Shown piece after piece: positions 1 to 64,000 of a stretch of DNA of 64,000 bases. How positions within the stretch are numbered: the first letter of the stretch is position 1; the number at the start of each line of letters is the position of its first letter. The stretch spans positions 113,577 through 177,576 of the forward strand of contig CBDANZ010000004.1 in NCBI GenBank assembly GCA_965197865.1, read 5' to 3'. A program made the translations under genes and the position numbers. The notes under the pieces were generated by a model. It made no database searches and had not been told where the DNA came from. It was given only the letters and a program-made list of their open reading frames with translations. Source of the DNA: Vicinamibacterales bacterium (GTDB lineage: Bacteria > Acidobacteriota > Vicinamibacteria > Vicinamibacterales > CAVVIG01).

Positions 1-492
1 ATCACCGCCGTGTTCCCGGACACGATCGTGCAGACCTGCATCGTGCACCTGATCCGGAATTCGATCCGCCTGGCGGCCTGGAAGGACCGCAAGCCCTTGG
101 TTCAGGCTCTGAAGCCGGTCTACCAGGCCGACGATGCCGCGACGGCCGAACAGGCGCTGGGCGCATTCGAAGGCGGCGAGTGGGGACGGCGTTTCCCGAC
201 CGTGGTCCAGAGCTGGCAGCGCCACTGGGACCGGATCATTCCGTTCTTCGCTTTCCCCGCGGCCGTGCGGAAGATCGTGTACACGACGAACGCGATCGAG
301 AGCCTGCACAGCGGCGTGCGCAAGAGCATCCGGAACAAAGGGCATTTCCCGAGCGACGAGGCCGCCACGAAACTCATCTGGCTGGCCTTGCGCCATCTCA
401 CGGCGAAGTGGAAGAATCCCCCGGTCGCCTGGGCGGCGGCCAGGGTACAATTCGCGATTCAGTTCGGCGATCGATTCAGGCTGGGGGACTAA
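1..492 (+). CDS. IS256-family (Mutator-type) transposase, C-terminal part, partial at window edge
   Basis: ORF 10..492 (frame open to nt 1) equals the C-terminal residues (..FPDTIVQTCIVHLIRNS...RFRLGD) of the 408-aa transposase at 23415..24641. Confidence 0.9.
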   Translation: MTAVFPDTIVQTCIVHLIRNSIRLAAWKDRKPLVQALKPVYQADDAATAEQALGAFEGGEWGRRFPTVVQSWQRHWDRIIPFFAFPAAVRKIVYTTNAIESLHSGVRKSIRNKGHFPSDEAATKLIWLALRHLTAKWKNPPVAWAAARVQFAIQFGDRFRLGD

Positions 493-532
493 CTAACGGC
501 AATAGCTCACACACAAAATTTCTGACACCCCC
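1..532 (+). mobile_element. IS256-family insertion sequence, copy 1 (3' part only; 5' end lies beyond the window edge)
   Basis: Reads the same as the 3' part of the complete copies (e.g. 23353..24681). Ends with the right IR ..GCTCACACACAAAATTTCTGACACCCCC at 532. Confidence 0.9.
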
Positions 533-955
533 GCCGACCCCGTCGTGATGCGACTGCGGACGATTCCCGGGATTGGGCTGTTGACCGCCACGGCCCTCGT
601 CGGCACCGTCGGGCACATCCACGCATTCCGGCGCGCGCGCCAGTTTGCCAGCTGGCTCGGCCTGACGCCGCGCGAGTACTCGAGTGGGCAGCGGCGGCGC
701 CTCGGGGGGATCAGTAAACGCGGGGACGTGTATCTCCGGTGCTTGCTCACCCACGGCGCGCGCGCGGTGCTCGCGTCGGCCCACCGGCGCCGGGCGGCCC
801 AGCAGCCCCTCACGCGTCTGCACCACTGGGCGATGACGGTGCACGCGCGGCGCGGCTACAACAAAGCCACGATTGCCGTGGCGAACAAACTCGGCCGACT
901 CGTTTGGGCGGTTTGGCACAAGGATGTGCCCTGCGCACTGCCGGACGCGGCGTAA
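533..955 (+). pseudogene. IS110-family transposase, C-terminal fragment cut by IS256 copy 1
   Basis: ORF 545..955: RTIPGIGLLTATALVGTVGHIHAFRRARQFASWLGLTPREYSSGQRRRLGGISKRGD is the conserved IS110 C-terminal region. The frame abuts the IS256 IR at 532, and the N-terminal catalytic half is absent. Confidence 0.8.
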
Positions 956-1267
956 CCCGAGCTACACCTCCACGCGAGATGCTGAGCGAGTGACCCTGAC
1001 ATGGCCCTTCGGTCCGACCGACACCGCATCAGGCCGATAGCAGCCCTGGCGCTCGACGCCGGCACCACGATTGGCCCGCGGTGCGCGACTATCCATGTTG
1101 GCCAGGAGGCAAAGGCTCTCCACGGACAGGCCGGATATACGACCGCAACCGACGCGAAGGACCGACCGTCACGACCCACTCGCTTGATCACCGGGAGGAG
1201 TCCATATACGGACTGCTAGAGGCGGCGCTCGCGCACCTTGCCGGCCGCTAACCCCGAGAGGACCACC

Positions 1268-1600
1268 ATGACACTTGCACGTCTATCCTTCGCTGCGCTC
1301 TTGTCGCTCTGTCTCACGGTTGCCGTCGCCCAGGCGCAAGCGCCCCAGGTCGACGCGCCCGCGCCCGACGCGCCGGCCGGCGCGTCCGTCCTGCATGTAC
1401 AGGACGAACCCGATCAGATCATCCGCGTCAACACGCGCATCCGGCACACCACCGTGATTCAACTGCCGGCCGCTGAGACCATTCTCGATTTCATTGTGGG
1501 GGATTCTGAATACTGGCACCTGACCGGCGCGGCCAATCTCGCGTTTCTGAAACCCATCGGCGAAGGCGTCAACACCAACGTCGCGCTCGTGCGCTCCACA
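1268..1600 (+). pseudogene. VirB9/TrbG-like conjugative T4SS protein, N-terminal fragment
   Basis: Signal peptide MTLARLSFAALLSLCLTVAVAQA, then IIRVNTRIRHTTVIQLPAAETILDFIVGDSEYWHLTGAANLAFLKPIGEGVNTNVALV, typical of the VirB9/TrbG N-domain. Similarity is lost near 1600 although ORF 1238..2236 stays open. Confidence 0.6.
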
Positions 1601-1987
1601 CCCGGACGGCCTACCTACACCCCCAACCGCCGCCATGACTCTGCATCTAACGCCACCTATCCACCGACACGACCCCGCCAATCTCGCCTCATGTTGTCTG
1701 CCATCAGCCCCGCTCCGCGGCGGCAGTCGGGTAGCGCGCACCGCACCGCGCCAGGACACGCCGCTTACCTTCGGTTCCTTTCACGTCCGTTGCCACTGCG
1801 CTCCCGTTCCTCCTGCCACCGCTCCCGCACGGCCTCCTGTCCGGGTCGCTCATCCCCTTCCGCCAGTTCATCAAACACAGGTTTGTTGGACCGCGGAACT
1901 GGCTCCGTGCTCCCAAACGGACATACTCTTACTACACACCCAACTGAGGAGAGACGGGCGCAGGGAAGCGCGTCGAAGGGCACGGTC

Positions 1988-2236
1988 ATGGGGGACATAC
2001 GGTTGTCGCTGTTCACAATCCCCGTCACGTTCGCTGATGGAAGCACCGGGGCAGCTAGGGCAGAAGGAAACAACGCAGCATGGCACTGCAGGTGCGGCGA
2101 GGAGATACCGCTCCTGGGTCGCTGTTACTTCCAGTTCGGCCACGACTGTCACACCGTTTGCCCTCACTGCGGATCGAGCTACCGAGTGCTGCGGGACGCC
2201 AACAAGAAGGCTCAGTCCGTTGAGGAGTTCACATAG
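1988..2236 (+). CDS. small Cys/His-rich (zinc-ribbon-like) hypothetical protein, 82 aa
   Basis: In-frame ATG at 1988 inside the chimeric ORF 1238..2236. Contains the cluster WHCRCG..x18..CHTVCPHCG. Visibly AT-richer than flanks. No family recognised. Confidence 0.4.
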   Translation: MGDIRLSLFTIPVTFADGSTGAARAEGNNAAWHCRCGEEIPLLGRCYFQFGHDCHTVCPHCGSSYRVLRDANKKAQSVEEFT

Positions 2237-2256
2237 GCTCACAACCGACGAGTCAA

Positions 2257-3686
2257 GGGGATGTCCCTCTAGCTGTTGAAATTTAAAGCGGCGGCTCCCT
2301 GCTGGTCGTGATAGACGGCCGGTGGGAAAACCTGGGGCTGAAGCCCCCAGAAAGGAGCCGCCATGAAGAAGTTTGGCACAGGCGTTCGTGGGCGCCAATC
2401 AGCATTGCCGGCACCACGGCACCTTCCATTGGTCGACATCCTGGTCGATGCACAGGCCGAGCTCCAAGAGCTGGTCGTCGCGTCGGGCCTGAAGGTCCTC
2501 GCGGCGATGTTGGAAGCGGATCGCGTGGCCGTGTGCGGTCCGCGGTATGCGCATCAGCCCGCGCGGCGGGCGTCTCGGGCGGGCCATGCGCCCAGCGAAG
2601 TCGTGCTGGGGGGCCGCAAGGTCGCCCTGCGTCGGCCGCGGGTGCGGCGCGACGGGCAGGAGGTCGCGCTGCCATCCGTCCAGGCCTGTACGAACACGGA
2701 TCCGCTCACCCGGCGCGTGGTCGAACAGATGCTCATCGGCGTGGCCACGCGCCAGTATGGCCGGAGTCTAGAACCGCTGGGGGCCGACGTCCGCACGCGG
2801 GGCACAAGCAAGAGTGCCGTGAGTCGGCGGTTTGTGGCGCAGACGCAGGCGCAACTCGATGCGTGGCGGGCAACGCCGCTCGACGACCTCGAGCTGGTGG
2901 CGCTACTGATCGATGGGGTCCACGTCGGCGGCCACTGCATCGTCGTGGCGCTGGGCCTCGATAAAACGGGCGCCAAACACCCGCTGGGCCTCTGGGAAGG
3001 GTCAGCGGAGAACACGACCGTGTGTCAGGGCTTGCTGACCAATCTGCAGAGCCGTGGGCTGCGGACCGACCGCAGTCTGCTCGTCATCCTCGATGGAGCG
3101 CAAGCGCTCCACACTGCGGTGATGCAGACCTTCGGCCCCGCAGCCCTGGTACAACGATGCCAGGTGCATAAACGGCGCAACGTGCTCGAGTATCTGCCCG
3201 AGGCCCAGCGTCCGTGGGTGAAGGCGACCCTCACGCGCGCCTATACGCACACCGACATCAAGGCGGCCCGGCGCTTGTTGCAGGACTTGGCCCGGCGGGT
3301 GGACATCGATTATCCGAGTGCAGCCGCCAGCATACGGGAAGGGCTCGACGAGACGCTCACCGTAGTCGAGTTGCCGCTCTCGGAGCGGCTCCGCCGATCG
3401 CTGGCGACGACCAACGCCGTCGAGAGCCTCCTGAGCCGGACACGCCACGTGAAGCGGAACGTGAAACGCTGGCGCGGGGGTACGATGGTGCTCCGCTGGG
3501 TCGCTGCCGGTGTGCTGGAAGCGGCCAAAGGATTCCGGCGGGTGAAGGGGTGTAAGGACATGCCCGTGCTGGTCGCCGCGTTGCGAGCACGTGACGCTCA
3601 GCTGGGGCTCGATGAATCGTCGGGGATGGTTGCGTAGTCGTCACCCGAGCCGCCGCTGAATTTCAACAGCGGATGGGACAAGCCCC
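2257..3686 (+). mobile_element. IS256-family IS, type 2, complete (1430 bp)
   Basis: Left IR GGGGATGTCCCTCTAGCTGTTGAAATTTAAAGCGGCGGCTCC; right end CGAGCCGCCGCTGAATTTCAACAGCGGATGGGACAAGCCCC. Flanked by the direct repeat GAGTCAA (2250..2256 and 3687..3693). A second copy starts at 63695. Confidence 0.85.
2363..3637 (+). CDS. IS256-family transposase (type 2), 424 aa
   Basis: AGGAG RBS before the ATG. Mutator-type features: LLIDGVHVGGHCIVVALGLD, CQVHKRRNVLEYLP, TTNAVESLLS. Confidence 0.88.
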   Translation: MKKFGTGVRGRQSALPAPRHLPLVDILVDAQAELQELVVASGLKVLAAMLEADRVAVCGPRYAHQPARRASRAGHAPSEVVLGGRKVALRRPRVRRDGQEVALPSVQACTNTDPLTRRVVEQMLIGVATRQYGRSLEPLGADVRTRGTSKSAVSRRFVAQTQAQLDAWRATPLDDLELVALLIDGVHVGGHCIVVALGLDKTGAKHPLGLWEGSAENTTVCQGLLTNLQSRGLRTDRSLLVILDGAQALHTAVMQTFGPAALVQRCQVHKRRNVLEYLPEAQRPWVKATLTRAYTHTDIKAARRLLQDLARRVDIDYPSAAASIREGLDETLTVVELPLSERLRRSLATTNAVESLLSRTRHVKRNVKRWRGGTMVLRWVAAGVLEAAKGFRRVKGCKDMPVLVAALRARDAQLGLDESSGMVA

Positions 3687-3705
3687 GAGTCAATGCCATT
3701 CGTAG

Positions 3706-4509
3706 TTGAAAGTCTGGACACCCACGGTTACAGATGTGTCCAGCGAGGTCGGAATTTCCTACAGCTTTGAGAAGATAATGCCCGTTAAGGCGATCCACAC
3801 ATTTTGTCAAGACGACGCGACACGAATATACGCCTGGGCTCGGTACGTCTTCTGGGCTGAAGTTGAAGGCCAGCAGTATGACACGTACGAGCTTGTGGAA
3901 GACGAGTCGCCGCTTGGAGCAGGCACCGTATTGATGCTGCACTTCTATTCGGCTTTGTGGGTGGCCATAGAGGCGTGGCGCAAGTGTCCATTGACGGACG
4001 AAACGATTGACGAACTGCTTACCGATCCTGCGTGCGAGCAGAACGTTCAGTTGTTGCGTCGGTTCCGAAACGGTGTCTATCACTACCAGCCCGATCTGAT
4101 CAATGAGCGCGTGTTGGCGTTCTTTCGAGAGGGCGAGCATGCGGCCATATGGGCGTTTCTGCTCCGTGGTGAATTCAAGCGTGTCGTTTGGGAGATGGCA
4201 CATCCTCCTGGTATCAACCCGAAGTCTCAAGATGAACTCGCAGACGCGATTCACGGCATTGTTGGTTGGCTCCCAGCAGACATAGCAGAGGCGGCTCCCC
4301 ACAGAGCCGGCAAACAGTATCGGGAGACAGCAGAGATGATCATGAAAAGCAGAGATCGGAATACTGCCGAAGCGAAGGAATTACTCGCTGCAGTCAACCA
4401 CGTTCGGTCGGTCGCGCACGAGGTGAGTTCGGATTGGAGCCGGCAAAAGCGCGCGATGATTGAAGCACTGAAAAGACAGAAGCGCGACTCGCTCGCCGGC
4501 GCCACCTAA
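3706..4509 (+). CDS. hypothetical protein with a candidate HEPN-type R-x4-H motif
   Basis: 267-codon ORF from TTG 3706 (first ATG at 3778); AT-richer than flanks. LLRRFRNGVYHYQ contains RNGVYH (R-x4-H). No other recognisable domain. Confidence 0.5.
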   Translation: MKVWTPTVTDVSSEVGISYSFEKIMPVKAIHTFCQDDATRIYAWARYVFWAEVEGQQYDTYELVEDESPLGAGTVLMLHFYSALWVAIEAWRKCPLTDETIDELLTDPACEQNVQLLRRFRNGVYHYQPDLINERVLAFFREGEHAAIWAFLLRGEFKRVVWEMAHPPGINPKSQDELADAIHGIVGWLPADIAEAAPHRAGKQYRETAEMIMKSRDRNTAEAKELLAAVNHVRSVAHEVSSDWSRQKRAMIEALKRQKRDSLAGAT

Positions 4510-4528
4510 CACGGCATGCACCAGACGG

Positions 4529-4762
4529 GGGGATGTCCCACTGACTGTTGAAAATTGAAGCGGCGGCTCCGTCACTGCTCGTAGTACACGAGTGGTGACC
4601 AAACCGAGGCAACACGCCTCACAGCAAAGGAGCCGCCATGAAGAAGTCTCGCACAGCCGGTCCGTCTCGCGTTGTTGCATCTCCCACCGTCCGATCCCTC
4701 CCGCTCGTGGACGTCCTGGTGGACACGAAGGCCGCGCTCTTCGAGTTGATGATGCAGTCGGG
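4529..4762 (+). pseudogene. left end and first 42 codons of a type-2-related IS256-family element, truncated by IS3
   Basis: IR GGGGATGTCCCACTGACTGTTGAAAATTGAAGCGGCGGCTCC, then MKKSRTAGPSRVVASPTVRSLPLVDVLVDTKAALFELMMQSG (compare MKKFGTG..LPLVDILVDAQAELQELV at 2363). Cut at 4762 by the IS3 IR. Confidence 0.75.
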
Positions 4763-4801
4763 TGAACCGTACCGGGTTTCTCGGAGACTGGATTCATTGA
4801 A

Positions 4802-5698
4802 TCAGGCCACCTTGGCCTGCTCATAGTACTGCGCTTCAAACTCCGCCGGCGGCACGTCTCCAATCGGTCCCAGCAACCGCCGCATGTTGAACCAATCCAC
4901 CCACTCCAGCGTGGCGAATTCCACGGCCTCGAGCGTGCGCCACGGCCCTCGTCGTCGAATCACCTCCGTCTTGTAGAGTCCGATCACCGACTCGGCGAGG
5001 GCGTTATCGAACGCATCGCCTTGGCTCCCGACCGATGGCGCAATGCCGGCGGCCGCGAGACGATCCGTGTACCGCATCGAAAGATACTGCGTGCCGCGAT
5101 CGCTGTGATGCACGAGGCTGGTCAGCGCGTCGCCGCGGCGCGCGTAGATGGCCTGCTCCAAGGCGTCGAGCACGAAGTCCGTGCGCATCGAGGCCGACAC
5201 CCGCCAGCCCACGATGCGCCGCGCGAAGACGTCGATCACGAACGCCACGTAGGTGAACCCACCCCAGGTCGCCACGTAGGTGAAGTCTGAGACCCAGAGC
5301 TGATTCGGACGGGTCGCCACGAACTGGCGATCGACGAGATCTGCGGGCCGGCTGCCATTGCCCGCGTGCGTGGTCGTGATCCACGCGCGCCCACGCCCCG
5401 CGCCTTCCAGGCCCATCGCCCGCATCAGCCGACCCACCGTGCCTCGTGCCACGCAGAACCCTTCGCGACGCAGCTGTTTCCAGACCTTGCGCGGCCCGTA
5501 CACCTGATGATGCTCGTCATACACCCGCTGAATCTCCGGGCGCAGCGCATCATCGCGTTGTGCCCGGGCCGAGCGACGCGTCGGATCGACCTGCGCCGCC
5601 CGATGGCGGTGATACGTCGAGGGGGCGATCGGCAGCACGGTGCAGATCGGCTCGACCCCGTACTGATCCCGATGGTCGTGAATGAAGCGAACCATCAC
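4802..5698 (-). CDS. IS3-family transposase OrfB (rve/DDE core), 298 aa
   Basis: [10 protein letters not shown] and [15 protein letters not shown]. The start (GTGATG) overlaps the orfA stop. Confidence 0.9.
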
Positions 5699-6024
5699 TT
5701 CCCGCGGCGGTCGAGCTCCGCCTGGGCAAAATACGCGGACGCCTTCCGCAGGATCTCGTTCGCCCGCTTCAGCTCGCGAACCTCGCGCTCCAGTTCCTTG
5801 AGGCGCTCTCGCTCGCTCGTCGTCAACCCTGGGCGATAGCCGGCGTCACGCTGTGCCTGGCGTACCCACTTCCGTAGCGTCTCGGCCGTGCAGCCAAGCT
5901 TCGGCGCCACCGACTGCAACACGCCCCACTCCGACGCGTGGGTGGCGCGATGCTCCTCGACCATTCGAACCGCGCGCTCACGCACCTCCGGAGAAAACCG
6001 ACTTGGACGTCCCATAGACCCCAT
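5695..6024 (-). CDS. IS3-family transposase OrfA (HTH), 109 aa
   Basis: [23 protein letters not shown], followed by a leucine-zipper-like [25 protein letters not shown]. Confidence 0.9.
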
Positions 6025-6149
6025 CCTCCCAAGTAATGAGGTCTCCGAGAAACCCGGTACGGTTCACGCAGCTGCTCTACGAACTCGACGATCAGGATTG
6101 AATTATTGGCCGCCGACGTCTCAACTTGACGGCGCCCACGGCAGTGATC

Positions 6150-8414
6150 TCAGCCGTCAATCGCGGCGTGCGGTGACCCCGTCGAAGGTTGTAACGTCGA
6201 TCGTCGAAAGGAATGCCCTGTTTTCAGTCCGGCGACGAACACGACGAGAGCGACGGCTCCCACGAAAAACACCGTGTCTCCGGGTATGCGCATCCAGCGC
6301 AGGGTTTGCATGAGATCGGTCTGCATGAACTCGCTGCTTCGTGCATACCAGTACCCGTGTTCGACCGACGCCCACGTCTGCATCAACCCCACGGGCAGCA
6401 GACTCAACACACACATCGCCAGCAAGCCGCCATTCAACGCCCAGAACGACACCCGCAGCCAGCCGTCTTTCCATGCACGACCGGGGACCAGGACGCGTAG
6501 ACAGAGCAGCATCAGGCCGATGCCCAGCATGCCGTACACCCCAAACAAGGCCGCATGAGCGTGGAGCGGTGTCGTGTTGAGCCCTTGCATGTAGTAGAGG
6601 GCAATAGGCGGGTTGATCATGAAGCCGAACAGCCCCGCTCCCACCATGTTCCAGAACGCCACCGCGACGAAAAAGTAGATCGGCCACTTGTAGCGCTGCA
6701 CCCACGGAGAGCTCTTCGATCGCCGCAGGTCGGCCATGGCATCGAAGCCGACCAAACACAACGGGACGACTTCCAGTGCACTAAACACCGATCCCCAGGC
6801 GAGCGCCACCGTGGGCGTGCCGGAGAAGTAGAGGTGATGACAGGTGCCAATGATGCCGCCCGACAGAAAGATCGTGGCTGACAGCAGCGCAGCCGATGCC
6901 GCCACGCCTGGGCGAACAAGATGCAGTCGCATGAAAATGAAGGCAATCACCGTGGTGGCAAAGACTTCAAAGAACCCTTCCACCCACAAGTGCACGACCC
7001 ACCACCGCCAATACTCGACTATTGAAAGCGGCGTATGGTGTCCCCAGGTCAGTCCCGCGCCGTAGAACAGGGCAATGGCAGCGGTCGACACTGCGAGCAG
7101 GGTGACGAGTTGTTTCTGTTCCCCCGGCTGGCGCAAGGCCGGGCGTAAGACGCGCAGCATCAAAAAGAGCCATAGCAAGAGGCCCGCAAATAAGGCGAGT
7201 TGCCACGCGCGTCCTAAGTCCACGTATTCGTAGCCCTGATGGCCGAAGTAGAACGACACGGTGTCGGACATCGTGTTCTGGATGCTCAGCCATTCGCCGG
7301 CCAACGACCCCACGACGACCAGCAACAAGGCGCCGAACAACACGTTGACACCCAGCCGTTGCCCTCGTGGTTCCTGCTCGCTCACCAAGGGGCCAATGAA
7401 CAGCCCGGCGGCCAACCACGCGGTGGCGATCCAGAAGAGTCCCGTCTGGATGTGCCACGTGCGAGTCACGCTGTACGGCAACCACTCGGACAGTGGGACA
7501 CCATAGAACCCATCTCCCTCCACGCCGTAGTGCGCCGTGATGACGCCGAGCAGCATTTGCACCAGGATCAAGGCAGCGACCACCCCGAAGTACTTGATCG
7601 TGGCGCGCTGCGAGGGCGTGGCGTCCCAGCGAGCCAACGGATCGATCGCTGGGGGGACGGGTTCATCCTCGTCACGTCGGCGAGACGCATACCACCACGC
7701 CATCGCGGAGATGCCGGCCAGCAGCATGATGATGCTCACGCCAGTCCACACCACAGCCTCTCCTGTGGCACGGTTCCCGACCAGCGGCTCGTAGGGCCAG
7801 TTGCTGGTGTACGTGATGTCATCGTCAGGCCGATTCGTGGACGCCGCCCACGATGTCCAGAAGAAGAACGCGGCGAGCCGACGCAAGCGATCGGGGTCCG
7901 TGACCGCGCCGGCCGGGATGGCATAGTCAGTCCGCCCGTTCGTAAATACGGTCGAATAGTGGCCGAGGTTGGACGCAAAGGCGTCGGCGCGAATGGGATC
8001 GACGGTGATGGTGTTCGTTGTGGGATCGTAGGTGTTGGTGCGCATCAGTGTTGACACACGACCGGTCAACAGCCCCTGCCGCTCTCCCTCCAACTGGTCA
8101 AAATTCGCGCCGAACTCCGCCTGCGCCCACCGGTTGAGAATGAAGAGTGCTTCGCGGTGCAGCCAATCTGCCGTCCAGTCAGGTGCGACGTAACTGCCAT
8201 GGCCCCAGATGGAACCCACTTCCATGCCACCGAGCGCTTGCCAGACATTCTGCCCCGCCGCGATGTCGCCATCCTCGATGACGACCGTGCCCTCCGTGGT
8301 GAGCACCGTCACAGCAATCGGCGGGGCTTCTTGATAGATGCGAGTGCCGATCCAGCCGAGGACCGTAAACGACACGACGATCACCAGAGCAAACGATATC
8401 CACAGGCGTTTCAT
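6150..8414 (-). CDS. norB: quinol-dependent nitric oxide reductase (qNOR, single-subunit NorB/NorZ type), 754 aa
   Basis: N-terminal TM helix and soluble domain (WGHGSYVAPDW) fused to a multi-TM heme-copper-oxidase subunit-I-like core (HHLYFSG, HAHAALFGVYG). The length and N-terminal extension fit qNOR rather than cNorB. Confidence 0.85.
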   Translation of the reverse strand: MKRLWISFALVIVVSFTVLGWIGTRIYQEAPPIAVTVLTTEGTVVIEDGDIAAGQNVWQALGGMEVGSIWGHGSYVAPDWTADWLHREALFILNRWAQAEFGANFDQLEGERQGLLTGRVSTLMRTNTYDPTTNTITVDPIRADAFASNLGHYSTVFTNGRTDYAIPAGAVTDPDRLRRLAAFFFWTSWAASTNRPDDDITYTSNWPYEPLVGNRATGEAVVWTGVSIIMLLAGISAMAWWYASRRRDEDEPVPPAIDPLARWDATPSQRATIKYFGVVAALILVQMLLGVITAHYGVEGDGFYGVPLSEWLPYSVTRTWHIQTGLFWIATAWLAAGLFIGPLVSEQEPRGQRLGVNVLFGALLLVVVGSLAGEWLSIQNTMSDTVSFYFGHQGYEYVDLGRAWQLALFAGLLLWLFLMLRVLRPALRQPGEQKQLVTLLAVSTAAIALFYGAGLTWGHHTPLSIVEYWRWWVVHLWVEGFFEVFATTVIAFIFMRLHLVRPGVAASAALLSATIFLSGGIIGTCHHLYFSGTPTVALAWGSVFSALEVVPLCLVGFDAMADLRRSKSSPWVQRYKWPIYFFVAVAFWNMVGAGLFGFMINPPIALYYMQGLNTTPLHAHAALFGVYGMLGIGLMLLCLRVLVPGRAWKDGWLRVSFWALNGGLLAMCVLSLLPVGLMQTWASVEHGYWYARSSEFMQTDLMQTLRWMRIPGDTVFFVGAVALVVFVAGLKTGHSFRRSTLQPSTGSPHAAIDG

Positions 8415-8620
8415 CTCGATCCTCGTCTCTGATGGTTAGGCTTCGCTGGCCTTTGACCTGCTGTTGTCGATTTCGGAAATGCTCCATGAGCTATCGAACC
8501 CGGGATTTCCATTTTGACGGTCCAAGCCCCAGACCCCATATATACCCACGGCGTTCCCACCTGGCCACCTACGCTCATAGTCCACTGGTCGGAAGTGTCC
8601 TAAACGACCGTTTACGACAC

Positions 8621-9040
8621 ATGCTGATCGGCTACGCCCGCGTCTGAAAGGCGGACGGCTCCCAGTCGCTGGACCTGCAGCGCAACGCACTGCAGGCCAC
8701 GGGCGTCGACGCGGTCCACGTTTACCACGACTGCGCGTCCGGCGCTCGCGACGACCACCCGGGGTTCGACAGCTGCGTGCGCGCGCTCCGGACTGGCGAC
8801 GTGCTCGTCGTCTGGAAGCTCGATCGCCTCGGCCGCACCCGCACCCACCTGGTCAACACCGTGCAGGACCTGTCGGCCCGCGGCGTGGGCCTGCGGGTGC
8901 TCACCGGGCAAGGCGCGTAGATCGACACCACCACGGCGACCGGCCGCCTCGTGTTCGGCATCTTCGCGGCGCTGGCCTAGTTCGAGCGGGAGTTGATCCG
9001 CGAACGCACCCTGGCCGGGCTGACGGCCGCGCGGACGCCG
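8621..9040 (+). pseudogene. serine recombinase (resolvase/invertase) with three in-frame stops
   Basis: MLIGYARV*KADGSQSLDLQ..VLVVWKLDRLGRT..LTGQGA*IDTTTATGRLVFGIFAALA*FERELIRERT. Stops are TGA at 8645 and TAG at 8918 and 8978. The HTH part is degenerate or lost before the IS6 at 9099. Confidence 0.85.
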
Positions 9041-9098
9041 TCCCTGCTTCGTGGCTGCCATCGTGGACATCGTATCCGTCCCTCCATACGTGTCCACG

Positions 9099-9930
9099 GG
9101 ATGTGTTGCAACTTTGGCTGGCGGCGGGCTGGTAGCCTGAAGACATCATGAAGCAGGCAATCCGACCGGCAATGTTCAAGTGGCGACAGACGGCTCCGGA
9201 GCTGATTCTTTGCGCCGTGCGCTGGTATCTGCGGTACTCACTCTCGCTCCGCGATGTCGAAGAGCTCCTCGGTGAACGCGGCCTGATGGCTGACCACACG
9301 ACGATCTGGCGATGGATTCAGCGCTACGGGCCGGAACTTGAGCAGAGGCTGCGCCGGCATCTCAAGCCAACCAACAAATCCTGGCGTGTTGATGAAACCT
9401 ATGTTCGAGTCAAGGGCGGCTGGTGCTACTTGTATCGTGCTATTGATTCCACAGGCGCCACCATCGACTTCGTCCTGTCAGCGCTCCGCGATGCCGCAGC
9501 GGCCAGACGACTGTTTCGCAAAGCGCTCAGCGATCCATCGCATCCGCAGCCCCGCGTCATCAACACCGATCAGGCCCGCCTCTACGGCTCGGCGATTCCA
9601 GCAGTGCAAGAGGAAGGCACCCTGCGCTCCCGCTGCCGACAGCGGCCAGTCCAATACTTGAATAATATCCTGGAGCAGGACCATCGAGCGATCAAACGAC
9701 GGGTGAAGGCCAAACAGGGGTTTCGCGAGTTTCACGCGGCGCGGCGAACCATCCAAGGCTACGAGGCCATGCACATGATGCGGAAGGGACAGGCGAGGTG
9801 GGTGAGCGGTTCGGACGTCCGGCGACAGATTCAGTTCATCCACAAGCTGTTCGAAGTGGCGGCATGAGACGAAGCCGGGTCGACTCGACCAATCGCGCTC
9901 TTTTCGCTTTTTGAAGGTTGCAACACATCC
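9099..9930 (+). mobile_element. IS6-family IS, type A copy 1 (~832 bp)
   Basis: Terminal IRs GGATGTGTTGCAAC (starting at 9099) and GTTGCAACACATCC (ending at 9930). Confidence 0.85.
9148..9867 (+). CDS. IS6-family transposase, 239 aa
   Basis: WRVDETYVRVKGGWCYLYRAID, VINTDQARLYG, NNILEQDHRAIKRR. Confidence 0.9.
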   Translation: MKQAIRPAMFKWRQTAPELILCAVRWYLRYSLSLRDVEELLGERGLMADHTTIWRWIQRYGPELEQRLRRHLKPTNKSWRVDETYVRVKGGWCYLYRAIDSTGATIDFVLSALRDAAAARRLFRKALSDPSHPQPRVINTDQARLYGSAIPAVQEEGTLRSRCRQRPVQYLNNILEQDHRAIKRRVKAKQGFREFHAARRTIQGYEAMHMMRKGQARWVSGSDVRRQIQFIHKLFEVAA

Positions 9931-10026
9931 AACCAGAACCACATCGATCCTTGGAACACATGTGCGTCGCGTCATTGTCCTTGCGCCCGCCGTAGACGTG
10001 ATGGTCGGGACGGCCGACCTTGATGC

Positions 10027-10650
10027 CTAATGCACAGTGGTCCACGCGCCCCGCGTCGGCTGCAGCGGTGTGTTCGCCAGCCACTTCGCCCGCAGAACCT
10101 CCGGTGCCTTCTTTTCCGGAAATATCACGCGGTCCCAGGAGAGCGCTGCGTGGCACGGAGTCGCGGCAAGGCGCTCTTCCACGATCCGCAGGGTGGTTTC
10201 CCCCCACTGCCCAGGCTCAAGGTGGTAGGGAACAGCCTTCGCGAAGTCGACCATGATGCCGAGCACGGACCGATCGACCGTCGGACCGACCGCCACCGAG
10301 GCCATTGCCAGAGTCTCGGCGGCGATCGTCCGATCGTCGAGCCCGCAACGTCTCAATCTTGCCTCGACGAGCGCAGCGAGTCGGGCTGGGAGGCCCCGCA
10401 CATTCTGTGCCGGAATCAGCATCGGCAGCAGCGAAGTAGAACTCACCAAGAGGAGAAGCGGCTGCCGATCCACCACAACTCGATTGACGTACCAATCGCC
10501 GAGCGCCGTGTCGGAGCTGGTCGGGATGACCTCCGTTGCCGGCAGCAACGAGTTCAGCTTTCGTGTCGGCCGAAGTATGACCATGTCCCAGTCTAGCTGT
10601 GGTACCTCCGACGTTGCCTCCATGGTCATCTTGAAGCATTGCAACCGCAA
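10027..10650 (-). CDS. hypothetical protein
   Basis: 207-codon ORF (an internal Met at 10629 is a likelier start). No domain I can name. Confidence 0.4.
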   Translation of the reverse strand: MRLQCFKMTMEATSEVPQLDWDMVILRPTRKLNSLLPATEVIPTSSDTALGDWYVNRVVVDRQPLLLLVSSTSLLPMLIPAQNVRGLPARLAALVEARLRRCGLDDRTIAAETLAMASVAVGPTVDRSVLGIMVDFAKAVPYHLEPGQWGETTLRIVEERLAATPCHAALSWDRVIFPEKKAPEVLRAKWLANTPLQPTRGAWTTVH

Positions 10651-10783
10651 TCAGTGGAAACACGATTGTGAAGCCACGTGACCCGAATTGCGGCGGGCGG
10701 CACTGCACCGCCGACGTTTTTGCGGACACCTCGCCCGTCTTATACCCTCTCTTCGCCCAAGTCTTCACCAGCAGCTCCCGCCG

Positions 10784-11050
10784 TCAGCCGGGCGGCACCG
10801 GCAAGGCCCAGATCCGCTGGAGCATCGACCCGAACAGGCGGCGGGTCAGGTGGCTTTCGGCCAGCAGGAGCCAGTAGTAGCAGGCATGTTTCACTAGCCG
10901 CTCACCCGTCTTGACGAGGCGCTGCTGGAGGCTGGTCAGCGACCACGTGTCGATCCACGTCGGGAGCACCAGTCGTCGCCAGAAGTTGCCTAAGGTGTAC
11001 GCGAGCACGCTCAGCTGCAAGCGGGCCTCGTTCGCCGGAACCGGTGGCAC
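10784..11050 (-). pseudogene. IS1380-family transposase, C-terminal fragment
   Basis: ANEARLQLSVLAYTLGNFWRRLVLPTWIDTWSLTSLQQRLVKTGERLVKHACYYWLLLAES resembles the conserved IS1380 C-terminus. The upstream part is missing. Confidence 0.6.
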
Positions 11051-11258
11051 GACGTTCGTGAACCGTGGAGAAATAGTGGAGACAGCGGGAACCTGTTCCC
11101 GACCCGCCTGGCGGCGGGTGCAGGTCCCGCCTCCTCCACAGGACCATGACGGTCACTCCCGCTCGCATAGGACAAGCGAATCGGCCTGACCTTGCACACG
11201 ACGCCTCCGGATGCGACGCACAGGAGCGTGCGGACGATGGCCAAGGCCGAGGCCCTCA

Positions 11259-11473
11259 GTCCAACCATGTGTCGGGTCGTCTCGCAGGGACCTCAAGAGA
11301 TTTCCGCAGCCGGTGCGCCGCGATTTCGGCCTGGCGTTCTATGCAGCGCAGCGGGATGAGACCGATCCGGCGGCGAAGCCCCTGAAAGGCTTCGGTGGGA
11401 CACGCGTCATGGAGATAGTCGATCAGCACGACACCAACACGTACCGCGCGGTGTACACGGCTCAGTTCGACGA
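11259..11473 (+). pseudogene. HigB/RelE-fold (Gp49-like) toxin fragment truncated by IS6
   Basis: VGSSRRDLKRFPQPVRRDFGLAFYAAQRDETDPAAKPLKGFGGTRVMEIVDQHDTNTYRAVYTAQFDEV. No start codon is evident, and the C-terminus is replaced by the IS6 IR at 11474. Confidence 0.6.
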
Positions 11474-12279
11474 GGTATTGTCAGGTTGAGGCGACGAGTG
11501 GCAGAGTAGGCTGATGAGGAGCCAGTCGGCCAGCTATCACGGATATCGATTCCCACCCGACATCATCAGCCACGCGGTCTGGCTCTACTATCGCTTCTGC
11601 CTCAGCTTCCGCGATGCTGAAGATCTCCTCGCGCAACGAGGCGCGACGGTCACCTACGAGACGATTCGGCAGTGGTGCCAGCGGTTCGGTCCGGTCTACG
11701 CTCGGCAGCTGCGGCGCCGGCGCAGTCGGCTGGGAGACACCTGGCATCTCGACGAGGTGTTCGTCACGATCCAGGGTCGCCAGCAGTACTTGTGGCGCGC
11801 CGTGGATGAGGACGGTGACGTCCTGGACCTCCTCGTGCAACCACGACGGAATCGGCACGCCGCGGTGCGATTCTTTCGCAGGTTACTGAAGAACCAGCGG
11901 CACGTGCCGCGACGCCTGATCACCGACAAGCTGCGCAGTTACTCGGCCGCCTGTCGCGCGGTGATGCCATCGGTGCTCCACTGCACCGATCAGTACGCGA
12001 ACAACCGCGCGGAGGTCTCTCATCAACCGACACGACAGCGGGAGCGCCAGATGCGGTGTTTCACGTCGGCCGCTCAGCTCCAACGGTTCGCGTCGGTTCA
12101 CGGTATCGTGCAGAATCTCTTCCGAGTCGGTCGGCACCTCTTGCGGTCAGCTCACCACCGTCTGCTCTGCACCCGCGCGTTCGTTGAATGGGATGCGGTG
12201 ACGTGCGCCTGCTGAGAACGATCGGAGGCATCGATTTCACGGGGCAAGAGCGTGCTGCCCTCAACAAGTTGACAATGCC
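11474..12279 (+). mobile_element. IS6-family IS, type B (~806 bp)
   Basis: Left IR GGTATTGTCAGGTTGAGGCGACG at 11474; degenerate right IR CCCTCAACAAGTTGACAATGCC ending at 12279. No flanking duplication. Confidence 0.75.
11514..12215 (+). CDS. IS6-family transposase, 233 aa
   Basis: YRFPPDIISHAVWLYYRFCLSFRDAEDLL, WHLDEVFVTIQG, ITDKLRSY, NNRAEVSHQPTRQRER. Confidence 0.88.
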   Translation: MRSQSASYHGYRFPPDIISHAVWLYYRFCLSFRDAEDLLAQRGATVTYETIRQWCQRFGPVYARQLRRRRSRLGDTWHLDEVFVTIQGRQQYLWRAVDEDGDVLDLLVQPRRNRHAAVRFFRRLLKNQRHVPRRLITDKLRSYSAACRAVMPSVLHCTDQYANNRAEVSHQPTRQRERQMRCFTSAAQLQRFASVHGIVQNLFRVGRHLLRSAHHRLLCTRAFVEWDAVTCAC

Positions 12280-12286
12280 TCGCGCC

Positions 12287-13279
12287 ATGATCCGGGCGTT
12301 CGCGCTCGTCGCAGCCCTGACCACGCTGCTGGTGGTGCCCGCAGCCGGGCAGCAGCAGGCGCTGCCGTTCGACGACTGGCTGGCGGGTCTGATGGCCGAG
12401 GCGCGCGACCGCGGGTTCAGTGACGCCCTCGTGAACGAGGCGTTTGCTGGCGTCGAGCCACGGGAGCAGGTGATCAGCGAGGACCGCAACCAAGCCGAAG
12501 TGGTGCAGACCCTCGAGCAGTACTACCGGATCCGAGTCTCACCCACGATGGTCGAGCGCGGACGGGCCCTGGCGGCCGAGCACGCGCCGTTGCTCGCGCG
12601 GATCGAAGCCGAGTACGGCGTCCCGCGCCGGTTCATCCTGGCTATTTGGGGCATGGAATCGCAGTTCGGCCGGATCACCGGCGGCGTGCCGGTCTTCCAA
12701 GCGCTGGCGACACTGGCGTGGGACCCGCGGCGGGCGGAGTTCTTCCGGGGCGAGATCTTCGCTGCACTCCGCATCGTGGCCAACGGCGACATCACCGTTC
12801 CAGCCATGACGGGGTCGTGGGCCGGGGCGATGGGTCAGAGCCAGTTTTTGCCGTCGAGCTACCTGCAGCTGGCCGTCGATGCTGACGGCGACGGGCGACG
12901 CGACATTTGGAAATCCACCGCTGACTCGCTCGGGTCGATCGCCAACTACCTGCGCAGTTACGGGTGGCAGCGCGAGTTCACGTGGGGACGCGAGGTGCGG
13001 ACACCCGACGGCCTGGCCGGTACGATCCCGGGCCGCGCCAGCGGCGGGTGCCCCGGCATCCGCCGCATGACCGAGCGTCGGCCACTGGCCGCATGGCAGC
13101 AGCTCGGCGTACGGCGCACGTCCGGCGCCGACCTGCCCCAGGTTGACATCTTCGGCTCGCTGGTAGAGATCTACGGGCGCACGTTCCTCGTCTATGACAA
13201 CTACGACGCGCTGATGCGCTACAACTGCGTCCACCGCTACGCGCTGTCGGTGGCGCTGTTCGCCGAGCGGCTGCGCTAG
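12287..13279 (+). CDS. lytic murein transglycosylase (MltB/SLT_2-like)
   Basis: Signal peptide MIRAFALVAALTTLLVVPAAG, then ILAIWGMESQFG, WAGAMGQSQFLPSSY and DGDGRRDIW. The alternative in-frame ATG at 12275 lies inside the IS6 right IR. Confidence 0.85.
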   Translation: MIRAFALVAALTTLLVVPAAGQQQALPFDDWLAGLMAEARDRGFSDALVNEAFAGVEPREQVISEDRNQAEVVQTLEQYYRIRVSPTMVERGRALAAEHAPLLARIEAEYGVPRRFILAIWGMESQFGRITGGVPVFQALATLAWDPRRAEFFRGEIFAALRIVANGDITVPAMTGSWAGAMGQSQFLPSSYLQLAVDADGDGRRDIWKSTADSLGSIANYLRSYGWQREFTWGREVRTPDGLAGTIPGRASGGCPGIRRMTERRPLAAWQQLGVRRTSGADLPQVDIFGSLVEIYGRTFLVYDNYDALMRYNCVHRYALSVALFAERLR

Positions 13280-13340
13280 AACCCGCAGCGGAGACGCCGG
13301 GCTTGCACAGTCTGGAAGCCGTTGAACCGCGAAGGGGTCG

Positions 13341-13650
13341 ATGTGGCCCGGTGCACAGTTGAGCAGCTTACCGGAGCGCCACGCGCAGGCGTTCGCCGCC
13401 GTGCAGGCGCTCAATCTGAAGGTTGGTCGCGCGTGGGCGGCCATCAAGGAGGCCCTCCGCACGTTGTGGACGTTCTGCCAGGAGGCCGCCGTCTCGCTTC
13501 TTCAGCCGCTGGTACGGCTGGGCCAGGAGGCGGGTCCGGATACTGACGCGACGGAGTCGTGGGGTCAGTCTTGAGCAGATGGTGAAGCAGCTGGCGTCCT
13601 ACCTGCGAGGGTGGCGCGGCTACTTCGGCTTCTGTGAAACCTCGACGGGA
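13341..13650 (+). pseudogene. mobile-element debris: ISL3-like transposase scrap plus a group II intron maturase-like scrap
   Basis: Frame-shifted pieces ..LNLKVGRAWAAIKEALRTLW.. and ..FFSRWYGWARR.., followed by MVKQLASYLRGWRGYFGFCET. No intact ORF. Confidence 0.3.
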
Positions 13651-13819
13651 CTCCGGGGTTGGCAAAGTTCAAAGGCCTCCCCAGACACACCTTCCACCTG
13701 CACCGCAAGGAAACCGAAGGGCGATACAATCATCGCCAAGCCCACACGTATCAGACCCCGCTACGATACCTGCGCGAAAACCCTCTCAACTAGGCAAGAC
13801 CCTTTTGCTCCATATGCCG

Positions 13820-14200
13820 TCACGGGGCCTCCAGTGTCTTGATCAGCGCGACGCCGCCAAGTTGCGCCATCTGGGCACGGATCCAGGACTGGCGGGCCTG
13901 GACGTACGCGGACGGCCGCTCGACATGCAGTACGGCCGGGTTTGGCAGAACCGCCGCCAGCCGTGCCGCTTCATCCGCCTCGAGATCGGCCGGGCGCTTG
14001 CCGAAGAACCGCTCGCTGGCCGCCGTGATGCCGAAGACGCCCACGCCGAACTCGGCCACGTTGAGGTAGACCTCCAAGATACGCCGCTTGCTCCAGGAGA
14101 GTTCGATGAGCACGGTGAGCCAGGCTTCGAGCGCCTTCCGGACGACACTGCGGCCGGGCCACAGAAACAGGTTCTTGACGGTCTGCTGCGAGATCGTGTC
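13820..14200 (-). pseudogene. mtgA: monofunctional peptidoglycan glycosyltransferase (GT51), N-terminally truncated
   Basis: [82 protein letters not shown]. The N-terminal third is missing, and the ORF's upstream end runs into the neighbouring transposase gene. Confidence 0.75.
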
Positions 14201-14216
14201 GGTCTCGAATTCGTCA

Positions 14217-15308
14217 TCAGGCCGCCGCTGGAAGCTGGACCATGCCCCGGCAGTGGGAGATCCAACGCACATGGTTGAATTCGGCACGGGCCGCCGTGCG
14301 TTCGCCCGCGAAGCCTAACGGCGTGTAGCCTTCCAACGACGCATGGCTCCGTGCCGCGTTGTAGTAGGCCTGGAAGTCGGCGAGCTTCCGCTCCAGATCA
14401 CCGGCATTCCAGAACAACACATGATCCAGGAATTCTCGCCGCATCGTCCCGATCAGCCGTTCCACAAAGGGGTGTGACAGGGGCACATGGGGCACCGTCT
14501 TGATTTCGTCGATCTCCAGAAGCCGAAGGTTCGCGGTCCACCGATGCGCCTCGAACAACGGATCATGATCCGTACTGAGATGTCGCGGCGCGCCCCGCCC
14601 ATGAATGGCGGCGTTGAACATGCGGCAGAGGCTGGGGGCATCGACCGGTCCGCGATGCACACCGAATCCCACGAGGCGCCGCGTGAACTGGTCCATGACC
14701 ACGAGCACCCAGTAGCTCTGGAGCACGATGGACGCACAGCGAAAGAGGTCCACGCTCCACAGACTGTCTGTCGTGTGTCCGACGAACGACAACCACGAGG
14801 GCCCGGTTCCGCCCGGGGCTGGACGATAGCGTTTCGCCAGCACGCGGTGCACGACGTTCTTGTCGATGTCGACCCCGAACGTCTGCGAGATGATGCGCGC
14901 AATCCGCGGGCACCCGAATCGAGGATTGCGCGATTTGAGCTCGACGATGGCGCGGATGAGCGACTCGCTCGGCCCCTTTGGGCCCGGCTTCTTCGGTCGC
15001 GCGCTTGAGGAAAACAATCGGCGGTACTTGCCGCGCACCAGCGCCTGATGGAAGGTCAGCAACGTGGACGGGCGCAGTCCGATGGCGACCTTGCGAATCC
15101 GTCCCGGACTCAGAAAAAGCGCCCCGAATCCGCATAGGAGCCGATCGCCCACTCTGAGGTTCAGCGCACGCTGGCGCGAACGGCGCAGCACGATCAGCTG
15201 CTGCTTGAGCAGGAGATTCTCAGCGATGACGGCTCGCACGCCGCCGGGTCCGCAGAGCTTCGCGGCTGTGACGGCCAGGTGAAGCAGGGGGAGCAGGAGA
15301 TCCTTCAT
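14217..15308 (-). CDS. DDE integrase-core (rve) transposase, IS481/IS3-like, 363 aa
   Basis: N-terminal HTH region and C-terminal rve core ([32 protein letters not shown]). Element ends not identified. Confidence 0.8.
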
Positions 15309-15402
15309 GCGCGAGACAGCGTAGGTCAGAACTCAGGCGCCACGCAATGGTGTCCCAGGCCTCGATTTAGCGACCGAATTCGGAATTCGAGACCCACACG
15401 GT

Positions 15403-15660
15403 ACAATTTCTCGCCACCACCGGGACGCCAGCCTTCGTCGTGCTCAATGCCGTCTCCCCGCACGGCCGCGATGCCGCTCAAGCCGCGGACGCGCTCCACA
15501 CGCTCACCCTGGACGTGTGCCCCGTCCGCGTCGGCCACCGCGTGGCCTTTGCGCGGGCGTTGCTGACCGGCCAAGCCGCCCAGGAATACGACCCTGGCAG
15601 TAAAGCTGCCGCCGAGATTGAACACCTTCACGCGTTCCTTATGAAACGTGTTCACAATCT
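15403..15660 (+). pseudogene. parA: ParA/Soj-type partition ATPase, C-terminal fragment
   Basis: ..FVVLNAVSPHGRDAAQAADALHTLTLDVCPVRVGHRVAFARALLTGQAAQEYDPGSKAAAEIEHLHAFL. The Walker motifs are absent. Confidence 0.6.
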
Positions 15661-15689
15661 CACACCGTCACAATCTGGAGTCCTCGCCA

Positions 15690-15920
15690 ATGACTGACAG
15701 CAAATTCACGGCTGCCCTCAACCGCCGGCAACCCGTGCCAGCCGCCGCGACCAGCGCCGATCGCACCCGCCTGAAACACATCGGCGGGTACTTCGACCCC
15801 CGCACGTCGACGCAGCTGCGCCATCTGGCGGTGACGGAGAACAGCAGCGTTCAAGCGTTGCTGGCGGAAGCGATCGATCTTCTGTTTCAGGCCCGCGGAC
15901 TGGCGCCGCGGGACGAGTAG
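15690..15920 (+). CDS. ribbon-helix-helix (ParG/CopG-like) protein, 76 aa
   Basis: ATG 15690. The C-terminal half IGGYFDPRTSTQLRHLAVTENSSVQALLAEAIDLLF looks RHH-like. Sits directly after the parA remnant. Confidence 0.5.
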   Translation: MTDSKFTAALNRRQPVPAAATSADRTRLKHIGGYFDPRTSTQLRHLAVTENSSVQALLAEAIDLLFQARGLAPRDE

Positions 15921-15977
15921 GCGTCTCTGGCGTAGGTCGTGAGGGACGCGGTAGACTTGCACCTCGAAGGAGAAAGC

Positions 15978-16178
15978 ATGACCCCGGAAATCATTGCCAT
16001 CGTGACGGTGGGTGTCGCGCTCGCGGGCGTGATCCTCACCTCGGCTCGCGGGGTGCGGCAGGACATCAGCGAATTGCGCGGCGAGGTCGGGACACTCCGC
16101 GAACGCATGGCGCACCTGGAAGGGCTGATGGAAGAAGGATTGCGCGAAGCGATCACCCTCCGGGCCAGAGCCAGTTGA
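15978..16178 (+). CDS. small membrane protein, 66 aa
   Basis: GAAGGAG RBS before ATG 15978; one TM helix (IIAIVTVGVALAGVILT) and a coiled-coil tail. Confidence 0.4.
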   Translation: MTPEIIAIVTVGVALAGVILTSARGVRQDISELRGEVGTLRERMAHLEGLMEEGLREAITLRARAS

Positions 16179-16339
16179 CGATGCTGTGTGCCCCGTCCGC
16201 GTCGGCCACCGCGTGGCTTTTGCGCGGGCGCTGCTGACCGGCCGAGCCGCCGATACTGAACACCTTCACGTGTTCGCTATGACACGCGTTCACAGTGTCA
16301 CGCCGTCACGCTCTGCGGCACGTGGTCGAGCTGTGTGAA

Positions 16340-16479
16340 GTGGTGCGCCTCGCGGCGCACCGCACTAGCCCACGCGCTTGACGTTTGCAAGACAGAGAAT
16401 CCGACACGGGATACGACACACCGCGGGGCTTGTCTGACGGCGCCCTGGCCGTTGTGTCGCAAACGACCGTTTACGACAC
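16340..16479 (+). promoter_or_regulatory. res-like recombination site upstream of the resolvase remnant
   Basis: Imperfect palindrome GTGTCGCAAACGACCGTTTACGACAC (16454..16479), preceded by further half-sites (CCGACACGGGATACGACACACC). The ~150-nt block recurs inverted at 48310..48470; its core recurs at 8595..8620. Confidence 0.55.
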
Positions 16480-16605
16480 ATGCTGATCGGCCACGCTCGC
16501 GTCTCGAAGGCAGACGGCTCCCAGTCACTGGACCTACAGCGCGACGCACTGCAGGCCGCGGGCGTCGACGCCGTCAACGTCTACCACGACTTCGCGTCCG
16601 GCGGC
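16480..16605 (+). pseudogene. serine recombinase, first ~42 codons only
   Basis: MLIGHARVSKADGSQSLDLQRDALQAAGVDAVNVYHDFASGG, after which similarity ends. Confidence 0.75.
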
Positions 16606-16726
16606 GGGCCATTGGGCTCTTGGGGGGGTTCGAAGGGGGTGGGCGCAGCGACCAGCCGGCGATTCACATTACGATTCCGAAGGTGATGATGAGCCAGTCG
16701 GCTCACGTTTTTGTTCAGGTTCAGAT

Positions 16727-17971
16727 GTGTCACACATGATTCGCCGCGCATCAACCCGAAGGGGCGTTTGTCTCGGTCTCGCCCTCACGTCCCTACTGCT
16801 TGTGGCCTCGCCCGCGGTCGCTCAGCAGGAGCCGCCACAATCGATCACCCGACTCGGGGGCGCAACCCGCTTCACCGCGCCGGTCAATGACATCAGCGCT
16901 CTCGCCACCACCATGGGCCGGGCAGCGATTCAAGCCGATCTTGCGACGGTGCTCGAGGCTGCTGGCATGCCTGGCGTGATAATGGACGTGCAACACAGGC
17001 TGGCCGTTGGGCAGGTGACGGCGGCGACCCTACCGCAGGGCACGGTCCTCGAGTGGATGGCGCTGCGCCGCGCAGGGCCGGAGGTCGTGCGCAATATTCG
17101 CTGGGACGGGGATGCGCCCCTGCCGGGCTTCGAGTTCACCGTCGACGACCTCAGCGAGACCTACACCTTCTTTGTGCCCGCGATCTGCGGCAACCTGGCG
17201 CTCGTCGGTCGCCAGCCCAGTCTGGAAGCCGCCCGGCGGGCCGAGGTGGCCCGGCTCGACGACGCCCGTGAGGACGCCGCACGCGCGGCTGCCCAAGAGG
17301 CGGCCCGGCTCGCCGCGGAGTACGAGGCTGCCCTGGAGGCCCAGCGTGCGGCGGTGGCGGCGGCTGAGGCCGCGGCGGCCGAGCAGGCGCGCCTCGAGGC
17401 CGAGGAGGCTGGCGAGCAGGCGCGCCTTGCGGCCGAGCAGACGCCGGTTGAGTATTTCGTGGCGCTCGAGCGAGATCTGCGAGTCCGTCCCTTCCTCGCC
17501 GGATTCTTCGGCAAGCAGCAGCGGCAGTATGACGACACCGACTCCGCGGGTCTGGGGCGGCTCCCGCTCGAGGTCCCACGCCTTGTTGACGTCCCGGCGT
17601 TTTTCGACTCGCTGCTCGTTGTCAAGGGGGGCGTCGCGGTGAAGCTGGCCGAGCACGTGGCCTTCGCGCCGGCCGTGGGTGCGGCGGTGAATATCGACGA
17701 CATCGAGCGCACGTCGCTGTTCACCGACGCCGAGATTGACGTCCTGTTCGGACCTGGCGCCTATGTCGGCACTGGCGTGACAGTTCGGGATCTCACGCAC
17801 AGCGACAGCGTCACGGCGGGCGTACTCCTGACCGCGGGGGTTCCCGTGTGGAAGAGTGACGCGAGGATGGACCAACTCCTGTTCGGCGTTGAGTACCGCT
17901 ATCTGTACGCTCCTCTGAGCGACCCCGACGTGAACTATCAGTTCTGGGTTGGGCTGAAATACGTGCCGTAA
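16727..17971 (+). CDS. secreted/outer-membrane-like hypothetical protein with Ala/Glu coiled coil, 414 aa
   Basis: Signal peptide (..LLLVASPAVAQQ), a central AE-rich coiled coil, and a beta-rich C-terminal part ending YQFWVGLKYVP. Confidence 0.55.
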   Translation: MSHMIRRASTRRGVCLGLALTSLLLVASPAVAQQEPPQSITRLGGATRFTAPVNDISALATTMGRAAIQADLATVLEAAGMPGVIMDVQHRLAVGQVTAATLPQGTVLEWMALRRAGPEVVRNIRWDGDAPLPGFEFTVDDLSETYTFFVPAICGNLALVGRQPSLEAARRAEVARLDDAREDAARAAAQEAARLAAEYEAALEAQRAAVAAAEAAAAEQARLEAEEAGEQARLAAEQTPVEYFVALERDLRVRPFLAGFFGKQQRQYDDTDSAGLGRLPLEVPRLVDVPAFFDSLLVVKGGVAVKLAEHVAFAPAVGAAVNIDDIERTSLFTDAEIDVLFGPGAYVGTGVTVRDLTHSDSVTAGVLLTAGVPVWKSDARMDQLLFGVEYRYLYAPLSDPDVNYQFWVGLKYVP

Positions 17972-18086
17972 CTATTTTCGGTATTACGGCTACTCGAACG
18001 CCACACGGTCATGAAAAGCGCGTTAGGCCTGGACATACATCTGTCGAAGAGTCGCTGAGCGGTACACGTACTTCGCGCACGGGACA

Positions 18087-21000
18087 CTAGAACTGCAACG
18101 TGCCGAGCAGCAGGAGCGCGTGGGTCCGCGCGGCGGCAAGGTGTTGTCGGCGTTCCGCCTCCAGGCTCACGGTTGCCGACTGGCCCACCACGAGGCGCCC
18201 TCCGAGGCGGTAGCCTCGCGCAGCCTCGCCGACCAGGCTCAGCCCACCATACGGCGTGAGCACGCTCCGGTCTCGCAAGGCCCCGAAGCCGTACCCAAAC
18301 TCCGCATCGAGACGCGCGCCCGGCGCGCTGTGCAGGTGCGGGTCGGTCGCTCCGCGCTCCCACAGCTGCTGTACGCCGCTCGCACTATCGCCCCAGGTCG
18401 GCATCAGACTCACCGACTGCCCGCGGCCGCCGGCCTTGGGCGCGAAGCGGACCAGCCCGCCGACACCCCATTCGCGCAGCGTGCCCCTGTGGATCAAGAG
18501 CCAGCGGCCGTGGCCCTCGACGGTCAGGCCTGCCTCGGGATTCCGGTGCCGGAGTCCGCCCCCCAGCTCCAGGCCGGCTCCGCTTTCCCCGTCACCGCCG
18601 TCATGGCGCAGGCCCACCTCGCCCCACGGGATCAGCGACGCGCCGGAGGATAATGTGTGTTGGTAGCTGACCTCGGCGCCCATTCGCAACCGCTGCATGT
18701 CCACCGGCGCCGCGTCGAAGGCCGTACTGGCGCGCGCGACGTTCATCTGCGCCAGCGCCCACTCTCCCCTGAGCCGCAACGTCGTCGCCCCGCGGGTAAG
18801 CAGCCGGCCGCTCACACCCACCACACCAGAGTCCAGCGTCGCGGGGCTCGTGAGGACGTTCCCGGCCGCCGCGTCCACGACCCGCAGGTCCCCCCAGGCA
18901 TGACCGACTGTTCCCCACACGTCCAGGTCGGGCAACACCGACCAGGCTAGGTAGGGATGGATGCTGACCAACCCCAACGCGTATGTGCCGCGACCGGCGT
19001 CCAGGTTCCGGCCGCCGCCCTGATAGTCAAATGAGCCCCTCGACCGTGAAAAGGACACTCCGGCAAGGAGGCCGGGGCCGATCCGTGCGTCCGCTCCCGC
19101 GTGCCAACTCGACACGGCGCCGTCCCAGGTAATCCCGCCGCCCCGGCCGCCGCCCCCCAGGTTCTGGTAGTCGGCGCACCACCACGCCGCGAAACGCCCC
19201 TCGCCGTCTTCTTCCTCCTGCGATTGCATCAGGAACAGCGAGTCGTCGAACGCTTGCACCAGCGTCGGCGACTGGACCCCAGGTACCGCCCACTGGCCGG
19301 AGCGAGCCTCTGGTGAGAGCGCAAGGTGGGCGGATAATTCCGTTGACGTGCCCCTGGGGGCGGAACCAGAGAGCACCTGATCGATGCGGCACCTGACCGC
19401 GCTGAACGCCAGCGCCCGGCCAACCTCCGGCAGGACGACATCGTTGACCACCTCGATACGTCGCTCATCGTCGTCGGTGATCGTTCCCGTTGCTGTCCCG
19501 TCCGCGACCGTTGCTCCCGCCGGATCGCGCAGCTGCACCGTGAACCCTTCGGTCTCTTCCGCCGTAGCGTCTTCGAGGGTCGGCACCGCGATGGTCTTGT
19601 TCGTCTCGCCCGCGTCGAAGCGCAGCGTTCCCTCGGTTGCCACGTAGTCGAATCCCGCCGCCGCCGTCCCGTCCATGGTGCGGTACGCGACCGCTACTGC
19701 CGCGCCGCTCGCTGCGCTCAGCCGCACGACGAATTTTGCCGTTTCGCCTTCGCGCACCGCCGGCGCATCGTCAATCGACAGCCCCGGGGGCTCATCGTCG
19801 TCGGTGATCGTTCCCGTTGCTGTCTCGTCCGCGACCGTCGCTCCCGCCGGATCGCGCAGCTGCACCGTGAACCCTTCGGTCTCTTCCGCCGTGGCGTCTT
19901 CGAGGGTCGGCACCGCGATGGTCTTGTTCGTCTCGCCCGCGTCGAAGCGCAGCGTTCCCTCGGTTGCCACGTAGTCGAATCCCGCCGCCGCCGTCCCGTC
20001 CCTCGTCTCGTAGGCGACCGTCACCAACTTGTCGCTCGCTGCGCTCAGCCGCACGACGAATTTTGCCGTTTCGCCTTCGCGCACCGCCGGCGCATCGTCA
20101 ATCGACAGCCCCGGGGGCTCATCGTCGTCGGTGATCGTTCCCGTTGCTGTCTCGTCCGCGACCGTCGCTCCCGCCGGATCGCGCAGCTGCACCGTGAACC
20201 CTTCGGTCTCTTCCGCCGTGGCGTCTTCGAGGGTCGGCACCGCGATGGTCTTGTTCGTCTCGCCCGCGTCGAAGCGCAGCGTTCCCTCGGTTGCCACGTA
20301 GTCGAATCCCGCCGCCGCCGTCCCGTCCCTCGTCTCGTAGGCGACCGTCACCAACTTGTCGCTCGCTGCGCTCAGCCGCACGACGAATTTTGCCGTTTCG
20401 CCTTCGCGCACCGCCGGCGCATCGTCAATCGACAGCCCCGGGGGCTCATCGTCGTCGGTGATCGTTCCCGTTGCTGTCCCGTCCGCGACCGTCGCTCCCG
20501 CCGGATCGCGCAGCTGCACCGTGAACCCTTCGGTCTCTTCCGCCGTGGCGTCTTCGAGGGTCGGCACCGCGATGGTCTTGTTCGTCTCGCCCGCGTCGAA
20601 GCGCAGCGTTCCCTCGGTTGCCACGTAGTCGAATCCCGCCGCCGCCGTCCCGTCCCTCGTCTCGTAGGCGACCGTCACCAACTTGTCGCTCGCTGCGCTC
20701 AGCCGCACGACGAATTTTGCCGTTTCGCCTTCGCGCACCGCCGGCGCATCGTCAATCGACAGCCCCGGGGGCTCATCGTCGTCGGTGATCGTTCCCGTTG
20801 CTGTCCCGTCCGCGACCGTCGCTCCCGCCGGATCGCGCAGCTGCACCGTGAACCCTTCGGTCTCTTCCGCCGTGGCGTCTTCGAGGGTCGGCACCGCGAT
20901 GGTCTTGTTCGTCTCGCCCGCGTCGAAGCGCAGCGTTCCCTCGGTTGCCACGTAGTCGAATCCCGCCGCCGCCGTCCCGTCCATGGTGCGGTACGCGACC

Positions 21001-21728
21001 GCTACTGCCGCGCCGCTCGCTGCGCTCAGCCGCACGACGAATTTTGCCGTTTCGCCTTCGCGCACCGCCGGCGCATCGTCAATCGACAGCCCCGGGGGCT
21101 CATCGTCCCCGCCGCCACCGCCACCATTTCCGTCACCACCTCCGCCGCCACTGTCGATGATCCGTACCGTTACCGGAGCAATGCCGTGCAAGGAAGGGGG
21201 GCAATTGGTGTGCTCGTCCCACACCTCATGGGTGACGTTGACGGGCTCGCCGTCTGCGTCGCTGTCCTCCGTGGCATATATCGTGACGCTGCGCCACGGC
21301 GTCGGCCCGCTGCCGTTCTTATTGATCTCCCAGCCGACCGACGGCACCCACCAGATGCCCTTCTCCGCGAGCACGCCGTCGATGTAGACGGCTCCGTCGA
21401 CGTGCACCCGGACCCACCAGCCGCTGGCCTCCGGCTGCTTGTTGAGCCTCAGGTAGTACGTGGCCGATTGCTCTTTCCTGATGGGCAGATTCAGGCTGCG
21501 CACCCCATCGGTCGCGTCCATGCTCCTCGACAACTCCACTGTCCCTCCGGTCTCGGCCCAGTCGTCGATCGGGTAGGGGGTCTGGGCGTGGAGTGACGTG
21601 AGGGCCGTGTGCGACACCAGCGCAAGAGCAATGAGGGTGGAGATGACGAGATACCGCAGGCGGGATGGAGCGCCAGCCTCGCAGGGGGCGAGCACGGGAC
21701 CAGTCTGGCAGGTCGGCGCGCGGTCCAT
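18087..21728 (-). CDS. autotransporter-type outer membrane protein with five Calx-beta repeats
   Basis: ORF 18087..22025. The likely start is ATG 21728, before the signal-like RLRYLVISTLIALALVSHTALTSLHA. Five Calx-beta-type units (..VREGETAKFVVRLS..GTAAAGFDYVATEGTLRFDAGETNKTIAVPTLED..), a Gly-rich linker, and a C-terminal beta-barrel-like domain ending LLLLGTLQF. Confidence 0.8.
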   Translation of the reverse strand: MDRAPTCQTGPVLAPCEAGAPSRLRYLVISTLIALALVSHTALTSLHAQTPYPIDDWAETGGTVELSRSMDATDGVRSLNLPIRKEQSATYYLRLNKQPEASGWWVRVHVDGAVYIDGVLAEKGIWWVPSVGWEINKNGSGPTPWRSVTIYATEDSDADGEPVNVTHEVWDEHTNCPPSLHGIAPVTVRIIDSGGGGGDGNGGGGGGDDEPPGLSIDDAPAVREGETAKFVVRLSAASGAAVAVAYRTMDGTAAAGFDYVATEGTLRFDAGETNKTIAVPTLEDATAEETEGFTVQLRDPAGATVADGTATGTITDDDEPPGLSIDDAPAVREGETAKFVVRLSAASDKLVTVAYETRDGTAAAGFDYVATEGTLRFDAGETNKTIAVPTLEDATAEETEGFTVQLRDPAGATVADGTATGTITDDDEPPGLSIDDAPAVREGETAKFVVRLSAASDKLVTVAYETRDGTAAAGFDYVATEGTLRFDAGETNKTIAVPTLEDATAEETEGFTVQLRDPAGATVADETATGTITDDDEPPGLSIDDAPAVREGETAKFVVRLSAASDKLVTVAYETRDGTAAAGFDYVATEGTLRFDAGETNKTIAVPTLEDATAEETEGFTVQLRDPAGATVADETATGTITDDDEPPGLSIDDAPAVREGETAKFVVRLSAASGAAVAVAYRTMDGTAAAGFDYVATEGTLRFDAGETNKTIAVPTLEDATAEETEGFTVQLRDPAGATVADGTATGTITDDDERRIEVVNDVVLPEVGRALAFSAVRCRIDQVLSGSAPRGTSTELSAHLALSPEARSGQWAVPGVQSPTLVQAFDDSLFLMQSQEEEDGEGRFAAWWCADYQNLGGGGRGGGITWDGAVSSWHAGADARIGPGLLAGVSFSRSRGSFDYQGGGRNLDAGRGTYALGLVSIHPYLAWSVLPDLDVWGTVGHAWGDLRVVDAAAGNVLTSPATLDSGVVGVSGRLLTRGATTLRLRGEWALAQMNVARASTAFDAAPVDMQRLRMGAEVSYQHTLSSGASLIPWGEVGLRHDGGDGESGAGLELGGGLRHRNPEAGLTVEGHGRWLLIHRGTLREWGVGGLVRFAPKAGGRGQSVSLMPTWGDSASGVQQLWERGATDPHLHSAPGARLDAEFGYGFGALRDRSVLTPYGGLSLVGEAARGYRLGGRLVVGQSATVSLEAERRQHLAAARTHALLLLGTLQF
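19464..21098 (-). repeat. five head-to-tail 327-bp coding repeats (109 codons each)
   Basis: The string CTCATCGTCGTCGGTGATCGTTCCCGTTGCTGTC recurs at 19464, 19791, 20118, 20445 and 20772. Units are in frame and near-identical. Confidence 0.95.
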
Positions 21729-22088
21729 CCCCGCGCGTACGGGGGACACGTGACGACCCGACACGATCCATGTCGCAACCCCAGTCCATCCCCTCGCGGC
21801 CCAGGCCGACGGTTGGCTGCCAGGGAAGCGTCGAACGCACCGGACTGCGACCAGCGCCATGGTCCGCGTTGCGCCCAGTCGGCCGTGGTGCGGCGTCACC
21901 GAGCGCGACCAGGAAGTACAAAACCGGCGTGCATGGAGAAGTAGCCGCGCCTGACGGCTGCTGTGAAAACTACCGGTCGAGGTCATGTCCCCGGCTGCGC
22001 CTTGCGCCTTGAATAAGACTCTCAATTCGACCCTCCACGCGGTCCGGCCGGTCCCCGTCCTTCCGCTTTTTCTCAGCCTCGGGGTGGA

Positions 22089-22334
22089 TCATCGAAAAAG
22101 TTCTTCCAACTCGCTCGTAACACTGTTGGAGGCGTCGATCATTCTGTTGACGTTCTTCAAAAGTGAGTCGTAGGCGTCGGTCAAGGTCGTGACACGTACG
22201 CCCAACTCTCCGATCCATGTGGCGTGTTTCTCCTGCTCCTGCGTGTACTGCCCGGCCAACTGTCGCACGTGTTCGCCCAAGTTCGCGACCTGCCCGGCCG
22301 CGAGGCCGAATGGCTCGCCCTTGTCGCCTTGCAT
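22089..22334 (-). CDS. small coiled-coil hypothetical protein (81 aa), weak call
   Basis: ATG 22334 within ORF 22089..22469; AT-richer stretch; ..QEQEKHATWIGELGVRVTTLTDAYDSLLKNVNRMIDASNSVTSELEELFR. Confidence 0.25.
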   Translation of the reverse strand: MQGDKGEPFGLAAGQVANLGEHVRQLAGQYTQEQEKHATWIGELGVRVTTLTDAYDSLLKNVNRMIDASNSVTSELEELFR

Positions 22335-22390
22335 AGCGGCGCGTTTACGCGCGCGTGTACCGCACCCGGTTGCTTGGACACACGTTTGCG

Positions 22391-22897
22391 CTACGCGGCA
22401 TGGCGTAGCTCGTATTGCTCGCGCGCTTCGAGCGGCGTGCGATACGCCAGCTTTTCGAGGCGCCAGCACTGGTTGTAGCGTTCGACGAACTCGGCGACGG
22501 CCGCGCGCACGTCGGCGAGGTTTCGAAAGACCCGGCCGTAGACGGCTTGCTCCTTGAGCGTGCGATTCCAGCGCTCGACGACGCCGTTGGTTTCGGGTTC
22601 TTCAACGAAGCTGAAGCTGGGGTGGATGCCCCAGTACCGAATCTGATTGAGGAAGTGGTCCGACAGATACTGGCTGCCGTGATCCATCCGTAGCGCCAGC
22701 CCGCGGGCCACGTCCGCCTCGACCGAGCCGTAGTGTCGCCGGAGTCCTTGCGCGACCGGCTCGAGGGCCGCGAAACGGTTCCCCACCTTGCACACATGCC
22801 AGCCCACGCACTCGGCGTTCCAGTGGTCGACTACCGCGAAGGTCCAGACCCAGCCGTCCTCCGCCGTGAACACCCGCACGCCGTCGGTACCCCACAT
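22391..22897 (-). pseudogene. rve-domain transposase, C-terminal fragment
   Basis: DHGSQYLSDHF and NGVVERWNRTLKEQ. The N-terminal HTH part is missing. Confidence 0.75.
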
Positions 22898-23352
22898 GAC
22901 GTCGGGCGCCGAGGTGCCAATCGTCCCCTCGTGCGCTTGCCGAAATAACGCTCACAATATCATTACCAGAATCAGCAGTGCGATCGTTCAACGACGAACT
23001 GGCGCGGCTCACAAGCGGGGCACAATGAGGCCCAAAGAAGGCTCGGTAGCGCGTTGTCCGGAGCGTGACACGGGGGCTGCGCGACGGTCCGTGTACGAGG
23101 CGCGGTCTCGCGCGCGGGTACGGCGGCGCTGGCCGGCGTTGGTGCACGGCTCCTCAGCTTGGCGCCCGTGGGCGAGCGTCGAGGTCCTGGCCGTGTTGAG
23201 GGCCCGTGGCGCACGATCTCGCTATGAAGTCGAGGATTCAACCGAAGTACAAGACGAAATACCACGTCGGGAATTGGCCGGCATACGACCGAGCGCTGGT
23301 CCAGCGAGGCGACGTGACGCTGTGGCTGTCTGCCGACGCGCGGGACGCGTGG

Positions 23353-24681
23353 GAGCCTGTCAGTAATTTTGTGTTTGTGAGCCATGCTGACTCCCGAAAG
23401 GGGAAGGAGCGAGTATGGCGAAGGAGAAGCAAGAGACCAGGTTTAGCGCCGAGCTGCTGGATGAACTACTGGAGGGGCAAGACGCCGCGACGGTGTTGCG
23501 CTCCGACGGACTGGTAGGGGATCTGAAGAGGGCGTTGGCCGAACGGATGCTGAACGCCGAGATGGACGTGCATCTCGGTGGGGAGACCGAGCAGGACGGC
23601 GGCAACCATCGAAACGGCTCGAGCCGGAAGACGGTACTCAGCGACGACGGCGAGCTGGTGCTGTCGATTCCCCGAGACCGACACGGCCGCTTCGATCCCG
23701 CCCTGATCCGGAAGTATCAACGAAGATTTCCGGGGTTCGACGACAAGATCGTCGCGTTGTATGCCCGGGGGATGAGCACGCGCGACATCCAGGCGCATGT
23801 CGGCGAGCTCTACGGCATCGCGATTTCGCCGAACCTCGTTTCGGTGGTGACGGATTCGGTCATCGACGAAGTTCGAGCGTGGCAGGCGCGGCCGCTGGAG
23901 TCGACCTACGCGATCGTGTACTTCGATGCGCTGCGGGTCAAGATCCGTGACGAGGGCCTGGTACGCAACAAGGCCGTATACCTGGCCATCGGCGTGCGGT
24001 GTTCCGGGCACAAGGACATCCTCGGCCTGTGGATCGAGCAGACCGAAGGCGCCAAGTTCTGGCTGCGCGTGATGAACGACCTCAAGGCCCGCGGAGTGCA
24101 GGATATTCTGCTCGCCATCGTTGATGGGCTGCAGGGATTTCCCGACGCGATCACCGCCGTGTTCCCGGACACGATCGTGCAGACCTGCATCGTGCACCTG
24201 ATCCGGAATTCGATCCGCCTGGCGGCCTGGAAGGACCGCAAGCCCTTGGTTCAGGCTCTGAAGCCGGTCTACCAGGCCGACGATGCCGCGACGGCCGAAC
24301 AGGCGCTGGGCGCATTCGAAGGCGGCGAGTGGGGACGGCGTTTCCCGACCGTGGTCCAGAGCTGGCAGCGCCACTGGGACCGGATCATTCCGTTCTTCGC
24401 TTTCCCCGCGGCCGTGCGGAAGATCGTGTACACGACGAACGCGATCGAGAGCCTGCACAGCGGCGTGCGCAAGAGCATCCGGAACAAAGGGCATTTCCCG
24501 AGCGACGAGGCCGCCACGAAACTCATCTGGCTGGCCTTGCGCCATCTCACGGCGAAGTGGAAGAATCCCCCGGTCGCCTGGGCGGCGGCCAGGGTACAAT
24601 TCGCGATTCAGTTCGGCGATCGATTCAGGCTGGGGGACTAACTAACGGCAATAGCTCACACACAAAATTTCTGACACCCCC
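23353..24681 (+). mobile_element. IS256-family IS, copy 2 (1329 bp) with 8-bp target duplication
   Basis: IRs GAGCCTGTCAGTAATTTTGTGTTTGTGAGC and GCTCACACACAAAATTTCTGACACCCCC. Direct repeat ACGCGTGG at 23345..23352 and 24682..24689. Confidence 0.95.
23415..24641 (+). CDS. IS256-family (Mutator-type) transposase, 408 aa
   Basis: YARGMSTRDIQ, AIVYFDALRVKIRDEG, LAIVDGLQGFPDAI, CIVHLIRNS, TTNAIESLH. Confidence 0.95.
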   Translation: MAKEKQETRFSAELLDELLEGQDAATVLRSDGLVGDLKRALAERMLNAEMDVHLGGETEQDGGNHRNGSSRKTVLSDDGELVLSIPRDRHGRFDPALIRKYQRRFPGFDDKIVALYARGMSTRDIQAHVGELYGIAISPNLVSVVTDSVIDEVRAWQARPLESTYAIVYFDALRVKIRDEGLVRNKAVYLAIGVRCSGHKDILGLWIEQTEGAKFWLRVMNDLKARGVQDILLAIVDGLQGFPDAITAVFPDTIVQTCIVHLIRNSIRLAAWKDRKPLVQALKPVYQADDAATAEQALGAFEGGEWGRRFPTVVQSWQRHWDRIIPFFAFPAAVRKIVYTTNAIESLHSGVRKSIRNKGHFPSDEAATKLIWLALRHLTAKWKNPPVAWAAARVQFAIQFGDRFRLGD

Positions 24682-25559
24682 ACGCGTGGCGACCGTCGCC
24701 GTCTGGTCAACCGGGCGAGCAGCAGCGGTTCTCGGATCTCGCGATCAGCACCACGTTGACACTCCGACTTGTCTTCCGTCTGCCCTTGCGCCAAGCGGAG
24801 GGCTTTGTGCGGTCGGTCCTCGCCTCGATGGACGTCGATCTCGAGGCGCCCGACCACACCACACTTTCTCGCCGGAGTCGGTACCTGGCCGTCGGGCTGC
24901 ACCGCGTCCCGGTCAAGGGGCCGATTCATCTCCTCGTCGATAGCACGGGCCTCTCGATCGCCGGCGAAGGTGAGTGGGCCCCGGCCAAGCACGGCGGTCG
25001 CGGCCAGCGCGGCTGGAAGAAGCTCCATCTCGGCGTCGACAGGGCGGGTGTGATCGTGGCCCACACGTTGACCGAGGCGACGGTCGACGACGCGACGACC
25101 GGTGTCGGTTTGATCGAGGCGCTCCACGCCGACCTCGCACGCGTCACGGCCGACGCGGCCTACGACACGATCGCGTTCTACGCGGCGGCCACGGCCCGGG
25201 ACGCAATCGTCGTGGTCCCTCCGAACAAGGCGGCACGGGTGTCGCGACGGAGACCACGGTCGAGCGCTCGGGATCGCACGATCCGGAAGATGAAGCAGAT
25301 CGGGCGCCGTCGGTGGAAGGCGGAGGCTGGGTATTATCGGCAGGCCCGCGTGGAGAACGCCGTCTTCCGGTACAAGTCGATCATCGGGGATCGCCTTCGC
25401 GCCCGAGCTCCCGGAGGGCAACAAGCCGAGGTGCTCATCGCGTGCCACATCTTGAATCAGATGACCGACCTGGGAAGGCCAGACTCGTACGCCATCGGCC
25501 GATGAAAGTCCCCTGGGTCGGGATCGTTCTGGGTGGGGTTCGATTCATGCACCAACGCC

Positions 25560-25844
25560 ACGTGGTGCTGATCGCGAGATCCGAGAACCGCTGCTGCCCG
25601 CCCGGTTGACCAGACGGCGACGGTCGCCACGCGTCCCGCGCATCGGCAGACAGCCACAGCGTCACGTCGCCTCGCTGGACCAGCGCTCGGTCGTATGCCG
25701 GCCAATTCCCGACGTGGTATTTCGTCTTGTACTTCGGTTGAACCCTCGACTTCATAGCGAGATCGTGCGCCACGGGCCCTCAACACGGCCAGGACCTCGA
25801 CGCTCGCCCACGGGCGCCAAGCTGAGGAGCCGTGCACCAACGCC
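25560..25844 (-). mobile_element. partial IS5 copy (left IR plus codons 1-66), inverted, abutting the right IR of the disrupted copy
   Basis: Encodes MAHDLAMKSRVQPKYKTKYHVGNWPAYDRALVQRGDVTLWLSADARDAWRPSPSGQPGGQQRFSDLAISTT and ends with GGAGCCGTGCACCAACGCC at 25844. Confidence 0.85.
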
Positions 25845-26031
25845 TACTACATCGTCCATGTAAGTCCATAAAGTTTGTGTGAGCGTGTTGTGACTGAGCG
25901 GGCGCCTTTCACGTCCCGTACGTAACCTTTCGCCCGACGCGCGCTACCCTCCACTCTACCCCTGCGGCGCGGCGGCACCCATCCTGGTGCCTCGGCTGGC
26001 TTCGGCCCACCCCTTCGGCAGGAGTGGAGCA

Positions 26032-26180
26032 GTGAACGCGCAAGACCCCACCGAGCGCGCCGATGCGCGCATCTCCCAGCTGAGCGCGGCGATTCTCCGC
26101 ATCAGCCAGAGCCTCGAACTGGCTACCGTACTGAAGGAGGTCGTCGAGAGCGCCCGCGCGCCAACCGGCGCCCGCGCCGG
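26032..26180 (+). pseudogene. possible N-terminal scrap of a GAF-domain sensor protein
   Basis: GTG 26032 after an AGGAG. ..RISQLSAAILRISQSLELATVLKEVVESARAPTGARAG.. resembles the start of GAF domains. Similarity ends after ~50 codons. Confidence 0.25.
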
Positions 26181-26497
26181 CGTGGCGCGGCTTCAGCTGG
26201 GAGCGGAACGACGTGCGATGAAGAAATCTGGCGTGCGGAGAGGAGTGTTGGGTATAAGGGCTCTGATCCGGGCGGCCAAAATGGAAATTCCGGTATGGAG
26301 GTGTCCGAACCGCGCACGCCACGACTTCTTCCGCTCGTTTGTCAATGGCAACCGAAAACTGCACACTTCGGGGAGATACATCTCGGGCGGAGCGGACGTT
26401 CTCCCGTTGATGCCCGTCGGGCGTTTTGGGCTGGACGCAGGGAGCGGAGCGACCGGAGTCCTGGCCAAAACGCGCCGCGAAGCTGCGCAGCCGGCGG

Positions 26498-26908
26498 TCA
26501 CGTTGCGACTCCCTCACGCTGTTCGTCCGACGCTGTCCTGAGCCAGTGCTGATGCTCCCGCATCCGGTAGCTGTTGCCCCGGATGTTGACGATGTGGCAA
26601 TGGTGCAGCAGCCGGTCGATGAGCGCCGCCGCCATGATCTCGTCGCCGAGCACGTGTCCCCATTCCTCGAAGCCCTTGTTCGAGGTCAGCACCGTCGACG
26701 CCCGCTCGTGTCGGGCGTTGATCAGCTGGAAGAAGAGCACGGCGCCGTCTTGGCTGACCGGCAGGTAGCCGATCTCGTCGACGACGAGCAGCGCGGGATG
26801 CGTCAGCACGCGCAGCCGCCGGGACAGCTCACCCGCGGCCCTGGCGTCCATGAGCGAGTCGATCAGGCCTGCCAACGTCCCGTAGTAGACGCGTCGGCCG
26901 GCCTCGGC
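26498..26908 (-). pseudogene. istB: IS21-family helper ATPase IstB, C-terminal fragment
   Basis: ..LRVLTHPALLVVDEIGYLPVSQDGAVLFFQLINARHERASTVLTSNKGFEEWGHVLGDEIMAAALIDRLLHHCHIVNIRGNSYRM. The Walker A region is missing, cut at the MITE-like element. Confidence 0.85.
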
Positions 26909-27029
26909 GGGTATTGTCAAGTTAACGAAAAGCTCGTCGCTCGACCCCCAAGATACTGGGCTCCAGCCAGCCGTGAACCCGCCATGCTGGGCATCAAGAA
27001 CGGCCGTCGGCCTCAACTTGACAATACCC
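26909..27029. mobile_element. 121-bp MITE-like element with 15-bp perfect terminal IRs (IS6-related ends)
   Basis: GGGTATTGTCAAGTT (26909..26923) and AACTTGACAATACCC (27015..27029). No ORF. Compare the IS6 type B left IR GGTATTGTCAGGTTGAG. Confidence 0.6.
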
Positions 27030-27421
27030 CGAGGAGGTATACCTGTGACCAACCGCATACCCACGCCGCCTGATGCGCGGACGGTGATCGTCGGCGTTGA
27101 TACGCATAAGCACGTCCACGTCGCGGTGGCGATTGACAGCTGGGGGATCCGTCTCCGCGATCACGCGTTCGTTGTTGATTCGGGCGGCTACCAGGCGCTG
27201 ATCACGTGGGCCGAGACCCACGGGCGGATTGACGCGTTCGGCATCGAAGGCACCGGCAGCTATGGCGCCGGCCTGGCACGTGCGGTGCGCCGCGCGGTCC
27301 GTACTGGCGGGGCAGTCGACGGCCATCCCGAAGACCGCGGACGGTGCCGTCGAGATGATGCGCCAGCTGAAGATCACGCGGGACACCGCAGTGAAGGCGC
27401 GCACCACGGCGATGAACACGC

Positions 27422-28750
27422 GGGGGTGTCAGAAATTTTGTGTGTGAGCTATTGCCGTTAGTTAGTCCCCCAGCCTGAATCGATCGCCGAACTGAATCGC
27501 GAATTGTACCCTGGCCGCCGCCCAGGCGACCGGGGGATTCTTCCACTTCGCCGTGAGATGGCGCAAGGCCAGCCAGATGAGTTTCGTGGCGGCCTCGTCG
27601 CTCGGGAAATGCCCTTTGTTCCGGATGCTCTTGCGCACGCCGCTGTGCAGGCTCTCGATCGCGTTCGTCGTGTACACGATCTTCCGCACGGCCGCGGGGA
27701 AAGCGAAGAACGGAATGATCCGGTCCCAGTGGCGCTGCCAGCTCTGGACCACGGTCGGGAAACGCCGTCCCCACTTGCCGCCTCCGAATGCGCCCAGCGC
27801 CTGTTCGGCCGTCGCGGCATCGTCGGCCTGGTAGACCGGCTTCAGAGCCTGAACCAAGGGCTTGCGGTCCTTCCAGGCCGCCAGGCGGATCGAATTCCGG
27901 ATCAGGTGCACGATGCAGGTCTGCACGATCGTGTCCGGGAACACGGCGGTGATCGCGTCGGGAAATCCCTGCAGCCCATCAACGATGGCGAGCAGAATAT
28001 CCTGCACTCCGCGGGCCTTGAGGTCGTTCATCACGCGCAGCCAGAACTTGGCGCCTTCGGTCTGCTCGATCCACAGGCCGAGGATGTCCTTGTGCCCGGA
28101 ACACCGCACGCCGATGGCCAGGTATACGGCCTTGTTGCGTACCAGGCCCTCGTCACGGATCTTGACCCGCAGCGCATCGAAGTACACGATCGCGTAGGTC
28201 GACTCCAGCGGCCGCGCCTGCCACGCTCGAACTTCGTCGATGACCGAATCCGTCACCACCGAAACGAGGTTCGGCGAAATCGCGATGCCGTAGAGCTCGC
28301 CGACATGCGCCTGGATGTCGCGCGTGCTCATCCCCCGGGCATACAACGCGACGATCTTGTCGTCGAACCCCGGAAATCTTCGTTGATACTTCCGGATCAG
28401 GGCGGGATCGAAGCGGCCGTGTCGGTCTCGGGGAATCGACAGCACCAGCTCGCCGTCGTCGCTGAGTACCGTCTTCCGGCTCGAGCCGTTTCGATGGTTG
28501 CCGCCGTCCTGCTCGGTCTCCCCACCGAGATGCACGTCCATCTCGGCGTTCAGCATCCGTTCGGCCAACGCCCTCTTCAGATCCCCTACCAGTCCGTCGG
28601 AGCGCAACACCGTCGCGGCGTCTTGCCCCTCCAGTAGTTCATCCAGCAGCTCGGCGCTAAACCTGGTCTCTTGCTTCTCCTTCGCCATACTCGCTCCTTC
28701 CCCTTTCGGGAGTCAGCATGGCTCACAAACACAAAATTACTGACAGGCTC
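27422..28750 (-). mobile_element. IS256-family IS, copy 3 (1329 bp) with 8-bp target duplication
   Basis: Same ends as copy 2. Direct repeat GAACACGC at 27414..27421 and 28751..28758. Confidence 0.95.
27462..28688 (-). CDS. IS256-family transposase, 408 aa
   Basis: Differs from copies 2 and 4 at two residues (GAFGGGKWGRR versus GAFEGGEWGRR). Confidence 0.95.
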   Translation of the reverse strand: MAKEKQETRFSAELLDELLEGQDAATVLRSDGLVGDLKRALAERMLNAEMDVHLGGETEQDGGNHRNGSSRKTVLSDDGELVLSIPRDRHGRFDPALIRKYQRRFPGFDDKIVALYARGMSTRDIQAHVGELYGIAISPNLVSVVTDSVIDEVRAWQARPLESTYAIVYFDALRVKIRDEGLVRNKAVYLAIGVRCSGHKDILGLWIEQTEGAKFWLRVMNDLKARGVQDILLAIVDGLQGFPDAITAVFPDTIVQTCIVHLIRNSIRLAAWKDRKPLVQALKPVYQADDAATAEQALGAFGGGKWGRRFPTVVQSWQRHWDRIIPFFAFPAAVRKIVYTTNAIESLHSGVRKSIRNKGHFPSDEAATKLIWLALRHLTAKWKNPPVAWAAARVQFAIQFGDRFRLGD

Positions 28751-29823
28751 GAACACGCTGAAGCAGATCGTCGTGCACGCCCCACCGGCACTGCGAGAAG
28801 CCCTCCACGCCCTCACCGATCACGGCCTGCTCACGCGCTGCGCCGGACTCCGACCGGGCCCCATCGACACGCCCACCGCGTCCGCCAAGTACACCCTCCG
28901 GGCCCTCGCCCGCCGCTGGATGGCTCTCACCGAGGAAATGGCGATACACGACCAGCACCTCGCGCGCCTCACGACCGAAACATCACCGACCCTCCGTGAG
29001 GGCTTCGGTGTGGGCGCCCACACCGCGGCCGAACTGCTGATCGTCTTCGGCGACAATCCCGACCGGATTCGTTCGGAAGCCGCCTTCGCGAAGCTCTGCG
29101 GTGCGTGTCCGCTCCCGGCCTCGTCCGGGATGACCACCGGCCGGCACCGGCTCAATCGGGGCGGCCACCGCCAAGCCAACGCCGCCCTTTATCGCGCCGT
29201 CATCGTCCGCATGCGGTACCATCAGCCGACCGTTGATTACGTCGCACGCCGCACGGCGGACGGCCGAACCAAACGGGAGATCATCCGGTGCCTGAAACGT
29301 TTTCTCGCTCGCGAGATCTACCAGCGAGTCATGACCGATTTTCGCGCTCGCCAAGAGCTCATTCAGGCCGCCTGAACGCGTGTCTTGACATATAGGGGCG
29401 TCAGTACCCGCGGTTGTCATGTCTGGCGACGCCGACAACATTCCGTCAATTCGTCATATGAAGGGCCGGGGCAAGCATATTGCGGCCGTCGAATTCGTCA
29501 ACGGCTCGCCACCGGAGAGCACGGGACGGTCGTTCTCATCAAGACTCAAGGAGCATGCGAACTTCGTGATCCAAATCTACGAGACGGAGTTGCTGCGTCT
29601 CAAGATCGGCAACCGACCCAAGCCCAAAGCGCGACAGGCTGGCTAAACTTCGCTTGCAGCCGACGGCGGCCGCGGTGATCATGAGCCACCGCAGCTGAAG
29701 CGACGCGTTCGGCTGTTCGCCATGTTGCCCTGGTGGACTTCGTTGCGCATATAGCCGGATATCGCCTCGATAAAGCAGACACTTCTACCTAGCAGAGAAG
29801 ATGTCCCATGCCCGAGGCAGTCT

Positions 29824-29989
29824 CTAGCAGTCCGTGGTGAAAGTCGGGCGCTGCACCGAGACGAGCGAGGCGCCTTGCTGGCAAGGCGCGACGACCGAGA
29901 ATACCGCCTGTATTTGATGGAGGAGCAACGCAGGCCACGAGGATGCATCGCTCGTCGAATGCAGACGGACTTTCACCACGGACTGCTAG
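29824..29989. mobile_element. 166-bp MITE-like element or long hairpin with perfect 22-bp terminal inverted repeats
   Basis: CTAGCAGTCCGTGGTGAAAGTC (29824..29845) and its exact reverse complement (29968..29989). Internal 9-bp-stem palindrome GCGCCTTGC/GCAAGGCGC at 29870..29889. No credible ORF. Confidence 0.6.
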
Positions 29990-30059
29990 GTCTGGTCGGT
30001 CGCAGTCACACGTTCACGGAAGCGGCCAAACGGCAGCCTGCACCACTTTGGAAGACACG

Positions 30060-30860
30060 ATGCCTGACAGTCCCCATCTCGCAGGAATCCATCTCTTTCC
30101 GATCAAGTCACTTGATGGGGTGACCGTGCCCGATTGTTGCATCGGACCGGGAGGTGGCCTAGCACTGGATCGGGTGTGGGCGCTGTACTCGGAGGATGGG
30201 CGTTTCATCAATGGCAAGAGCTCGGCGGGGATTCATTTGATTCGTGCGGTATTCGCGCCGGATGTCGGCTCGGTCACGTTGTCGGCGGCCGATGAGCGTA
30301 GAAATATCGGGCCGAAAACGTTCGCGTTTCCTGGAGACTTTGCGACGGCGGGGGAGTGGTTTTGCCGATTCTTTGAACGAAACGTGGTCGTGCGGTACTC
30401 GGCGGAGGGGTTTCCGGACGATACGGATCGCAATGGCCCGACGGTCATCTCCACGACGACGCTGCAAGCGGTGTCCGACTGGTTTCCGGGCATCGATTTA
30501 GAGGAATCGCGACGGCGTTTTCGCACGTCATTGGAACTCGGCGGCGTTTCTGCGTTCTGGGAGGACCGACTCTTCGGCGTGCATGAAGGCGACGCGGTCC
30601 GATTCACAGTCGGCGACGTGAATGTGGAGGGCACGAATCCGTGTCCTCGCTGCACGGTTCCTGCGCGAGATTCTCTCCGTGGCAGCGACATGATCGGGTT
30701 CCAGAAGCGTTTCAGCGACCTTCGCCGCACCCATTACCCTTCGTGGGCGTGCCAGCCCGATAGGATCGACAACTTCTACCATCTGGCGATCAACACGCGC
30801 GTGGCGCCGACTGAACATGAGAAAGTGCTGCGGGTTGGTGATCAGGTTTCGCTGCGCTGA
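30060..30860 (+). CDS. MOSC domain-containing protein (YcbX-like), 266 aa
   Basis: ATG 30060. N-terminal beta-barrel signature IHLFPIKSLDG and MOSC region with NPCPRCTVPARD. The ORF-track extension to 29943 overlaps the IR element. Confidence 0.8.
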   Translation: MPDSPHLAGIHLFPIKSLDGVTVPDCCIGPGGGLALDRVWALYSEDGRFINGKSSAGIHLIRAVFAPDVGSVTLSAADERRNIGPKTFAFPGDFATAGEWFCRFFERNVVVRYSAEGFPDDTDRNGPTVISTTTLQAVSDWFPGIDLEESRRRFRTSLELGGVSAFWEDRLFGVHEGDAVRFTVGDVNVEGTNPCPRCTVPARDSLRGSDMIGFQKRFSDLRRTHYPSWACQPDRIDNFYHLAINTRVAPTEHEKVLRVGDQVSLR

Positions 30861-30946
30861 CGCAGCGATGTCAGGCTTCTACAACCAGCTAGTCGTACTG
30901 AGATGAACGCGTGAAGCTCTCGTGCATGGTCTCGTAGCCTTGGATG

Positions 30947-30992
30947 GGTATTGTCAGGTTGAGGCGACGAGTGGCAGAGTAGGCCGATGAGG
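30947..30992 (+). mobile_element. 46-bp left-end fragment of IS6 type B, cut by IS6 type A copy 2
   Basis: GGTATTGTCAGGTTGAGGCGACGAGTGGCAGAGTAGGCCGATGAG matches 11474..11519 and runs directly into the type A left IR at 30993. Confidence 0.8.
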
Positions 30993-31813
30993 GGATGTGT
31001 TGCAACTTTGGCTAGCGGCGGGCTGGTAGCCTGAAGAGATCATGAAGAAGGCAATCCGACCGGCAATTTTCAAGTGGCGACAGACGGCGCCGGAGCTGAT
31101 TCTGTGCGCCGTGCGCTGGTATCTGCGGTACTCACTCTCGCTCCGCGATGTCGAAGAGCTCCTCGAGGAGCGCGGCCTGCAGGCTGACCACACGACGGTC
31201 TGGCGATGGGTGCAGCGCTACGGGCCGGAACTCGAGCAGAGGCTGCGCCGGCATCTCAAGCCCACCAACAAATCCTGGCGTGTTGATGAAACCTATGTGC
31301 GGGTCAAGGGCGACTGGTGCTACCTGTATCGTGCTATTGATTCCACAGGCGCCACCATTGACTTCTTCCTGTCAGTGCTCCGCGATGCCGCGGCGGCCAA
31401 ACGGCTGTTTCGCAAGGCGCTCAGCGATCCATCACATCCGCAGCCCCGCGTCATCAACACCGATCAGGCCCGCCTCTACGGCGCGGCGATTCCAGCCGTG
31501 AAAGAGGAGGGAACACTGCGCTCCCGCTGCCGACATCGGCCAGTCCAATACTTGAACAATATTCTGGAGCAGGACCATCGAGCGATCAAACGCCGGGTGC
31601 AGGCTAAACAGGGGTTTCGCGAGTTTCACGCGGCGCGGCGAACCATCCAAGGATACGAGGCACTGCACATGATGCGGAAGGGGCAGGTGAGGTGGGTGAG
31701 CGGCTCGGATGTTTGGCGGCAGAATCAGTTCATCAACAGGCTGTTCGAGGTGGCTGCCTGAGACCTCGATCCCGAGCGGCCTCCGTCACCGTTTACGAAG
31801 TTGCAACACTTCC
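30993..31813 (+). mobile_element. IS6-family IS, type A copy 2 (~821 bp)
   Basis: IRs GGATGTGTTGCAAC (starting at 30993) and GTTGCAACACTTCC (ending at 31813). Confidence 0.85.
31042..31761 (+). CDS. IS6-family transposase, 239 aa (divergent paralogue of 9148..9867)
   Basis: Same length and motifs as the 9148 ORF, with scattered substitutions. Confidence 0.9.
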   Translation: MKKAIRPAIFKWRQTAPELILCAVRWYLRYSLSLRDVEELLEERGLQADHTTVWRWVQRYGPELEQRLRRHLKPTNKSWRVDETYVRVKGDWCYLYRAIDSTGATIDFFLSVLRDAAAAKRLFRKALSDPSHPQPRVINTDQARLYGAAIPAVKEEGTLRSRCRHRPVQYLNNILEQDHRAIKRRVQAKQGFREFHAARRTIQGYEALHMMRKGQVRWVSGSDVWRQNQFINRLFEVAA

Positions 31814-31998
31814 GTTGAAGCCGTATCTCCCGTCGAAATCCGACAGGCCCCATTAGAGAAGCGCGGGGTCAGTCAGTGCGATCAGACCCCTTCGCGCCAC
31901 GATCTGTGGCGCAGGCCGAATGCTCACGAGTGACACCGCGTCGACGTCGGTCGCCTTCGAGCTCGTTCCTGGTGAGGTAGCGTTCAGCGGTTCCGCAG

Positions 31999-32121
31999 GG
32001 CGTTGGTGCGCGGATGCGGGCAGGCCTACGCGCTTCAAACCGTCGAGCCCGTCACCTACCGATGCGGTACGAGACGGGTCTGCCAAGCTCGGTCATCCGG
32101 TTCAGAACGTGACACGCGAGC
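31999..32121 (-). pseudogene. 3' end fragment of a second IS5-family type
   Basis: The minus strand reads ..LACHVLNRMTELGRPVSYRIGR* (stop at 32052), matching the C-terminus of the 59120 ORF. An IR-like GGCGTTGGTGCGCGG is at 31999. Cut at 32121 by the intact IS5. Confidence 0.7.
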
Positions 32122-33209
32122 GGCGTTGGTGCATGAATCGAACCCCACCCAGAACGATCCCGACCCAGGGGACTTTCATCGGCCGATGGCGTACGAGTCT
32201 GGCCTTCCCAGGTCGGTCATCTGATTCAAGATGTGGCACGCGATGAGCACCTCGGCTTGTTGCCCTCCGGGAGCTCGGGCGCGAAGGCGATCCCCGATGA
32301 TCGACTTGTACCGGAAGACGGCGTTCTCCACGCGGGCCTGCCGATAGTACCCAGCCTCCGCCTTCCACCGCCGCCGCCCGATCTGCTTCATCTTCCGGAT
32401 CGTGCGATCCCGAGCGCTCGACCGTGGTCTCCGTCGCGACACCCGTGCCGCCTTGTTCGGAGGGACCACGACGATTGCGTCCCGGGCCGTGGCCGCCGCG
32501 TAGAACGCGATCGTGTCGTAGGCCGCGTCGGCCGTGACGCGTGCGAGGTCGGCGTGGAGCGCCTCGATCAAACCGACACCGGTCGTCGCGTCGTCGACCG
32601 TCGCCTCGGTCAACGTGTGGGCCACGATCACACCCGCCCTGTCGACGCCGAGATGGAGCTTCTTCCAGCCGCGCTGGCCGCGACCGCCGTGCTTGGCCGG
32701 GGCCCACTCACCTTCGCCGGCGATCGAGAGGCCCGTGCTATCGACGAGGAGATGAATCGGCCCCTTGACCGGGACGCGGTGCAGCCCGACGGCCAGGTAC
32801 CGACTCCGGCGAGAAAGCGTGGTGTGGTCGGGCGCCTCGAGATCGACGTCCATCGAGGCGAGGACCGACCGCACAAAGCCCTCCGCTTGGCGCAAGGGCA
32901 GACGGAAGACAAGTCGGAGTGTCAACGTGGTGCTGATCGCGAGATCCGAGAACCGCTGCTGCCCGCCCGGTTGACCAGACGGCGACGGTCGCCACGCGTC
33001 CCGCGCGTCAGCAGACACCCACAGCGTCACGTCGCCTCGCTGGACCAGCCCTCGGTCGTATGCCGGCCAATTCCCGACGTGGTATTTCGTCTTGTACTTC
33101 GGTTGAACCCTCGACTTCATAGCGAGATCGTGCGCCACGGGCCCTCAACACGGCCAGGACCTCGACGCTCGCCCACGGGCGCCAAGCTGAGGAGCCGTGC
33201 ACCAACGCC
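32122..33209 (-). mobile_element. IS5-family IS, intact copy (1088 bp)
   Basis: Ends GGCGTTGGTGCATGAATCGAACC (starting at 32122) and ..GGAGCCGTGCACCAACGCC (ending at 33209). Confidence 0.9.
32176..33138 (-). CDS. IS5-family DDE transposase, 320 aa
   Basis: GTG start. ..HLLVDSTGLSIAGEGEW..KLHLGVD..ADAAYD..RWKAEAGYYRQARVENAVFRYKSIIG.. Confidence 0.9.
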   Translation of the reverse strand: MAHDLAMKSRVQPKYKTKYHVGNWPAYDRGLVQRGDVTLWVSADARDAWRPSPSGQPGGQQRFSDLAISTTLTLRLVFRLPLRQAEGFVRSVLASMDVDLEAPDHTTLSRRSRYLAVGLHRVPVKGPIHLLVDSTGLSIAGEGEWAPAKHGGRGQRGWKKLHLGVDRAGVIVAHTLTEATVDDATTGVGLIEALHADLARVTADAAYDTIAFYAAATARDAIVVVPPNKAARVSRRRPRSSARDRTIRKMKQIGRRRWKAEAGYYRQARVENAVFRYKSIIGDRLRARAPGGQQAEVLIACHILNQMTDLGRPDSYAIGR

Positions 33210-33210
33210 A

Positions 33211-34962
33211 CTCGCCGACGCTGTGGCCAAGTCCCCCGGTGTTGGCGGACCGGAATGGGTCGCTGCAATTCACAAGATCGGGCAGATGCAACGAGAACGC
33301 TACGAGGCCGAGGAGGCAGAAATCGAGCAGCTTCGATCCGAAATCGCATACTGGTTGGAGGGGGAACGGTACGATCCCGCCGCCGGAGCTCCGCTTGAAG
33401 CCTTGCTTACCCGCACGCAGCGCGTCTCGGTTTGGGCGAGCACGCAATTCCACACGATGGAGGGTGAGGCCGAGGCTTCTCTGTTTGCGTCTGCCCATGC
33501 GCAGGCGGAGGCACTCCTGACGGAGCTCGCGGGGCTTCGAAAGGATGGTACCGAGCGCATCGCACGGCTTGCGCTCGAGCGACGGATCGACGAGGTGACG
33601 ACCGACGCACCGGACCCTTCCACGTACGAGGAGGCCGGTCACACAGGGGCGGCGATCTCACCTGCCGCAGTGACAAGTCCTTGGCCGATAGTGGTTTGGT
33701 GGAATCTCGCGCACGCGCCGACCGCCGTCTCGTGTCCTTGGTCGTCGCGCGAACTCGCCGCCCTGCTTGCGTCCGGGGTGCGACTGCCAGAGGTCGAGGA
33801 CACTATTCGCCGACACAGCCGGGAGTGGCTGAGACCGCTGTGCCATGCCACAGAACAGTGTGTCCTGGTCGTGCACGACGACGAACGCGGAGCGCACCCG
33901 TTATGGACGCGGATCGAGAGCCTTTTCGATGGGATCGAGATAGTCCAGATCGAGTCCTCCCTGGTCGGTGGAGATATGACACTCAAGACGCTTGAGGTGC
34001 CGACGCGAGTACTTCCGATTCAGGTCCTGCCCGCGCCACGACGGTGGTGGTCACTGCCGGACGATTGCGTCGTCGCGCCTCGTGAGGTCGAGTCCTACTC
34101 CAGTCTCTCGAAGCTCTGCGACTACCCGCACGAGTGGGTGTTGTAGTACGCCGCGCGGCTCCGAGCCGGGAGCGCCGCCGAGGTAATGGATGGCTCCCGC
34201 CTCTTTGGAACCCTCGGGCACCGACTCTTCGAAGAGTTCTTTCGGACGCGCGACGACTGGCGCCGGATGCAAGACGACAACGTGCTCGCCTGGGTGCGCG
34301 CAGAATTGCCCGGACTCGTCGAACGCGAAGGCGCGGTGCTGCTCGAGCCCGGGCGCGGAGTTGACCGCCAGCGAATCGCCGTCACCCTGGAGCGGGCCCT
34401 GGTCCGGCTTCTGGCACACCTCCGGTCGGCCGGAATCGTGCAAGTAACACCTGAAGCCTCCGGACAAGTGCCGTTCGCGGGACGCCACCTGACCGGTGCC
34501 ATCGACTTGGTGTTGGCTTGCGGCAACGGACACCGCACTGTTCTCGACGTCAAGTGGGCAGGCGAAAGCTACCGTCGGGGCTTGCTCTCCGAAAACCGCA
34601 TCCTACAGCTGGCCACCTACTCCTACCTACAGAAAAATCTGGATGGGAGCGAACGATGGCCTTCTGGGACGTTCTTCATCCTATTCACCGGCAATGTCCT
34701 CGCGAGCGATGGATCAAGTTTCCCGGATGCAATCGTGTCCTCGTCGAAGGACGGCGAAGGCGTAGCGAATCTTTGGGATCGTCTTCGACTCACGTACGAC
34801 TGGCGATGGGCGCAGTTGCAAAGCAGGCGGATCGAGGTCGTGACGGACCTCACGGCACCTAACGAGCAGTCGACTCCCCCAGAGGCGGGGCTCCGTCCGG
34901 TCACCGGTGGCGATCAGTACGACGACTACGTGCGCCTCACGGGGTGGGAGGACTCCCGATGA
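33211..34962 (+). pseudogene. AddB-like RecB-family PD-(D/E)xK nuclease protein; N-terminus lost to IS5, one in-frame TAG
   Basis: One frame from the IS5 boundary to 34962, apart from a TAG at 34144..34146. Nuclease motifs after the stop: GTLGHRLFE, GAIDLVL..LDVKWAG, QLATYSYL. The first ~325 codons of ORF 32233..34146 are antisense of IS5. Confidence 0.75.
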
Positions 34963-37900
34963 GCGGTAGTCAGAGAGATCTCGCGCACGTGCGCTTCATC
35001 AGTGCCGGAGCGGGGAGTGGCAAAACATATCACCTGACTGAGGAACTTGAGCAAGCGCTGTCCGATGGCAGGGCGATGCCCGCGGCCGTGATTGGCACGA
35101 CGTTCACGGTGAAGGCCGCCACAGAGCTTCACGACCGCGTCCGAACTCGACTGATCAGGAGCGGCCGGCCCCTGTTGTCTGAGCAGATGGCACAGGCGGT
35201 CATTGGTACCGTGCACAGCGTCTGTGGGCGCCTGCTCCGGCGGTTCGCGTTCGAGCTCGGGCTCTCGCCCGTGCTCAACGTCGCAAGCGTCGAGGATGGT
35301 GCGCGTCTCTTCAACCAAGCATTGGACGAGGTGCTGAGTGTGGACCGTGTTCGAGAGATGAACCTTCGCGCCGAGCGTCTTGGGCTCGTCGACGACCAGG
35401 ACGGAACAAGCTGGCAGGACCACGTGCGGAAGATCGCGGAGGAGACGCGAAGCAACGACATTGACCCGACCACCCTGCCGACGATGGGCCGCGAAAGCGC
35501 GCGCCGGTTTCTCAGCTATTTTCCGGAAGCAACTCGCAACGACGAGGTGCGGGAGGCGCTACTCGCGGCCGTTCAGGAAGCGATGGCGAACATCGACCTT
35601 GCGTCCGATGCCACCAAAACCACGCGCGATTATGTGAGCCGGCTACACAGCGCCGCGGCTGAACTCCGGCGTGACAACTGCCGTTGGACGCTTTGGATCT
35701 CGCTGAGCAAGTCGTCGCCGGCAAAGAGGAGCGAATTTGCTGCAATGTCGGTACGGGCCGCAGCCGCTTCCTATGACGGTCATTCGGGCTTTCACGCCGA
35801 CATACGCAGGTACATCGAAGGCGTTTTTGCGATCGCTGGGGAGGCTCTTTCCCGTTTCCAGAGCTTGAAGACCGAGCGCGGCCTCGTCGACTACGACGAC
35901 ATGGAACAGCTCGCGCTCCGAGCCCTCGACGAGCCCGCCGTGGCGGAACGTCTCAGCGACGAGGTGGATCTGTTACTCGTCGACGAGTTCCAGGACACGA
36001 ACCCAATGCAGCTCGCGCTCTTTATGAAGATTGCGCGCCTGGCTCACGAGGTGGTCTTCGTCGGAGACGTGAAGCAGGCCATCTTCGGTTTCCGGGGAAG
36101 CGACCCGGAGCTCGTGCGAGGCACGCTCGATGCCCTCGCCGCCTGCGGCAGCAAGCTCGACGTGCTCGATAGCTCCTGGCGAGCGCGGCCGTCGATTGTG
36201 CGCTACCTGAACGCCGTATTTGGTGAAGCCTTCGAACGCGACGGCATGGAACGCGCATCGGTCGAGCTATCACCCGAGCGCCAGGAGACTCACGACTCGC
36301 CAGCGGTAGTGCGTTGGACCCTCCCAAGGACGAGGAAAGTAGCGGAGCAGGCAGACGCTTTGGCACTCGCTATTCTCGAATTCAAGAGATCCGGACAACG
36401 AGTGAACGACCCGGAGACGAGAGACACGCGGGCTGTCACCTTCGGCGATATTGCGGTGCTCGCCACAACCAACGGTCACGTGCAATCCATCGCGAAAGCG
36501 TTGCGCGAACGACGCATACCCATGAAGATGACCCTGGCCGGGCTTCTCGAGACGCCCGAGGTGTGCCTTGCAAGAGCGTGCCTGTGCCGCCTGAACGACC
36601 CCGCCGACACCATCGCCACGGCCGAAATCCGGGTTCTGGGCTCCTGTGAGGAGCCGGAAGTTTGGCTCGCAGACCGGCTTCGCTGGCTCAAGGCTGAAGA
36701 GGAGGACCGGAGCTGGGCCGAGACCGACGATCCGATCGTATCGCGCATCGCACATTTGCGCGATTAGACGATTACCCAGTCCCCGGTCGAGATCGTCGCG
36801 CGAGTGCTCAACTATGTCGGTGTCCGCGCGATCTCGACTGCATGGGGACCTGATGCGATCACCGCCACCCAGCGCCAGCGCAACCTCGATGCCTTCCTCG
36901 ATTTGGCGGTCGAGTACGAGAATCACTGCGCGTCGCAACACGAGGCGGCGACCCTAACCGGCTTTCTGTTCTGGGTAGAGAATCCAACATCTCCGGCACT
37001 CGATCTGCAGCCGGTGGTGACCGGCGGCGACGCCGTCCACGTCCTGACCTATCATCGCGCGAAGGGCCTCGAGTGGCCAGTCGTCGTAGTAACTGACTTT
37101 CACTATACTTGGCGCTCCCAGATCTGGGACGTTCGCGTCGAGTCGACCTTGGACGAGCTCGATCTCGACAATCCCCTTAAGGGGCGGACCATCCGCTTCT
37201 ACCCAAATGTTTTCGGCAGAAACACCAAGAACGTTCCCGTTCTCGATGGCATCATGGAGTCGGAGGAGGGTGTTCGGGCGACTGCTGCAGTCGACGCCGA
37301 GGGACGCCGCTTGGCGTATGTAGGGATGACGCGGGCCCGGGACACGATCATCGTTGCCGTGCCGTCGTCGGCGCCGAGCGGAGATGCCTGGATCAAGAGC
37401 TTTACCTCCGACCACCTTCTTCCTGCTGGCGATGAACACCCGCTTCCAGGTGGCGAGCCCATCCCGTCGGCCGTCGTTGACTTGTCCGCAACCGACGTCA
37501 CGGTTCCCGCACCCACTCCGTTCACGCCAACGTGGTTCCTTGAACGCTCCCCGACCGAGCTTCGACTCCGCGAGCGGCTGAACCCCTCCGACGCCGGGCC
37601 CGCGGAGGGCGCCGCTGTAGGCAGTATCGTCGAGTTAGGGCCACGCCTTGCGGTTCACGGCGATGACATGGGGAGGATCGGCACCGCGCTCCATGCAGTG
37701 ATTGCCGCGGAGTTCGTGAATCCAGGCCGAGACGACGCAGTCGAATACGCAGCGTCCGTCATCCAGAATGCGGTCGGCGAGGAGGCGATGGCCCCGGCGG
37801 ACGCAATCGAATGTGCACGACGCCTCAGGGCGGTCCTTAACGCCCGGTTCGGTCCGCACCGCATCCTGGTTGAGCATCCCGTGAAGCTCGTCCAGAACAA

Positions 37901-38186
37901 TGGTCAGGTGCTCCACGGCTGGATCGACCTGCTCATCGAAACCGAGGCTGGGTGGATCGTCATCGACCACAAGTCCTCCCCGCGTCCGCGCTCAGAGTGG
38001 GCCGACGAGGCACTGGAACATTCGGGTCAACTCGCCGCGTACGCGAGCGCCCTAAGAGGTGCCGGTCTCGGATGCGCGGAATGTTGGGTGCACTTTCCGG
38101 TGAGTGGGGGGCTGGTGCAAGTCGTGCTCAACCGCGAGACTAACAGCGACAGGCCGCGAGCAACGTCCTTGCCGACAGCTCCATAG
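34944..38186 (+). pseudogene. AddA/UvrD-like SF1 helicase fused to a PD-(D/E)xK nuclease; one in-frame TAG
   Basis: Single frame with a TAG at 36765..36767. Motifs: AGAGSGKT, LLVDEFQDTNPMQ, VGDVKQAIFGFRGS, YHRAKGLEWPVVVV, YVGMTRARDTIIV. C-terminal nuclease: GWIDLLIE..VIDHKSS, QLAAYASAL. The start overlaps the upstream gene by 19 nt. Confidence 0.8.
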
Positions 38187-38311
38187 GCGTGCCGCGTCCT
38201 CCACCAGCAGGCTCATCTAGCGCCGCATACGGAAGAAGCGCGTTGGAGTATGACGGTGCCGAACTGGGTCGGCCAACATGGAAACCCAAATCAAGTCGAT
38301 AGAGTTAGACC

Positions 38312-39205
38312 ATGAAGAAATGCCTGTCCTGCGCAGAAAAGATCCAAGATGCGGCAGTTGTCTGCCGCTACTGCGGACGCGATCAACCCGGCACGGCCGG
38401 GGCGCTGCTGCCGAAGCCACCGAGTCCCGGCGTTGCTGCGGTTCTCAGTCTAATCATCCCTGGGGCGGGCTACATGTACGCGGGACGCGTCGGTGCTGGA
38501 CTCGCGCTGCTCGCCTTCACGATCGCCGGCTACGCCCTTTCTATTTTCCCAGGGGCTTTCATACACATCCTAGTGATCTTCGCTTCGATCAGAGCAGCGA
38601 AATCTAAGGGCCGCGTTCCGGTTGAGAGGTCTAATGATCGCGGCGTGGATGACTGGCCCGACCTACTCGATCGAGCCGACGTGCTCATTCTCGACACAGA
38701 GACGACCGGGTTTACGGATCAGTCGGAAGTGATCGATGTGGCGGTGCTCGACACTTGCGGAACGGTAAGCTTCGACCGGCTCAGCATGCCGGAAGGACGA
38801 ATACCAACGCAGGCCACAGCTGTCCATGGCCTCACGCGGGCAGACCTCAGGCGCCAGAAGGCTCCAGCCTGGCCTGAGGTCCACGATGACTTGGTGCGCG
38901 TGCTCACCGCAGCGACGATTGTGATCGCGTATAACGCCGATTTCGACTCGCGTTTGCTCCGACAGACCGCTGAGCGACATGGCCTGACTATGCCTGATCT
39001 ATCCTGGCGCTGCACGATGCTTGATTATGCGGCCCACGTGGGCGAGAAGTGGAAGAGCGGGCCCCACAAAGGGCAGTGTCGATGGCAGACACTTGAAGTC
39101 GCTGCGACGCGAGAGGGCGTGGAGCCTGCTGGCGCGCACCGTGCATTAGCCGATGCGAAGATGACACTTGGGGTTCTGCGAGCGGTGGCCGCGCCACAGC
39201 CTTGA
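38312..39205 (+). CDS. zinc-ribbon, two TM helices and a DEDDh (DnaQ-like) 3'-5' exonuclease, 297 aa
   Basis: CLSCAEKIQDAAVVCRYCG; TM segments VAAVLSLIIPGAGYMYAG and LALLAFTIAGYALSIFPGAFIHILVIF. Exonuclease motifs LILDTETTG, AYNADFD, HRALADA. Confidence 0.8.
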   Translation: MKKCLSCAEKIQDAAVVCRYCGRDQPGTAGALLPKPPSPGVAAVLSLIIPGAGYMYAGRVGAGLALLAFTIAGYALSIFPGAFIHILVIFASIRAAKSKGRVPVERSNDRGVDDWPDLLDRADVLILDTETTGFTDQSEVIDVAVLDTCGTVSFDRLSMPEGRIPTQATAVHGLTRADLRRQKAPAWPEVHDDLVRVLTAATIVIAYNADFDSRLLRQTAERHGLTMPDLSWRCTMLDYAAHVGEKWKSGPHKGQCRWQTLEVAATREGVEPAGAHRALADAKMTLGVLRAVAAPQP

Positions 39206-39360
39206 TGTACGGTCTCAAAGCCGCTGAACTACCCCGTACTTGGCCAGATCCGCCAGCATCGGATTCGACAGTGAGATCGCGCTGATTCGATTTTTGTAAA
39301 GTCAAGATGACCTTGCACAAACACAGAGTATGAGCTTATCGGTATGAAAACAATGTCGCT

Positions 39361-39369
39361 CCCCCCCCC
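39361..39369 (+). repeat. C9 homopolymer between ATG 39344 and the helicase reading frame
   Basis: CCCCCCCCC read directly. ATG 39344 is 50 nt upstream of the ORF-track TTG start at 39394 (50 mod 3 = 2). Confidence 0.9.
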
Positions 39370-39671
39370 AACCACGAGCTGCCGACAGATCTTTTGGCTC
39401 GAGAGGATTTTCTGTTTCGCGAGGACAACACTCCCTCTCTCACCGATATACAGTGGGATGCACTGAGCGCTGGAGTCGGCCGTGGGGAAAGCGTGCTCGC
39501 TCTGGCGCCGACATCGACTGGAAAGACACAGATCGGCATCTGGGCTTTGGCCTCATGGCTGGTCGGCGATAGGGCTCGGCGTCGCGCCGTCTATCTGGTT
39601 ACGCATCGCAGCCTCGCGAAACAAGAATTCGAAGACTTTCAGCGCATCCTCCTTGGTTCTTTGTTTGCCGG

Positions 39672-41070
39672 GAGTGAGTGCTAGTCTCAGTTGAAATTCG
39701 GGTGGCGACCCCGTATAGGAATGAGCGTTCCACCAAGAACGGCACATTCCAGGAGGTCACCACCCAGGGCGCGCAAAGTACGACAGATGCGAGGAAAAGG
39801 AAACCACATCGGCCTGGTGCCGGTACCGTCGATGGCGGCCCCGGACCTGGACACGCGCATTGCGTTGATCCAGGCGCTGATTCCGGTGGCGCTCGAGAAG
39901 GTGCACGTCGAGTGGCAGGCCGATGTGGAGCGGCTCGCTGGCGAGCGGTATGTGCGGGAGGGCCGGCGGCTGGGCCACGTGCGCTGGACGGCGCAACGGG
40001 GGTCGATTTACTTGGCCGATCAGAAGATTCCGCTCGCGGTGCCGCGGGTGCGCGATCGCCTGCGGAACCAGGAGGTGCCGCTGCCCACCTACGAGCAGTT
40101 GCAGGCACCGCGCACCCGCGACGCCGGGCTGCTGCACAAGGTCCTCGGCGGCTTGTCCACCCGAGAATACGAGCGGTGCGCGGAGGCGGTCCCGGAGGCC
40201 TTCGGCTTGAGCGCCTCGACGGTGTCGCGTCGCTTCAAGCGGGCCAGTGCGCGAAAGCTGCAGGAACGGCTGGAACGGCGCCTCGACCGCGACGACGTGG
40301 TCGCCCTGCTCCTCGACGGCAAGACGTTCGCGGAGGATGAGAGGGTCGCGGCCGTCGGCATCACGATCACCGGGGAGAAAGTGCTCCTCGGGTTCGTGCA
40401 AACGGCCACCGAGAATCGGAAGGTCTGTGCGGCATTCCTCCGCGAGCTCGTGGACCGCGGGCTGCGCACGGACCTCGGCCTCCTCGTCGTGACCGACGGC
40501 GCCAAAGGGTTGCACGCGGCGGTCCGCGAGGTGTTCGGGACGGCGGCCCGGCTGCAGCGCTGTCAGTGGCATAAGCGCGAGAATGTCCTGGCCTATCTTC
40601 CGGAGCGTCACCGGCCGACCCTGCGCCGGAAGCTGCAGGCGGCGTATGAGCAGCCGACGTACGAGGCCGCCAAGCGCGCGCTGGGAAAGGTCCGCGCCGA
40701 ACGGGTCCTTCTCAATGCCTCCGCAGTGGCAAGCTTGGACGAGGGCCTGGAGGAGACGCTCACCCTTCATCACCTCGGCGTCTTTCGCAAGCTGGGCACG
40801 AGCTTGAAAACGACCAGTGCGCTCGAGTCGATCCACGCCCGTGTCGAGAGCCGTATCGCCAAGGTCGATCACTGGAAGAACAGCGAGCAGAAGCAGCGCT
40901 GGTTGGCCACCGCATTGCTCGATCTCGAGCCGCGGCTGCACCGCATCAAGAACTTCCGAGCGCTGCCCTTGCTGCGTGTCGCATTCACGCGACAGATCGA
41001 AGGAATGAAGAAGTCGGCGGCGTAAACCAGAGGGTCGTCACAGAATGTCAACTACGAATGGCATTGACTT
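39672..41070 (+). mobile_element. IS256-family IS, type 3 (1399 bp) with 8-bp target duplication
   Basis: Ends GAGTGAGTGCTAGTCTCAGTTGAAATTCGGGTGGCGACC.. and ..GGTCGTCACAGAATGTCAACTACGAATGGCATTGACTT. Direct repeat TTTGCCGG at 39664..39671 and 41071..41078. Confidence 0.88.
39691..41025 (+). CDS. IS256-family transposase (type 3)
   Basis: 444-codon ORF (ATG 39787 is the likelier start). LLLDGKTFAEDERVAAVGITITGEKVLLGF, CQWHKRENVLAYLP, TTSALESIHA. Confidence 0.88.
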   Translation: MKFGWRPRIGMSVPPRTAHSRRSPPRARKVRQMRGKGNHIGLVPVPSMAAPDLDTRIALIQALIPVALEKVHVEWQADVERLAGERYVREGRRLGHVRWTAQRGSIYLADQKIPLAVPRVRDRLRNQEVPLPTYEQLQAPRTRDAGLLHKVLGGLSTREYERCAEAVPEAFGLSASTVSRRFKRASARKLQERLERRLDRDDVVALLLDGKTFAEDERVAAVGITITGEKVLLGFVQTATENRKVCAAFLRELVDRGLRTDLGLLVVTDGAKGLHAAVREVFGTAARLQRCQWHKRENVLAYLPERHRPTLRRKLQAAYEQPTYEAAKRALGKVRAERVLLNASAVASLDEGLEETLTLHHLGVFRKLGTSLKTTSALESIHARVESRIAKVDHWKNSEQKQRWLATALLDLEPRLHRIKNFRALPLLRVAFTRQIEGMKKSAA

Positions 41071-42274
41071 TTTGCCGGCGCCTCGGACGCAATGGTCCTG
41101 TCTACCGGAGACCGACAGGTCAATGCCAATGGCGCAGTCGTCAACGAACCGCTTCGCGCCAGTCTTCTTGTTGCGACTTACGAGAAATACCTCGGCCTCT
41201 TCTGCGGCGGTGGCATTCCCAGCGATCTTCGCGATACGTGTATTGTGGCCGACGAGATCAACATTCTTGGTGACCAGTCTCGCGGTGTACATGTTGAAAC
41301 GCTTCTCACCCTGCTTCGCCAAGGTCGACCAGTGCAGTTCATTGGGCTTTCTGCTGTTCTCACTGAACAGGACGGCCACAGTCTTGCCGATTGGTTACAC
41401 GTGAAGCTTGTCCGTGTAACACACCGAGAGAAACACCTTCGCTATGAGTGTCGCACACCGACGACGCGATTCACTTTTCACACTGGAACACCTGGCGAAG
41501 GTATTCGTGATGAACGCGTGGGGCCTGGGATGGCAACGGATCCGCACGCTCTAATCAGTGAATGCATGAGCGGGAACGACGGTAAACCTGTCGTTGTTTT
41601 CTGTATGAGTAAGAGGGAGATGTACAGTGGTTGCCGGACATATTGTCAATCACACGATATTCCCCTGGAGGGTGCGCCGTTGCTTGAAGGACTTAGCATG
41701 GACACACCCGAGGCTGCATTACTGTCAGCCACGATGCCTCACGGGGTCGCCATTCATTGCGCGGACCTGGTGGAAGCCGATCGGTTAAAGGTCGAGGAAG
41801 CACTTAAGGCTCACGAAGTCAACTTAATCTTCGCCACATCAACATTAGCTGCGGGGGTAAATGTCCCACTTGGAACGGCCATTTGTTATTCATGGAAGCG
41901 CTGGAATTGTGATCGCCGGTGCTACGAGCCCATCTCGGCTGGCGAATTTCACAACATGGCTGGGCGTTGTGGCAGGATGGGAACCGAGCATGAACACGGC
42001 CACGTGATCTTTCTCGCAAATGACGGATATAGCGATCAGATCGCGATTCAGACTTTTCTCAATCCGGATCACCTGGACAGCTTAGACAGTCACATCTCGC
42101 CGGATCATTTCACGCCGCTCGTGCTCCAACTGGCAGCGTCCAACGTGGTGAGTACAGAGCATGATGCGCTGACCTTTCTGAAGGCCACGTTCGGCGCTTC
42201 ACGGGAACTGGAGGTCAATGCTGCTGGTCTTGCTCATTGGGATGCGCCGTTTCGGGAAGTCGTAGCTGAACTTC

Positions 42275-42990
42275 GTGGCTGGACGTTTCTCAGATGACCC
42301 CACCGTCGAGCAGGCTCTCCGTTACGCCAATCGGGGTGTCGTTGCTCAGTCTGTCCTCCATCCGCGTAGCGCGATTCAGTTAATCGAATATACCGCACGC
42401 GGCGCGAACGATTTGCTCGCCTTGACCAATTCCGAGACAGACGAGCAAACACTTCGCTACGCCCTTCTGCACGCGGCCTATTCGTCCGACGAGTACAGCA
42501 ACCGCGGCGGCGACAAAGTGCTGCCTTGCCAGCTCGATCCCATTGTCCAGAACGATCTCGCAGTTCAAGCTGAACCCTACCTGATCGAGCATCCATGGGT
42601 GCGCAACCCTAAGTCGGCAAATGCGGCACTGCTGGCCATGCGATGGGCCAAGGGCGAGCCAAGGAATGCACTTTCTCCTGAGTTTCAGACAATCGGTTCT
42701 GGTGTCCTGCAGACCATGTTCCGGGAGGGTAGAGAGATTCTATTTGCCTTGTCTGATTGCCTGATCGCTGGCACGGCTCCGCATCTTACCGATGCAGACC
42801 GTCCAGAAGTGTGCCGTGGCAACGCTGACTGGCTTCGAGATCTGCGCAATTTGGCTTCCGTCATCCGTACACAAGCCATCCCACTTGTCGAAGGTCTCCC
42901 AGGTGAAGTGACGTGGCTTGCCAGGTTGACCGTTGGAGGCACTGGCCTGCGGCTCTTGTCGAGGACCGCCATCATGGCGTTGTTCACTAA
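42275..42990 (+). pseudogene. continuation of the Ski2-like helicase (WH/ratchet-like region) in another frame, 3'-truncated by an IS407-type element
   Basis: GTG 42275 overlaps the helicase stop by 23 nt. ..ALRYANRGVVAQSVLHPRSAIQLIEY.. reads like the post-RecA2 region of Hel308-type helicases. The ORF runs into the IS IR at 42991. Confidence 0.5.
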
Positions 42991-43016
42991 TGAGGGGCTC
43001 CGGCTTTTTCGGACCA

Positions 43017-43835
43017 CTACGCGGGTGAGTCCGCAGCCGTTGTCATCGTTCGCCGGGCGTATTCATTAGGGCTGAGCCCCTTGAGAGCCCGGTGAGGATG
43101 ATTCTCATTGTAGTCCCACCGAAACGCGTCGATCTTCTGCTGCGCGTCCTCGAGCGACGCGAACCAATGCACGTTCAGACATTCCTCCCGGAACCGCCCG
43201 TTGAACGATTCGATGGTGGCGTTGTCCGTGGGCTTGCCGCGCCGGCTGAAGTCCAGGATGACGCCGTTGGTGTAGGCCCAGCGCTCCATCGCCGAGCTGA
43301 CGAACTCGGTCCCGTTGTCGCAGTAGATCCGTTGGGGCAACCCGCGCTCGAATCGGAGATGCTCCAGCGTCGCCGCGACATCCTGTCCGCGAAGGCCCTG
43401 TTCGACCTCGATCGCCAGGCATTCGCGGGTAAACAGGTCTATGACGGTGAGCGTCCGGAAGCGGCGGCCGTCGGCCAGCTCGTCCGCCACGAAATCCATG
43501 CTCCAGATATCGTTGCGGGTCATGGCTGGCCGTCGCTGCTCGTGATGGCCGGCCGTCGCGTGGCGCCACGGGCGCTTCCGCCGGAGCGCTAGGCCTTCCT
43601 CGATGTACACGCGATAGAAGCGCTCTTTGCCGACGTCCCAGCCTTCGCGCCGCAGCAACACCAGCAGCCGGCGATAGCCGAACCGGACGCGCGCCTGGGC
43701 CAGTTCGTGCGCCCGCTGACGCAGAGCCGTGAGCGGATCCTTCCGGCGCGTGTAGTACACCGATGACCGCGTCGTCTTCACGACGCGGCAGGCGCGGCGG
43801 ATGCTCACGCCGTAGCGGCCCATCAAATACTGCAT
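43017..43835 (-). CDS. IS3-family transposase OrfB (rve core)
   Basis: WSMDFVADELADGRRFRTLTVIDLFTRECLAI, YCDNGTEFVS, KPTDNATIESFNGRFREECL. Confidence 0.9.
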   Translation of the reverse strand: MQYLMGRYGVSIRRACRVVKTTRSSVYYTRRKDPLTALRQRAHELAQARVRFGYRRLLVLLRREGWDVGKERFYRVYIEEGLALRRKRPWRHATAGHHEQRRPAMTRNDIWSMDFVADELADGRRFRTLTVIDLFTRECLAIEVEQGLRGQDVAATLEHLRFERGLPQRIYCDNGTEFVSSAMERWAYTNGVILDFSRRGKPTDNATIESFNGRFREECLNVHWFASLEDAQQKIDAFRWDYNENHPHRALKGLSPNEYARRTMTTAADSPA

Positions 43836-43858
43836 GACCTCACGCTGTTTGACGGGCT

Positions 43859-44164
43859 TCAGAACTTTTTTTCGACGACATCCTGGAGCATGACCTTGTC
43901 CAGGGACAGGTCGGCGACGAGACGCTTGAGCTTCGTATTTTCGTCCCGCAGTTGTTTCAGCTCGCGGGCCTCACTGGGCAGCATGCCGCCGTATTCCTTC
44001 TTCCAGCGGTAGAACGTCTGCTCGGACACGCCGACCTGGCGGCAGACGTCCCCGACCGGTACCCCGGCCCCGACCTGCTGCAACACGCCGGTGATCTGCT
44101 CGACGGAAAAGCGCGTTCTCTTCACGGCACACCCTCCTGGCCGATCGGCCTGATTGTGCCGCAA
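43859..44164 (-). CDS. IS3-family transposase OrfA (HTH plus leucine zipper)
   Basis: RTRFSVEQITGVLQQVGAGVPVGDVCRQVGVSEQTFYRWKKEYGG and ELKQLRDENTKLKRLVADL. GTG 44125 is a likelier start than TTG 44164. Confidence 0.88.
   Translation of the reverse strand: MRHNQADRPGGCAVKRTRFSVEQITGVLQQVGAGVPVGDVCRQVGVSEQTFYRWKKEYGGMLPSEARELKQLRDENTKLKRLVADLSLDKVMLQDVVEKKF
43865..43872 (-). promoter_or_regulatory. A AAA AAG slippery heptamer for -1 programmed frameshift (orfA-orfB fusion)
   Basis: The coding strand reads GTC GAA AAA AAG TTC TGA. A -1 slip gives ..KKVLKPVKQREVMQYLMGRYG.., continuous with orfB. Confidence 0.75.
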
Positions 44165-44225
44165 GACTCACCCTGGCAATGGTCTGAAAAACCCGGAGCC
44201 CCTCAATCGTGTCGCGGTACTCCTG

Positions 44226-44792
44226 TCACGCGATGTGCTGCGGGGCGAGGGGGAAACTCAGATCGGCGAGCCAACGGCGATAGGGGCGCGTCCATCCGGC
44301 GCGTCCGGGATAGCGGCGGCCCTGCCGCAGGAGAAACGCCTTCAAGCGATGCTTGGCTTGCGTCCTCAGGCCGACGGCATCCTCGCGGGCGCGGACGAGG
44401 TCACGGAGCGCCTCATCCTCCGGCATCGGGATGTAAATGGCCGTGAGCTCGCCGGCGCGATGCAACCGGGCCCAAGCATCGTCATCCCGCCGATCGGTTT
44501 TGATCCGATCACCGCTCCGCTTCGGCATGCTCGACGGATTGACGACGACGCAGTCTTCTCCCTGTGCCGTGAGAGCGCGGTGAATGCCAAACCCGCATGG
44601 GCCGGCCTCGTACACGAAGCGCAACCGGCGCGCCGGCTTCCGCAGCGCCCGGACCACCTTGGTCACCGCCTCCAGGTCACCGGGAATCACCCCGTAGTGC
44701 CGGACCTCGCCGGCTCGCCCCTCCTCGGCAATCGAGATGTCGATCGATTCTTTGTGGACATCCATCCCTACGAACATGCTACGTTTCGCCAT
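44226..44792 (-). pseudogene. IS110-family transposase, N-terminal half only
   Basis: MAKRSMFVGMDVHKESIDISIAEEG.. from ATG 44792. The C-terminal half is replaced by the IS407-like element ending at 44205. Confidence 0.8.
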
Positions 44793-44969
44793 GGCCTGCC
44801 TCCGTTGGTGTGTGGCTCTGGGCGGCGCCCTCATCGGCGCCGCCTAACCCACGACAACAACGTGAGGCAGGTCTCTTCGTCCGACCGCTGCGCATCACAC
44901 AGCCACACTGTCTAGTTGCGTTTTTCATGATGCTGTGGTGACTGCGTAACCGCTGTCGAAGCTCCGCAC

Positions 44970-45680
44970 GTGAGCGTCTATGAACCATTGACCTACGATC
45001 AGTTGATGAGCCACTCCGTCCGCCATCATCTTCGCCTTGAGATTGATGCCTACGACGAGACCATCCGTACGTTCATCCCAGGCTACGAAGAAGGCTTGGC
45101 GAGGGCTGCCAACGAAATCGCTGGTGTTCGCCCAACCCTGGTGCTTGACCTCGGCGCGGGAACGGGCGCCTTGGCTGAAGCGATGCTGGACCATGAACGC
45201 GTCGGTGCCGTTGAAGCCATCGACATCGATCCGGAGATGCTGGCCCAGGCGCGCCTTCGGCTCAAGCGATTTGGGACCCGCGCTCGTATCCGCCGGCGGT
45301 CGTTCGAGGCGCCGCTCCCCACGTGTGACGCCGTGGCCACGGCCCTCGCCCTGCACCACGTTCCCACCATGGCACGCAAACTCACGCTTTATACACGCAT
45401 TTACCGGGCGCTCCGCCCCGGTGGCGTCTTCGTGAACGCCGACGTGGCCATCAGCGCACACCCTGGGGCGCGCGAGCAGTCGTACCGGCGATGGGCCACG
45501 CACCTGGTGTCGTGCGGCATTGACGAACAGCGCGCCTATGAGCACTTCGCCGCGTGGTCGGCGGAGGACACCTACTTTTCAGTCGACGACGAACTCGCGG
45601 CCATGCGCGAAGCTAAATTCCAGGCTGACTGTATCTGGCAGGATCGCCCACACACTCTCCTGGTAGGACGCAAGATCTGA
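44970..45680 (+). CDS. class I SAM-dependent methyltransferase, 236 aa
   Basis: Motif I VLDLGAGTG, then IDIDPEML and GGVFVNAD. Confidence 0.75.
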   Translation: MSVYEPLTYDQLMSHSVRHHLRLEIDAYDETIRTFIPGYEEGLARAANEIAGVRPTLVLDLGAGTGALAEAMLDHERVGAVEAIDIDPEMLAQARLRLKRFGTRARIRRRSFEAPLPTCDAVATALALHHVPTMARKLTLYTRIYRALRPGGVFVNADVAISAHPGAREQSYRRWATHLVSCGIDEQRAYEHFAAWSAEDTYFSVDDELAAMREAKFQADCIWQDRPHTLLVGRKI

Positions 45681-46033
45681 GCCCCGGTCTACGGGAATCT
45701 TGATGTCCTCCGTATATCGGCTTCGGGTTCAGCCTCCGTGCGCGGCGGAGTCGACGTGTCGCACGCGCGGGCCGTGACTCGGTGAATCCCTCCAATCTTG
45801 CGTGCCGATGCATGCCAACACGACGTTCGACTGAGCGGTTACCCCAACCGCTACACGGTGATGAAAAGCGCTTTAGGTGAGCAACCATGACCGACGACGA
45901 GGTGGAGCTTTGGCAGCGTTCGTTATTGGTGATGCGATCGTCGATGGTCGCGGATATACAACAATTCGTCAAATGAGCGATTGAGCAATAGATGCGGGGT
46001 TGCGCTTAGCAGTCTGTGTTTAAACCCTGCGAT

Positions 46034-46879
46034 TCACGCGGCGACGGGTAGCAGCTCAAAACAATGACGCGGCGACGACCCCGGCGATCGATCAACGAAT
46101 CTTGGTTCATGGTTCCCCCAGAGAGCGCCGAGGCGCGCCCATACGGCGATGAAGACAGCCAAGACGCCTGCGGCGCGGCCCTGCAAGCGCCGTGGCGTGC
46201 CGATGCCGAGGCACTGGCGCATCGCGAGCCCCAAGTTGAAGCCGCCGCCATGAATCAGTAGACGCTTCAAGATGTTGTCGTGTCCCCGCAAGTGCGTGCG
46301 TCGCATCCCGCCGGTCTCATAGAGGTGGGCAAACGATCGCTCGGCGAGTTCCGCCCGTCGCCGCCGCAAGCGTCGCCCGCGGGCGCCCCGGAGACGGCGG
46401 CGATTCCCATGGACGGGCGCGTACGCATCCGGCGCGTCGGACCAATCGCGCCGGCCACGGTCGGGTTCCGAAATGTACGACCGCAGGCCCACCGCAGCCA
46501 GGTCTACCATCGTCTCGTTGCTGTGATAGCCCTTGTCCGCGACGATGTCCTCCAACCTCCCGCGCGCGTCGGTCGTCGCGTGCGCGGCTTCCACCTGTTC
46601 GGCCGCCGTGATCGCCGCCGTGACAAGCGTCCTCGTGTCGCCCTGATCGGCGCCCTGCACCGTCACCGCGACCAACGCGCCGCTCTCCAGATCGATCGCA
46701 TGCTCGGCTTTGTGCGCCAAGTGCGTCTGGCCGTCTTTCATTTTCGCGACCTTCGCATCAGGATCGCTGGGGCTGGTCCACTCGCTGTTCGAGGTTTTCT
46801 TCTTCCGCGTGCGATCAAACCGCGCCAAGACTTCGCGCGTCGGCGTCTTGATCCCCGAGGCGGCGGCGAGGCGGGTCAG
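46034..46879 (-). pseudogene. IS1182/IS5-type DDE transposase, C-terminal part, cut by IS3 copy B
   Basis: IVADKGYHSNE and AERSFAHLYETGGMRRTHLRGHDNILKRLLIHGGGFNLGL. The N-terminus is missing at the 46880 boundary. Confidence 0.75.
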
Positions 46880-46921
46880 TGAACCGTACCGGGTTTCTCG
46901 GAGACCTCATTACTTGGGAGG

Positions 46922-47251
46922 ATGGGGTCTATGGGACGTCCAAGTCGGTTTTCTCCGGAGGTGCGTGAGCGCGCGGTTCGAATGGTCGAGGAGCATCGCG
47001 CCACCCACGCGTCGGAGTGGGGCGTGTTGCAGTCGGTGGCGCCGAAGCTTGGCTGCACGGCCGAGACGCTACGGAAGTGGGTACGCCAGGCACAGCGTGA
47101 CGCCGGCTATCGCCCAGGGTTGACGACGAGCGAGCGAGAGCGCCTCAAGGAACTGGAGCGCGAGGTTCGCGAGCTGAAGCGGGCGAACGAGATCCTGCGG
47201 AAGGCGTCCGCGTATTTTGCCCAGGCGGAGCTCGACCGCCGCGGGAAGTGA
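46922..47251 (+). CDS. IS3-family transposase OrfA
   Basis: Protein identical to 5695..6024. Confidence 0.9.
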
Positions 47252-48144
47252 TGGTTCGCTTCATTCACGACCATCGGGATCAGTACGGGGTCGAGCCGAT
47301 CTGCACCGTGCTGCCGATCGCCCCCTCGACGTATCACCGCCATCGGGCGGCGCAGGTCGATCCGACGCGTCGCTCGGCCCGGGCACAACGCGATGATGCG
47401 CTGCGCCCGGAGATTCAGCGGGTGTATGACGAGCATCATCAGGTGTACGGGCCGCGCAAGGTCTGGAAACAGCTGCGTCGCGAAGGGTTCTGCGTGGCAC
47501 GAGGCACGGTGGGTCGGCTGATGCGGGCGATGGGCCTGGAAGGCGCGGGGCGTGGGCGCGCGTGGATCACGACCACGCACGCGGGCAATGGCAGCCGGCC
47601 CGCAGATCTCGTCGATCGCCAGTTCGTGGCGACCCGTCCGAATCAGCTCTGGGTCTCAGACTTCACCTACGTGGCGACCTGGGGTGGGTTCACCTACGTG
47701 GCGTTCGTGATCGACGTCTTCGCGCGGCGCATCGTGGGCTGGCGGGTGTCGGCCTCGATGCGCACGGACTTCGTGCTCGACGCCTTGGAGCAGGCCATCT
47801 ATGCGCGCCGCGGCGACGCGCTGACCAGCCTCGTGCATCACAGCGATCGCGGCACGCAGTATCTTTCGATGCGGTACACGGATCGTCTCGCGGCCGCCGG
47901 CATTGCGCCATCGGTCGGGAGCCAAGGCGATGCGTTCGATAACGCCCTCGCCGAGTCGGTGATCGGACTCTACAAGACGGAGGTGATTCGACGACGAGGG
48001 CCGTGGCGCACGCTCGAGGCCGTGGAATTCGCCACGCTGGAGTGGGTGGATTGGTTCAACATGCGGCGGTTGCTGGGACCGATTGGAGACGTGCCGCCGG
48101 CGGAGTTTGAAGCGCAGTACTATGAGCAGGCCAAGGTGGCCTGA
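47248..48144 (+). CDS. IS3-family transposase OrfB
   Basis: Protein identical to 4802..5698. Confidence 0.9.
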
Positions 48145-48309
48145 TTCAATGAATCCAGTCTCCGAGAAACCCGGTACGGTTCAGTCGCCAGACATGGGGA
48201 ACTTGACAGTGCCGCCGAGCGGGGGACGTCCGCACGCCAGGTGCGTCCACGGCGCCGCCGGTCTCGGCTACGGTGCAGGAGGCTAGCGCCTGACCCCAAA
48301 CGGCCGTGG

Positions 48310-48470
48310 CCGATCTGCATGTGTCGAAACGGCCGTTTGCGACACACCGGCGGGGGCGCCTTCAGACGAGCCCCGCGGTGTGTCGTATCCCGTGTCTGAT
48401 TCTATGTCTTGCAGACGTCAGGCGTATGTGTCAGTGCCGTGCGCCGAACGCGCCCTACGAAGTGAACGGA
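48310..48470 (-). promoter_or_regulatory. orphan res-like site (inverted copy of 16340..16492) with no resolvase gene
   Basis: The reverse complement reads ..GACACGGGATACGACACACCGCGGGG..GTGTCGCAAACGGCCGTTTCGACACATGCAGATCGG, which includes only the first 4 resolvase codons. Palindrome at 48321..48345. Confidence 0.55.
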
Positions 48471-48638
48471 CGGATGGCCTCGGTGACCGCTTCACTTAAG
48501 CCCACGCCACAGTGGAAGGGTCGGCCTCAGTCTCCGGACGCCGTCGCGACTCTACTGCAGCTTGCCTCGACAGCATCCCGGTTTCTTCGATTTCTGGTGT
48601 CGGGCGCCGCGCCCGTACGACGGCTCCAAAGAAATGAG

Positions 48639-48664
48639 ATCTCCGAGAAACCCTGTACGATTCA
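48639..48664. repeat. solo, degenerate IS3 terminal IR
   Basis: ATCTCCGAGAAACCCTGTACGATTCA versus the IS3 IR GTCTCCGAGAAACCCGGTACGGTTCA (3 mismatches). No adjacent IS body. Confidence 0.6.
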
Positions 48665-48708
48665 CCGTCGACCGGATTATCGCTTCTCGAGGCATAAGGT
48701 CACGGTGG

Positions 48709-49833
48709 CTAGGCGGAGGCCGGTAGCTGGTACGCGTAGTGGAACAGATCGATTGAGGGTACGGCGTTATCCTGCGCGACCTTCCAACGGATTCTTACCT
48801 GTCCCGGAGGGCCGACTGCGACCTGCCTTTTGATCACGTGGTTCCTGATCTGTTTGTCCACAAAGTTTCCCCGACGGGGAAGGGCGGGAGGCTGCTGCGC
48901 GGTGCAGTAGCCGTCTGAGGTTCTTGCTGAGACCCGGGCGCAATCAGTGTCCGTCGGAAGCCATCGCCCCCCATTGAACGGGGACAGCAGCGCGATCGGA
49001 TTCGGTTCCAGCATTCGGCTCCAGACGTCAGCATTATCTGCGTTGACCGAGCCGTGGTGAGGCACTTTGAAGATCTTGCCCTTGGTGGAGTTGGTGTGAT
49101 TTGCAACGACAGCTTTCCACCCAAATGCAGCGTTGGAATGGTTCTCCAAGTCCGCCCCAAGAAGAATGCTCTGGCCGCCCGCTTCGATCCACACAACCAC
49201 CGACGTGTGATTCGGCGACCGGGACGCAATCGCTGCGCCAGGCAGATCTCCAGGTTTCGGAATCAAGTTGGCGATCTCTTCGAGTCCAGCCTGTACGCTG
49301 GGATCTGAAGGACTCAACGCGACGATCTTTACAGGGAATGGACGCTCGGCTGTCCGAAGATCTAGCAGCACTCGGTCCGCGATCGCATACTGAGGCGTGT
49401 AGAGGTTAGGAGCGGCGCCCCCCTCGCGGCGCTTGTTCAATTCTCTGATCACTGCCGCGATTTCTCGCGGGCCTGACAACCCCAACAATGGATCCGAGGC
49501 CAAGCCAACCAGCGTCAAGAACTCCTCATGCCTAAAGGCCGTGGAGCACGCGAATCGTGCAGCGGGCGCCATCGCGAGGAGCTGTGAGAGACCTCTGATG
49601 TGATCGTCATGCCAGTGCGTGGCGAGAACAAGCTGAAGTCGGCTGGGGGTGTCTGGGTCGAGGCCGCTTAGGTAGTCGGCTGCGGCTGCCGTGGTGCTCC
49701 CCCTGGCGAAGCATGAGTCCACGACAGCCCATTCGTTGTTGCCGAGATGCAAGATGACCGACTCGCCACGGCCCGGGCCGATAATCGAAACTTCAAGCTC
49801 GTCAGCATCCGGCGGCCCGTGTATTGGACCCAT
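48709..49833 (-). CDS. metallo-beta-lactamase-fold hydrolase, ComEC-type MBL domain (predicted nuclease/hydrolase), 374 aa
   Basis: HxHxDH motif (ATHWHDDH) and a later KVPHHGS, as in ComEC/Rec2 MBL domains. The ATG overlaps the upstream stop (TAATG). Confidence 0.75.
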   Translation of the reverse strand: MGPIHGPPDADELEVSIIGPGRGESVILHLGNNEWAVVDSCFARGSTTAAAADYLSGLDPDTPSRLQLVLATHWHDDHIRGLSQLLAMAPAARFACSTAFRHEEFLTLVGLASDPLLGLSGPREIAAVIRELNKRREGGAAPNLYTPQYAIADRVLLDLRTAERPFPVKIVALSPSDPSVQAGLEEIANLIPKPGDLPGAAIASRSPNHTSVVVWIEAGGQSILLGADLENHSNAAFGWKAVVANHTNSTKGKIFKVPHHGSVNADNADVWSRMLEPNPIALLSPFNGGRWLPTDTDCARVSARTSDGYCTAQQPPALPRRGNFVDKQIRNHVIKRQVAVGPPGQVRIRWKVAQDNAVPSIDLFHYAYQLPASA

Positions 49834-50495
49834 TACCCTTCTGGATTAACCGTCTCTGACATTCGCTGGGCCCACTGGCGGCTGCGTTGATAGGCCGCGT
49901 TGGTAATTCTTGGTGAGCGTTTAAAGCGCAGCATTGACATATTGTGCTGCTGTCCAGACGGCGTTCTGCTTGTCCCGATGATCCAGTAAAAAGAAACCCC
50001 TGGTTGCATAAGTGGCCTGTCGATGGGGGACACCTCCTCAAGATCTATTTCCAAGTTCTCATCAGGGTTGCTCGGTTCGGTGAGGTCAGTAGCGACCGCA
50101 GTGAACGAGGTTTGGCTGACGGCAAGCACCGTTCCCTCCCACAACTGGGCCGTGTGTAGTGTTGGACTAGGCCCCCCGAATGGAGTTGCCTGTGGCAGGA
50201 CGGCCACACGCTCGACGAGGTCCTTTACTAGGTCGTCTGGCAGCGCTAGGGTGCCGGAAGATGCCTCCTGAGAGGCACCTAAATTGACCTCTTCGCGCAA
50301 CAGGAACGGAACAACAGCGTCTAAATCCTCGCTTTCCGTGGGCAGCGATTCATCAGGCTTCTTTTGAGAGAGCCCAATCGATGAGGAGGTTGGCGTCTCG
50401 TTCGGCTTGTTGTTGGGCATCTTCAAATCGGTCCATGAGTGTTGTGAGTAGTTGGGATAACCCCTCAGCTTCATTAGGGGCGTCGTAGTGTTCAT
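49833..50495 (-). CDS. hypothetical protein (start uncertain: 50495, 50474 or 50420)
   Basis: 220-codon ORF with an S/T/P/E-rich N-half and a structured-looking C-half (..VSFYWIIGTSRTPSGQQHNMSMLRFKR..). Overlaps the upstream gene by at least 68 nt. Confidence 0.5.
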   Translation of the reverse strand: MNTTTPLMKLRGYPNYSQHSWTDLKMPNNKPNETPTSSSIGLSQKKPDESLPTESEDLDAVVPFLLREEVNLGASQEASSGTLALPDDLVKDLVERVAVLPQATPFGGPSPTLHTAQLWEGTVLAVSQTSFTAVATDLTEPSNPDENLEIDLEEVSPIDRPLMQPGVSFYWIIGTSRTPSGQQHNMSMLRFKRSPRITNAAYQRSRQWAQRMSETVNPEG

Positions 50496-51192
50496 TCGTC
50501 TCGAAGTACACGCCGTACGGGCGGACCTTGGCAGACGGCTCGATCTTGAACCTGAATTTCACATCGGGCCGGTCCTTTCGATTGCCGATGATCACCAGTG
50601 ACAGCAGCCCTGGGCGCGTCTTGTCACTAGGTTCTCCTGCCTGCGGTTTCCCGTCCGGGTCGTCGAAAGCAAAGATCTTTTTCCAACCATCTTTCGGCGC
50701 GAGGCGGTCGCCAAGGAGATGCCATTCCTCCTCAGAGGCCAACTGAAAGTGCGTCGAGCGATTGATGCCGACGGCGCGGACGGGGGTGTGCTCCAGGATA
50801 TAGAAGGTGCCGATCACCAAGTCTCGCAGGAGGACCCCAGGTGTGCTTGGCTTTGCGAACGCGGCGAAGCGGTCAGTGGTGATCTGCATCGTGAAGTTCT
50901 CAGTCTCGAACTTAGTAACCTCCTTGTGCATGATCTCTATCTTTGTGTTGTCGGCGTCCGCTTCTTCCGGAGAGATCAGGTTTTGCCTCGCGAACCAGGA
51001 TGGGTGGAAAATCGACGGGTTAAAGGAGCCCAGCAGGACGATTGCGGCTCCAGCCAACTCGGGTTTACGCTGCGGCATCGCCCCAGAGTACATCAAGACT
51101 CTTGAGATTGGGCGGCGGCGCTGTTGGCAGGCCCTTGTCAAGGCCTGAATCTCGTGGGCTTGATTCGGTTCCGTAAACGGGTCACCCGCCAT
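50353..51192 (-). CDS. hypothetical protein (alternative starts at 51093 and 51078)
   Basis: 279-codon ORF: ..AAIVLLGSFNPSIFHPSWFARQNLISPEEA..HTPVRAVGINRSTHF.. No family I can name with confidence. Confidence 0.55.
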   Translation of the reverse strand: MAGDPFTEPNQAHEIQALTRACQQRRRPISRVLMYSGAMPQRKPELAGAAIVLLGSFNPSIFHPSWFARQNLISPEEADADNTKIEIMHKEVTKFETENFTMQITTDRFAAFAKPSTPGVLLRDLVIGTFYILEHTPVRAVGINRSTHFQLASEEEWHLLGDRLAPKDGWKKIFAFDDPDGKPQAGEPSDKTRPGLLSLVIIGNRKDRPDVKFRFKIEPSAKVRPYGVYFETNEHYDAPNEAEGLSQLLTTLMDRFEDAQQQAERDANLLIDWALSKEA

Positions 51193-51365
51193 ACGTGGCC
51201 ACGCCCGTGGCCATCCGAAAAGCCCTGAGCCTCCACAGAATTGTCTATTCTTGGTCCCAGCGGGTGGTCCGATGTTGTACTCCGGCCACTCCGCCTTTTT
51301 GGGTCGCTCAGGGTCATTTTTTCTCCGGGAAGGCGTAACACCTCAGTTGGAAAGATGGCCCATAA

Positions 51366-52158
51366 GGCTCTGTCACACCTGGCAACGCGGGCCGATAAGC
51401 CGTCCATGCAAACCACTCGATCCATCTACCGTGGATTCTGTTTTCCCCCAGAGGTCATCGCCCACGCTGTTTTCCTCTATCACCGATTTCCCCTCAGTCT
51501 GCGAGACGTCGAGGACCTACTTGCGCAGCGTGGGATCGCTGTAAGCTACGAAACAATTCGACGGTGGTGTCGCCGATTCGGGCCGCACCACGCCCGCAAC
51601 GTGAGGCGCCAGCGGCCGACCGCGGGCGACCACTGACTGCTGGACGAGGTCTTCTTGCAGATCCAGGGGCGACGTCAGTATCTGTGGCGCGCCATCGACC
51701 AAGACGGCGACATTCTCGATATCTTGATGCAACGACGGCGCAACGGTCGATCAGCCACACGGTTTGTTCGTAAGCTGCTCAAACAGCAACAACGGTCGCC
51801 GAATCGGTTTGTCACGGACAAGCTGGGCAGCTATCGCGTTGCGCATCGGGCGGAGATAGCAAGCGTCCCCCACGATACGATGCAGCACGCAAACAATCGA
51901 ATCGAAGCATCTCACCGCCGCACCCGAATCCGAGAGCGACAGATGCTGCGATTTCGGTCGGCCGGAAACGCACAACGGTTTCTCAGTGTTCAAACGTCCA
52001 TATTGAACTTGTTCAATTGGGGCCGCCATCAGCTACGCGCCTGGGAGTATCGCTGCTTTCGAGCCCGAGCGTTCGACGCGTGGTCGTTGGCAATTCATGG
52101 ATAAGCAGCAGGACACGTCTAGCAACATGCCGGTGCCTCTTCTAGATGTGACAGAACC
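51366..52158 (+). mobile_element. IS6-family IS, type C, transposase inactivated by an in-frame TGA
   Basis: IR-like ends GGCTCTGTCACACCT and AGATGTGACAGAACC. The frame 51406..52104 carries a TGA at 51634..51636 where the paralogue at 11514 has Trp (GDTWHLDEV versus GDH*LLDEV). Confidence 0.8.
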
Positions 52159-52268
52159 CTCAACACGAAGACACACGCGAAACCGGGAATCCCCCTCTTC
52201 TCCATCGAAGTGCCTCCCTGTCTAAGACGATCGACGCGTTTCTCAGTGTACCCGGCCGGCGCCGGGTT

Positions 52269-53402
52269 TCAGTTCTTCGGTGTGAGTTTGAGCAAGCGCC
52301 CGGCACTTTCGTCCTCGTCGTCCTCCAGGACCCAGATGGCGCCGTCCGGTCCCTCGACGATGCTGCGAATTCGCGCACCCATCTCGTAACGCCCGACCTC
52401 GCGGGCATCCACGCCGTCGAGCTCGACCCGCACGATCGCCTGGGACGAGAGCCCGGCCGCGACTGCATCGCCTCGCCAGTCGGAGAACAGATCGCCACGG
52501 TAAATCATCAGGTCACCCGGCGAAATGACGGGGTTCCACGAAATCGCCGGTTTCTCGAATTCCGGATGCGTGTCGTGGTCCGGTATCTCACGCCCGTCGT
52601 AGTGGTCGCCGGCGGAGACGAGCGGATAACCGTAATTCGCTGCACGCGTGATCAGGTTCAGCTCGTCGCCGCCGCTCGGCCCCATTTCGATGTCCCAGAG
52701 TTGACCCTCGAGATCGATGGCCAGCCCGAGCACATTGCGGTGGCCCAGCGACCAGATCTGCCCATAGATCCCGTCATCGTCGACCAGCGGGTCCACGTCG
52801 AAATAGTCGACGAAAGGATTGTCGGCCGGCACCGAACCATCGTCATGCAATCGCAGGACCTTGCCCAGATTCGTCTGCATGTCCTGGGCCGGTGTGAATT
52901 TCTGGCGGTCTCCGGACGAAATCCACAGGTACCCTTCGTCGTCGAACAACAGCCGGTGCCCGTAATGGCCGAAGCCGACGACCTTGGGATACTGGCGCCA
53001 GATGACTTCGACGTCGGACAGGTCTCCGCCGCCCTCGGTCTGGTTCAGAACCGCCCGGACGACGGCGGCGCCACGGGTATGGCCGCCCACACCAGATTCG
53101 GCGTAGCTCAGGTAGATCACGTTATTCTCGATGAAATCCGGATGCAGGGCGACGTCGCCCAGGCCACCCTGGCCGCCGTACGCGACGTCCGGCACGCCAT
53201 CGATGTCCGGGGACTTCTCACCGTTCTGGGTGACGATGAAGAGGGTGCCTTTCTGTTCCGTCACCAGCATGCGGCCGTCTGGCAGGAAGGCGAGGGCCCA
53301 TGGCTCGTCGAAGGAGGTAATCGACTCGACCGCGAATGGCAGGTCCGTTTGTGCTTGCGCGCCGACCGCCATCACGATGCTCGAGATGAGCAGCCCATTC
53401 AC
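52269..53402 (-). CDS. PQQ-dependent sugar (glucose/sorbosone) dehydrogenase, YliI-like, 377 aa
   Basis: Signal peptide, then WALAFLPDGRMLVTEQKG, GQGGLGDVALHPDF and GHRNVLGLAID. Confidence 0.8.
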   Translation of the reverse strand: MNGLLISSIVMAVGAQAQTDLPFAVESITSFDEPWALAFLPDGRMLVTEQKGTLFIVTQNGEKSPDIDGVPDVAYGGQGGLGDVALHPDFIENNVIYLSYAESGVGGHTRGAAVVRAVLNQTEGGGDLSDVEVIWRQYPKVVGFGHYGHRLLFDDEGYLWISSGDRQKFTPAQDMQTNLGKVLRLHDDGSVPADNPFVDYFDVDPLVDDDGIYGQIWSLGHRNVLGLAIDLEGQLWDIEMGPSGGDELNLITRAANYGYPLVSAGDHYDGREIPDHDTHPEFEKPAISWNPVISPGDLMIYRGDLFSDWRGDAVAAGLSSQAIVRVELDGVDAREVGRYEMGARIRSIVEGPDGAIWVLEDDEDESAGRLLKLTPKN

Positions 53403-54409
53403 TAAGAGTCATCTCGCCATGTCATAACCTCGCTCGGTACGTTCGGAGTCCATCCACGCTACGCTTGTGCATCATATTGTCTTCGCGCTCGTCGCGCGAC
53501 CGTCCGCTCGGCCCGCCACGCGTGGTAGACATCGCGTTGACTCCTGGCAGCTCTTCGAGCTGCTGCGTGAACCCCATGCCGGCCTACTACTCCGGCTGGC
53601 GCAAGAATGAGATCCTCGGCCTCACCTGGAACTGGGCGCCCGCTTGCGCGGCCTGCTTGAGGATCGGTACGATCTCGTGGTCGGCGCCTGTCAGGCGGCC
53701 GGGGTGCCGACCCGCTCACGCTCTATAAGGAGCAGTGGATCACGTTGCTGGCCATGACCGATGAAATTCGAGCGTTCCTTACGGAACATGACGCGGAGTT
53801 GAAAACGAAGTCCGGGGCATAGCCGGCGTGCCGACCCGCTTCCTCCACGATTGCCGCCGCACTGCCGCCCGATCCAGCGAGAGAATTGGGAATTCGAGAC
53901 GCACAGGTGGCGCCCCTGACTGCGCACGGGCCTACACGTCCTTGTCCCGATCGAGTCTGCATTCCTAGCCATCGTGATCTCCGAGACTCCGTGGTCGGTG
54001 CCTATCGACGTCGGTCGTCAACCACGTGAACAAGCCAGCCGGATTGTAGACACTCTTGATGCCGACCGGCACCGTGCAGGCGTTCGGAATCTGGCCACGC
54101 CAGCGCCTCACCATGAAAAGCCGTCGGCATGATGCGCCGCGCGCTCAATGTACGGTTACTCTGCAACAGTTCGTGTACGTCTTGCCGCTGCTACACGAAC
54201 AGGATTCGTGGCCGCCGACCGTCGCCCCACGCGCAAGATCGACATGCTCGCCGGCGTGCGCTGCATGCCCGGCGGCAACCGATCGACCCAGGCGCGCATA
54301 CTGGGCGACCGCCGCGGGCAACACCCGGTGGATCCCGGTTGCCGTCCTCGCGAAGGACTGACCGTCCGTGGCAGCCTCTCTATGGAACGCCTCCGCCATC
54401 TCGCTACCT

Positions 54410-54551
54410 CCAGGCCGCGCTCGCGGAGCAGATCTTCGACATCGCGGAACGAGAGCGAGTACCGAAGGTGCCAGCGCACGACGCAACAAATCAGCTCGGG
54501 ATCCGTCTGTCCCCACTTGAAGATCGCCGGTCGAATTGCCTGCTTCACCAT
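54410..54551 (-). pseudogene. IS6-family transposase N-terminal scrap
   Basis: MVKQAIRPAIFKWGQTDPELICCVVRWHLRYSLSFRDVEDLLRERGLEV matches the start of the type A transposases. Confidence 0.7.
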
Positions 54552-54694
54552 CTCTTCGGCACAGGCGACGCCGCGTGGCAGGCGGCCCCACCCAGCCGGC
54601 ACCGCTGTCCCGCCGACTCGTTCGGGTATGCCTGAGCCGAGATAGAGGAGCCGCCCGGCCAGCACCACCAGCAGCGCGGCGAAGGGGACCATCG

Positions 54695-56407
54695 TCATGG
54701 AGTGCGCGGTCGCTCGGCCGCGGGCGTGATCGCTCTGTCTCGCAGCTCTCGGCGGAGGATCTTCAGCGCACTGCTCTTCGGCAACTCGTCGAGGAACTCA
54801 ATCGATCGTGGAATCTTGTAGGCCGCAAGCTCGCGCCGGCAGTGCGCGATGAGATCGTCGGCGTTCGCAGCTCGCCCGGGGCGAAGGACGACGAAGGACT
54901 TGACCGTTTCGCCCCGCGCGGGATCCGGCACGCCAATGGTCGCCGACTCATGTACGTCCGGGTGCGCCATCAGTACCGCATCCACCTCGTCGGGATAGAT
55001 GTTGTAGCCGCCGGCAATGATCATGTCCTTCTTGCGGCCGACGATGAAGCAGTACCCGTCCTGGTCGACCGTCGCGACGTCACCCGTGTGGAGCCAGCCG
55101 TCGGTCAGGACGGCCGCCGACTCGTCGGGCGCGTTCCAGTATCCACGCATGACCTGGGGTCCTTTGATGAGCAGCTCTCCCTGCGTGCCCGGGGGTACTT
55201 CGGTCGCGGCGTCGTCGACGCCGACGACCTTTACGTCCGTGTTCGGAAACGGCACCCCGATGCTGCCGATCTTCCGCCGCCCGTTCAGTGGGTTGGCGTG
55301 GGTCACGGGCGACGTTTCGGTCAGGCCGTAGCCCTCCACGATCTTGCTGCTCGTCAGCCTCTCGAACCGCTCGAGCACGTCGGGCGGCAACGGCGCCGAC
55401 CCGGAAAAGCAGGACGCCACGCTCGTCAGGTCGAGCTTCTTCAGGCCGGGGGCATTGATGATCGCGTTGAACATGGCGGGGACGCCTGGAAACAGCGTGA
55501 CGCGATGTTTGGCGATGCTCAAGATCATGTGCCGGATGTCCCTCGGGTTGGGCATGAGCACGACGGCCGCGGCGGCATACACCGGGAAGTTCATCGCCAC
55601 CGTCAGGCCGAACACGTGAAAGAACGGGAGACACCCGAGCATGACCTCCTTGCCCGGTCGCGCGTCGACGAACCATGCCGCCACCTGCTGGACGTTGCAC
55701 GACAGGTTCCGATGCGTCAGGACCGCACCTTTCGCCACACCGGTCGTGCCGCCGGTGTACTGCAACGCAGCCGGCGCGGCCATGTCGATCCGCGCCTCAG
55801 GCGGACTGGCGGCCGCCGCTTTGATCAGCCGACGCATGAAATGGATGCCTGGGCCGTCCGCGACCGACGCCATCAGCGGCGGTTTCGCCCGCCGTAGCCG
55901 GAGCGGTGCGAGCAGGTTCAGCGGGAAGCGCAGGTAGTCGGGAATCGAGGCGATCACGTAGTGCTGGACGGAGAGCCGGGAACGGATGCCGGCGATCCGA
56001 CGGGCGAACAGAAAATCGGTCGTGATGGCCACCGAACAACCCGCGTCGTTCCACTGATGTTCGATCTCCCGCTCCACGTACAGCGGATTGGTCATGACCA
56101 CGATCGCCCCGAGCCTCAGCACCGCGTAGAACGCGATGACCGTTTGCGGCAGGTTCGGCAGCTGGATGGCTACCCGTGTCCCGGCGGTGACGCCGAAAGC
56201 GGACAGCGCGGTGGCGAACCGGTCCACATCGTCCTGCAACTGGCGGTACGTGAGCCGTCGGTTGAGGAAGATCAGCGCGGTGGCGTCTCCGTGCTCCCGG
56301 GCGCTGCGCTCGAGGAAGGCCGGCAGCGGCAGCGCCTCGAAATCGAGACCGGGCGGAACGCCCTGGTCGTAGAACTGATGCCAGACGCGTGGCTGCATTA
56401 GCGCCAA
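54695..56407 (-). CDS. long-chain acyl-CoA ligase (AMP-binding family), 570 aa
   Basis: LQYTGGTTGVAKGAVLTHRN, GYGLTETSP, TGDVATVDQDGYCFIVGRKKDMI. Confidence 0.85.
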   Translation of the reverse strand: MALMQPRVWHQFYDQGVPPGLDFEALPLPAFLERSAREHGDATALIFLNRRLTYRQLQDDVDRFATALSAFGVTAGTRVAIQLPNLPQTVIAFYAVLRLGAIVVMTNPLYVEREIEHQWNDAGCSVAITTDFLFARRIAGIRSRLSVQHYVIASIPDYLRFPLNLLAPLRLRRAKPPLMASVADGPGIHFMRRLIKAAAASPPEARIDMAAPAALQYTGGTTGVAKGAVLTHRNLSCNVQQVAAWFVDARPGKEVMLGCLPFFHVFGLTVAMNFPVYAAAAVVLMPNPRDIRHMILSIAKHRVTLFPGVPAMFNAIINAPGLKKLDLTSVASCFSGSAPLPPDVLERFERLTSSKIVEGYGLTETSPVTHANPLNGRRKIGSIGVPFPNTDVKVVGVDDAATEVPPGTQGELLIKGPQVMRGYWNAPDESAAVLTDGWLHTGDVATVDQDGYCFIVGRKKDMIIAGGYNIYPDEVDAVLMAHPDVHESATIGVPDPARGETVKSFVVLRPGRAANADDLIAHCRRELAAYKIPRSIEFLDELPKSSALKILRRELRDRAITPAAERPRTP

Positions 56408-56636
56408 TGGTAGAAGGTTCTGTCGGTGCGTGCCATGGTGGTCCCTACGGCGCGGGTGCCGCCTTGAGGACGGCCTCGATGTCGTCTGCGCGCGCCTCGG
56501 CCTCGGCTTCGCCGATGGCCATCAGCGCCTTCAGGTACTCCGGGTGCCGGGCCTGCGGTGCGGGCATCAGGGGGTGCAGGCGCGACGACCGAGCATGTTG
56601 GCCAGATGTGAGGGAGGAGCAGCCGGCCACCTCCGG

Positions 56637-57965
56637 GGGGGTGTCAGAAATTTTGTGTGTGAGCTATTGCCGTTAGTTAGTCCCCCAGCCTGAATCGATC
56701 GCCGAACTGAATCGCGAATTGTACCCTGGCCGCCGCCCAGGCGACCGGGGGATTCTTCCACTTCGCCGTGAGATGGCGCAAGGCCAGCCAGATGAGTTTC
56801 GTGGCGGCCTCGTCGCTCGGGAAATGCCCTTTGTTCCGGATGCTCTTGCGCACGCCGCTGTGCAGGCTCTCGATCGCGTTCGTCGTGTACACGATCTTCC
56901 GCACGGCCGCGGGGAAAGCGAAGAACGGAATGATCCGGTCCCAGTGGCGCTGCCAGCTCTGGACCACGGTCGGGAAACGCCGTCCCCACTCGCCGCCTTC
57001 GAATGCGCCCAGCGCCTGTTCGGCCGTCGCGGCATCGTCGGCCTGGTAGACCGGCTTCAGAGCCTGAACCAAGGGCTTGCGGTCCTTCCAGGCCGCCAGG
57101 CGGATCGAATTCCGGATCAGGTGCACGATGCAGGTCTGCACGATCGTGTCCGGGAACACGGCGGTGATCGCGTCGGGAAATCCCTGCAGCCCATCAACGA
57201 TGGCGAGCAGAATATCCTGCACTCCGCGGGCCTTGAGGTCGTTCATCACGCGCAGCCAGAACTTGGCGCCTTCGGTCTGCTCGATCCACAGGCCGAGGAT
57301 GTCCTTGTGCCCGGAACACCGCACGCCGATGGCCAGGTATACGGCCTTGTTGCGTACCAGGCCCTCGTCACGGATCTTGACCCGCAGCGCATCGAAGTAC
57401 ACGATCGCGTAGGTCGACTCCAGCGGCCGCGCCTGCCACGCTCGAACTTCGTCGATGACCGAATCCGTCACCACCGAAACGAGGTTCGGCGAAATCGCGA
57501 TGCCGTAGAGCTCGCCGACATGCGCCTGGATGTCGCGCGTGCTCATCCCCCGGGCATACAACGCGACGATCTTGTCGTCGAACCCCGGAAATCTTCGTTG
57601 ATACTTCCGGATCAGGGCGGGATCGAAGCGGCCGTGTCGGTCTCGGGGAATCGACAGCACCAGCTCGCCGTCGTCGCTGAGTACCGTCTTCCGGCTCGAG
57701 CCGTTTCGATGGTTGCCGCCGTCCTGCTCGGTCTCCCCACCGAGATGCACGTCCATCTCGGCGTTCAGCATCCGTTCGGCCAACGCCCTCTTCAGATCCC
57801 CTACCAGTCCGTCGGAGCGCAACACCGTCGCGGCGTCTTGCCCCTCCAGTAGTTCATCCAGCAGCTCGGCGCTAAACCTGGTCTCTTGCTTCTCCTTCGC
57901 CATACTCGCTCCTTCCCCTTTCGGGAGTCAGCATGGCTCACAAACACAAAATTACTGACAGGCTC
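56637..57965 (-). mobile_element. IS256-family IS, copy 4 (1329 bp), no target duplication
   Basis: Same ends as the other copies. The flanks ACCTCCGG (56629..56636) and AACTAGCC (57966..57973) do not match. Confidence 0.92.
56677..57903 (-). CDS. IS256-family transposase, 408 aa
   Basis: Protein identical to 23415..24641. Confidence 0.95.
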   Translation of the reverse strand: MAKEKQETRFSAELLDELLEGQDAATVLRSDGLVGDLKRALAERMLNAEMDVHLGGETEQDGGNHRNGSSRKTVLSDDGELVLSIPRDRHGRFDPALIRKYQRRFPGFDDKIVALYARGMSTRDIQAHVGELYGIAISPNLVSVVTDSVIDEVRAWQARPLESTYAIVYFDALRVKIRDEGLVRNKAVYLAIGVRCSGHKDILGLWIEQTEGAKFWLRVMNDLKARGVQDILLAIVDGLQGFPDAITAVFPDTIVQTCIVHLIRNSIRLAAWKDRKPLVQALKPVYQADDAATAEQALGAFEGGEWGRRFPTVVQSWQRHWDRIIPFFAFPAAVRKIVYTTNAIESLHSGVRKSIRNKGHFPSDEAATKLIWLALRHLTAKWKNPPVAWAAARVQFAIQFGDRFRLGD

Positions 57966-58090
57966 AACTAGCCCGACCCTGGGAGAGCTCAGCGACGCCT
58001 ACCTCCAGGACTACCAGGTCCGACAGTTCCGGTCCCAGAGCACCGCCCGCGGCCGGATCGCCCATCTCACCGCCTTCTTCGGCCGCTCCG
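57966..58090 (+). pseudogene. tyrosine recombinase N-terminal (SAM-like domain) scrap
   Basis: ..LGELSDAYLQDYQVRQFRSQSTARGRIAHLTAFFGR resembles the phage-integrase N-terminal domain. Begins at the IS256 boundary. Confidence 0.35.
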
Positions 58091-58248
58091 GCGGCCGCCG
58101 ACGAACCCGAAGCTCAACGCCTATCCCGAGTGGTTCGTGTGCTCAATTGCCCTTGCTGCGGCTTCGTACTGCGGACGGAGTGCCTCCCTCTGCTCGCGCA
58201 TAGCGAGCACGCTGTGGTCGTCGCCGCCGGGATAGACATCATCCCGCC

Positions 58249-58956
58249 TTAGCTCCTTTGGCTCTCATAGGTCTTCGCCCTTGGTGTTGCCCCGATTCGC
58301 CGTGCTGTTGCCTTCCACAGCGGTCCATGGCCAGCCCCGTGTCCCGCGATCGCGTGTGCGATCTCGTGCAGCACGGTGTCCCGGATCTGCTCCTCGCTTC
58401 CCTCCAGGGCATGGGTGCGGCTGATCCGGATCACGTGGTGTCGGAAATGACAGGCGCCAAGGCGTGTCCTGACCTCGCCGAACGCGAGCGTCCAGCCCGT
58501 GAGCCCATGCTCGTCCATCAACCGCCTCGCCATTCCCGCGACGCCGTTCAGTCTCTCCGCACTGTTCCTCGCGCTTTCCCTTCCCGCCCTGCGGAGCAAG
58601 TCATAGGAGACGTTCCAGCATGTCTTTCCGCAGCGTACCTGTGCGCTCTTCGGGTTGAGCTTCACGATCGAACCACGCCTTGGTCCGTCGGGACTTGTGA
58701 ACGTCACCTCGTCCCCCACGCGGTAGTCAGCGCGTGCTTTGTCGTGCTGCGTGATTATCGTGGCTCGTCGCGCTCCTCCCGAGTGCTGTAACGCTGACTC
58801 CGGGACGTTCCAGGTCCGCTCTTCGGTTTCGACTATCTTCGCGAAGCGGCGTCGGCCCTGCCTTTGGAGGAGATGTCCGTGGATTGTTTTTCCCTTGTGG
58901 GTGAATTGTACCGCAAACCCGATAGAGAGCGGGCGTTCCTCCGGCTGATTGATCAT
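58249..58956 (-). CDS. SprT-like zinc metalloprotease domain protein
   Basis: ..VIRISRTHALEGSEEQIRDTVLHEIAHAIAGHGAGHGPLW (HExxH). Likely start ATG 58956 within ORF 58249..59025. Confidence 0.7.
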   Translation of the reverse strand: MINQPEERPLSIGFAVQFTHKGKTIHGHLLQRQGRRRFAKIVETEERTWNVPESALQHSGGARRATIITQHDKARADYRVGDEVTFTSPDGPRRGSIVKLNPKSAQVRCGKTCWNVSYDLLRRAGRESARNSAERLNGVAGMARRLMDEHGLTGWTLAFGEVRTRLGACHFRHHVIRISRTHALEGSEEQIRDTVLHEIAHAIAGHGAGHGPLWKATARRIGATPRAKTYESQRS

Positions 58957-59063
58957 GCGAGCTTCTCCTCTGTCTTGGAGCTGATCAGTCCCCCCAGAAC
59001 CTCCATGCTGAAGCGGCGCGTCCAATCTCAGGAGGTCTCTCGGTCAACGCTGCAGGACTTGGC

Positions 59064-59847
59064 GGCGTTGTTGCACGAATCGTCACTGGCCCGCACGATG
59101 CCAATCGACAGGATCATCCTCACCTGCCGATGCGATATGACACTGGTCGGCCGAGCTCGGTCATCCGGTTGAGGATCTCACAGCCGAGGACGACCTCACT
59201 CCCCTGCCCAGCTGGACTCCGGGCGCGAAGGCCATCGCCGATGATGGACTTGTCAGCGTGTGGACACGGATCACGCCGGACTGATCGACGCCAAGATGGA
59301 GCTTCCGCCAGCCACGCCTGCCGCGGCCACCGTGTGTCGCGGCCGCCCACTCACCGGCCCCGACGATGGACAGACCCGTGCTGTCGAGCACGAGATGGAG
59401 GCCCTCGCCGGGCGGGACCAGTCGCAAACGGCGCCTCAGATGCTGACTGCGCCGGGAGAGCGTCGTAGAGTCGGGGGCGGAGAGGTCGAGGCGCATCATC
59501 CCGAACAGGGCGTGCAGGAATCCTTCGGCTTGGCGCAGCGGGAGATGGGAGAGGAGCCGCAGGGTCAGGGCGGTCTCGGCGGCGAGATCCGAGTAGCGCC
59601 GCTGCCCGCCCCGCCGGCCACTCCGGCCGGGCGTCCAGGCAGCGATCGCTTCCGAGGACACCCACACCGTCACATCGCCGCGTCGAACGAGGGCCTGATT
59701 GTAGGCCGCCCAGTTCGCCACCCGATACTTCGTCTTATACCTGGGATGAACCTTCGACTGCATCCCCGTAGTGTGGCTCCTGCGGAGGGTCCCGAGAAGT
59801 GCGGGCCACGCCGCCCCACCCGCAGCGGGTATTCATGCAACAACGCC
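59064..59847 (-). mobile_element. IS5-family IS, second type, internal-deletion derivative (784 bp)
   Basis: Ends GGCGTTGTTGCACGAATCG (starting at 59064) and GGGTATTCATGCAACAACGCC (ending at 59847). The transposase N-part is 59161..59763; the last ~45 codons (..EVVLGCEILNRMTELGRPVSYRIGR) are in another frame. Confidence 0.8.
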
Positions 59848-60492
59848 GGTCCACGAGCTCGCGGAGGAATGCCGCACAGACCTTCCGATTCTCGGTGGCC
59901 GTTTGCACGAACCCGAGGAGCACTTTCTCCCCGGTGATCATGATGCCGACGGCCGCGACCCTCTCATCCTCCGCGAACGTCTTGCCGTCGAGGAGCCGGG
60001 CGACCACGTCGTCGCGGTCGAGGCGCCGTTCCAGCCGTTCCTGCAGCTTTCGCGCACTGGCCCGCTTGAAGCGACGCGACACCGTCGAGGCGCTCAAGCC
60101 GAAGGCCTCCGGGACCGCCTCCGCGCACCGCTCGTATTCTCGGGTGGACAAGCCGCCGAGGACCTTGTGCAGCAGCCCGGCGTCGCGGGTGCGCGGTGCC
60201 TGCAACCGCTCGTAGGTGGGCAGCGGCACCTCCTGGTTCCGCAGGCGATCGCGCACCCGCGGCACCGCGAGCGGAATCTTCTGATCGGCCAAGTAAATCG
60301 ACCCCGTTGCGCCGTCCAGCGCACGCGGCCCAGCCGCCGGCCCTCCCGCACATACCGCTCGCCAGCGAGCCGCTCCACATCGGCCTGCCACTCGACGTGC
60401 ACCTTCTCGAGCGCCACCGGAATCAGCGCCTGGATCAACGCAATGCGCGTGTCCAGGTCCGGGGCCGCCATCGACGGTACCGGCACCAGGCC
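59848..60492 (-). pseudogene. partial, frame-shifted copy of the type 3 IS256-family element (5' half)
   Basis: Matches 39800..40455 (..IYLADQKIPLAVPRVRDRLRNQEVPLPTYE..VLLGFVQTATENRKVCAAFLRELVDR). Cut at 59847 by the IS5-type element, and carries internal indels. Confidence 0.85.
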
Positions 60493-60542
60493 GACCTCCA
60501 GGCTGGGCTGCAGCGACAACCGGCCCCTGACGCGATAAGCCG

Positions 60543-60734
60543 CGGCGATCGAACGTCGTCGGCATCTTTCCGAATCCCGCCGCGGTGACTCGGCTCGTGG
60601 GGGCGATTCTGCTGGAGCAGGACGACGAGTGGACGGTGGCCGAGCGCCGCTACTTCAGCGCAGAGTCGATGCAGCAACTCACCACGCCGACCCTGTCGAG
60701 CACGACCCAGGAGATTCTGGCAGCGATTGCGTAA
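60543..60734 (+). pseudogene. IS256-family transposase C-terminal scrap (a further type)
   Basis: [43 protein letters not shown].. is the conserved Mutator-transposase C-terminus. Stop at 60732..60734. Confidence 0.75.
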
Positions 60735-60787
60735 CGGGTGGAGAGCTCAGGAACGACACCACTGAATTTCCACCACTTGACGGGGCA

Positions 60788-62320
60788 CTACCTCGCCCAT
60801 TGCAGGGATTCGGAGAGATGCTGGTGTAGCACTGCGAATCCAAAGTGGAGGCCACCCACCTGGGCATTGTGATCCGCCGTGGCTCGATATTTCTCGGGGT
60901 CACAGAGCAGATCTACTGCCTCAGTCGCCGCCCGAGTCAAGGTCTGGTTTGGAATCTGGACAAGCCCCCGTCTACCGGTTTCCGGAAGGATCTTGTCCGC
61001 CAACGAGACCACACGGAAGCCCTTCGGGCCAATATCCTCCTTGTAGACGGGGTATTCGAACACGATGGTTGGGAGCCGAGCGGCGAACGCTTCAATGAGC
61101 TGATTCCCGAATCCTTCCCATCGCGTTGGGTAGATGACGAAGTCAGCCATCGAATACATGTCTGGGTACAACGCATACAGCCCATCAGCTTCGGACCGAA
61201 TCGGCCGAACAATATCACCAGCGTAGATCCAGCGAATGCCCATCTCGTCGAACAGGCGGTAGACATCGTCCCGATACTTCTCGAACGCCCGTTCAGGACG
61301 GCCAGCCAAGATCAGCACGATCTGGCTGTCGCGGCCAAACATTGCCCCCGTCGGCAACGCTCGACCATCGAGCCTGTGACGCAGACGGTTGATCCCCGCT
61401 GTCACGTGGCCTGCCACTTCGACCTGTTTATTGGGCACGATGCGAGCCCCTAAAAGAAGGATCACGTCGCTGGCCTTGAGCGCGAACCTTTCACGGAGGC
61501 GCTGCCGGAGGCGCGTGCGCTCTGGAGCGTCAGCGGGCTTCCCAAACTCGATGGTGTCGTGAATGACTGATGCCGCAACGCCACGCTGTGCCAACGCTCG
61601 TTGATTACGTGTATTGATGGTCCAATGCATCAGATTGCTCATCCGGGGTGGGTAATAGCTGTCGAGCAGTTGTCGGGCCAACCCGCATGTCGGGCTGAAC
61701 TTGTAGGCGCCTTCGCTGAGAATGTCGTGATGAATCGCAACGCACCGGATCTGCGTGACCCGGAGCAGCTGAGTCAAAGCGACTGTTGCGGCGGCGTGAA
61801 TCGGCAGACACAGGAGGTTGTGGACGAAAACCACGTCTGGGCGAAACGCCTCCAGGACGTCCCGCAGGTCCTGGCGCAGGGCCGCCGTCGAGGCCTCGAA
61901 CGCCTGCGTCAGCGCATCCTCGTTGTCGAAATCGCCTATGTGCGAGCCAAAGAGATTGCGCATCATGGTAGTGACTGCGTCGCTATCGAACTCCAACGCG
62001 GCAATTGGGAACTCGGACCACGAATAGGCGGAGCTCACCGCCACCTCATGTCCCTCGGCTTCCAGCATCGCCCGCCGCTTCATCATCTCTAACGAGACGC
62101 CGTCAGTGCCTGCAGAATCCCCGGGATCCTGTAGTCCTGTGAGACGCGTGCGATCGGCGGGAGCCGATCGGAAATGCCACATGAGTATTCGCATCAAGTC
62201 CGCATAGTCTCCCACAGCGTGATCCGCGCGACAGGGGGGGAACAGATCGTCATCGTATGGTGCGAGAAAACGGCCGAGGCGAGTGAATCCCCGAGACAAC
62301 GTGGGTGATGGCGGCGTCAT
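60788..62320 (-). CDS. glycosyltransferase, GT-B fold (GT4-like), 510 aa
   Basis: C-terminal signature ..YPTRWEGFGNQLIEAFAARLPTIV... The N-terminal ~130 aa are unassigned. Confidence 0.7.
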   Translation of the reverse strand: MTPPSPTLSRGFTRLGRFLAPYDDDLFPPCRADHAVGDYADLMRILMWHFRSAPADRTRLTGLQDPGDSAGTDGVSLEMMKRRAMLEAEGHEVAVSSAYSWSEFPIAALEFDSDAVTTMMRNLFGSHIGDFDNEDALTQAFEASTAALRQDLRDVLEAFRPDVVFVHNLLCLPIHAAATVALTQLLRVTQIRCVAIHHDILSEGAYKFSPTCGLARQLLDSYYPPRMSNLMHWTINTRNQRALAQRGVAASVIHDTIEFGKPADAPERTRLRQRLRERFALKASDVILLLGARIVPNKQVEVAGHVTAGINRLRHRLDGRALPTGAMFGRDSQIVLILAGRPERAFEKYRDDVYRLFDEMGIRWIYAGDIVRPIRSEADGLYALYPDMYSMADFVIYPTRWEGFGNQLIEAFAARLPTIVFEYPVYKEDIGPKGFRVVSLADKILPETGRRGLVQIPNQTLTRAATEAVDLLCDPEKYRATADHNAQVGGLHFGFAVLHQHLSESLQWAR

Positions 62321-62372
62321 CCGGCTCTCGCCCGCGCGCTCGAAGACCTTGGTGGGCGTGTGGTCAAAAAAC

Positions 62373-62639
62373 TCATGCGGCCGGTCGGTAGTAGAATTTC
62401 AGGAGGCCCCCGAGACGCTCGCGGCATCGCACGGGTCTGTTCTGGCCCATCTCCTCGCACGGAAAGAGGAGGAGGTTGTCCTTCCCTTGGTGGTTCCGCT
62501 CGCCGTGGAAGTGTTCGACATACGCGCGCAACGCGGTTCGTAGCGCCGGTTCGCCGACCAGAATCAGCTTCGCGAGGCACTCGTCCTTCGCCGATACCGC
62601 CGGCAGGATGATCACGTCGTCGCCCTGATCCAAGTTCAT
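62373..62639 (-). pseudogene. duplicated 3' fragment of the rve transposase gene
   Basis: ..[71 protein letters not shown] parallels the C-terminus of 62683..63666. Confidence 0.8.
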
Positions 62640-62682
62640 GCCCCGCCAGCTTCGCCTCGCCGTCCCCGTGTGGTCAAAAAAC

Positions 62683-63694
62683 TCATGCGGCCGGTCGGTA
62701 GTAGAACTTCAGGAGGCCCCCGAGACGCTCGCGGCATCGCACGGGCCCGTGCTGGCCCATCTCCTCGCACGGAAAGAGGAGGAGGGTGCCCTTCCCTTGG
62801 TGGTTCCGCTCGCCGTGGAAGTGTTCGACGTACGCGCGCAACGCGGTTCGTAGCGCCGGTTCGCCGACCAGAATCAGCTTCGCGAGGCACTCGTCCTTCA
62901 CCGATCGCACCCAGCGCTCCGCATACGCATTCAGATTCGGGCTGCGTGGGGGCAATCGCACCGGCCTCACACCACCGTCCCGGACGGCCTCGTCGAACGC
63001 GGGGCAGTACTTGCCGTCTCGATCGTGAATCAGATACCGATGGTTGGCGAGGCCGCCCACATCAGCCATCGTGAGGTTCCGCGCGACTTGGGTCATCCAG
63101 CGTTCGTCCGGGAAGGGGGGTACTCCCGCGATCTGGACCCGACGCGTCGCCACATGGATGACAAACACGACGGAATACGTCACCAGGCCGCGCGCCGTCC
63201 ACACCTCGGTCGTGAAGAAATCCGTCGCCGCCAGTACCTCCTGGTGGGCGCGAATGAAGTCCTTCCACGTGGTGGTGTGCTTGCGCGCCGGCGCAGGCGG
63301 AATGCCGTGGCGTTTCAGGATGTTGCCGACGGTCTGGTCGCTCACCGCATAGCCGAGGTTGGCGAGGGCCCCGGCGATGCGGTCGTAGCCCCAGTCACGG
63401 TTGTCGGTGGCGACCCGGACAATCAGCTGCTCAATCGTTCCATCCACGCTGGGCCGCCCCGGATAGGTTCGCTTCTTTGAGCCATCACACTTCTTGGCGA
63501 CCAGCCGCCGGTGCCAGGCCAGGATTGTCTCGGGCCGGACGACGCTTGCGATCTCCGCGAGGGCCTTGCGGCCCAGCCGCTTGCCAATCTGAGCCAACGT
63601 CCGGCGCTCTCCGTCGCTCAGGGTCACGCGGCCAGGGATGTGCGCCCTGAGGATACGGTTCTCCACGGCGAGATACTCGTTCCTCCGGAGGAGC
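62683..63694 (-). pseudogene. rve-domain (IS481/IS3-like) transposase, N-terminally truncated by IS256 type 2 copy 2
   Basis: HTH region and rve core ([30 protein letters not shown]). The frame stays open upstream of the annotated GTG (..[12 protein letters not shown]) as far as the IS IR at 63695. Confidence 0.8.
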
Positions 63695-64000
63695 GGGGAT
63701 GTCCCTCTAGCTGTTGAAATTTAAAGCGGCGGCTCCCTGCTGGTCGTGATAGACGGCCGGTGGGAAAACCTGGGGCTGAAGCCCCCAGAAAGGAGCCGCC
63801 ATGAAGAAGTTTGGCACAGGCGTTCGTGGGCGCCAATCAGCATTGCCGGCACCACGGCACCTTCCATTGGTCGACATCCTGGTCGATGCACAGGCCGAGC
63901 TCCAAGAGCTGGTCGTCGCGTCGGGCCTGAAGGTCCTCGCGGCGATGTTGGAAGCGGATCGCGTGGCCGTGTGCGGTCCGCGGTATGCGCATCAGCCCGC
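63695..64000 (+). mobile_element. IS256-family IS, type 2, copy 2 (5' part; continues beyond window)
   Basis: Reads the same as 2257..2562, including the left IR and the transposase start (ATG 63801, MKKFGTGVRGRQ..). Confidence 0.9.

Follow-up and report, generated by a model that had tools for sequence, protein, structure and literature searches.

AddAB of Bacillus subtilis (3U44, 4CEJ) is encoded in the core genome by a two-gene operon with overlapping genes, in which an SF1 UvrD-like motor with a RecB nuclease is paired with a non-motor, helicase-like subunit carrying a second RecB nuclease. Mycobacterial AdnAB (6PPU, 7SJR, 9NP6) is a heterodimer of UvrD-like/RecB-nuclease subunits without an iron-sulfur cluster. 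Fusions of UvrD with a Cas4-like domain (PF12705) were predicted to be ancillary to defence, and these either stand alone or are linked to type III restriction-modification or Dcm/Vsr (Hudaiberdiev et al., 2017; PMC5704561). Other systems join a PD-(D/E)xK nuclease to an SF2 helicase. These include Hna, which is S. meliloti SMa2245 and equals PADLOC PDC-S28 (PMC13381803), and Hachiman, with its nuclease HamA and helicase HamB (8VX9).

Here, we compare with these systems positions 33211-42990 of a 64,000-nt window, the whole stretch of DNA analysed, from a Vicinamibacterales bacterium (GCA_965197865.1, contig CBDANZ010000004.1, 113,577-177,576 of the forward strand). A preliminary description had treated the region as four genes that form a single system against mobile genetic elements (MGEs). 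Instead, the region is probably a wrecked accessory cluster of three separable modules: an AddAB-like pair (module A), a lone exonuclease (module B) and a split Hel308-type helicase-nuclease (module C).

Layout of the locus

Five genes (g1 to g5) lie on the same strand between an IS5-family element that ends at 33209 and an IS3-family element that starts at 42993:

32122..33209 (-): IS5-family element, left boundary; transposase ORF 32176-33138 (-) matches DDE_Tnp_1_5 and DDE_Tnp_1
33210..34962 (+): g1 remnant, AddB-like partner subunit with a C-terminal RecB-family PD-(D/E)xK nuclease; Pfam PDDEXK_1, E 3.6e-14
34959..38186 (+): g2, AddA-like, 1075 codons, SF1 UvrD-type helicase ending in a RecB-family nuclease; Pfam
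38312..39205 (+): g3, zinc ribbon, hydrophobic membrane segment and DEDDh 3'-5' exonuclease, 297 aa, intact; Pfam RNase_T, E 3.5e-15
39344..39671 (+): g4 5' part, Hel308-like helicase, start ATG 39344; Pfam DEAD and DNA comparison with L085, L093 and L097
39672..41070 (+): IS256-family insertion inside g4; Transposase_mut, E 1.5e-32, junctions against the uninterrupted L085
41071..42297 (+): g4 3' part, ending with TGA 42295-42297; 93% nucleotide identity to L085
42294..42992 (+): g5 remnant, second half of the split Hel308-like protein (ratchet region), nuclease lost; alignment to g5 of L085 and L086
42993..44164 (-): IS3-family element, right boundary, far end provisional; ORF 43017-43835 (-) matches rve, rve_3 and HTH_21

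The shared strand and the domains first assigned hold up in Pfam, but the gene number does not, as g5 is separate from g4. The left IS end at 33209 was placed correctly, being common to two further copies within the window. An insertion sequence does form the right boundary, although it starts at 42993 rather than 42991: homology to L085 stops at 42992, where the IS3-family end (TGAGGGG...) begins. On the left, homology to intact relatives begins at 33206-33211. The spacers among the five genes are short (125 and 138 nt). An AT-richer composition had been ascribed to the whole stretch; against a window GC content of 63.6%, this is clear for g4 (54-57%) and g5 (57.5%) and slight for g3 (61%), but does not apply to g1 and g2 (63-64%), and base composition differs among the three modules.

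An AddAB-like pair

In Pfam, g2 matches UvrD-helicase (3e-45), UvrD_C and PDDEXK_1 (5.6e-11), and its top PDB match is AddA (3U44_A, E 4.5e-47), in agreement with its initial reading as AddA/UvrD-like. The AddB type proposed for g1 is supported by an AF2 model of its family (pLDDT 90.5), for which the best Foldseek match is the AddB chain 4CEJ_B (E 2.3e-20, TMq 0.59), followed by AdnA and RecC. No Walker A motif was seen in the g1 family, a large one with 766 clusters at 50% identity. Both families have invariant nuclease residues (D746, D760-x-K762 and Q780..Y784 for g1; D992, D1005-x-K1007 and Q1026..Y1030 for g2). The start of g2, ATG 34959, overlaps the g1 stop by 4 nt (ATGA), not by the 19 nt given earlier. 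Judged by the sequence of g2 and the predicted fold of g1, the pair is of AddAB class, a predicted heterodimer with g2 as the putative AddA and g1 as the putative AddB. The former would contribute one RecB-type nuclease together with the SF1 3'-5' motor, while the latter would be an AddB-like partner without ATPase motifs and with a second RecB-type nuclease. Such a complex may load onto double-stranded DNA ends, unwind them and degrade both strands.

All 12 loci from other lineages have g1 (26-92% identity) directly upstream of g2. These loci include rhizobial, Variovorax and Methylocystis plasmids as well as Desulfocapsa, Chitinilyticum and Planctomycetaceae genomes. More than 100 relatives of g2 are intact (55-92% identity), and the distribution of module A is patchy and mobile, with ~75% identity between a protein from Tectomicrobia and a gammaproteobacterial one. 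Toxin-antitoxin pairs, AbiE, ubiquitin-like/ThiF, restriction-modification, SIR2 and PLD genes and WYL regulators are found nearby.

The role of this pair can be read in more than one way. Some WYL regulators, PafBC and DriD among them, govern DNA-damage responses, and HTH-WYL-WCX regulators are adjacent to or near g1-g2 in L005, L006, L088 and L127, while SbcCD-like genes adjoin the pair in L007, L087 and L128. Therefore, the role of module A could be repair, with the pair acting as an accessory double-strand-break processing or recombination cassette (an extra AddAB) in the service of the host or carrier plasmid and not of defence. The AddA/AddB-like folds and the two nucleases, both predicted to be active, would suit such a cassette, and we regard it as a tentative possibility. 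However, regulators of the WYL type act on BREX and CBASS as well, and neighbourhoods rich in toxin-antitoxin, Abi, restriction-modification, SIR2, PLD and ubiquitin-like genes are typical of defence islands. The patchy, mobile distribution also argues against a repair cassette, as does the fact that the pair is dispensable in the window, since it is pseudogenised there. That g1-g2 would be the housekeeping AddAB of the organism is most improbable, even though its architecture and folds are AddAB-like and one source labels relatives 'exonuclease V beta subunit'. Where the NCBIfam addA/recB cut-offs are 708-861 bits, a g2 relative reaches 183-185, and a g1 relative has no match, addB included, at E<=0.001. 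The four iron-sulfur cysteines of AddB are absent, with no invariant or near-invariant Cys in 32 diverse g1-family sequences. Moreover, relatives reside on rhizobial accessory plasmids and variable islands, neighbours differ at every locus, and both genes are pseudogenes in the window.

A split Hel308-type helicase-nuclease

By Pfam, g4 contains DEAD (1.6e-16) and Helicase_C domains. Its close relatives, ~40 clusters of ~513 aa at 55-89% identity, end at the TGA at 42295-42297, and in relatives g5 is a separate 456-aa gene whose start, ATG 42294, overlaps g4 by ATGA. What had been taken for a frameshift within gene 4 is thus the boundary between g4 and g5. Most relatives of the two are one protein of ~965 aa, a Hel308-like helicase with a C-terminal PD-(D/E)xK nuclease. 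The helicase part is directly followed by the g5 part, usually fused to it, in 27 of 28 metagenome loci, and the remaining locus ends inside the helicase. L086 carries a split g4-g5 pair on its own. The fused gene is also present between the primase and terminase genes of a prophage, in an integrase/Prim-Pol integrative element of B. pseudomallei and on a conjugative Cereibacter plasmid, and no conserved neighbour genes were found around the 28 metagenome loci.

A model of the fused protein (pLDDT 84) matches Hjm/Hel308 in Foldseek (TMt 0.82-0.85, E 4e-33 to 5e-30) with its first ~700 residues superposing, and a PDB profile search returns 2ZJ2 at E 8e-47. Both searches identify a Hel308/Ski2-like fold (RecA1-RecA2-winged helix-ratchet-HLH). 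The C-terminus is modelled with an alpha-beta-beta-beta-alpha-beta core. Intact g5 carries GAPDF...ELK, and the fused family shows no variation at P850, D851, E865 and K867 (E865-x-K867). Together, g4 and g5 are a naturally split Hel308-like helicase-nuclease, divided near residue 513 in the present lineage. The helicase would sense DNA or translocate on it and be coupled to a nuclease effector, as in Hna or Hachiman.

A lone exonuclease

Besides RNase_T, g3 has weak Zn_ribbon matches in Pfam and a DEDDh match in PADLOC (3.4e-27), and the DEDDh motifs are visible in its translation: DxE (LDTETTG), D (YNADFD) and Hx4D (HRALADA). It is a predicted membrane-anchored DEDDh 3'-5' exonuclease, tied to the other genes in the present lineage only. 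The closest relatives of its exonuclease domain are solitary genes and the more distant ones are solitary chromosomal genes. In L092, a 91%-identical g3 occurs without g1, g2 or a close g4-g5 pair, and a distant g4/g5-like helicase (32%) lies 3.5 kb away. Because of this proximity and the persistence of the five-gene order in one lineage, some functional link between g3 and g4/g5-like helicases is possible.

Decay of the copy

Only 583 of ~909 codons remain in g1, whose ~325 N-terminal codons were removed by the IS5-family element; the remnant is 95% identical in nucleotides to an intact 909-aa gene in L093. The TAG stops previously noted in genes 1 and 2 are indeed lesions, as both in-frame codons (34144-34146 in g1, 36765-36767 in g2) are CAG (Gln) in relatives, with Gln also in the g2 consensus. 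In g4, positions 39361-39369 form a C9 tract where the DNA of L085, L093 and L097 has C7, causing a +2 frameshift just after ATG 39344. The insertion with a target duplication reported within gene 4 was confirmed as the IS256-family element, with the 8-bp duplication TTTGCCGG at 39664-39671 and 41071-41078. After 42335, g5 has a 1-nt deletion, and it is cut at 42992 so that its last ~223 codons, including the nuclease domain, are missing. The C9/C7 indel and the 1-nt deletion could be assembly errors, and of these only the indel lies in a long homopolymer. Lesions had been described in every gene but the exonuclease; g3 is the gene without a lesion, but the list lacked the N-terminal loss of g1, the C9 tract of g4 and the deletion and truncation of g5. 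As proposed, the copy is a fossil with intact relatives elsewhere, among them the L093 g1 and the g2 relatives described above.

One system or three modules

The five-gene order is confined to L085 and L093-L097. At the nucleotide level these are 95-98% identical to the window, and the co-linear loci therefore represent one ancestral juxtaposition. The lesions differ in each of these loci. Within 7-10 kb of g1-g2, none of the 12 loci from other lineages has g3, g4 or g5; likewise, g1, g2 and g3 are absent near g4-g5 at all 28 metagenome loci and at L086, L089 and L090. These samples are modest in size (12 loci for module A, ~34 for module C). The preliminary reading, in which all the genes form one multi-component anti-MGE system with two helicase-nucleases and an exonuclease acting jointly, draws on the common strand, the short spacers and the order kept in L085 and L093-L097, as well as on the L092 g3 near a distant Hel308-nuclease paralogue. 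Absence of co-localisation elsewhere had been named beforehand as counting against it, and outside one near-identical lineage co-localisation is essentially absent. In L085, an insertion sequence even divides g2 from g3. Together with the solitary relatives of g3 and a GC content that varies by module, this largely refutes the one-system reading, which we consider very unlikely.

In place of one system, the three modules were probably independently moving and functioning units from which an accessory cluster was built, later to be inactivated by insertion sequences and point mutations. The list of helicases and nucleases first given holds, and the intact form exceeds it by a fourth nuclease domain, that of g5. 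Both helicase-nuclease units have intact relatives in plasmids, prophages and defence-type islands, and modules A and C are plausible accessory candidates for anti-MGE activity or DNA-end processing. While the domains, folds, modularity and decay and the surroundings of mobile elements and defence islands were established here, we infer for the modules the biochemical activities outlined above and potential anti-phage or anti-plasmid roles.

Comparison with known systems

Among the named defence systems of PADLOC v2.0, none matched module A or module C, and the mismatch first noted with complete Gabija, Hachiman and DISARM stands. No protein of the locus matched GajA in PADLOC, and g2 matches GajB models over the generic UvrD core only. 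DrmA, DrmB and DrmC had no PADLOC matches, and the locus has no methylase gene.

Module A resembles AddAB in its two-gene operon, its overlapping genes, its conserved nuclease motifs in both subunits and the division into a motor subunit (g2) and a non-motor subunit with a helicase-like fold (g1). It differs in being borne by plasmids and islands, not by the core genome, and in the length of g1 (~900 aa against ~1160 aa for AddB), and no sequence-level match of g1 to AddB was found. It shares with AdnAB a heterodimer, predicted in its case, that lacks the iron-sulfur cluster; the g1 profile weakly matches the nuclease domains of AdnA and AdnB (E 0.0015-0.004) and the fold matches AdnA (E 9e-15). 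However, AdnA keeps its ATPase motifs, whereas no Walker A motif was seen in the g1 family, and the similarity is weaker than to AddB. The UvrD-Cas4-like fusions have the same domain fusion as g2, likewise with WYL and restriction-modification genes nearby, but are described without obligate pairing to an AddB-like partner of ~900 aa.

In its fused form, module C resembles Hna in that one protein, encoded on mobile elements, combines an SF2 helicase at the N-terminus with a PD-(D/E)xK nuclease at the C-terminus. Its helicase is instead Hel308/Ski2-like, and the match to PDC-S28 is confined to ~55 residues at the nuclease motif (E 6e-5 to 1.6e-3), whereas authentic Hna matches over positions 1-828 of 831 (E=0). 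Assignment of module C to Hna was rejected, as there is no end-to-end PDC-S28 match, the hhalign alignment is limited to helicase motif I with 35% probability, and tblastn finds no similarity. With Hachiman, module C shares the pairing of a Ski2/Hel308-like helicase with a PD-(D/E)xK nuclease. The HamB matches are partial in PADLOC (E to 4e-29, 100-430 residues covered) and far weaker than Hel308 in PDB (E 3.9e-15), and neither PADLOC nor Pfam gave a HamA/DUF1837 match to g3, g5 or the C-terminus of the fused protein. The nuclease of module C also lies C-terminal to or downstream of the helicase, while HamA is encoded by a separate upstream gene. In fold, module C matches archaeal Hel308/Hjm (2ZJ8, 2P6R), on which the ~700 N-terminal residues of the fused protein superpose, and NCBIfam Hel308-type models align to the fused protein at scores under their cut-offs. 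Unlike Hel308/Hjm, module C is bacterial and MGE-borne, carries an extra C-terminal nuclease module of ~250 aa and, in the present lineage, is split into two genes.

A decayed five-gene cluster

The window has a G+C content of 63.6% and is crowded with insertion sequences (IS) of the IS256 family, several of the IS5 family, IS6 (IS240-type), the IS3 family and others.

Three copies of an IS256-family element and further IS in the window
23415-24641 (+), IS256-family element with a 408-aa transposase
27462-28688 (-), IS256-family element with a 408-aa transposase
56677-57903 (-), IS256-family element with a 408-aa transposase
24682-25844, further IS
31042-31761, further IS
46034-48144, further IS
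62683-63666, further IS

Same-strand coding remnants lie between an IS5-family element, whose end at 33209 is common to two further copies in the window, and an IS3-family element that takes over after 42992, the last position homologous to intact relatives. They comprise an AddB-like gene (g1) and an AddA-like helicase-nuclease gene (g2), which together form module A; a DEDDh exonuclease gene (g3, module B); and a Hel308-like helicase gene (g4) followed by a nuclease gene (g5), which form module C. Lesions were mapped by DNA alignment against the near-identical contigs L085 and L093-L097 (95-98% identity).

The first gene, with a PDDEXK_1 nuclease domain, starts at the IS5 junction with about 325 of its 909 codons missing, and has a TAG at 34144-34146 where relatives have CAG. 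The start codon of g2 (UvrD-helicase, UvrD_C and PDDEXK_1 domains), ATG 34959, shares a 4-nt ATGA overlap with g1, and a TAG at 36765-36767 replaces a Gln of the family consensus. Recoding or read-through need not be invoked, since each TAG differs from CAG by one C-to-T change and the locus has five lesions besides. In g4 (DEAD and Helicase_C domains; ATG 39344), the poly-C tract just 3' of the start codon (39361-39369) has nine residues versus seven in three relatives, a +2 frameshift that could reflect slipped-strand variation or a homopolymer error of long-read assembly. The same gene is interrupted at 39672-41070 by a 1399-bp IS256-family element with a Mutator-type transposase and an 8-bp duplication, TTTGCCGG, on both sides. 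A 649-bp piece at 59847-60494 is 99% identical to the interior of this element, which is therefore present at a second window site, at least as a fragment.

What was first described as a frameshift inside a fourth gene is actually the boundary between g4 and g5. The closest g4 relatives are proteins of about 513 aa (about 40 clusters, 55-89% identity) whose end matches the window TGA at 42295-42297 exactly, and in L085 and L086 a separate gene of 456-458 aa follows with an ATGA overlap. In the window, g5 has a 1-nt deletion after 42335 and is cut at 42992, with its last ~223 codons gone. The sole intact gene is g3, which in L093-L097 instead has a frameshift caused by a 4-nt duplication. Assembly error might account for the two small indels (the C9 tract and the g5 deletion), though not for the IS events or the TAGs, and the window copy of the locus is dead. 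The abundance of IS suggests that the host genome is undergoing IS expansion, to which we attribute the piecemeal decay of the locus. The preliminary description was thus largely sound in seeing same-strand genes with the listed domains; it mis-parsed the g4/g5 boundary and its list of lesions was incomplete.

A distinct AddAB-class pair

More than 100 intact relatives of g2 are known (55-92% identity, ~1060 aa). Their profile finds B. subtilis AddA as the best match in the PDB (E 4.5e-47), with PcrA, AdnB and RecB behind, and a g2 relative aligns over nearly the full length with the NCBIfam addA models, at 183-185 bits versus cut-offs of 708-861. This was not so clear for g1. Outside the nuclease domain, sequence searches of PADLOC, NCBIfam and the PDB gave no match to it; against the PDB, a shallow alignment profile found nothing and a deep one gave marginal AdnA/AdnB nuclease matches only. 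Its relationship to AddB therefore had to be sought through fold comparison. For the AlphaFold model of the g1 family (32 diverse members; pLDDT 90.5, pTM 0.81), the top structural match is the AddB chain in AddAB (E 2.3e-20, TMq 0.59), followed by AdnA and RecC. Both families keep the RecB-type nuclease residues invariant. The g1 family has no conserved cysteine, so that, unlike AddB, it is without the iron-sulfur staple. The original labels "AddB-like" and "AddA-like" were accordingly right in architecture, and the pair is a distinct AddAB-class clade rather than an equivalog.

This clade is large and mobile. The family-specific middle region of g1 recovers 766 clusters at 50% identity from 1.84 billion representatives searched, nearly all of 870-930 aa. 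Of the plasmids that carry the pair (38 records, mostly rhizobial), 25 are conjugative. Megablast of the window locus against plasmids gave no match, a viral-contig scan for the g1 family found nothing, and tblastn of g2 against phages returned one full-length match (37%) in an unannotated 'Bacteriophage sp.' record. A Bradyrhizobium plasmid gene annotated '3'-5' exonuclease' might pass for a third, DEDDh gene next to the pair, but it encodes the C-terminal half of a g2 homologue that is split in two. The genome-collection scan with the g2-relative alignment used generic UvrD motifs, and the matches listed were mostly unrelated UvrD, PcrA and AddA genes; of use were L005-L007. A housekeeping AddAB role is unlikely, given the accessory plasmids, the varying neighbours, scores well below equivalog level and the pseudogenised state here.

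Around module A we found toxin-antitoxin pairs, AbiE, multiubiquitin/ThiF, restriction-modification, SIR2, PLD and IS elements, and one copy lies in a variable region downstream of glmS. HTH-WYL(-WCX) regulators occur near the pair in 4/8 distant loci and SbcCD-like genes in 3/8; the latter hint at a combined DNA-end-processing cassette.

Genes adjoining distant g1-g2 pairs (locus:coordinates)
L005:5703-6704, HTH-WYL(-WCX) regulator
L006:2544-4397, HTH-WYL(-WCX) regulator
L088:4359-5261, HTH-WYL(-WCX) regulator
L127:2851-3768, HTH-WYL(-WCX) regulator
L007:11806-16013, SbcCD-like nuclease/ATPase genes
L087:12272-19164, SbcCD-like nuclease/ATPase genes
L128:13744-17015, SbcCD-like nuclease/ATPase genes

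The WYL regulator near the pair in Chitinilyticum is fused to a SIR2 domain. A Calx-beta protein lies near the pair in L001, and the window too encodes one at 18087-22025 (-), of 1312 aa, in which five Calx-beta repeats accompany an autotransporter beta-domain.

The membrane-associated exonuclease

The product of g3 joins an RNase_T/DEDDh exonuclease, its catalytic motifs intact, to a hydrophobic stretch and a weak zinc ribbon. Its N-terminal zinc-ribbon and membrane segment (window 38312-38600) recurs in four proteins (P0339, P0340, P0349 and P0354) with other C-terminal domains, and because of this recurrence it looks like a portable membrane anchor. One protein sharing the segment carries PF08797, which we take to be HIRAN. 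Relatives of the exonuclease at 50-55% identity are solitary and in ordinary chromosomal settings. On contig L092, IS copies flank a 91%-identical g3 in the company of TIR_2, GmrSD_N and RecD2-like genes; g1-g2 are absent, and a distant (32%) Hel308-nuclease paralogue is 3.5 kb from g3. The contig looks like a defence island. IS elements are interspersed through its stretch 3703-14950, which encodes a Hel308-like helicase of 947 aa that carries HTH_61, proteins with TIR_2 and with GmrSD_N, and a RecD2-like helicase.

A split Hel308-like helicase-nuclease

Distant relatives of module C (37-46% identity) are single proteins of about 965 aa that span g4 and g5. The model of one such fused protein, P0183 from B. 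pseudomallei (pLDDT 84, pTM 0.77), superposes with archaeal Hjm/Hel308 chains (E 4e-33, TMt 0.82-0.85). At residues ~835-935 it has an alpha-beta-beta-beta-alpha-beta core in which P850, D851 and E865-x-K867 are invariant across 24 sequences, the signature of a PD-(D/E)xK nuclease. The corresponding GAPDF...ELK motif is present in the intact g5 of L085 and L086 and gone from the window copy. Module C is therefore a split Hel308-like helicase-nuclease.

The fused form lies between a Prim-Pol primase and terminase/portal genes in a prophage, at one border of a B. pseudomallei integrase/Prim-Pol element, and next to the relaxase of a conjugative Cereibacter plasmid, positions typical of defence-gene cargo. 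In B. pseudomallei (L090:11020-12102 and L091:3462-4544) a DUF3800 protein follows the helicase-nuclease; the integrative element that contains both also encodes a tyrosine integrase and a Prim-Pol/D5_N primase.

One cluster from independent units

The genes had been proposed to form a single anti-MGE system. In a sample of 12 module A loci (L001-L007, L087, L088 and L126-L128; 26-92% g1 identity, 7-10 kb flanks), a g1-like gene was directly upstream of a g2-like gene in 12/12, and g3, g4 or g5 appeared in the flanks of none (0/12). Among 28 metagenome loci with g4 relatives, the g5 part follows directly in 27 (L118 stops inside the helicase), g1, g2 or g3 lies beside none (0/28), and the helicase is the sole conserved part. 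L086, 68-70% identical, has split g4 and g5 only. The five-gene order is restricted to L085, where an IS sits between g2 and g3, and L093-L097, all near-identical to the window. GC content differs by gene: 63-64% in g1-g2, 61% in g3, 54-57% in g4 and 57.5% in g5. Taken together, co-localisation, gene order and composition indicate that independent units were brought together a single time, in one lineage, to form the cluster. The single-system interpretation is unsupported; there is no new four-gene system here, and a tempting false lead is removed.

Possible roles and comparison with known systems

The associations of module A fit a mobile anti-invader nuclease and an accessory cassette for double-strand-break processing alike; island company and mobility put defence slightly ahead. 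Fusions of UvrD-Cas4-like type (PF12705) that lie close to type III RM and WYL genes were described as likely ancillary defence components, a description from which obligate pairing with an AddB-like partner is absent (Hudaiberdiev et al. 2017, PMC5704561). Neither a named two-gene defence system like AddAB nor a named defence protein of Hel308-nuclease type came up in full-text literature searches, and among the PADLOC-DB v2.0 models there is none for g1 or g5. We tentatively suggest, as a possibility short of an even chance, that g1-g2 is an unrecognised mobile AddAB-like destroyer of linear invading DNA and that the Hel308-PD-(D/E)xK protein is a new single-protein defence. The g1-g2 family, which counts hundreds of clusters at 50% identity, would perhaps take over where RecBCD or AddAB is inhibited by phages; as a weaker addition, the membrane-anchored DEDDh exonuclease might trim DNA entering at the cell envelope. 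If the AddAB-class pair acts in defence, it would mean that mobile immunity has recruited the classic end-resection machine again and again. Intact, clonable examples are available for g1-g2 in R. leguminosarum pRL4b1 (HA460_RS35820/25) and Variovorax WDL1 (E5P1_RS33805/00), and for the fused helicase-nuclease in Cereibacter p.D (D0Z66_21755).

The architecture of module C parallels those of Hna and Hachiman, and Hna would be its nearest functional analogue. S. meliloti SMa2245 is Hna (PMC12445080), and this pSymA protein (L129:17345-19882, minus strand) is matched end to end by PADLOC PDC-S28 (E = 0), a cross-reference that may help others. Module C matches PDC-S28 over ~55 residues only, at the nuclease motif; hhalign gives 35% probability and tblastn nothing, and membership of Hna is therefore rejected. 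Nor is module C Hachiman, since HamB models match it in part only and no HamA/DUF1837 is present. Whether fused or split, it would be an analogue of both, unrelated to either in sequence, and the fusion would be an added helicase-nuclease solution without a sequence link to them. Modules A and C are two sizeable mobile helicase-nuclease families, so far unstudied and carried by plasmids, prophages and variable islands; they are of AddAB/AdnAB type and of Hel308-nuclease type, the latter analogous to Hna and Hachiman, and not a categorically new system.

Follow-up and report, generated by a model that had tools for sequence, protein, structure and literature searches.

Does a run of nine cytosines just inside a helicase gene of a Vicinamibacterales bacterium work as a reversible ON/OFF switch, or is it a mutation that breaks the gene? 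The question arises from a 64,000-nt stretch of DNA (hereafter the window), in which a first-pass annotation, made from the sequence alone, had noticed that the run separates an upstream ATG from the open frame of a Ski2-like helicase and had proposed slipped-strand switching. To answer it, we examined the tract and its reading frames, its counterparts in related organisms, the genes around it, and the rest of the source genome (G000; C1 to C5 in coordinates are its contigs).

A frame-breaking C9 run behind a conserved start codon

No homopolymer in the 64-kb window is longer than the C9 run at 39361-39369, which lies 17 nt downstream of ATG 39344; the only others of at least 7 nt are three G7 runs. 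The sequence reads ...cggtATGAAAACAATGTCGCT-CCCCCCCCC-AACCACGAGCTG..., and the region contains the following features:

39206-39343, + strand: intergenic/5′ region that separates the helicase start from the DEDDh exonuclease gene; ~96-99% identity to clade relatives
39344-39346, + strand: conserved ATG, the start of the Hel308/Ski2-like helicase gene, as indicated by the N-termini of orthologues
39344-39466, + strand: frameshifted product of 40 codons (MKTMSLPPPTTSCRQ...GMH), followed by TGA
39361-39369, + strand: C9 homopolymer, +2 relative to the ancestral C7 (CT-C CCC CCC, Leu6-Pro7-Pro8), C7 being found in 10 of 10 clade relatives
39370-39671, + strand: helicase 5′ fragment past the tract, with motif I (APTSTGKT), up to the insertion point of an insertion sequence (IS); Pfam DEAD, E=4e-9; 98.8% identity to relatives

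Examination of the reading frames bears out most of what had been claimed for this site. The helicase frame is open from 39334, directly behind a TGA at 39331-39333, and contains no ATG or GTG before the TTG at 39394, which is the earliest of its possible start codons (ATG, GTG or TTG). With nine cytosines, translation from ATG 39344 gives MKTMSLPPPTTSCRQ... and is out of frame with the helicase; ten would give MKTMSLPPPNHELPTDLL... and seven MKTMSLPPNHELPTDLL..., both of which lead into the helicase frame, as the frame arithmetic of the first-pass annotation had it. The early termination of the ATG frame is also correct, except that the TGA (39464-39466) follows 40 codons and not the 38 that had been counted. 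The surroundings are AT-rich, as had been noted: GC content is 49% in the 138-nt intergenic region and 37% in the 76 nt around the start, compared with 64% for the genome. A scan of the 5′ region for the sigma-70 consensus gave no match. The presence of such a run is unremarkable in itself, because G/C runs of at least 9 nt number 46 in the 3.14-Mb genome, about one per 68 kb, so that a 64-kb window is expected to contain one. Ancestry accounts for where this one lies, the run being an expanded Leu-Pro-Pro coding tract.

This ancestry emerges from comparison with related proteins and loci. When the conceptually rejoined helicase was used as the query of a protein search, it recovered a compact family whose members are 513-514 aa long, show 54-89% identity over the helicase part and have the N-terminus MKT(M)SLPPNH(G/E)LP and the C-terminus ...WTFLR, together with ~960-aa fused forms at ~40% identity. 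The best match belongs to a 90%-identity cluster of ten members; where these extend to the N-terminus, the sequence is ...SLPPNH..., which contains two prolines. For DNA comparison we used ten clade relatives, which represent at least 9 assemblies: L009, L012, L013, L014, L015, L065, L066, L067 and L068 from ENA metagenome contigs, and L020 from an NCBI Bryobacterales metagenome-assembled genome (MAG). All ten carry TCG CTC CCC CCC AAC, a C7 tract in frame with the corresponding ATG, and their flanks are 96-99% identical to the window. None of them has C8, C9 or C10, and the window is the sole +2 allele.

Further out, the homopolymer is broken or disappears. The more distant orthologues L010, L011 and L021 have CTT CCC CCC (C6), CTG CCG CCC and CTT CCG CGC, respectively, and at the tract site of 24 further loci, which come from Myxococcota, Proteobacteria, Campylobacterota and other groups, no G/C run exceeds 5 nt; all 24 retain the N-terminal pattern MK-x-x-LP-x-x-H-G-L. 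This pattern is common to orthologues of many phyla and identifies ATG 39344 as the true, family-wide start. Because the homopolymer is shorter or absent outside the clade, the tract represents a lineage-specific choice of Leu-Pro-Pro codons and no conserved device. The helicase was absent from the family-level relatives in the genome collection, its close relatives coming only from the ENA metagenome contigs and the one NCBI MAG, and an exact look-up of the window's DEDDh exonuclease protein returned no identical record.

Lesions across the helicase island

The helicase is part of a five-gene island (window 33344-42991) in which the C9 run is accompanied by several other defects. The features that matter here are:

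34144-34146, + strand: in-frame TAG in the AddB-like nuclease gene; CAG in three relatives
36765-36767, + strand: in-frame TAG in the AddA-like UvrD/PD-(D/E)XK gene; CAG (Gln) in five relatives
38312-39205, + strand: zinc-ribbon and DEDDh (RNase_T) exonuclease gene, the sole undamaged island gene in this genome
39664-39671: left copy of an 8-bp target-site duplication, TTTGCCGG, present as a single copy at the relatives' empty site
39672-41070, + strand: IS256-family element of 1,399 bp with imperfect terminal inverted repeats; Pfam Transposase_mut, E=1.9e-32
39691-41025: transposase ORF of the IS256-family element
41071-41078: right copy of the target-site duplication, TTTGCCGG
41079-42297, + strand: helicase 3′ fragment with motifs Ib-VI and the winged-helix region, ending at the natural TGA 42295-42297
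42294-42990, + strand: remnant of the translationally coupled partner gene, which overlaps the helicase gene by ATGA and encodes 456 aa in relatives
42991-44205, − strand: IS3-family element truncating the partner gene; Pfam rve/rve_3; ends TGAGGGGCTCCGG / CCGGAGCCCCTCA; five other copies in the genome

The most severe of these defects lies in the helicase itself. The frame described by the first-pass annotation is real, yet it ends at 39684, since an IS that the annotation of this site leaves unmentioned is inserted at 39672 and splits the gene after codon 109. This element, whose ends are GAGTGAGTGC.../AAGTCAATGC..., has the characteristics of the IS256 family: a Mutator-type DDE transposase, imperfect inverted repeats, an 8-bp duplication, and several copies, of which four full-length and one partial lie elsewhere in the genome at 99-99.3% identity. 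Alignment of the window with its relatives runs up to 39671 and resumes at 41071, with an 8-bp overlap that corresponds to the empty site, and the element is absent from all relatives. When the IS and one repeat are excised in silico (39671 joined to 41079), a single frame runs through all helicase motifs. Three other IS256-family copies in the source genome (C2:135796, C2:226411 and C2:413929) contain an in-frame TGA at a position where the window copy has TGG (Trp), and the copy that splits the helicase thus has an intact transposase frame. No second copy of the helicase was found in the genome.

In all 36 loci that have enough flanking sequence, the helicase is accompanied by the partner, either as its neighbour or fused to it. 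In the window, the partner gene carries two lesions of its own. A 1-nt deletion at 42333-42336, where the window has GGGG and relatives have GGGGG, GGGCG or GGGAG, leads to a stop after 30 codons. Downstream, homology to the relatives ends at 42991, where the IS3-type element begins, and the 3′ 672 nt of the gene, lost here, were found nowhere in the genome. An apparent frameshift at 42297, from the helicase into the next ORF, was considered as a further lesion and rejected: the relatives have two genes with an ATGA overlap at this point, and the real −1 deletion is ~40 nt onward. With the helicase split by an IS and its obligate partner broken, no tract length turns the gene on.

Upstream, the AddA-like gene that is interrupted here by TAG is one 1,075-aa ORF in L009, L014 and L015. 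Recoding of TAG as a rescue of the AddA-like and AddB-like genes was rejected. None of the tRNAs reported by ARAGORN has the anticodon CUA, and RF1, which scores above its cut-off, is intact; in a genome with no amber suppressor tRNA and an intact RF1, both TAGs are real stops.

The island is ~98% identical to L020 (G041 C4:338534-345595), which belongs to an 8.2-Mb Bryobacterales MAG, whereas the ilvC genes of that genome and this one are only 78% identical. This difference indicates recent horizontal transfer of the island. GC content is 54-57% in the helicase and partner part and 62-65% in its neighbours. Damage to the operon recurs in other hosts, as seen in a survey of broken operons that covers L014, L015, L020, L021 and L067 and the proteins P0124-P0127. 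In L014 the exonuclease gene contains an IS and the partner gene is short; in L015 the helicase is frameshifted, and here it is the partner gene that contains an IS. The helicase is interrupted by an IS in L020 and by ~1 kb of sequence in L021. L067 has an A7-to-A8 change right after the start codon, plus a truncation; P0126 contains a 74-residue internal duplication and P0127 a C-terminal frameshift. The operon has been inactivated independently in several hosts, with IS insertions that differ between them.

Decay, miscall or switch

The genome that surrounds the island is rich in repeats. Segments of at least 600 bp at 95% identity or more, 194 in all, make up 9.6% of its 3.14 Mb, and among 24 sampled relatives of the same family one measures 2.6 Mb and the rest 3.9-8.1 Mb. 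Several IS families are present in 19-28 additional copies each, and the window overlaps 16 of the repeat segments, including 32122-33211, 39669-41069, 43000-44205 and 45997-48186. G/C homopolymers are numerous as well (38 of 8 nt, 18 of 9, 8 of 10, 3 of 11 and 17 of 13-34). The longest of them, C2:137752-137785 (G34), C5:438416-438449 (C34) and C2:371129-371160 (G32), lie outside the window, and 15 of the 17 longest fall outside crude GC3-defined coding ORFs; A/T runs do not exceed 9 nt. Very long C runs also occur in some family relatives, including at least one assembly of few contigs (G006), and are missing from most. This tail of G/C tracts may be a feature of the lineage or an artefact of long-read sequencing. 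Loss of mismatch repair as the cause of tract instability was rejected, MutS and MutL having intact long open frames.

Many apparently continuous genes elsewhere in the genome also contain in-frame TAGs (C3:512759/513227/513557, C2:591514/592261, C5:835182 and C2:229860), three of them within one TolC-like gene, one in pilT and one in an MBOAT gene, where it falls in the FPQLVAGPI motif. With no amber suppressor tRNA and RF1 intact, the TAGs of this genome have the appearance of C-to-T nonsense mutations; the comparison with relatives, which have CAG instead, covers the two in the AddA-like and AddB-like genes. The genome-wide scan for in-frame stops is noisy, as it also picks up adjacent genes and antisense frames, and it provides no pseudogene count. 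ARAGORN also reports a tRNA-His with anticodon ATG beside a normal GTG copy, three tRNA-Leu(TAA) and no tRNA-Leu(CAG), an odd set that may reflect further G:C-to-A:T changes or miscalls.

We consider it probable that the C9 run arose incidentally, as a slippage lesion in an island that was acquired horizontally and is decaying, and that it is no programmed switch. The C-run is the coding sequence of Leu6-Pro7-Pro8 in a Hel308/Ski2-like helicase whose functional state in this clade is C7 (CTC CCC CCC). Replication slippage would have added two bases, in one +2 or two +1 steps, and put ATG 39344 out of frame. The expansion would then be one of at least six independent lesions in the helicase/nuclease island, the others being the IS256-family insertion, the −1 frameshift in the partner gene, the IS3-type truncation, and the CAG-to-TAG nonsense changes that affect the AddA-like and the AddB-like gene. 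In a shrunken genome overrun by IS elements such a tract would drift in length, unselected, as a passive pseudogene scar. We infer both slippage as the mutational route and neutral decay, rather than a regulated state, as the condition of the gene. A run of nine cytosines is long enough for appreciable slippage, so that some cells may carry other lengths.

The decay reading takes the C9 call at face value, and the call itself may be wrong. The true tract might be in frame, either as a C10 read one base short or as a C7, with the long-read consensus in error and the IS still real; we think this unlikely, but it is the main uncertainty. A test for changes of frame across G/C runs with coding signal on both sides found them at 8 of 27 runs of at least 7 nt; the rate was 2.8% for random positions and 2.4-4.5% where the run is 4-6 nt long. 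On inspection, three of these eight proved to be ordinary boundaries between genes and the other five to be frameshifts within one gene, at runs of 7-10 nt: ilvC (G8, C4:523453-523460), an ExeA-like ATPase (G10, C3:621792-621801), an MFS transporter (C1:160304-160310), a cNMP-binding histidine kinase (C5:665071-665077) and an IS110 transposase (C4:364471-364477). The ilvC of G041 aligns without gaps only if the run here is G9, and, with the rest of the ilvBN-ilvC cluster intact, the break in ilvC has the look of a consensus miscall. Over ~9.7 kb, the window and its relatives differ by two indels in total, both in G/C runs, and the naming of contigs in related records suggests long-read metagenome assemblies. 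Assemblies made from long reads only retain homopolymer-length errors, and calling of 8-9-nt runs at the read level is weakest for cytosines (PMC9262707; PMC8812927).

At the consensus level, in contrast, most runs shorter than 11 nt are reported to be resolved and such calls to be mostly correct (PMC9262707). Frame changes are not in excess at runs of 4-6 nt, and the genome contains many substitution-type and IS-type lesions beyond any homopolymer errors, which indicates that real decay is ongoing. Consensus homopolymer errors are mostly of ±1. A true C7 would need an error of +2, and an error of ±1 would leave a true C10 or C8, still expanded from C7. The frame-broken genes at G/C runs are either real pseudogenes or homopolymer miscalls, and assembly may have produced some of the indels. 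Because frame breaks at G/C runs are frequent in this genome, homopolymer 'switches' proposed from its assembly alone are unreliable.

That caution extends to the switch originally proposed, a true contingency locus in which a hypermutable C-run would toggle a helicase-nuclease defence module ON (C7 or C10) and OFF (C8 or C9). A locus of this type would be recognized by a repeat tract in the 5′ coding region or promoter whose length sets expression, by ON/OFF tract-length polymorphism between close relatives, by retention of the uninterrupted tract in orthologues despite synonymous freedom, and by a gene otherwise intact, so that switching alters a phenotype. The tract itself fits, as it occupies codons 6-8, directly past the conserved start, and its length sets the frame. 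In addition, an ON length (C7, in the relatives) and an OFF length (C9, in the window) both exist in nature, long G/C runs are unusually numerous in the genome, and homopolymer phase variation of restriction-modification systems is established (PMC12707154). The remaining properties are lacking. Tract length is fixed at C7 in all ten relatives, with no intermediate lengths. Orthologues outside the clade have lost the tract, an outcome that the first-pass annotation had named beforehand as contradicting a switch. With MutS and MutL apparently intact, a C7 tract should be reasonably stable, and the only genome with another length also has an IS-disrupted gene, a truncated partner and no second copy, which would make for switching without a phenotype. 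What survives of the proposal is that the window carries an OFF allele of the slipped-strand type, in which the tract sets the frame; that it is a programmed, reversible switch we judge improbable, with C7 universal among the relatives and the gene dead. We give no more credence to a wider version, in which a C7 ON/longer OFF switch controls a Hel308-like defence module in Bryobacterales and the IS256 insertion serves as a second, excisable lock. If true, it would be slipped-strand phase variation in a helicase-based defence outside the restriction-modification systems, in Acidobacteriota, and the switch might belong to a genome-wide set of long G/C tracts.

It is scarcely credible that the frameshift is bypassed, be it by initiation at TTG 39394, at the cost of 17 N-terminal residues, or by transcriptional or ribosomal slippage on the C-run. 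TTG 39394 is in frame with the helicase, and the ATG and helicase frames differ by −1 across an all-C run on which prolyl-tRNA could conceivably re-pair. No Shine-Dalgarno-like sequence precedes this TTG, however, and the N-terminal residues that would be lost (LP..HGLP.DLL) are conserved across phyla. Moreover, any bypass product ends at the IS-derived stop at 39682-39684 after ~96 residues, which makes bypass irrelevant.

The helicase family and comparison with known systems

The label 'Ski2-like' given to the helicase is correct, as judged by the nearest PDB structures and the NCBIfam matches. Pfam DEAD and Helicase_C domains are detected on the fragments and on the intact relative P0121, with APTSTGKT and DEIN motifs; the nearest solved structures are 2zj2 (E=5e-34), 2va8, 2p6r, 9b15, Brr2 and Ski2, and the best NCBIfam matches are Hel308-type models. 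On these grounds we classify the window helicase, at the level of predicted domains, as a Ski2/Hel308-like SF2 helicase. Two narrower assignments were rejected. For a Hel308 equivalog, the two homologues scored fall far too low (130-201 bits for the fused P0069 and 103-163 for the split, 514-aa P0121, against NCBIfam cut-offs of 887-1216). As for Hachiman, the helicase is matched by HamB models over parts only, never full length, and a search of the partner protein and the upstream exonuclease for HamA (DUF1837) gave no match. PADLOC returned partial matches to HamB and PDC-M23B.

The 514-aa helicase and the 456-aa partner constitute the split form of a ~960-aa protein found across many phyla (41079-42990; L012:6001-8912; L021-L060). 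The partner, or C-terminal part, belongs to no curated family and contains a weak Vsr/PD-(D/E)xK-like motif (...GAPDF...VTELK..., E=0.012). An AddAB-like pair and an exonuclease accompany helicase and partner in the Bryobacterales clade only.

These results have implications for how the tract should be regarded. In the reading that we prefer, it is a textbook case of a slippage frameshift within a pseudogene, to which no regulatory role should be assigned. More interesting than the tract are the mobile island itself, which combines AddAB-like genes, a DEDDh exonuclease and a split Hel308-like helicase-nuclease and is repeatedly and independently inactivated across hosts, and the genome, of which IS repeats make up 9.6% and in which G/C tracts of 13-34 nt form a heavy tail.

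Comparison with known systems places the locus more precisely. The helicase family resembles archaeal Ski2-type/Hel308 helicases in its DEAD and Helicase_C domains and closest solved structures; it differs from Hachiman in that it has no HamA-like partner and that its C-terminal half is a separate or fused region of ~450 aa. The tract shares with residual long-read errors a length discrepancy that is confined to G/C runs, in a genome whose frame breaks at runs of at least 7 nt hit housekeeping genes (ilvC); it departs from them in being +2 rather than ±1, and errors in 9-nt consensus runs are reported to be uncommon (PMC9262707). Homopolymer slippage underlies phase variation of restriction-modification and contingency genes ('phasevarions'), and the window has the corresponding arrangement, a G/C homopolymer in the first codons of a defence-type gene whose length sets the frame (PMC12707154). 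Unlike phasevarions, the locus shows no polymorphism in ten relatives, C7 is the sole ON length found, the tract is limited to one clade, mismatch repair genes are present, and the gene is irreversibly broken.

IS256 acts as a reversible switch in the Staphylococcus epidermidis ica operon, where it inserts and is precisely excised. The window likewise has an IS256-family element with an 8-bp duplication inside a coding sequence, and precise excision would restore the frame; unlike the ica case, there is no sign of excision in the window, and the remaining lesions would hold the system off. Homopolymer frameshifts also give rise to pseudogenes in the IS-expanded, shrinking genomes of Shigella, Burkholderia mallei and Mycobacterium leprae/ulcerans. 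The present locus resembles these genomes in having slippage indels, nonsense mutations and IS insertions side by side in one operon, within a 3.1-Mb genome of which 9.6% consists of IS repeats.

Follow-up and report, generated by a model that had tools for sequence, protein, structure and literature searches.

What are three coupled minus-strand genes in a Vicinamibacterales genome, two of them without a family that could be named and the third coding for a ComEC-type MBL-fold hydrolase? The genes lie in a window of 64,000 nucleotides (GCA_965197865.1 CBDANZ010000004.1:113577-177576), and a first-pass annotation made from the sequence alone had proposed them as a candidate novel defence, addiction or competence-related system. 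ORF calling recovers all three genes on the minus strand: 50353..51192 codes for 279 aa, 49833..50495 for 220 aa and 48709..49833 for 374 aa. They are a real, obligate and horizontally mobile triad, designated g1, g2 and g3 here, with the following parts:

50353..51093, minus strand: g1, acidic protein of 246 aa (241 aa from the alternative start at 51078)
49833..50420, minus strand: g2, acidic protein of 195 aa, its start (Met26 of the ORF) set by alignment with relatives
50166..50420, minus strand: N-terminal half of g2 (residues 1-85), variable, P/S/T/A-rich, predicted disordered
49836..50165, minus strand: C-terminal domain of g2 (residues 86-195), conserved small beta-barrel with a C-terminal helix
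48709..49833, minus strand: g3, ComEC-type MBL-fold hydrolase of 374 aa, putative DNase
49600..49617, minus strand: HWHDDH motif of g3
49048..49068, minus strand: KVPHHGS motif of g3
48712..48978, minus strand: C-terminal extension of g3 (residues 286-374), strongly basic

The start of g1 had been placed at 51192, giving 279 aa. The DNA of the two closest relatives is 95-97% identical only as far as 51146/51164, within the N-terminal extension of that ORF, and all 119 g1 homologues have lengths of 210-246 aa; the start is therefore at 51093 (MYSGAM...) or 51078 (MPQRK...) instead. If g2 begins at its conserved Met (50420), its first 68 nt also belong to g1, and the g2 stop and g3 start have TAATG in common, preceded by GAAGGG; both the overlap and the TAATG had been recognized in the first-pass annotation. 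The MBL start overlaps the g2 stop, or lies within 10 nt of it, in 82 of 82 loci. GC content over 48750-51250 is 0.55-0.60, as against 0.64-0.67 over 46000-48250 and 0.61-0.65 beyond 52250, in agreement with the lower GC first remarked for the block. The products differ in charge: g1 has a median pI of 5.5 and g2 a pI of 5.3, compared with 6.1 for the MBL core and 10.4 for its C-terminal extension. Between the window and its closest relative dN/dS is high (0.93 for the MBL gene and 0.67 for g1, from small counts), and this clade could be under relaxed constraint.

Mobile-element sequences border the cassette on both sides, and its own leader and the palindrome are listed with them:

46879..48183, plus strand: intact IS3-family element with inverted repeats and HTH_Tnp_1 and rve domains, on the 3' side of the cassette
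46922..47251 and 47248..48144, plus strand: OrfA and OrfB of the IS3 element
48588..48707: 120-nt insertion relative to the related locus L001, directly after the MBL stop and holding the solo IS3 repeat
48624..48665: lone inverted repeat of the IS3 right end, whose 42 nt are 88% complementary to the left end of the intact element
51094..51164, minus strand: conserved 5' leader of the cassette
51196..51213: palindrome TGGCCAC-GGGC-GTGGCCA with 7-bp arms
51241..52104, plus strand: disrupted IS6-family transposase remnant of two ORFs, on the 5' side of the cassette

The solo IS3 repeat and the dead IS6 element reported earlier were thus both located. The blastn alignment to L001 resumes at 48587, and the second IS6 ORF (51655..52104) matches PF13610 DDE_Tnp_IS240 at 7.5e-27, the upstream part being a separate ORF. 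Annotated IS3 transposases occur among the plasmid matches. The stretch is riddled with IS elements, and helicase and nuclease genes resembling GajB and HamB lie 3-16 kb from the cassette. The leader is identical in the window, L001 and L002, and the sequence further upstream is unrelated. Within it lies AGGCCTTGACAAGGGCCT (51129..51146), a near-palindrome with a TTGACA hexamer; the leader gave no canonical -10, and a promoter scan of it was negative. Promoter, terminator, Rfam and tRNA scans of the locus gave nothing above background. The palindrome at 51196..51213 is present as described, but its proposed role as an operator was rejected: it lies outside the conserved block, is missing from both closest relatives and is unused in the minimum-free-energy fold (z = -1.3), and 7-bp hairpin repeats of its type are not enriched (38 in the window versus about 31.5 in Markov simulations).

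All three genes, in the order g1-g2-MBL, are present wherever a related locus offers enough sequence, in about 160 loci drawn from genomes, metagenomes and plasmids and belonging to at least 10 phyla. The triad is intact in 86 of 86 loci of one set, in 9 of 9 of another and in 68 of 68 of a third, counted where the room was 600 nt or more, and also on plasmids of Paracoccus, Adhaeribacter and Pantoea. Neither an exception nor an effector swap was seen in the roughly 160 loci, and no alternative effector is linked to g1 or g2 in genome, viral or metagenome loci. Recurrence of this kind, with the three genes together, in the same order and tightly coupled, is far beyond chance. The genes are also inherited together, as their three protein identity matrices are correlated (r 0.52-0.79), a result equalled by none of 300 permutations. 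The distribution is sporadic: in 185,579 species genomes, g1 was confirmed at 321 loci (about 0.17%), which belong to many phyla. No tblastn match for g1 or the MBL protein was found in 50,697 phage genomes, and in IMG/VR the triad is on just 4 of 2.9 million contigs. E. coli gave no DNA match to the copy from an Enterobacteriaceae MAG, and no description of a defence triad of MBL, OB-fold and TBP-like proteins was found in the literature.

The placement among mobile elements that was first noted holds in the window (IS3/IS6) and elsewhere: about 12 of 15 annotated contexts have an integrase, transposase, resolvase or plasmid replication gene within 8 kb, and 3 of the 15 have housekeeping genes alone. 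A divergent copy is carried by pAR24_C, a conjugative plasmid of Pantoea agglomerans AR24, at 7612-10263 of NZ_CP134760.1. Some copies adjoin Qat, Cas1, RT/Mrr or RM genes; the immediate neighbours are mostly unrelated, many being housekeeping genes and a minority giving defence matches. The 142 flanking ORFs, pooled as a pseudo-alignment that yields no usable enrichment statistic, contain no conserved fourth gene, only scattered RM, RT, Cas1 and transposase matches. In these neighbourhoods com, pil, rec and repair genes are not linked to the triad, nor are cyclic-nucleotide signalling systems.

Carriage of this kind is shared with toxin-antitoxin (TA) modules, which are found on plasmids and integrative elements, and the main rival to a defence role is a tripartite TA or addiction module that stabilises carrier plasmids, integrative elements or islands. 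The MBL nuclease would be the toxin, g2 a labile antitoxin and g1 a chaperone or accessory regulator. We consider this unlikely, though a serious competitor. As in type II and tripartite TA modules, a TAATG-type junction couples a small, acidic, partly disordered protein to the potentially toxic enzyme encoded directly after it, and acidic partners stand opposite a basic nuclease tail. In Paracoccus a Rep3-plasmid-like contig of about 6.5 kb has the triad as its main cargo, beside BrnT/CopG, and the Adhaeribacter and Pantoea plasmids, as well as copies next to integrases, fit the same role. However, three genes of 195-374 aa are large for a TA module, Pfam and NCBIfam revealed no HTH/RHH domain of an antitoxin or autoregulator in g1 or g2, and many copies have chromosomal housekeeping surroundings with no recognisable element. 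To our knowledge, the MBL fold is not established among the classes of TA toxin. An addiction module would in any case overlap with abortive-infection defence and be compatible with it.

The nature of the presumed effector is indicated by g3. The HWHDDH and KVPHHGS motifs, on which its ComEC/Rec2 flavour had been recognized, are accompanied by GADLE at D228, and H73, H75, D77, H78, D228, H259 and H260 are conserved at 99-100% in 217 sequences. The family has 55 invariant columns, all kept by the window copy, and a mean column identity of 59% across phyla. Lactamase_B (6.7e-8) is the sole Pfam domain found; the Beta-Casp and RMMBL domains (PF10996, PF07521) of beta-CASP nucleases such as RNase J, CPSF73 and SNM1 gave no match. 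Searched against the PDB, the MBL profile has its best and only significant matches in the MBL domains of ComEC (9ic4, 1.6e-9; 30bt, 4.9e-8). Weak matches to defence nuclease models in PADLOC, over partial stretches only, include RTasMBL (4.5e-10), LmuA (8e-9) and Avs1a (6.7e-5). The enzyme thus groups with the ComEC nuclease domain and, weakly, with defence MBL models, not with metabolic hydrolases.

It nevertheless differs from ComEC. HxHxDH, N-x-x-S...GAD and KVPHHGS are common to g3 and ComEC/Rec2 (9ic4, 30bt; TIGR00361), but TIGR00361 aligns to the C-terminal HHGS region alone (6.1e-9) and scores 34.6 bits against a cut-off of 190.05, and NF008580 scores 29.8 against 969. Whereas ComEC has competence and membrane domains, g3 is a stand-alone soluble protein of 374 aa. 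Relative to 9ic4, about 50 aa are inserted between its motifs, and its C-terminus is extended by about 90 aa that are basic, conserved and Arg-rich. Its genomic partners differ as well, and g2 has no DUF4131.

A third-motif histidine is usual in MBL enzymes between HxHxDH and HHGS. No conserved histidine is found there in g3, and its chemistry could therefore differ. The MBL fold is chemically versatile, and the protein might be a phosphodiesterase or esterase of small molecules (a signalling nucleotide or a phosphocholine-type ester) with g1 as its ligand-binding subunit; on mobile elements such an enzyme could have a counter-defence function. The lack of a conserved histidine agrees with this, as do weak matches to the phosphorylcholine esterases Pce/CbpE (E 0.006-0.04) and the loose structural neighbours of g1, which include helix-grip / Bet v1-like and AdoMetDC ligand-binding folds. 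We regard it as very improbable: the sole significant profile matches are to ComEC nuclease domains, the Arg-rich tail (pI about 10.4) fits binding of a polyanion such as DNA, g3 has no signal peptide or choline-binding repeats, and cyclic-nucleotide signalling genes were not linked to the triad.

The other two proteins had been called unnameable, and neither matched a characterised family in Pfam, NCBIfam, PADLOC or PDB sequences (profile searches of the last gave no match at E<=10 for either). g1 has an N-terminal motif GSFNPxIFxPxWF, and D91, H102-T-P, G109-x-N111, H115, P186-S187, N200 and H202 are conserved in 212 sequences. Its AF2 model is confident (mean pLDDT 92.6), and Foldseek gave no convincing match to a solved fold, only a loose AdoMetDC / TBP-like type. 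The best PDB structure match is the AdoMetDC prozyme at E 2e-5, but with a TM of 0.31 and an rmsd above 18 A. A single unnamed viral protein of BFVD reaches TM 0.55/0.65 (E 1.7e-9), and the remaining matches there (TBP, VETF-L, AdoMetDC, DUF4468) have TM 0.2-0.36. PHROGs contributed a single weak partial match (phrog_36401, 6.7e-5). Judged by sequence, g1 would constitute a new protein family. The UniRef label TIGR04255 on one g1 homologue (P0109) was not reproduced and was dropped; P0109 and 48 other g1 members had no NCBIfam match at E<=0.01, P0109 and the divergent members had none even at E<=10, and no mention of the TIGR04255 family was found in the literature.

g2 consists of two unlike halves. 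The N-terminal half, described as disordered from the beginning, is variable and has a pLDDT of 49-72, compared with 89-98 for the C-terminal domain, whose consensus is QLWEGTV...NPDE...PGxFYWxIG...RTxxGQ..N.S..FxRxP. A short motif, hGAxQ, is enriched in the disordered arm (41 of 192, versus about 9 in shuffles); it is far from universal and so is not relied on here. Exhaustive phmmer found 2850 cluster representatives (50% identity) related to g2 at E<=1e-3, and a word-index search with the 220-aa ORF as query returned zero matches, because the closest relatives have no g2 gene call and the N-terminal half is too variable. Gene callers skip g2 in several genomes, an annotation gap. PHROGs, like the libraries named above (including DUF4131 in Pfam), had no match for g2. 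Foldseek relates the barrel to the LysRS N-domain, RMI, Csl4 and eIF5A with probabilities of 0.87-0.99 but at E 0.01-0.1, and these OB-fold-like matches, in a protein of acidic pI, have a TMq of about 0.23 over the whole 195-aa model. The acidity of both g1 and g2 argues against nucleic-acid binding by either.

ComEC itself has an N-terminal OB-fold domain along with its C-terminal MBL nuclease. The triad might be a soluble counterpart of that arrangement, serving as an accessory of cellular DNA processing or uptake in repair, recombination or the handling of incoming DNA. The weak OB-fold-like matches of the g2 barrel favour this, as do ComEC nuclease domains as the nearest relatives of the MBL sequence and the strong MBL conservation across phyla (59%). 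It appears rather improbable, given the occurrence in only about 0.17% of species genomes, variable and mobile-element-associated neighbourhoods unlinked to com, pil, rec or repair genes, the lack of a membrane or competence domain and of a DUF4131 match, the acidity of g2 and the ComEC score of 34.6 versus 190 bits.

The reading that we prefer, to which we give about an even chance, is that in this cassette two acidic partners hold or steer a latent DNase, which would serve in defence or in conflict between mobile elements. The effector would be a cytoplasmic ComEC-like MBL-fold DNase with the basic C-terminal tail as its own DNA-binding part, and overlapping or abutting reading frames would provide g1 and g2 in fixed proportion to the nuclease with which they may form a complex. 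The globular g1, with its conserved polar cluster (Asp, His, Asn, Ser), is taken as the subunit that senses or binds a ligand; g2, with its acidic, disordered and rapidly evolving arm on a small conserved beta-barrel, may serve as adaptor or inhibitor, holding the nuclease latent or directing it. An invading phage or plasmid, or loss of the element, would be the trigger that frees the nuclease to degrade DNA, and host or carrier element would be protected through destruction of the invader or abortive infection. A more specific form, in which the triad is an undescribed three-component immune or inter-element conflict system where g1, as a new fold family, senses an invader cue, g2 is the adaptor and the DNase is released independently of a protease, has in our estimate somewhat less than an even chance.

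Known systems offer partial parallels. Metal-dependent DNase activity is attributed to the ComEC domain (Silale et al. 2021, as cited in PMC12799240), and the ComEC-like MBL effectors of Hachiman, AVAST, Lamassu and DRT are latent Zn-dependent DNases (PMC12799240, PMC12642450). Nucleases of this class have recently been shown to be latent death effectors, gained repeatedly by several defence systems and always activated by a fused protease. These zymogens (HamM, Avs1a, Lamassu, DRT-associated) resemble the cassette in being encoded by a separate MBL gene, in compactness and in linkage to mobile elements or defence islands, and by analogy would have in common with it a nuclease that is latent until its partner proteins release it. 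They differ in having a trypsin-, caspase- or subtilisin-like protease, usually fused to a defence enzyme, none of which was found beside the window MBL, and in the position of the MBL gene, which is first in those systems and last in the cassette. The cassette lacks a partner of the STAND, Hachiman, Lamassu or RT kind, no known defence protein is detectably homologous to g1 or g2, and the MBL protein scores 20.3 bits against a cut-off of 420 for NF041809 Avs1a. PDC-M48 and 6A-MBL, a defence candidate and system with an MBL-fold protein, match marginally (PDC-M48B 4.5e-4, 6A-MBL 5.4e-5). The likeness consists of generic metal-binding motifs only, with no partner proteins in common; 6A-MBL (NF058524) reaches 22.5 bits where its cut-off demands 220, and residues 63-94, the HxHxDH stretch, alone align.

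Defence is favoured by the obligate triad, its coupling and co-inheritance, the charge pattern, the mobile context, the weak defence-MBL matches and the lower GC. Against it, g1 and g2 are absent from PADLOC and the NCBIfam anti-phage models, the effector swapping and domain shuffling that are a common hallmark of defence systems do not occur in the roughly 160 loci, and neighbours are mostly unrelated, with purely housekeeping contexts in 3 of 15. The OB-like and TBP-like assignments of the partners come from weak matches (TM 0.23-0.33 against the PDB). Of the original proposal, a candidate novel system stands, in that the triad is conserved, the MBL protein sorts with nucleases and its partners match no housekeeping family; the defence or addiction role is one that we infer.

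The copy on the Pantoea agglomerans plasmid is culturable, which makes the function of the cassette directly testable. The cassette joins the ComEC-like class of MBL nucleases to two quite different, unannotated partners, a combination kept in no fewer than 10 phyla, on plasmids and on integrative elements. Should its role be in defence or addiction, it would represent a new control logic for ComEC-like MBL effectors and give a function to two large families that are now hypothetical, of which g2 alone has about 2,850 cluster representatives. If the three-component reading is true, a nuclease class that Hachiman, AVAST, Lamassu and DRT license by proteolysis would here be licensed independently of a protease.

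The block holds three minus-strand open reading frames, as the first-pass annotation had read it:

50353..51192, minus strand, g1 as read, 279 aa
49833..50495, minus strand, g2 as read, 220 aa
48709..49833, minus strand, g3, metallo-beta-lactamase (MBL) fold protein, 374 aa

The MBL motifs quoted then are present (HWHDDH, 49600..49617; KVPHHGS, 49048..49068), g2 stops where the MBL gene starts, in a common TAATG with GAAGGG just before it, and GC content falls as described, to 0.55-0.60 against 0.64-0.67 on the left and 0.61-0.65 past the IS6 remnant. In blastn against fetched loci, the window matches those of its closest relatives over 48675..51146 (L002, 96.8% identity) and 48708..51164 (L001, 95.4%), and shares no sequence with either upstream of this block. 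Since the shared block ends within the extra N-terminal part of the 279-aa ORF, and g1 homologues are all 210-246 aa long (119/119), the start of g1 is moved to 51093 (MYSGAM...) or 51078. Alignment with homologous ORFs sets the start of g2 at Met26 (50420), giving 195 aa and the proposed 68-nt overlap with g1. The palindrome at 51196..51213, taken earlier for an operator-like part of the operon, is rejected as belonging to the system: the shared block does not include it, L001 and L002 lack it, the minimum-free-energy fold does not use it (z = -1.3), and its type occurs at chance frequency (38 7-bp hairpin repeats in the window, ~31.5 expected).

The three genes form an obligate unit that is widely dispersed. 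One genome from each of 185,579 species was scanned by pattern and tblastn, which yielded 321 g1 loci in Acidobacteriota, 'Deltaproteobacteria', Planctomycetota, Verrucomicrobiota, Chloroflexota, Nitrospirota, Gammaproteobacteria and other phyla. Proposed at first from the window alone, the three-gene unit recurs in fixed order when HMMs of the three proteins are run on six-frame ORFs: g1-g2-MBL on one strand in 86/86 sources (window included), in 9/9 further loci (four IMG/VR contigs among these), and in 68/68 metagenome loci where g1 is followed by at least 600 nt, a count that leaves aside 17 others cut by contig ends. The most distant g1 matches also lie in triads, and MBL homologues as a starting point lead to the same triad. 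In 82/82 loci the MBL start overlaps the g2 stop or is no more than 10 nt away from it. The three proteins have pairwise-identity matrices that correlate with one another (r 0.52-0.79; 0/300 permutations match), and the genes therefore travel and diverge together. No different effector was seen paired with g1/g2 among the loci examined; in this constancy of architecture and effector the triad differs from many defence systems.

The carriers include plasmids. A Paracoccus haeundaensis contig of ~6.5 kb resembles a small plasmid, since the triad shares it with a Rep3 replication gene and with BrnT/CopG, a toxin-antitoxin pair. On an Adhaeribacter swui plasmid the triad adjoins a recombinase (RefSeq labels: hypothetical, hypothetical, MBL fold metallo-hydrolase). 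The conjugative plasmid pAR24_C of Pantoea agglomerans AR24 (NZ_CP134760.1, 7612-10263) has a triad that diverges further still, flanked by two tyrosine recombinases and with its genes all labelled hypothetical; g1 and g2 are longer there (256 and 269 aa) and are recognized by hhalign with probabilities of 98.2% (g1) and 96.8% (g2 barrel). Phage carriage is rare. An integrase, transposase, resolvase or plasmid replication gene lies within 8 kb in ~12/15 annotated neighbourhoods. Individual loci adjoin T4SS genes, a resolvase and a Qat system (L001), RT, Mrr and an integrase (L004), Cas1 (L005), or two integrases directly upstream (L181). Some chromosomal contexts hold housekeeping genes only. 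No fourth conserved gene occurs among the 142 immediate neighbours, which match 135 different Pfam families, ranging over FeoB, RecJ, helicases, transposases, type I/III RM subunits, RT and Cas1.

In the window the triad sits between IS remnants, in the mobile-element setting and with the bracketing first described:

46879..48183, intact IS3 with HTH_Tnp_1 and rve ORFs
48624..48665, solo second IS3 right-end repeat
51241..52104, split IS6 transposase (PF13610, 7.5e-27)

The solo IS3 end is borne by a 120-nt insertion, relative to L001, right behind the MBL stop codon. IS elements crowd the whole window: a 408-aa Mutator-family (IS256-type) transposase ORF occurs three times (23415-24641, with PF00872 at 9.5e-123; 27462-28688; 56677-57903), and a further DDE_Tnp_1 remnant lies at 46034-46828. 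Window segments 8596-9034 and 16353-16601 are 88-90% identical to the resolvase gene adjoining the triad in L001; judged by these matches, the two seem to share rearranged pieces of one kind of mobile element. Several genes resembling defence genes lie 3-16 kb from the triad:

34944-36767, GajB-like UvrD helicase (PADLOC GajB 2.7e-29, RTasHel 1.8e-29)
36804-38186, UvrD_C and PD-(D/E)XK ORF, separate from the helicase ORF
38312-39205, DEDDh exonuclease
41092-42297, HamB-like DEAD-box helicase C-terminal fragment (PADLOC HamB 4e-23), next to a diverged IS256/Mutator transposase (39691-41025)

The co-directional cluster 32233-39205 resembles a helicase-nuclease defence system, whose GajB-like helicase may be split by a frameshift; it encodes two further proteins, an unknown one of 637 aa and one of 258 aa that Pfam and PADLOC do not match. 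The HamB-like fragment directly follows the transposase, which suggests an IS-disrupted Hachiman-type gene at 39691-42297.

ComEC-type MBL domains are metal-dependent DNases. The MBL protein matches Pfam Lactamase_B (6.7e-8) and, at a score far under cut-off, the NCBIfam model for the C-terminal part of ComEC/Rec2. The sole significant solved relatives of its family profile are ComEC nuclease domains (9ic4, 1.6e-9; 30bt, 4.9e-8), which upholds the ComEC/Rec2 flavour first noted. Weak matches in PADLOC, all partial, are to RTasMBL, LmuA and Avs1a, which are MBL nucleases associated with defence, and to PDC-M48B. H73, H75, D77, H78, N208, D228, H259 and H260 are 99-100% conserved (n=217 sequences), and the family has no conserved histidine at the usual third MBL motif site. 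With these relatives, a hydrolase that is not a nuclease is very improbable. An accessory of DNA processing or DNA uptake, to which the ComEC kinship might point, is also improbable, if slightly less so. The triad fails each of the family tests applied (ComEC, Avs1a/HamM-type modules, 6A-MBL, beta-CASP and TIGR04255). Relative to 9ic4, the protein has ~50 extra residues between motifs and a ~90-residue Arg-rich tail (median pI 10.4; core 6.1).

In line with the first reading, which could name no family for them, g1 and g2 match none in Pfam, NCBIfam or PADLOC, and no model of PADLOC 2.0 or NCBIfam 20 covers either; their fold assignments are weak. For g1, PDB sequences also gave no match, and the sole library match is a weak partial PHROG (phrog_36401, 6.7e-5). 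Its AlphaFold2 model (49 sequences, mean pLDDT 92.6) combines two beta-sheet/helix units with a long C-terminal helix. Foldseek finds loose PDB neighbours, namely AdoMetDC/prozyme (E 2e-5, TM 0.31), rolling-circle Rep and helix-grip proteins. The sole good structural neighbour is an unnamed 202-aa viral protein in the BFVD set (A0A515MGR4; TM 0.55/0.65, E 1.7e-9), the rest there being TBP-like (TM 0.2-0.36); a relative of the putative sensor encoded by a phage might act as a decoy or belong to a version of the system that phages carry. The conserved residues of g1 (N-terminal GSFNPxIFxPxWF, D91, H102-T-P, N111, H115, P186-S187, N200, H202) look like a pocket or active site. Its median pI is 5.5.

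The first 85 residues of g2 are variable, P/S/T/A-rich and of low model confidence, in keeping with the disordered half proposed earlier; the C-terminal 110 are conserved (pLDDT 89-98) and form a small beta-barrel and helix with weak OB-fold-like matches (E 0.01-0.1). Both halves are acidic. A 'hydrophobic-G-A-x-Q' motif in the N-terminal arm (window 50166-50420), 40-65 residues upstream of the barrel, occurs in 41/192 sequences against ~9 in shuffled controls and could be a docking or cleavage site. The family has 2,850 representatives at 50% identity and is probably under-annotated. Gene callers frequently miss or shorten g2, which is why a first word-index search with it found nothing; it is uncalled or truncated, with its ORF conserved, in L001 (8742-9260), L002 (1684-2208), L090 (5465-6000) and L181 (8652-9149).

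In Hachiman, AVAST, Lamassu and DRT systems, the related MBL effectors are Zn-dependent dsDNA nucleases that stay latent until a partner protease switches them on (PMC12799240, PMC12642450). The triad has the same effector class and presumably the same latent-nuclease logic; unlike those systems it has no protease, and its basic-tailed putative nuclease is always coupled with two acidic co-encoded proteins. What the data show directly is gene anatomy, co-inheritance, family affinities and this charge pattern. We infer from them that the three proteins assemble into one complex, with g2, g1 or both masking or steering the nuclease. The conserved polar cluster of g1 would receive a cue, upon which the nuclease would be released to degrade DNA, the invader's or the cell's own. 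We regard this latent DNase, held by acidic partners and released on cue, as about evenly balanced between right and wrong. A tripartite addiction module overlaps with it mechanistically and is unlikely, though the strongest of the alternatives. All residues that are invariant in the three families are retained in the window copy. Against L001, dN/dS is 0.67 for g1, 0.34 for g2 and 0.93 for MBL at dS 0.04-0.07, a low divergence with small counts at which the ratio is typically inflated and the high MBL and g1 values cannot be split between relaxed and diversifying selection.

Literature searches found no published description of the triad. It is a candidate nuclease-effector conflict cassette with new partners, less a demonstrated system than a good subject for experiment, for which the copy in Pantoea agglomerans, a culturable enterobacterium, offers a convenient experimental model.
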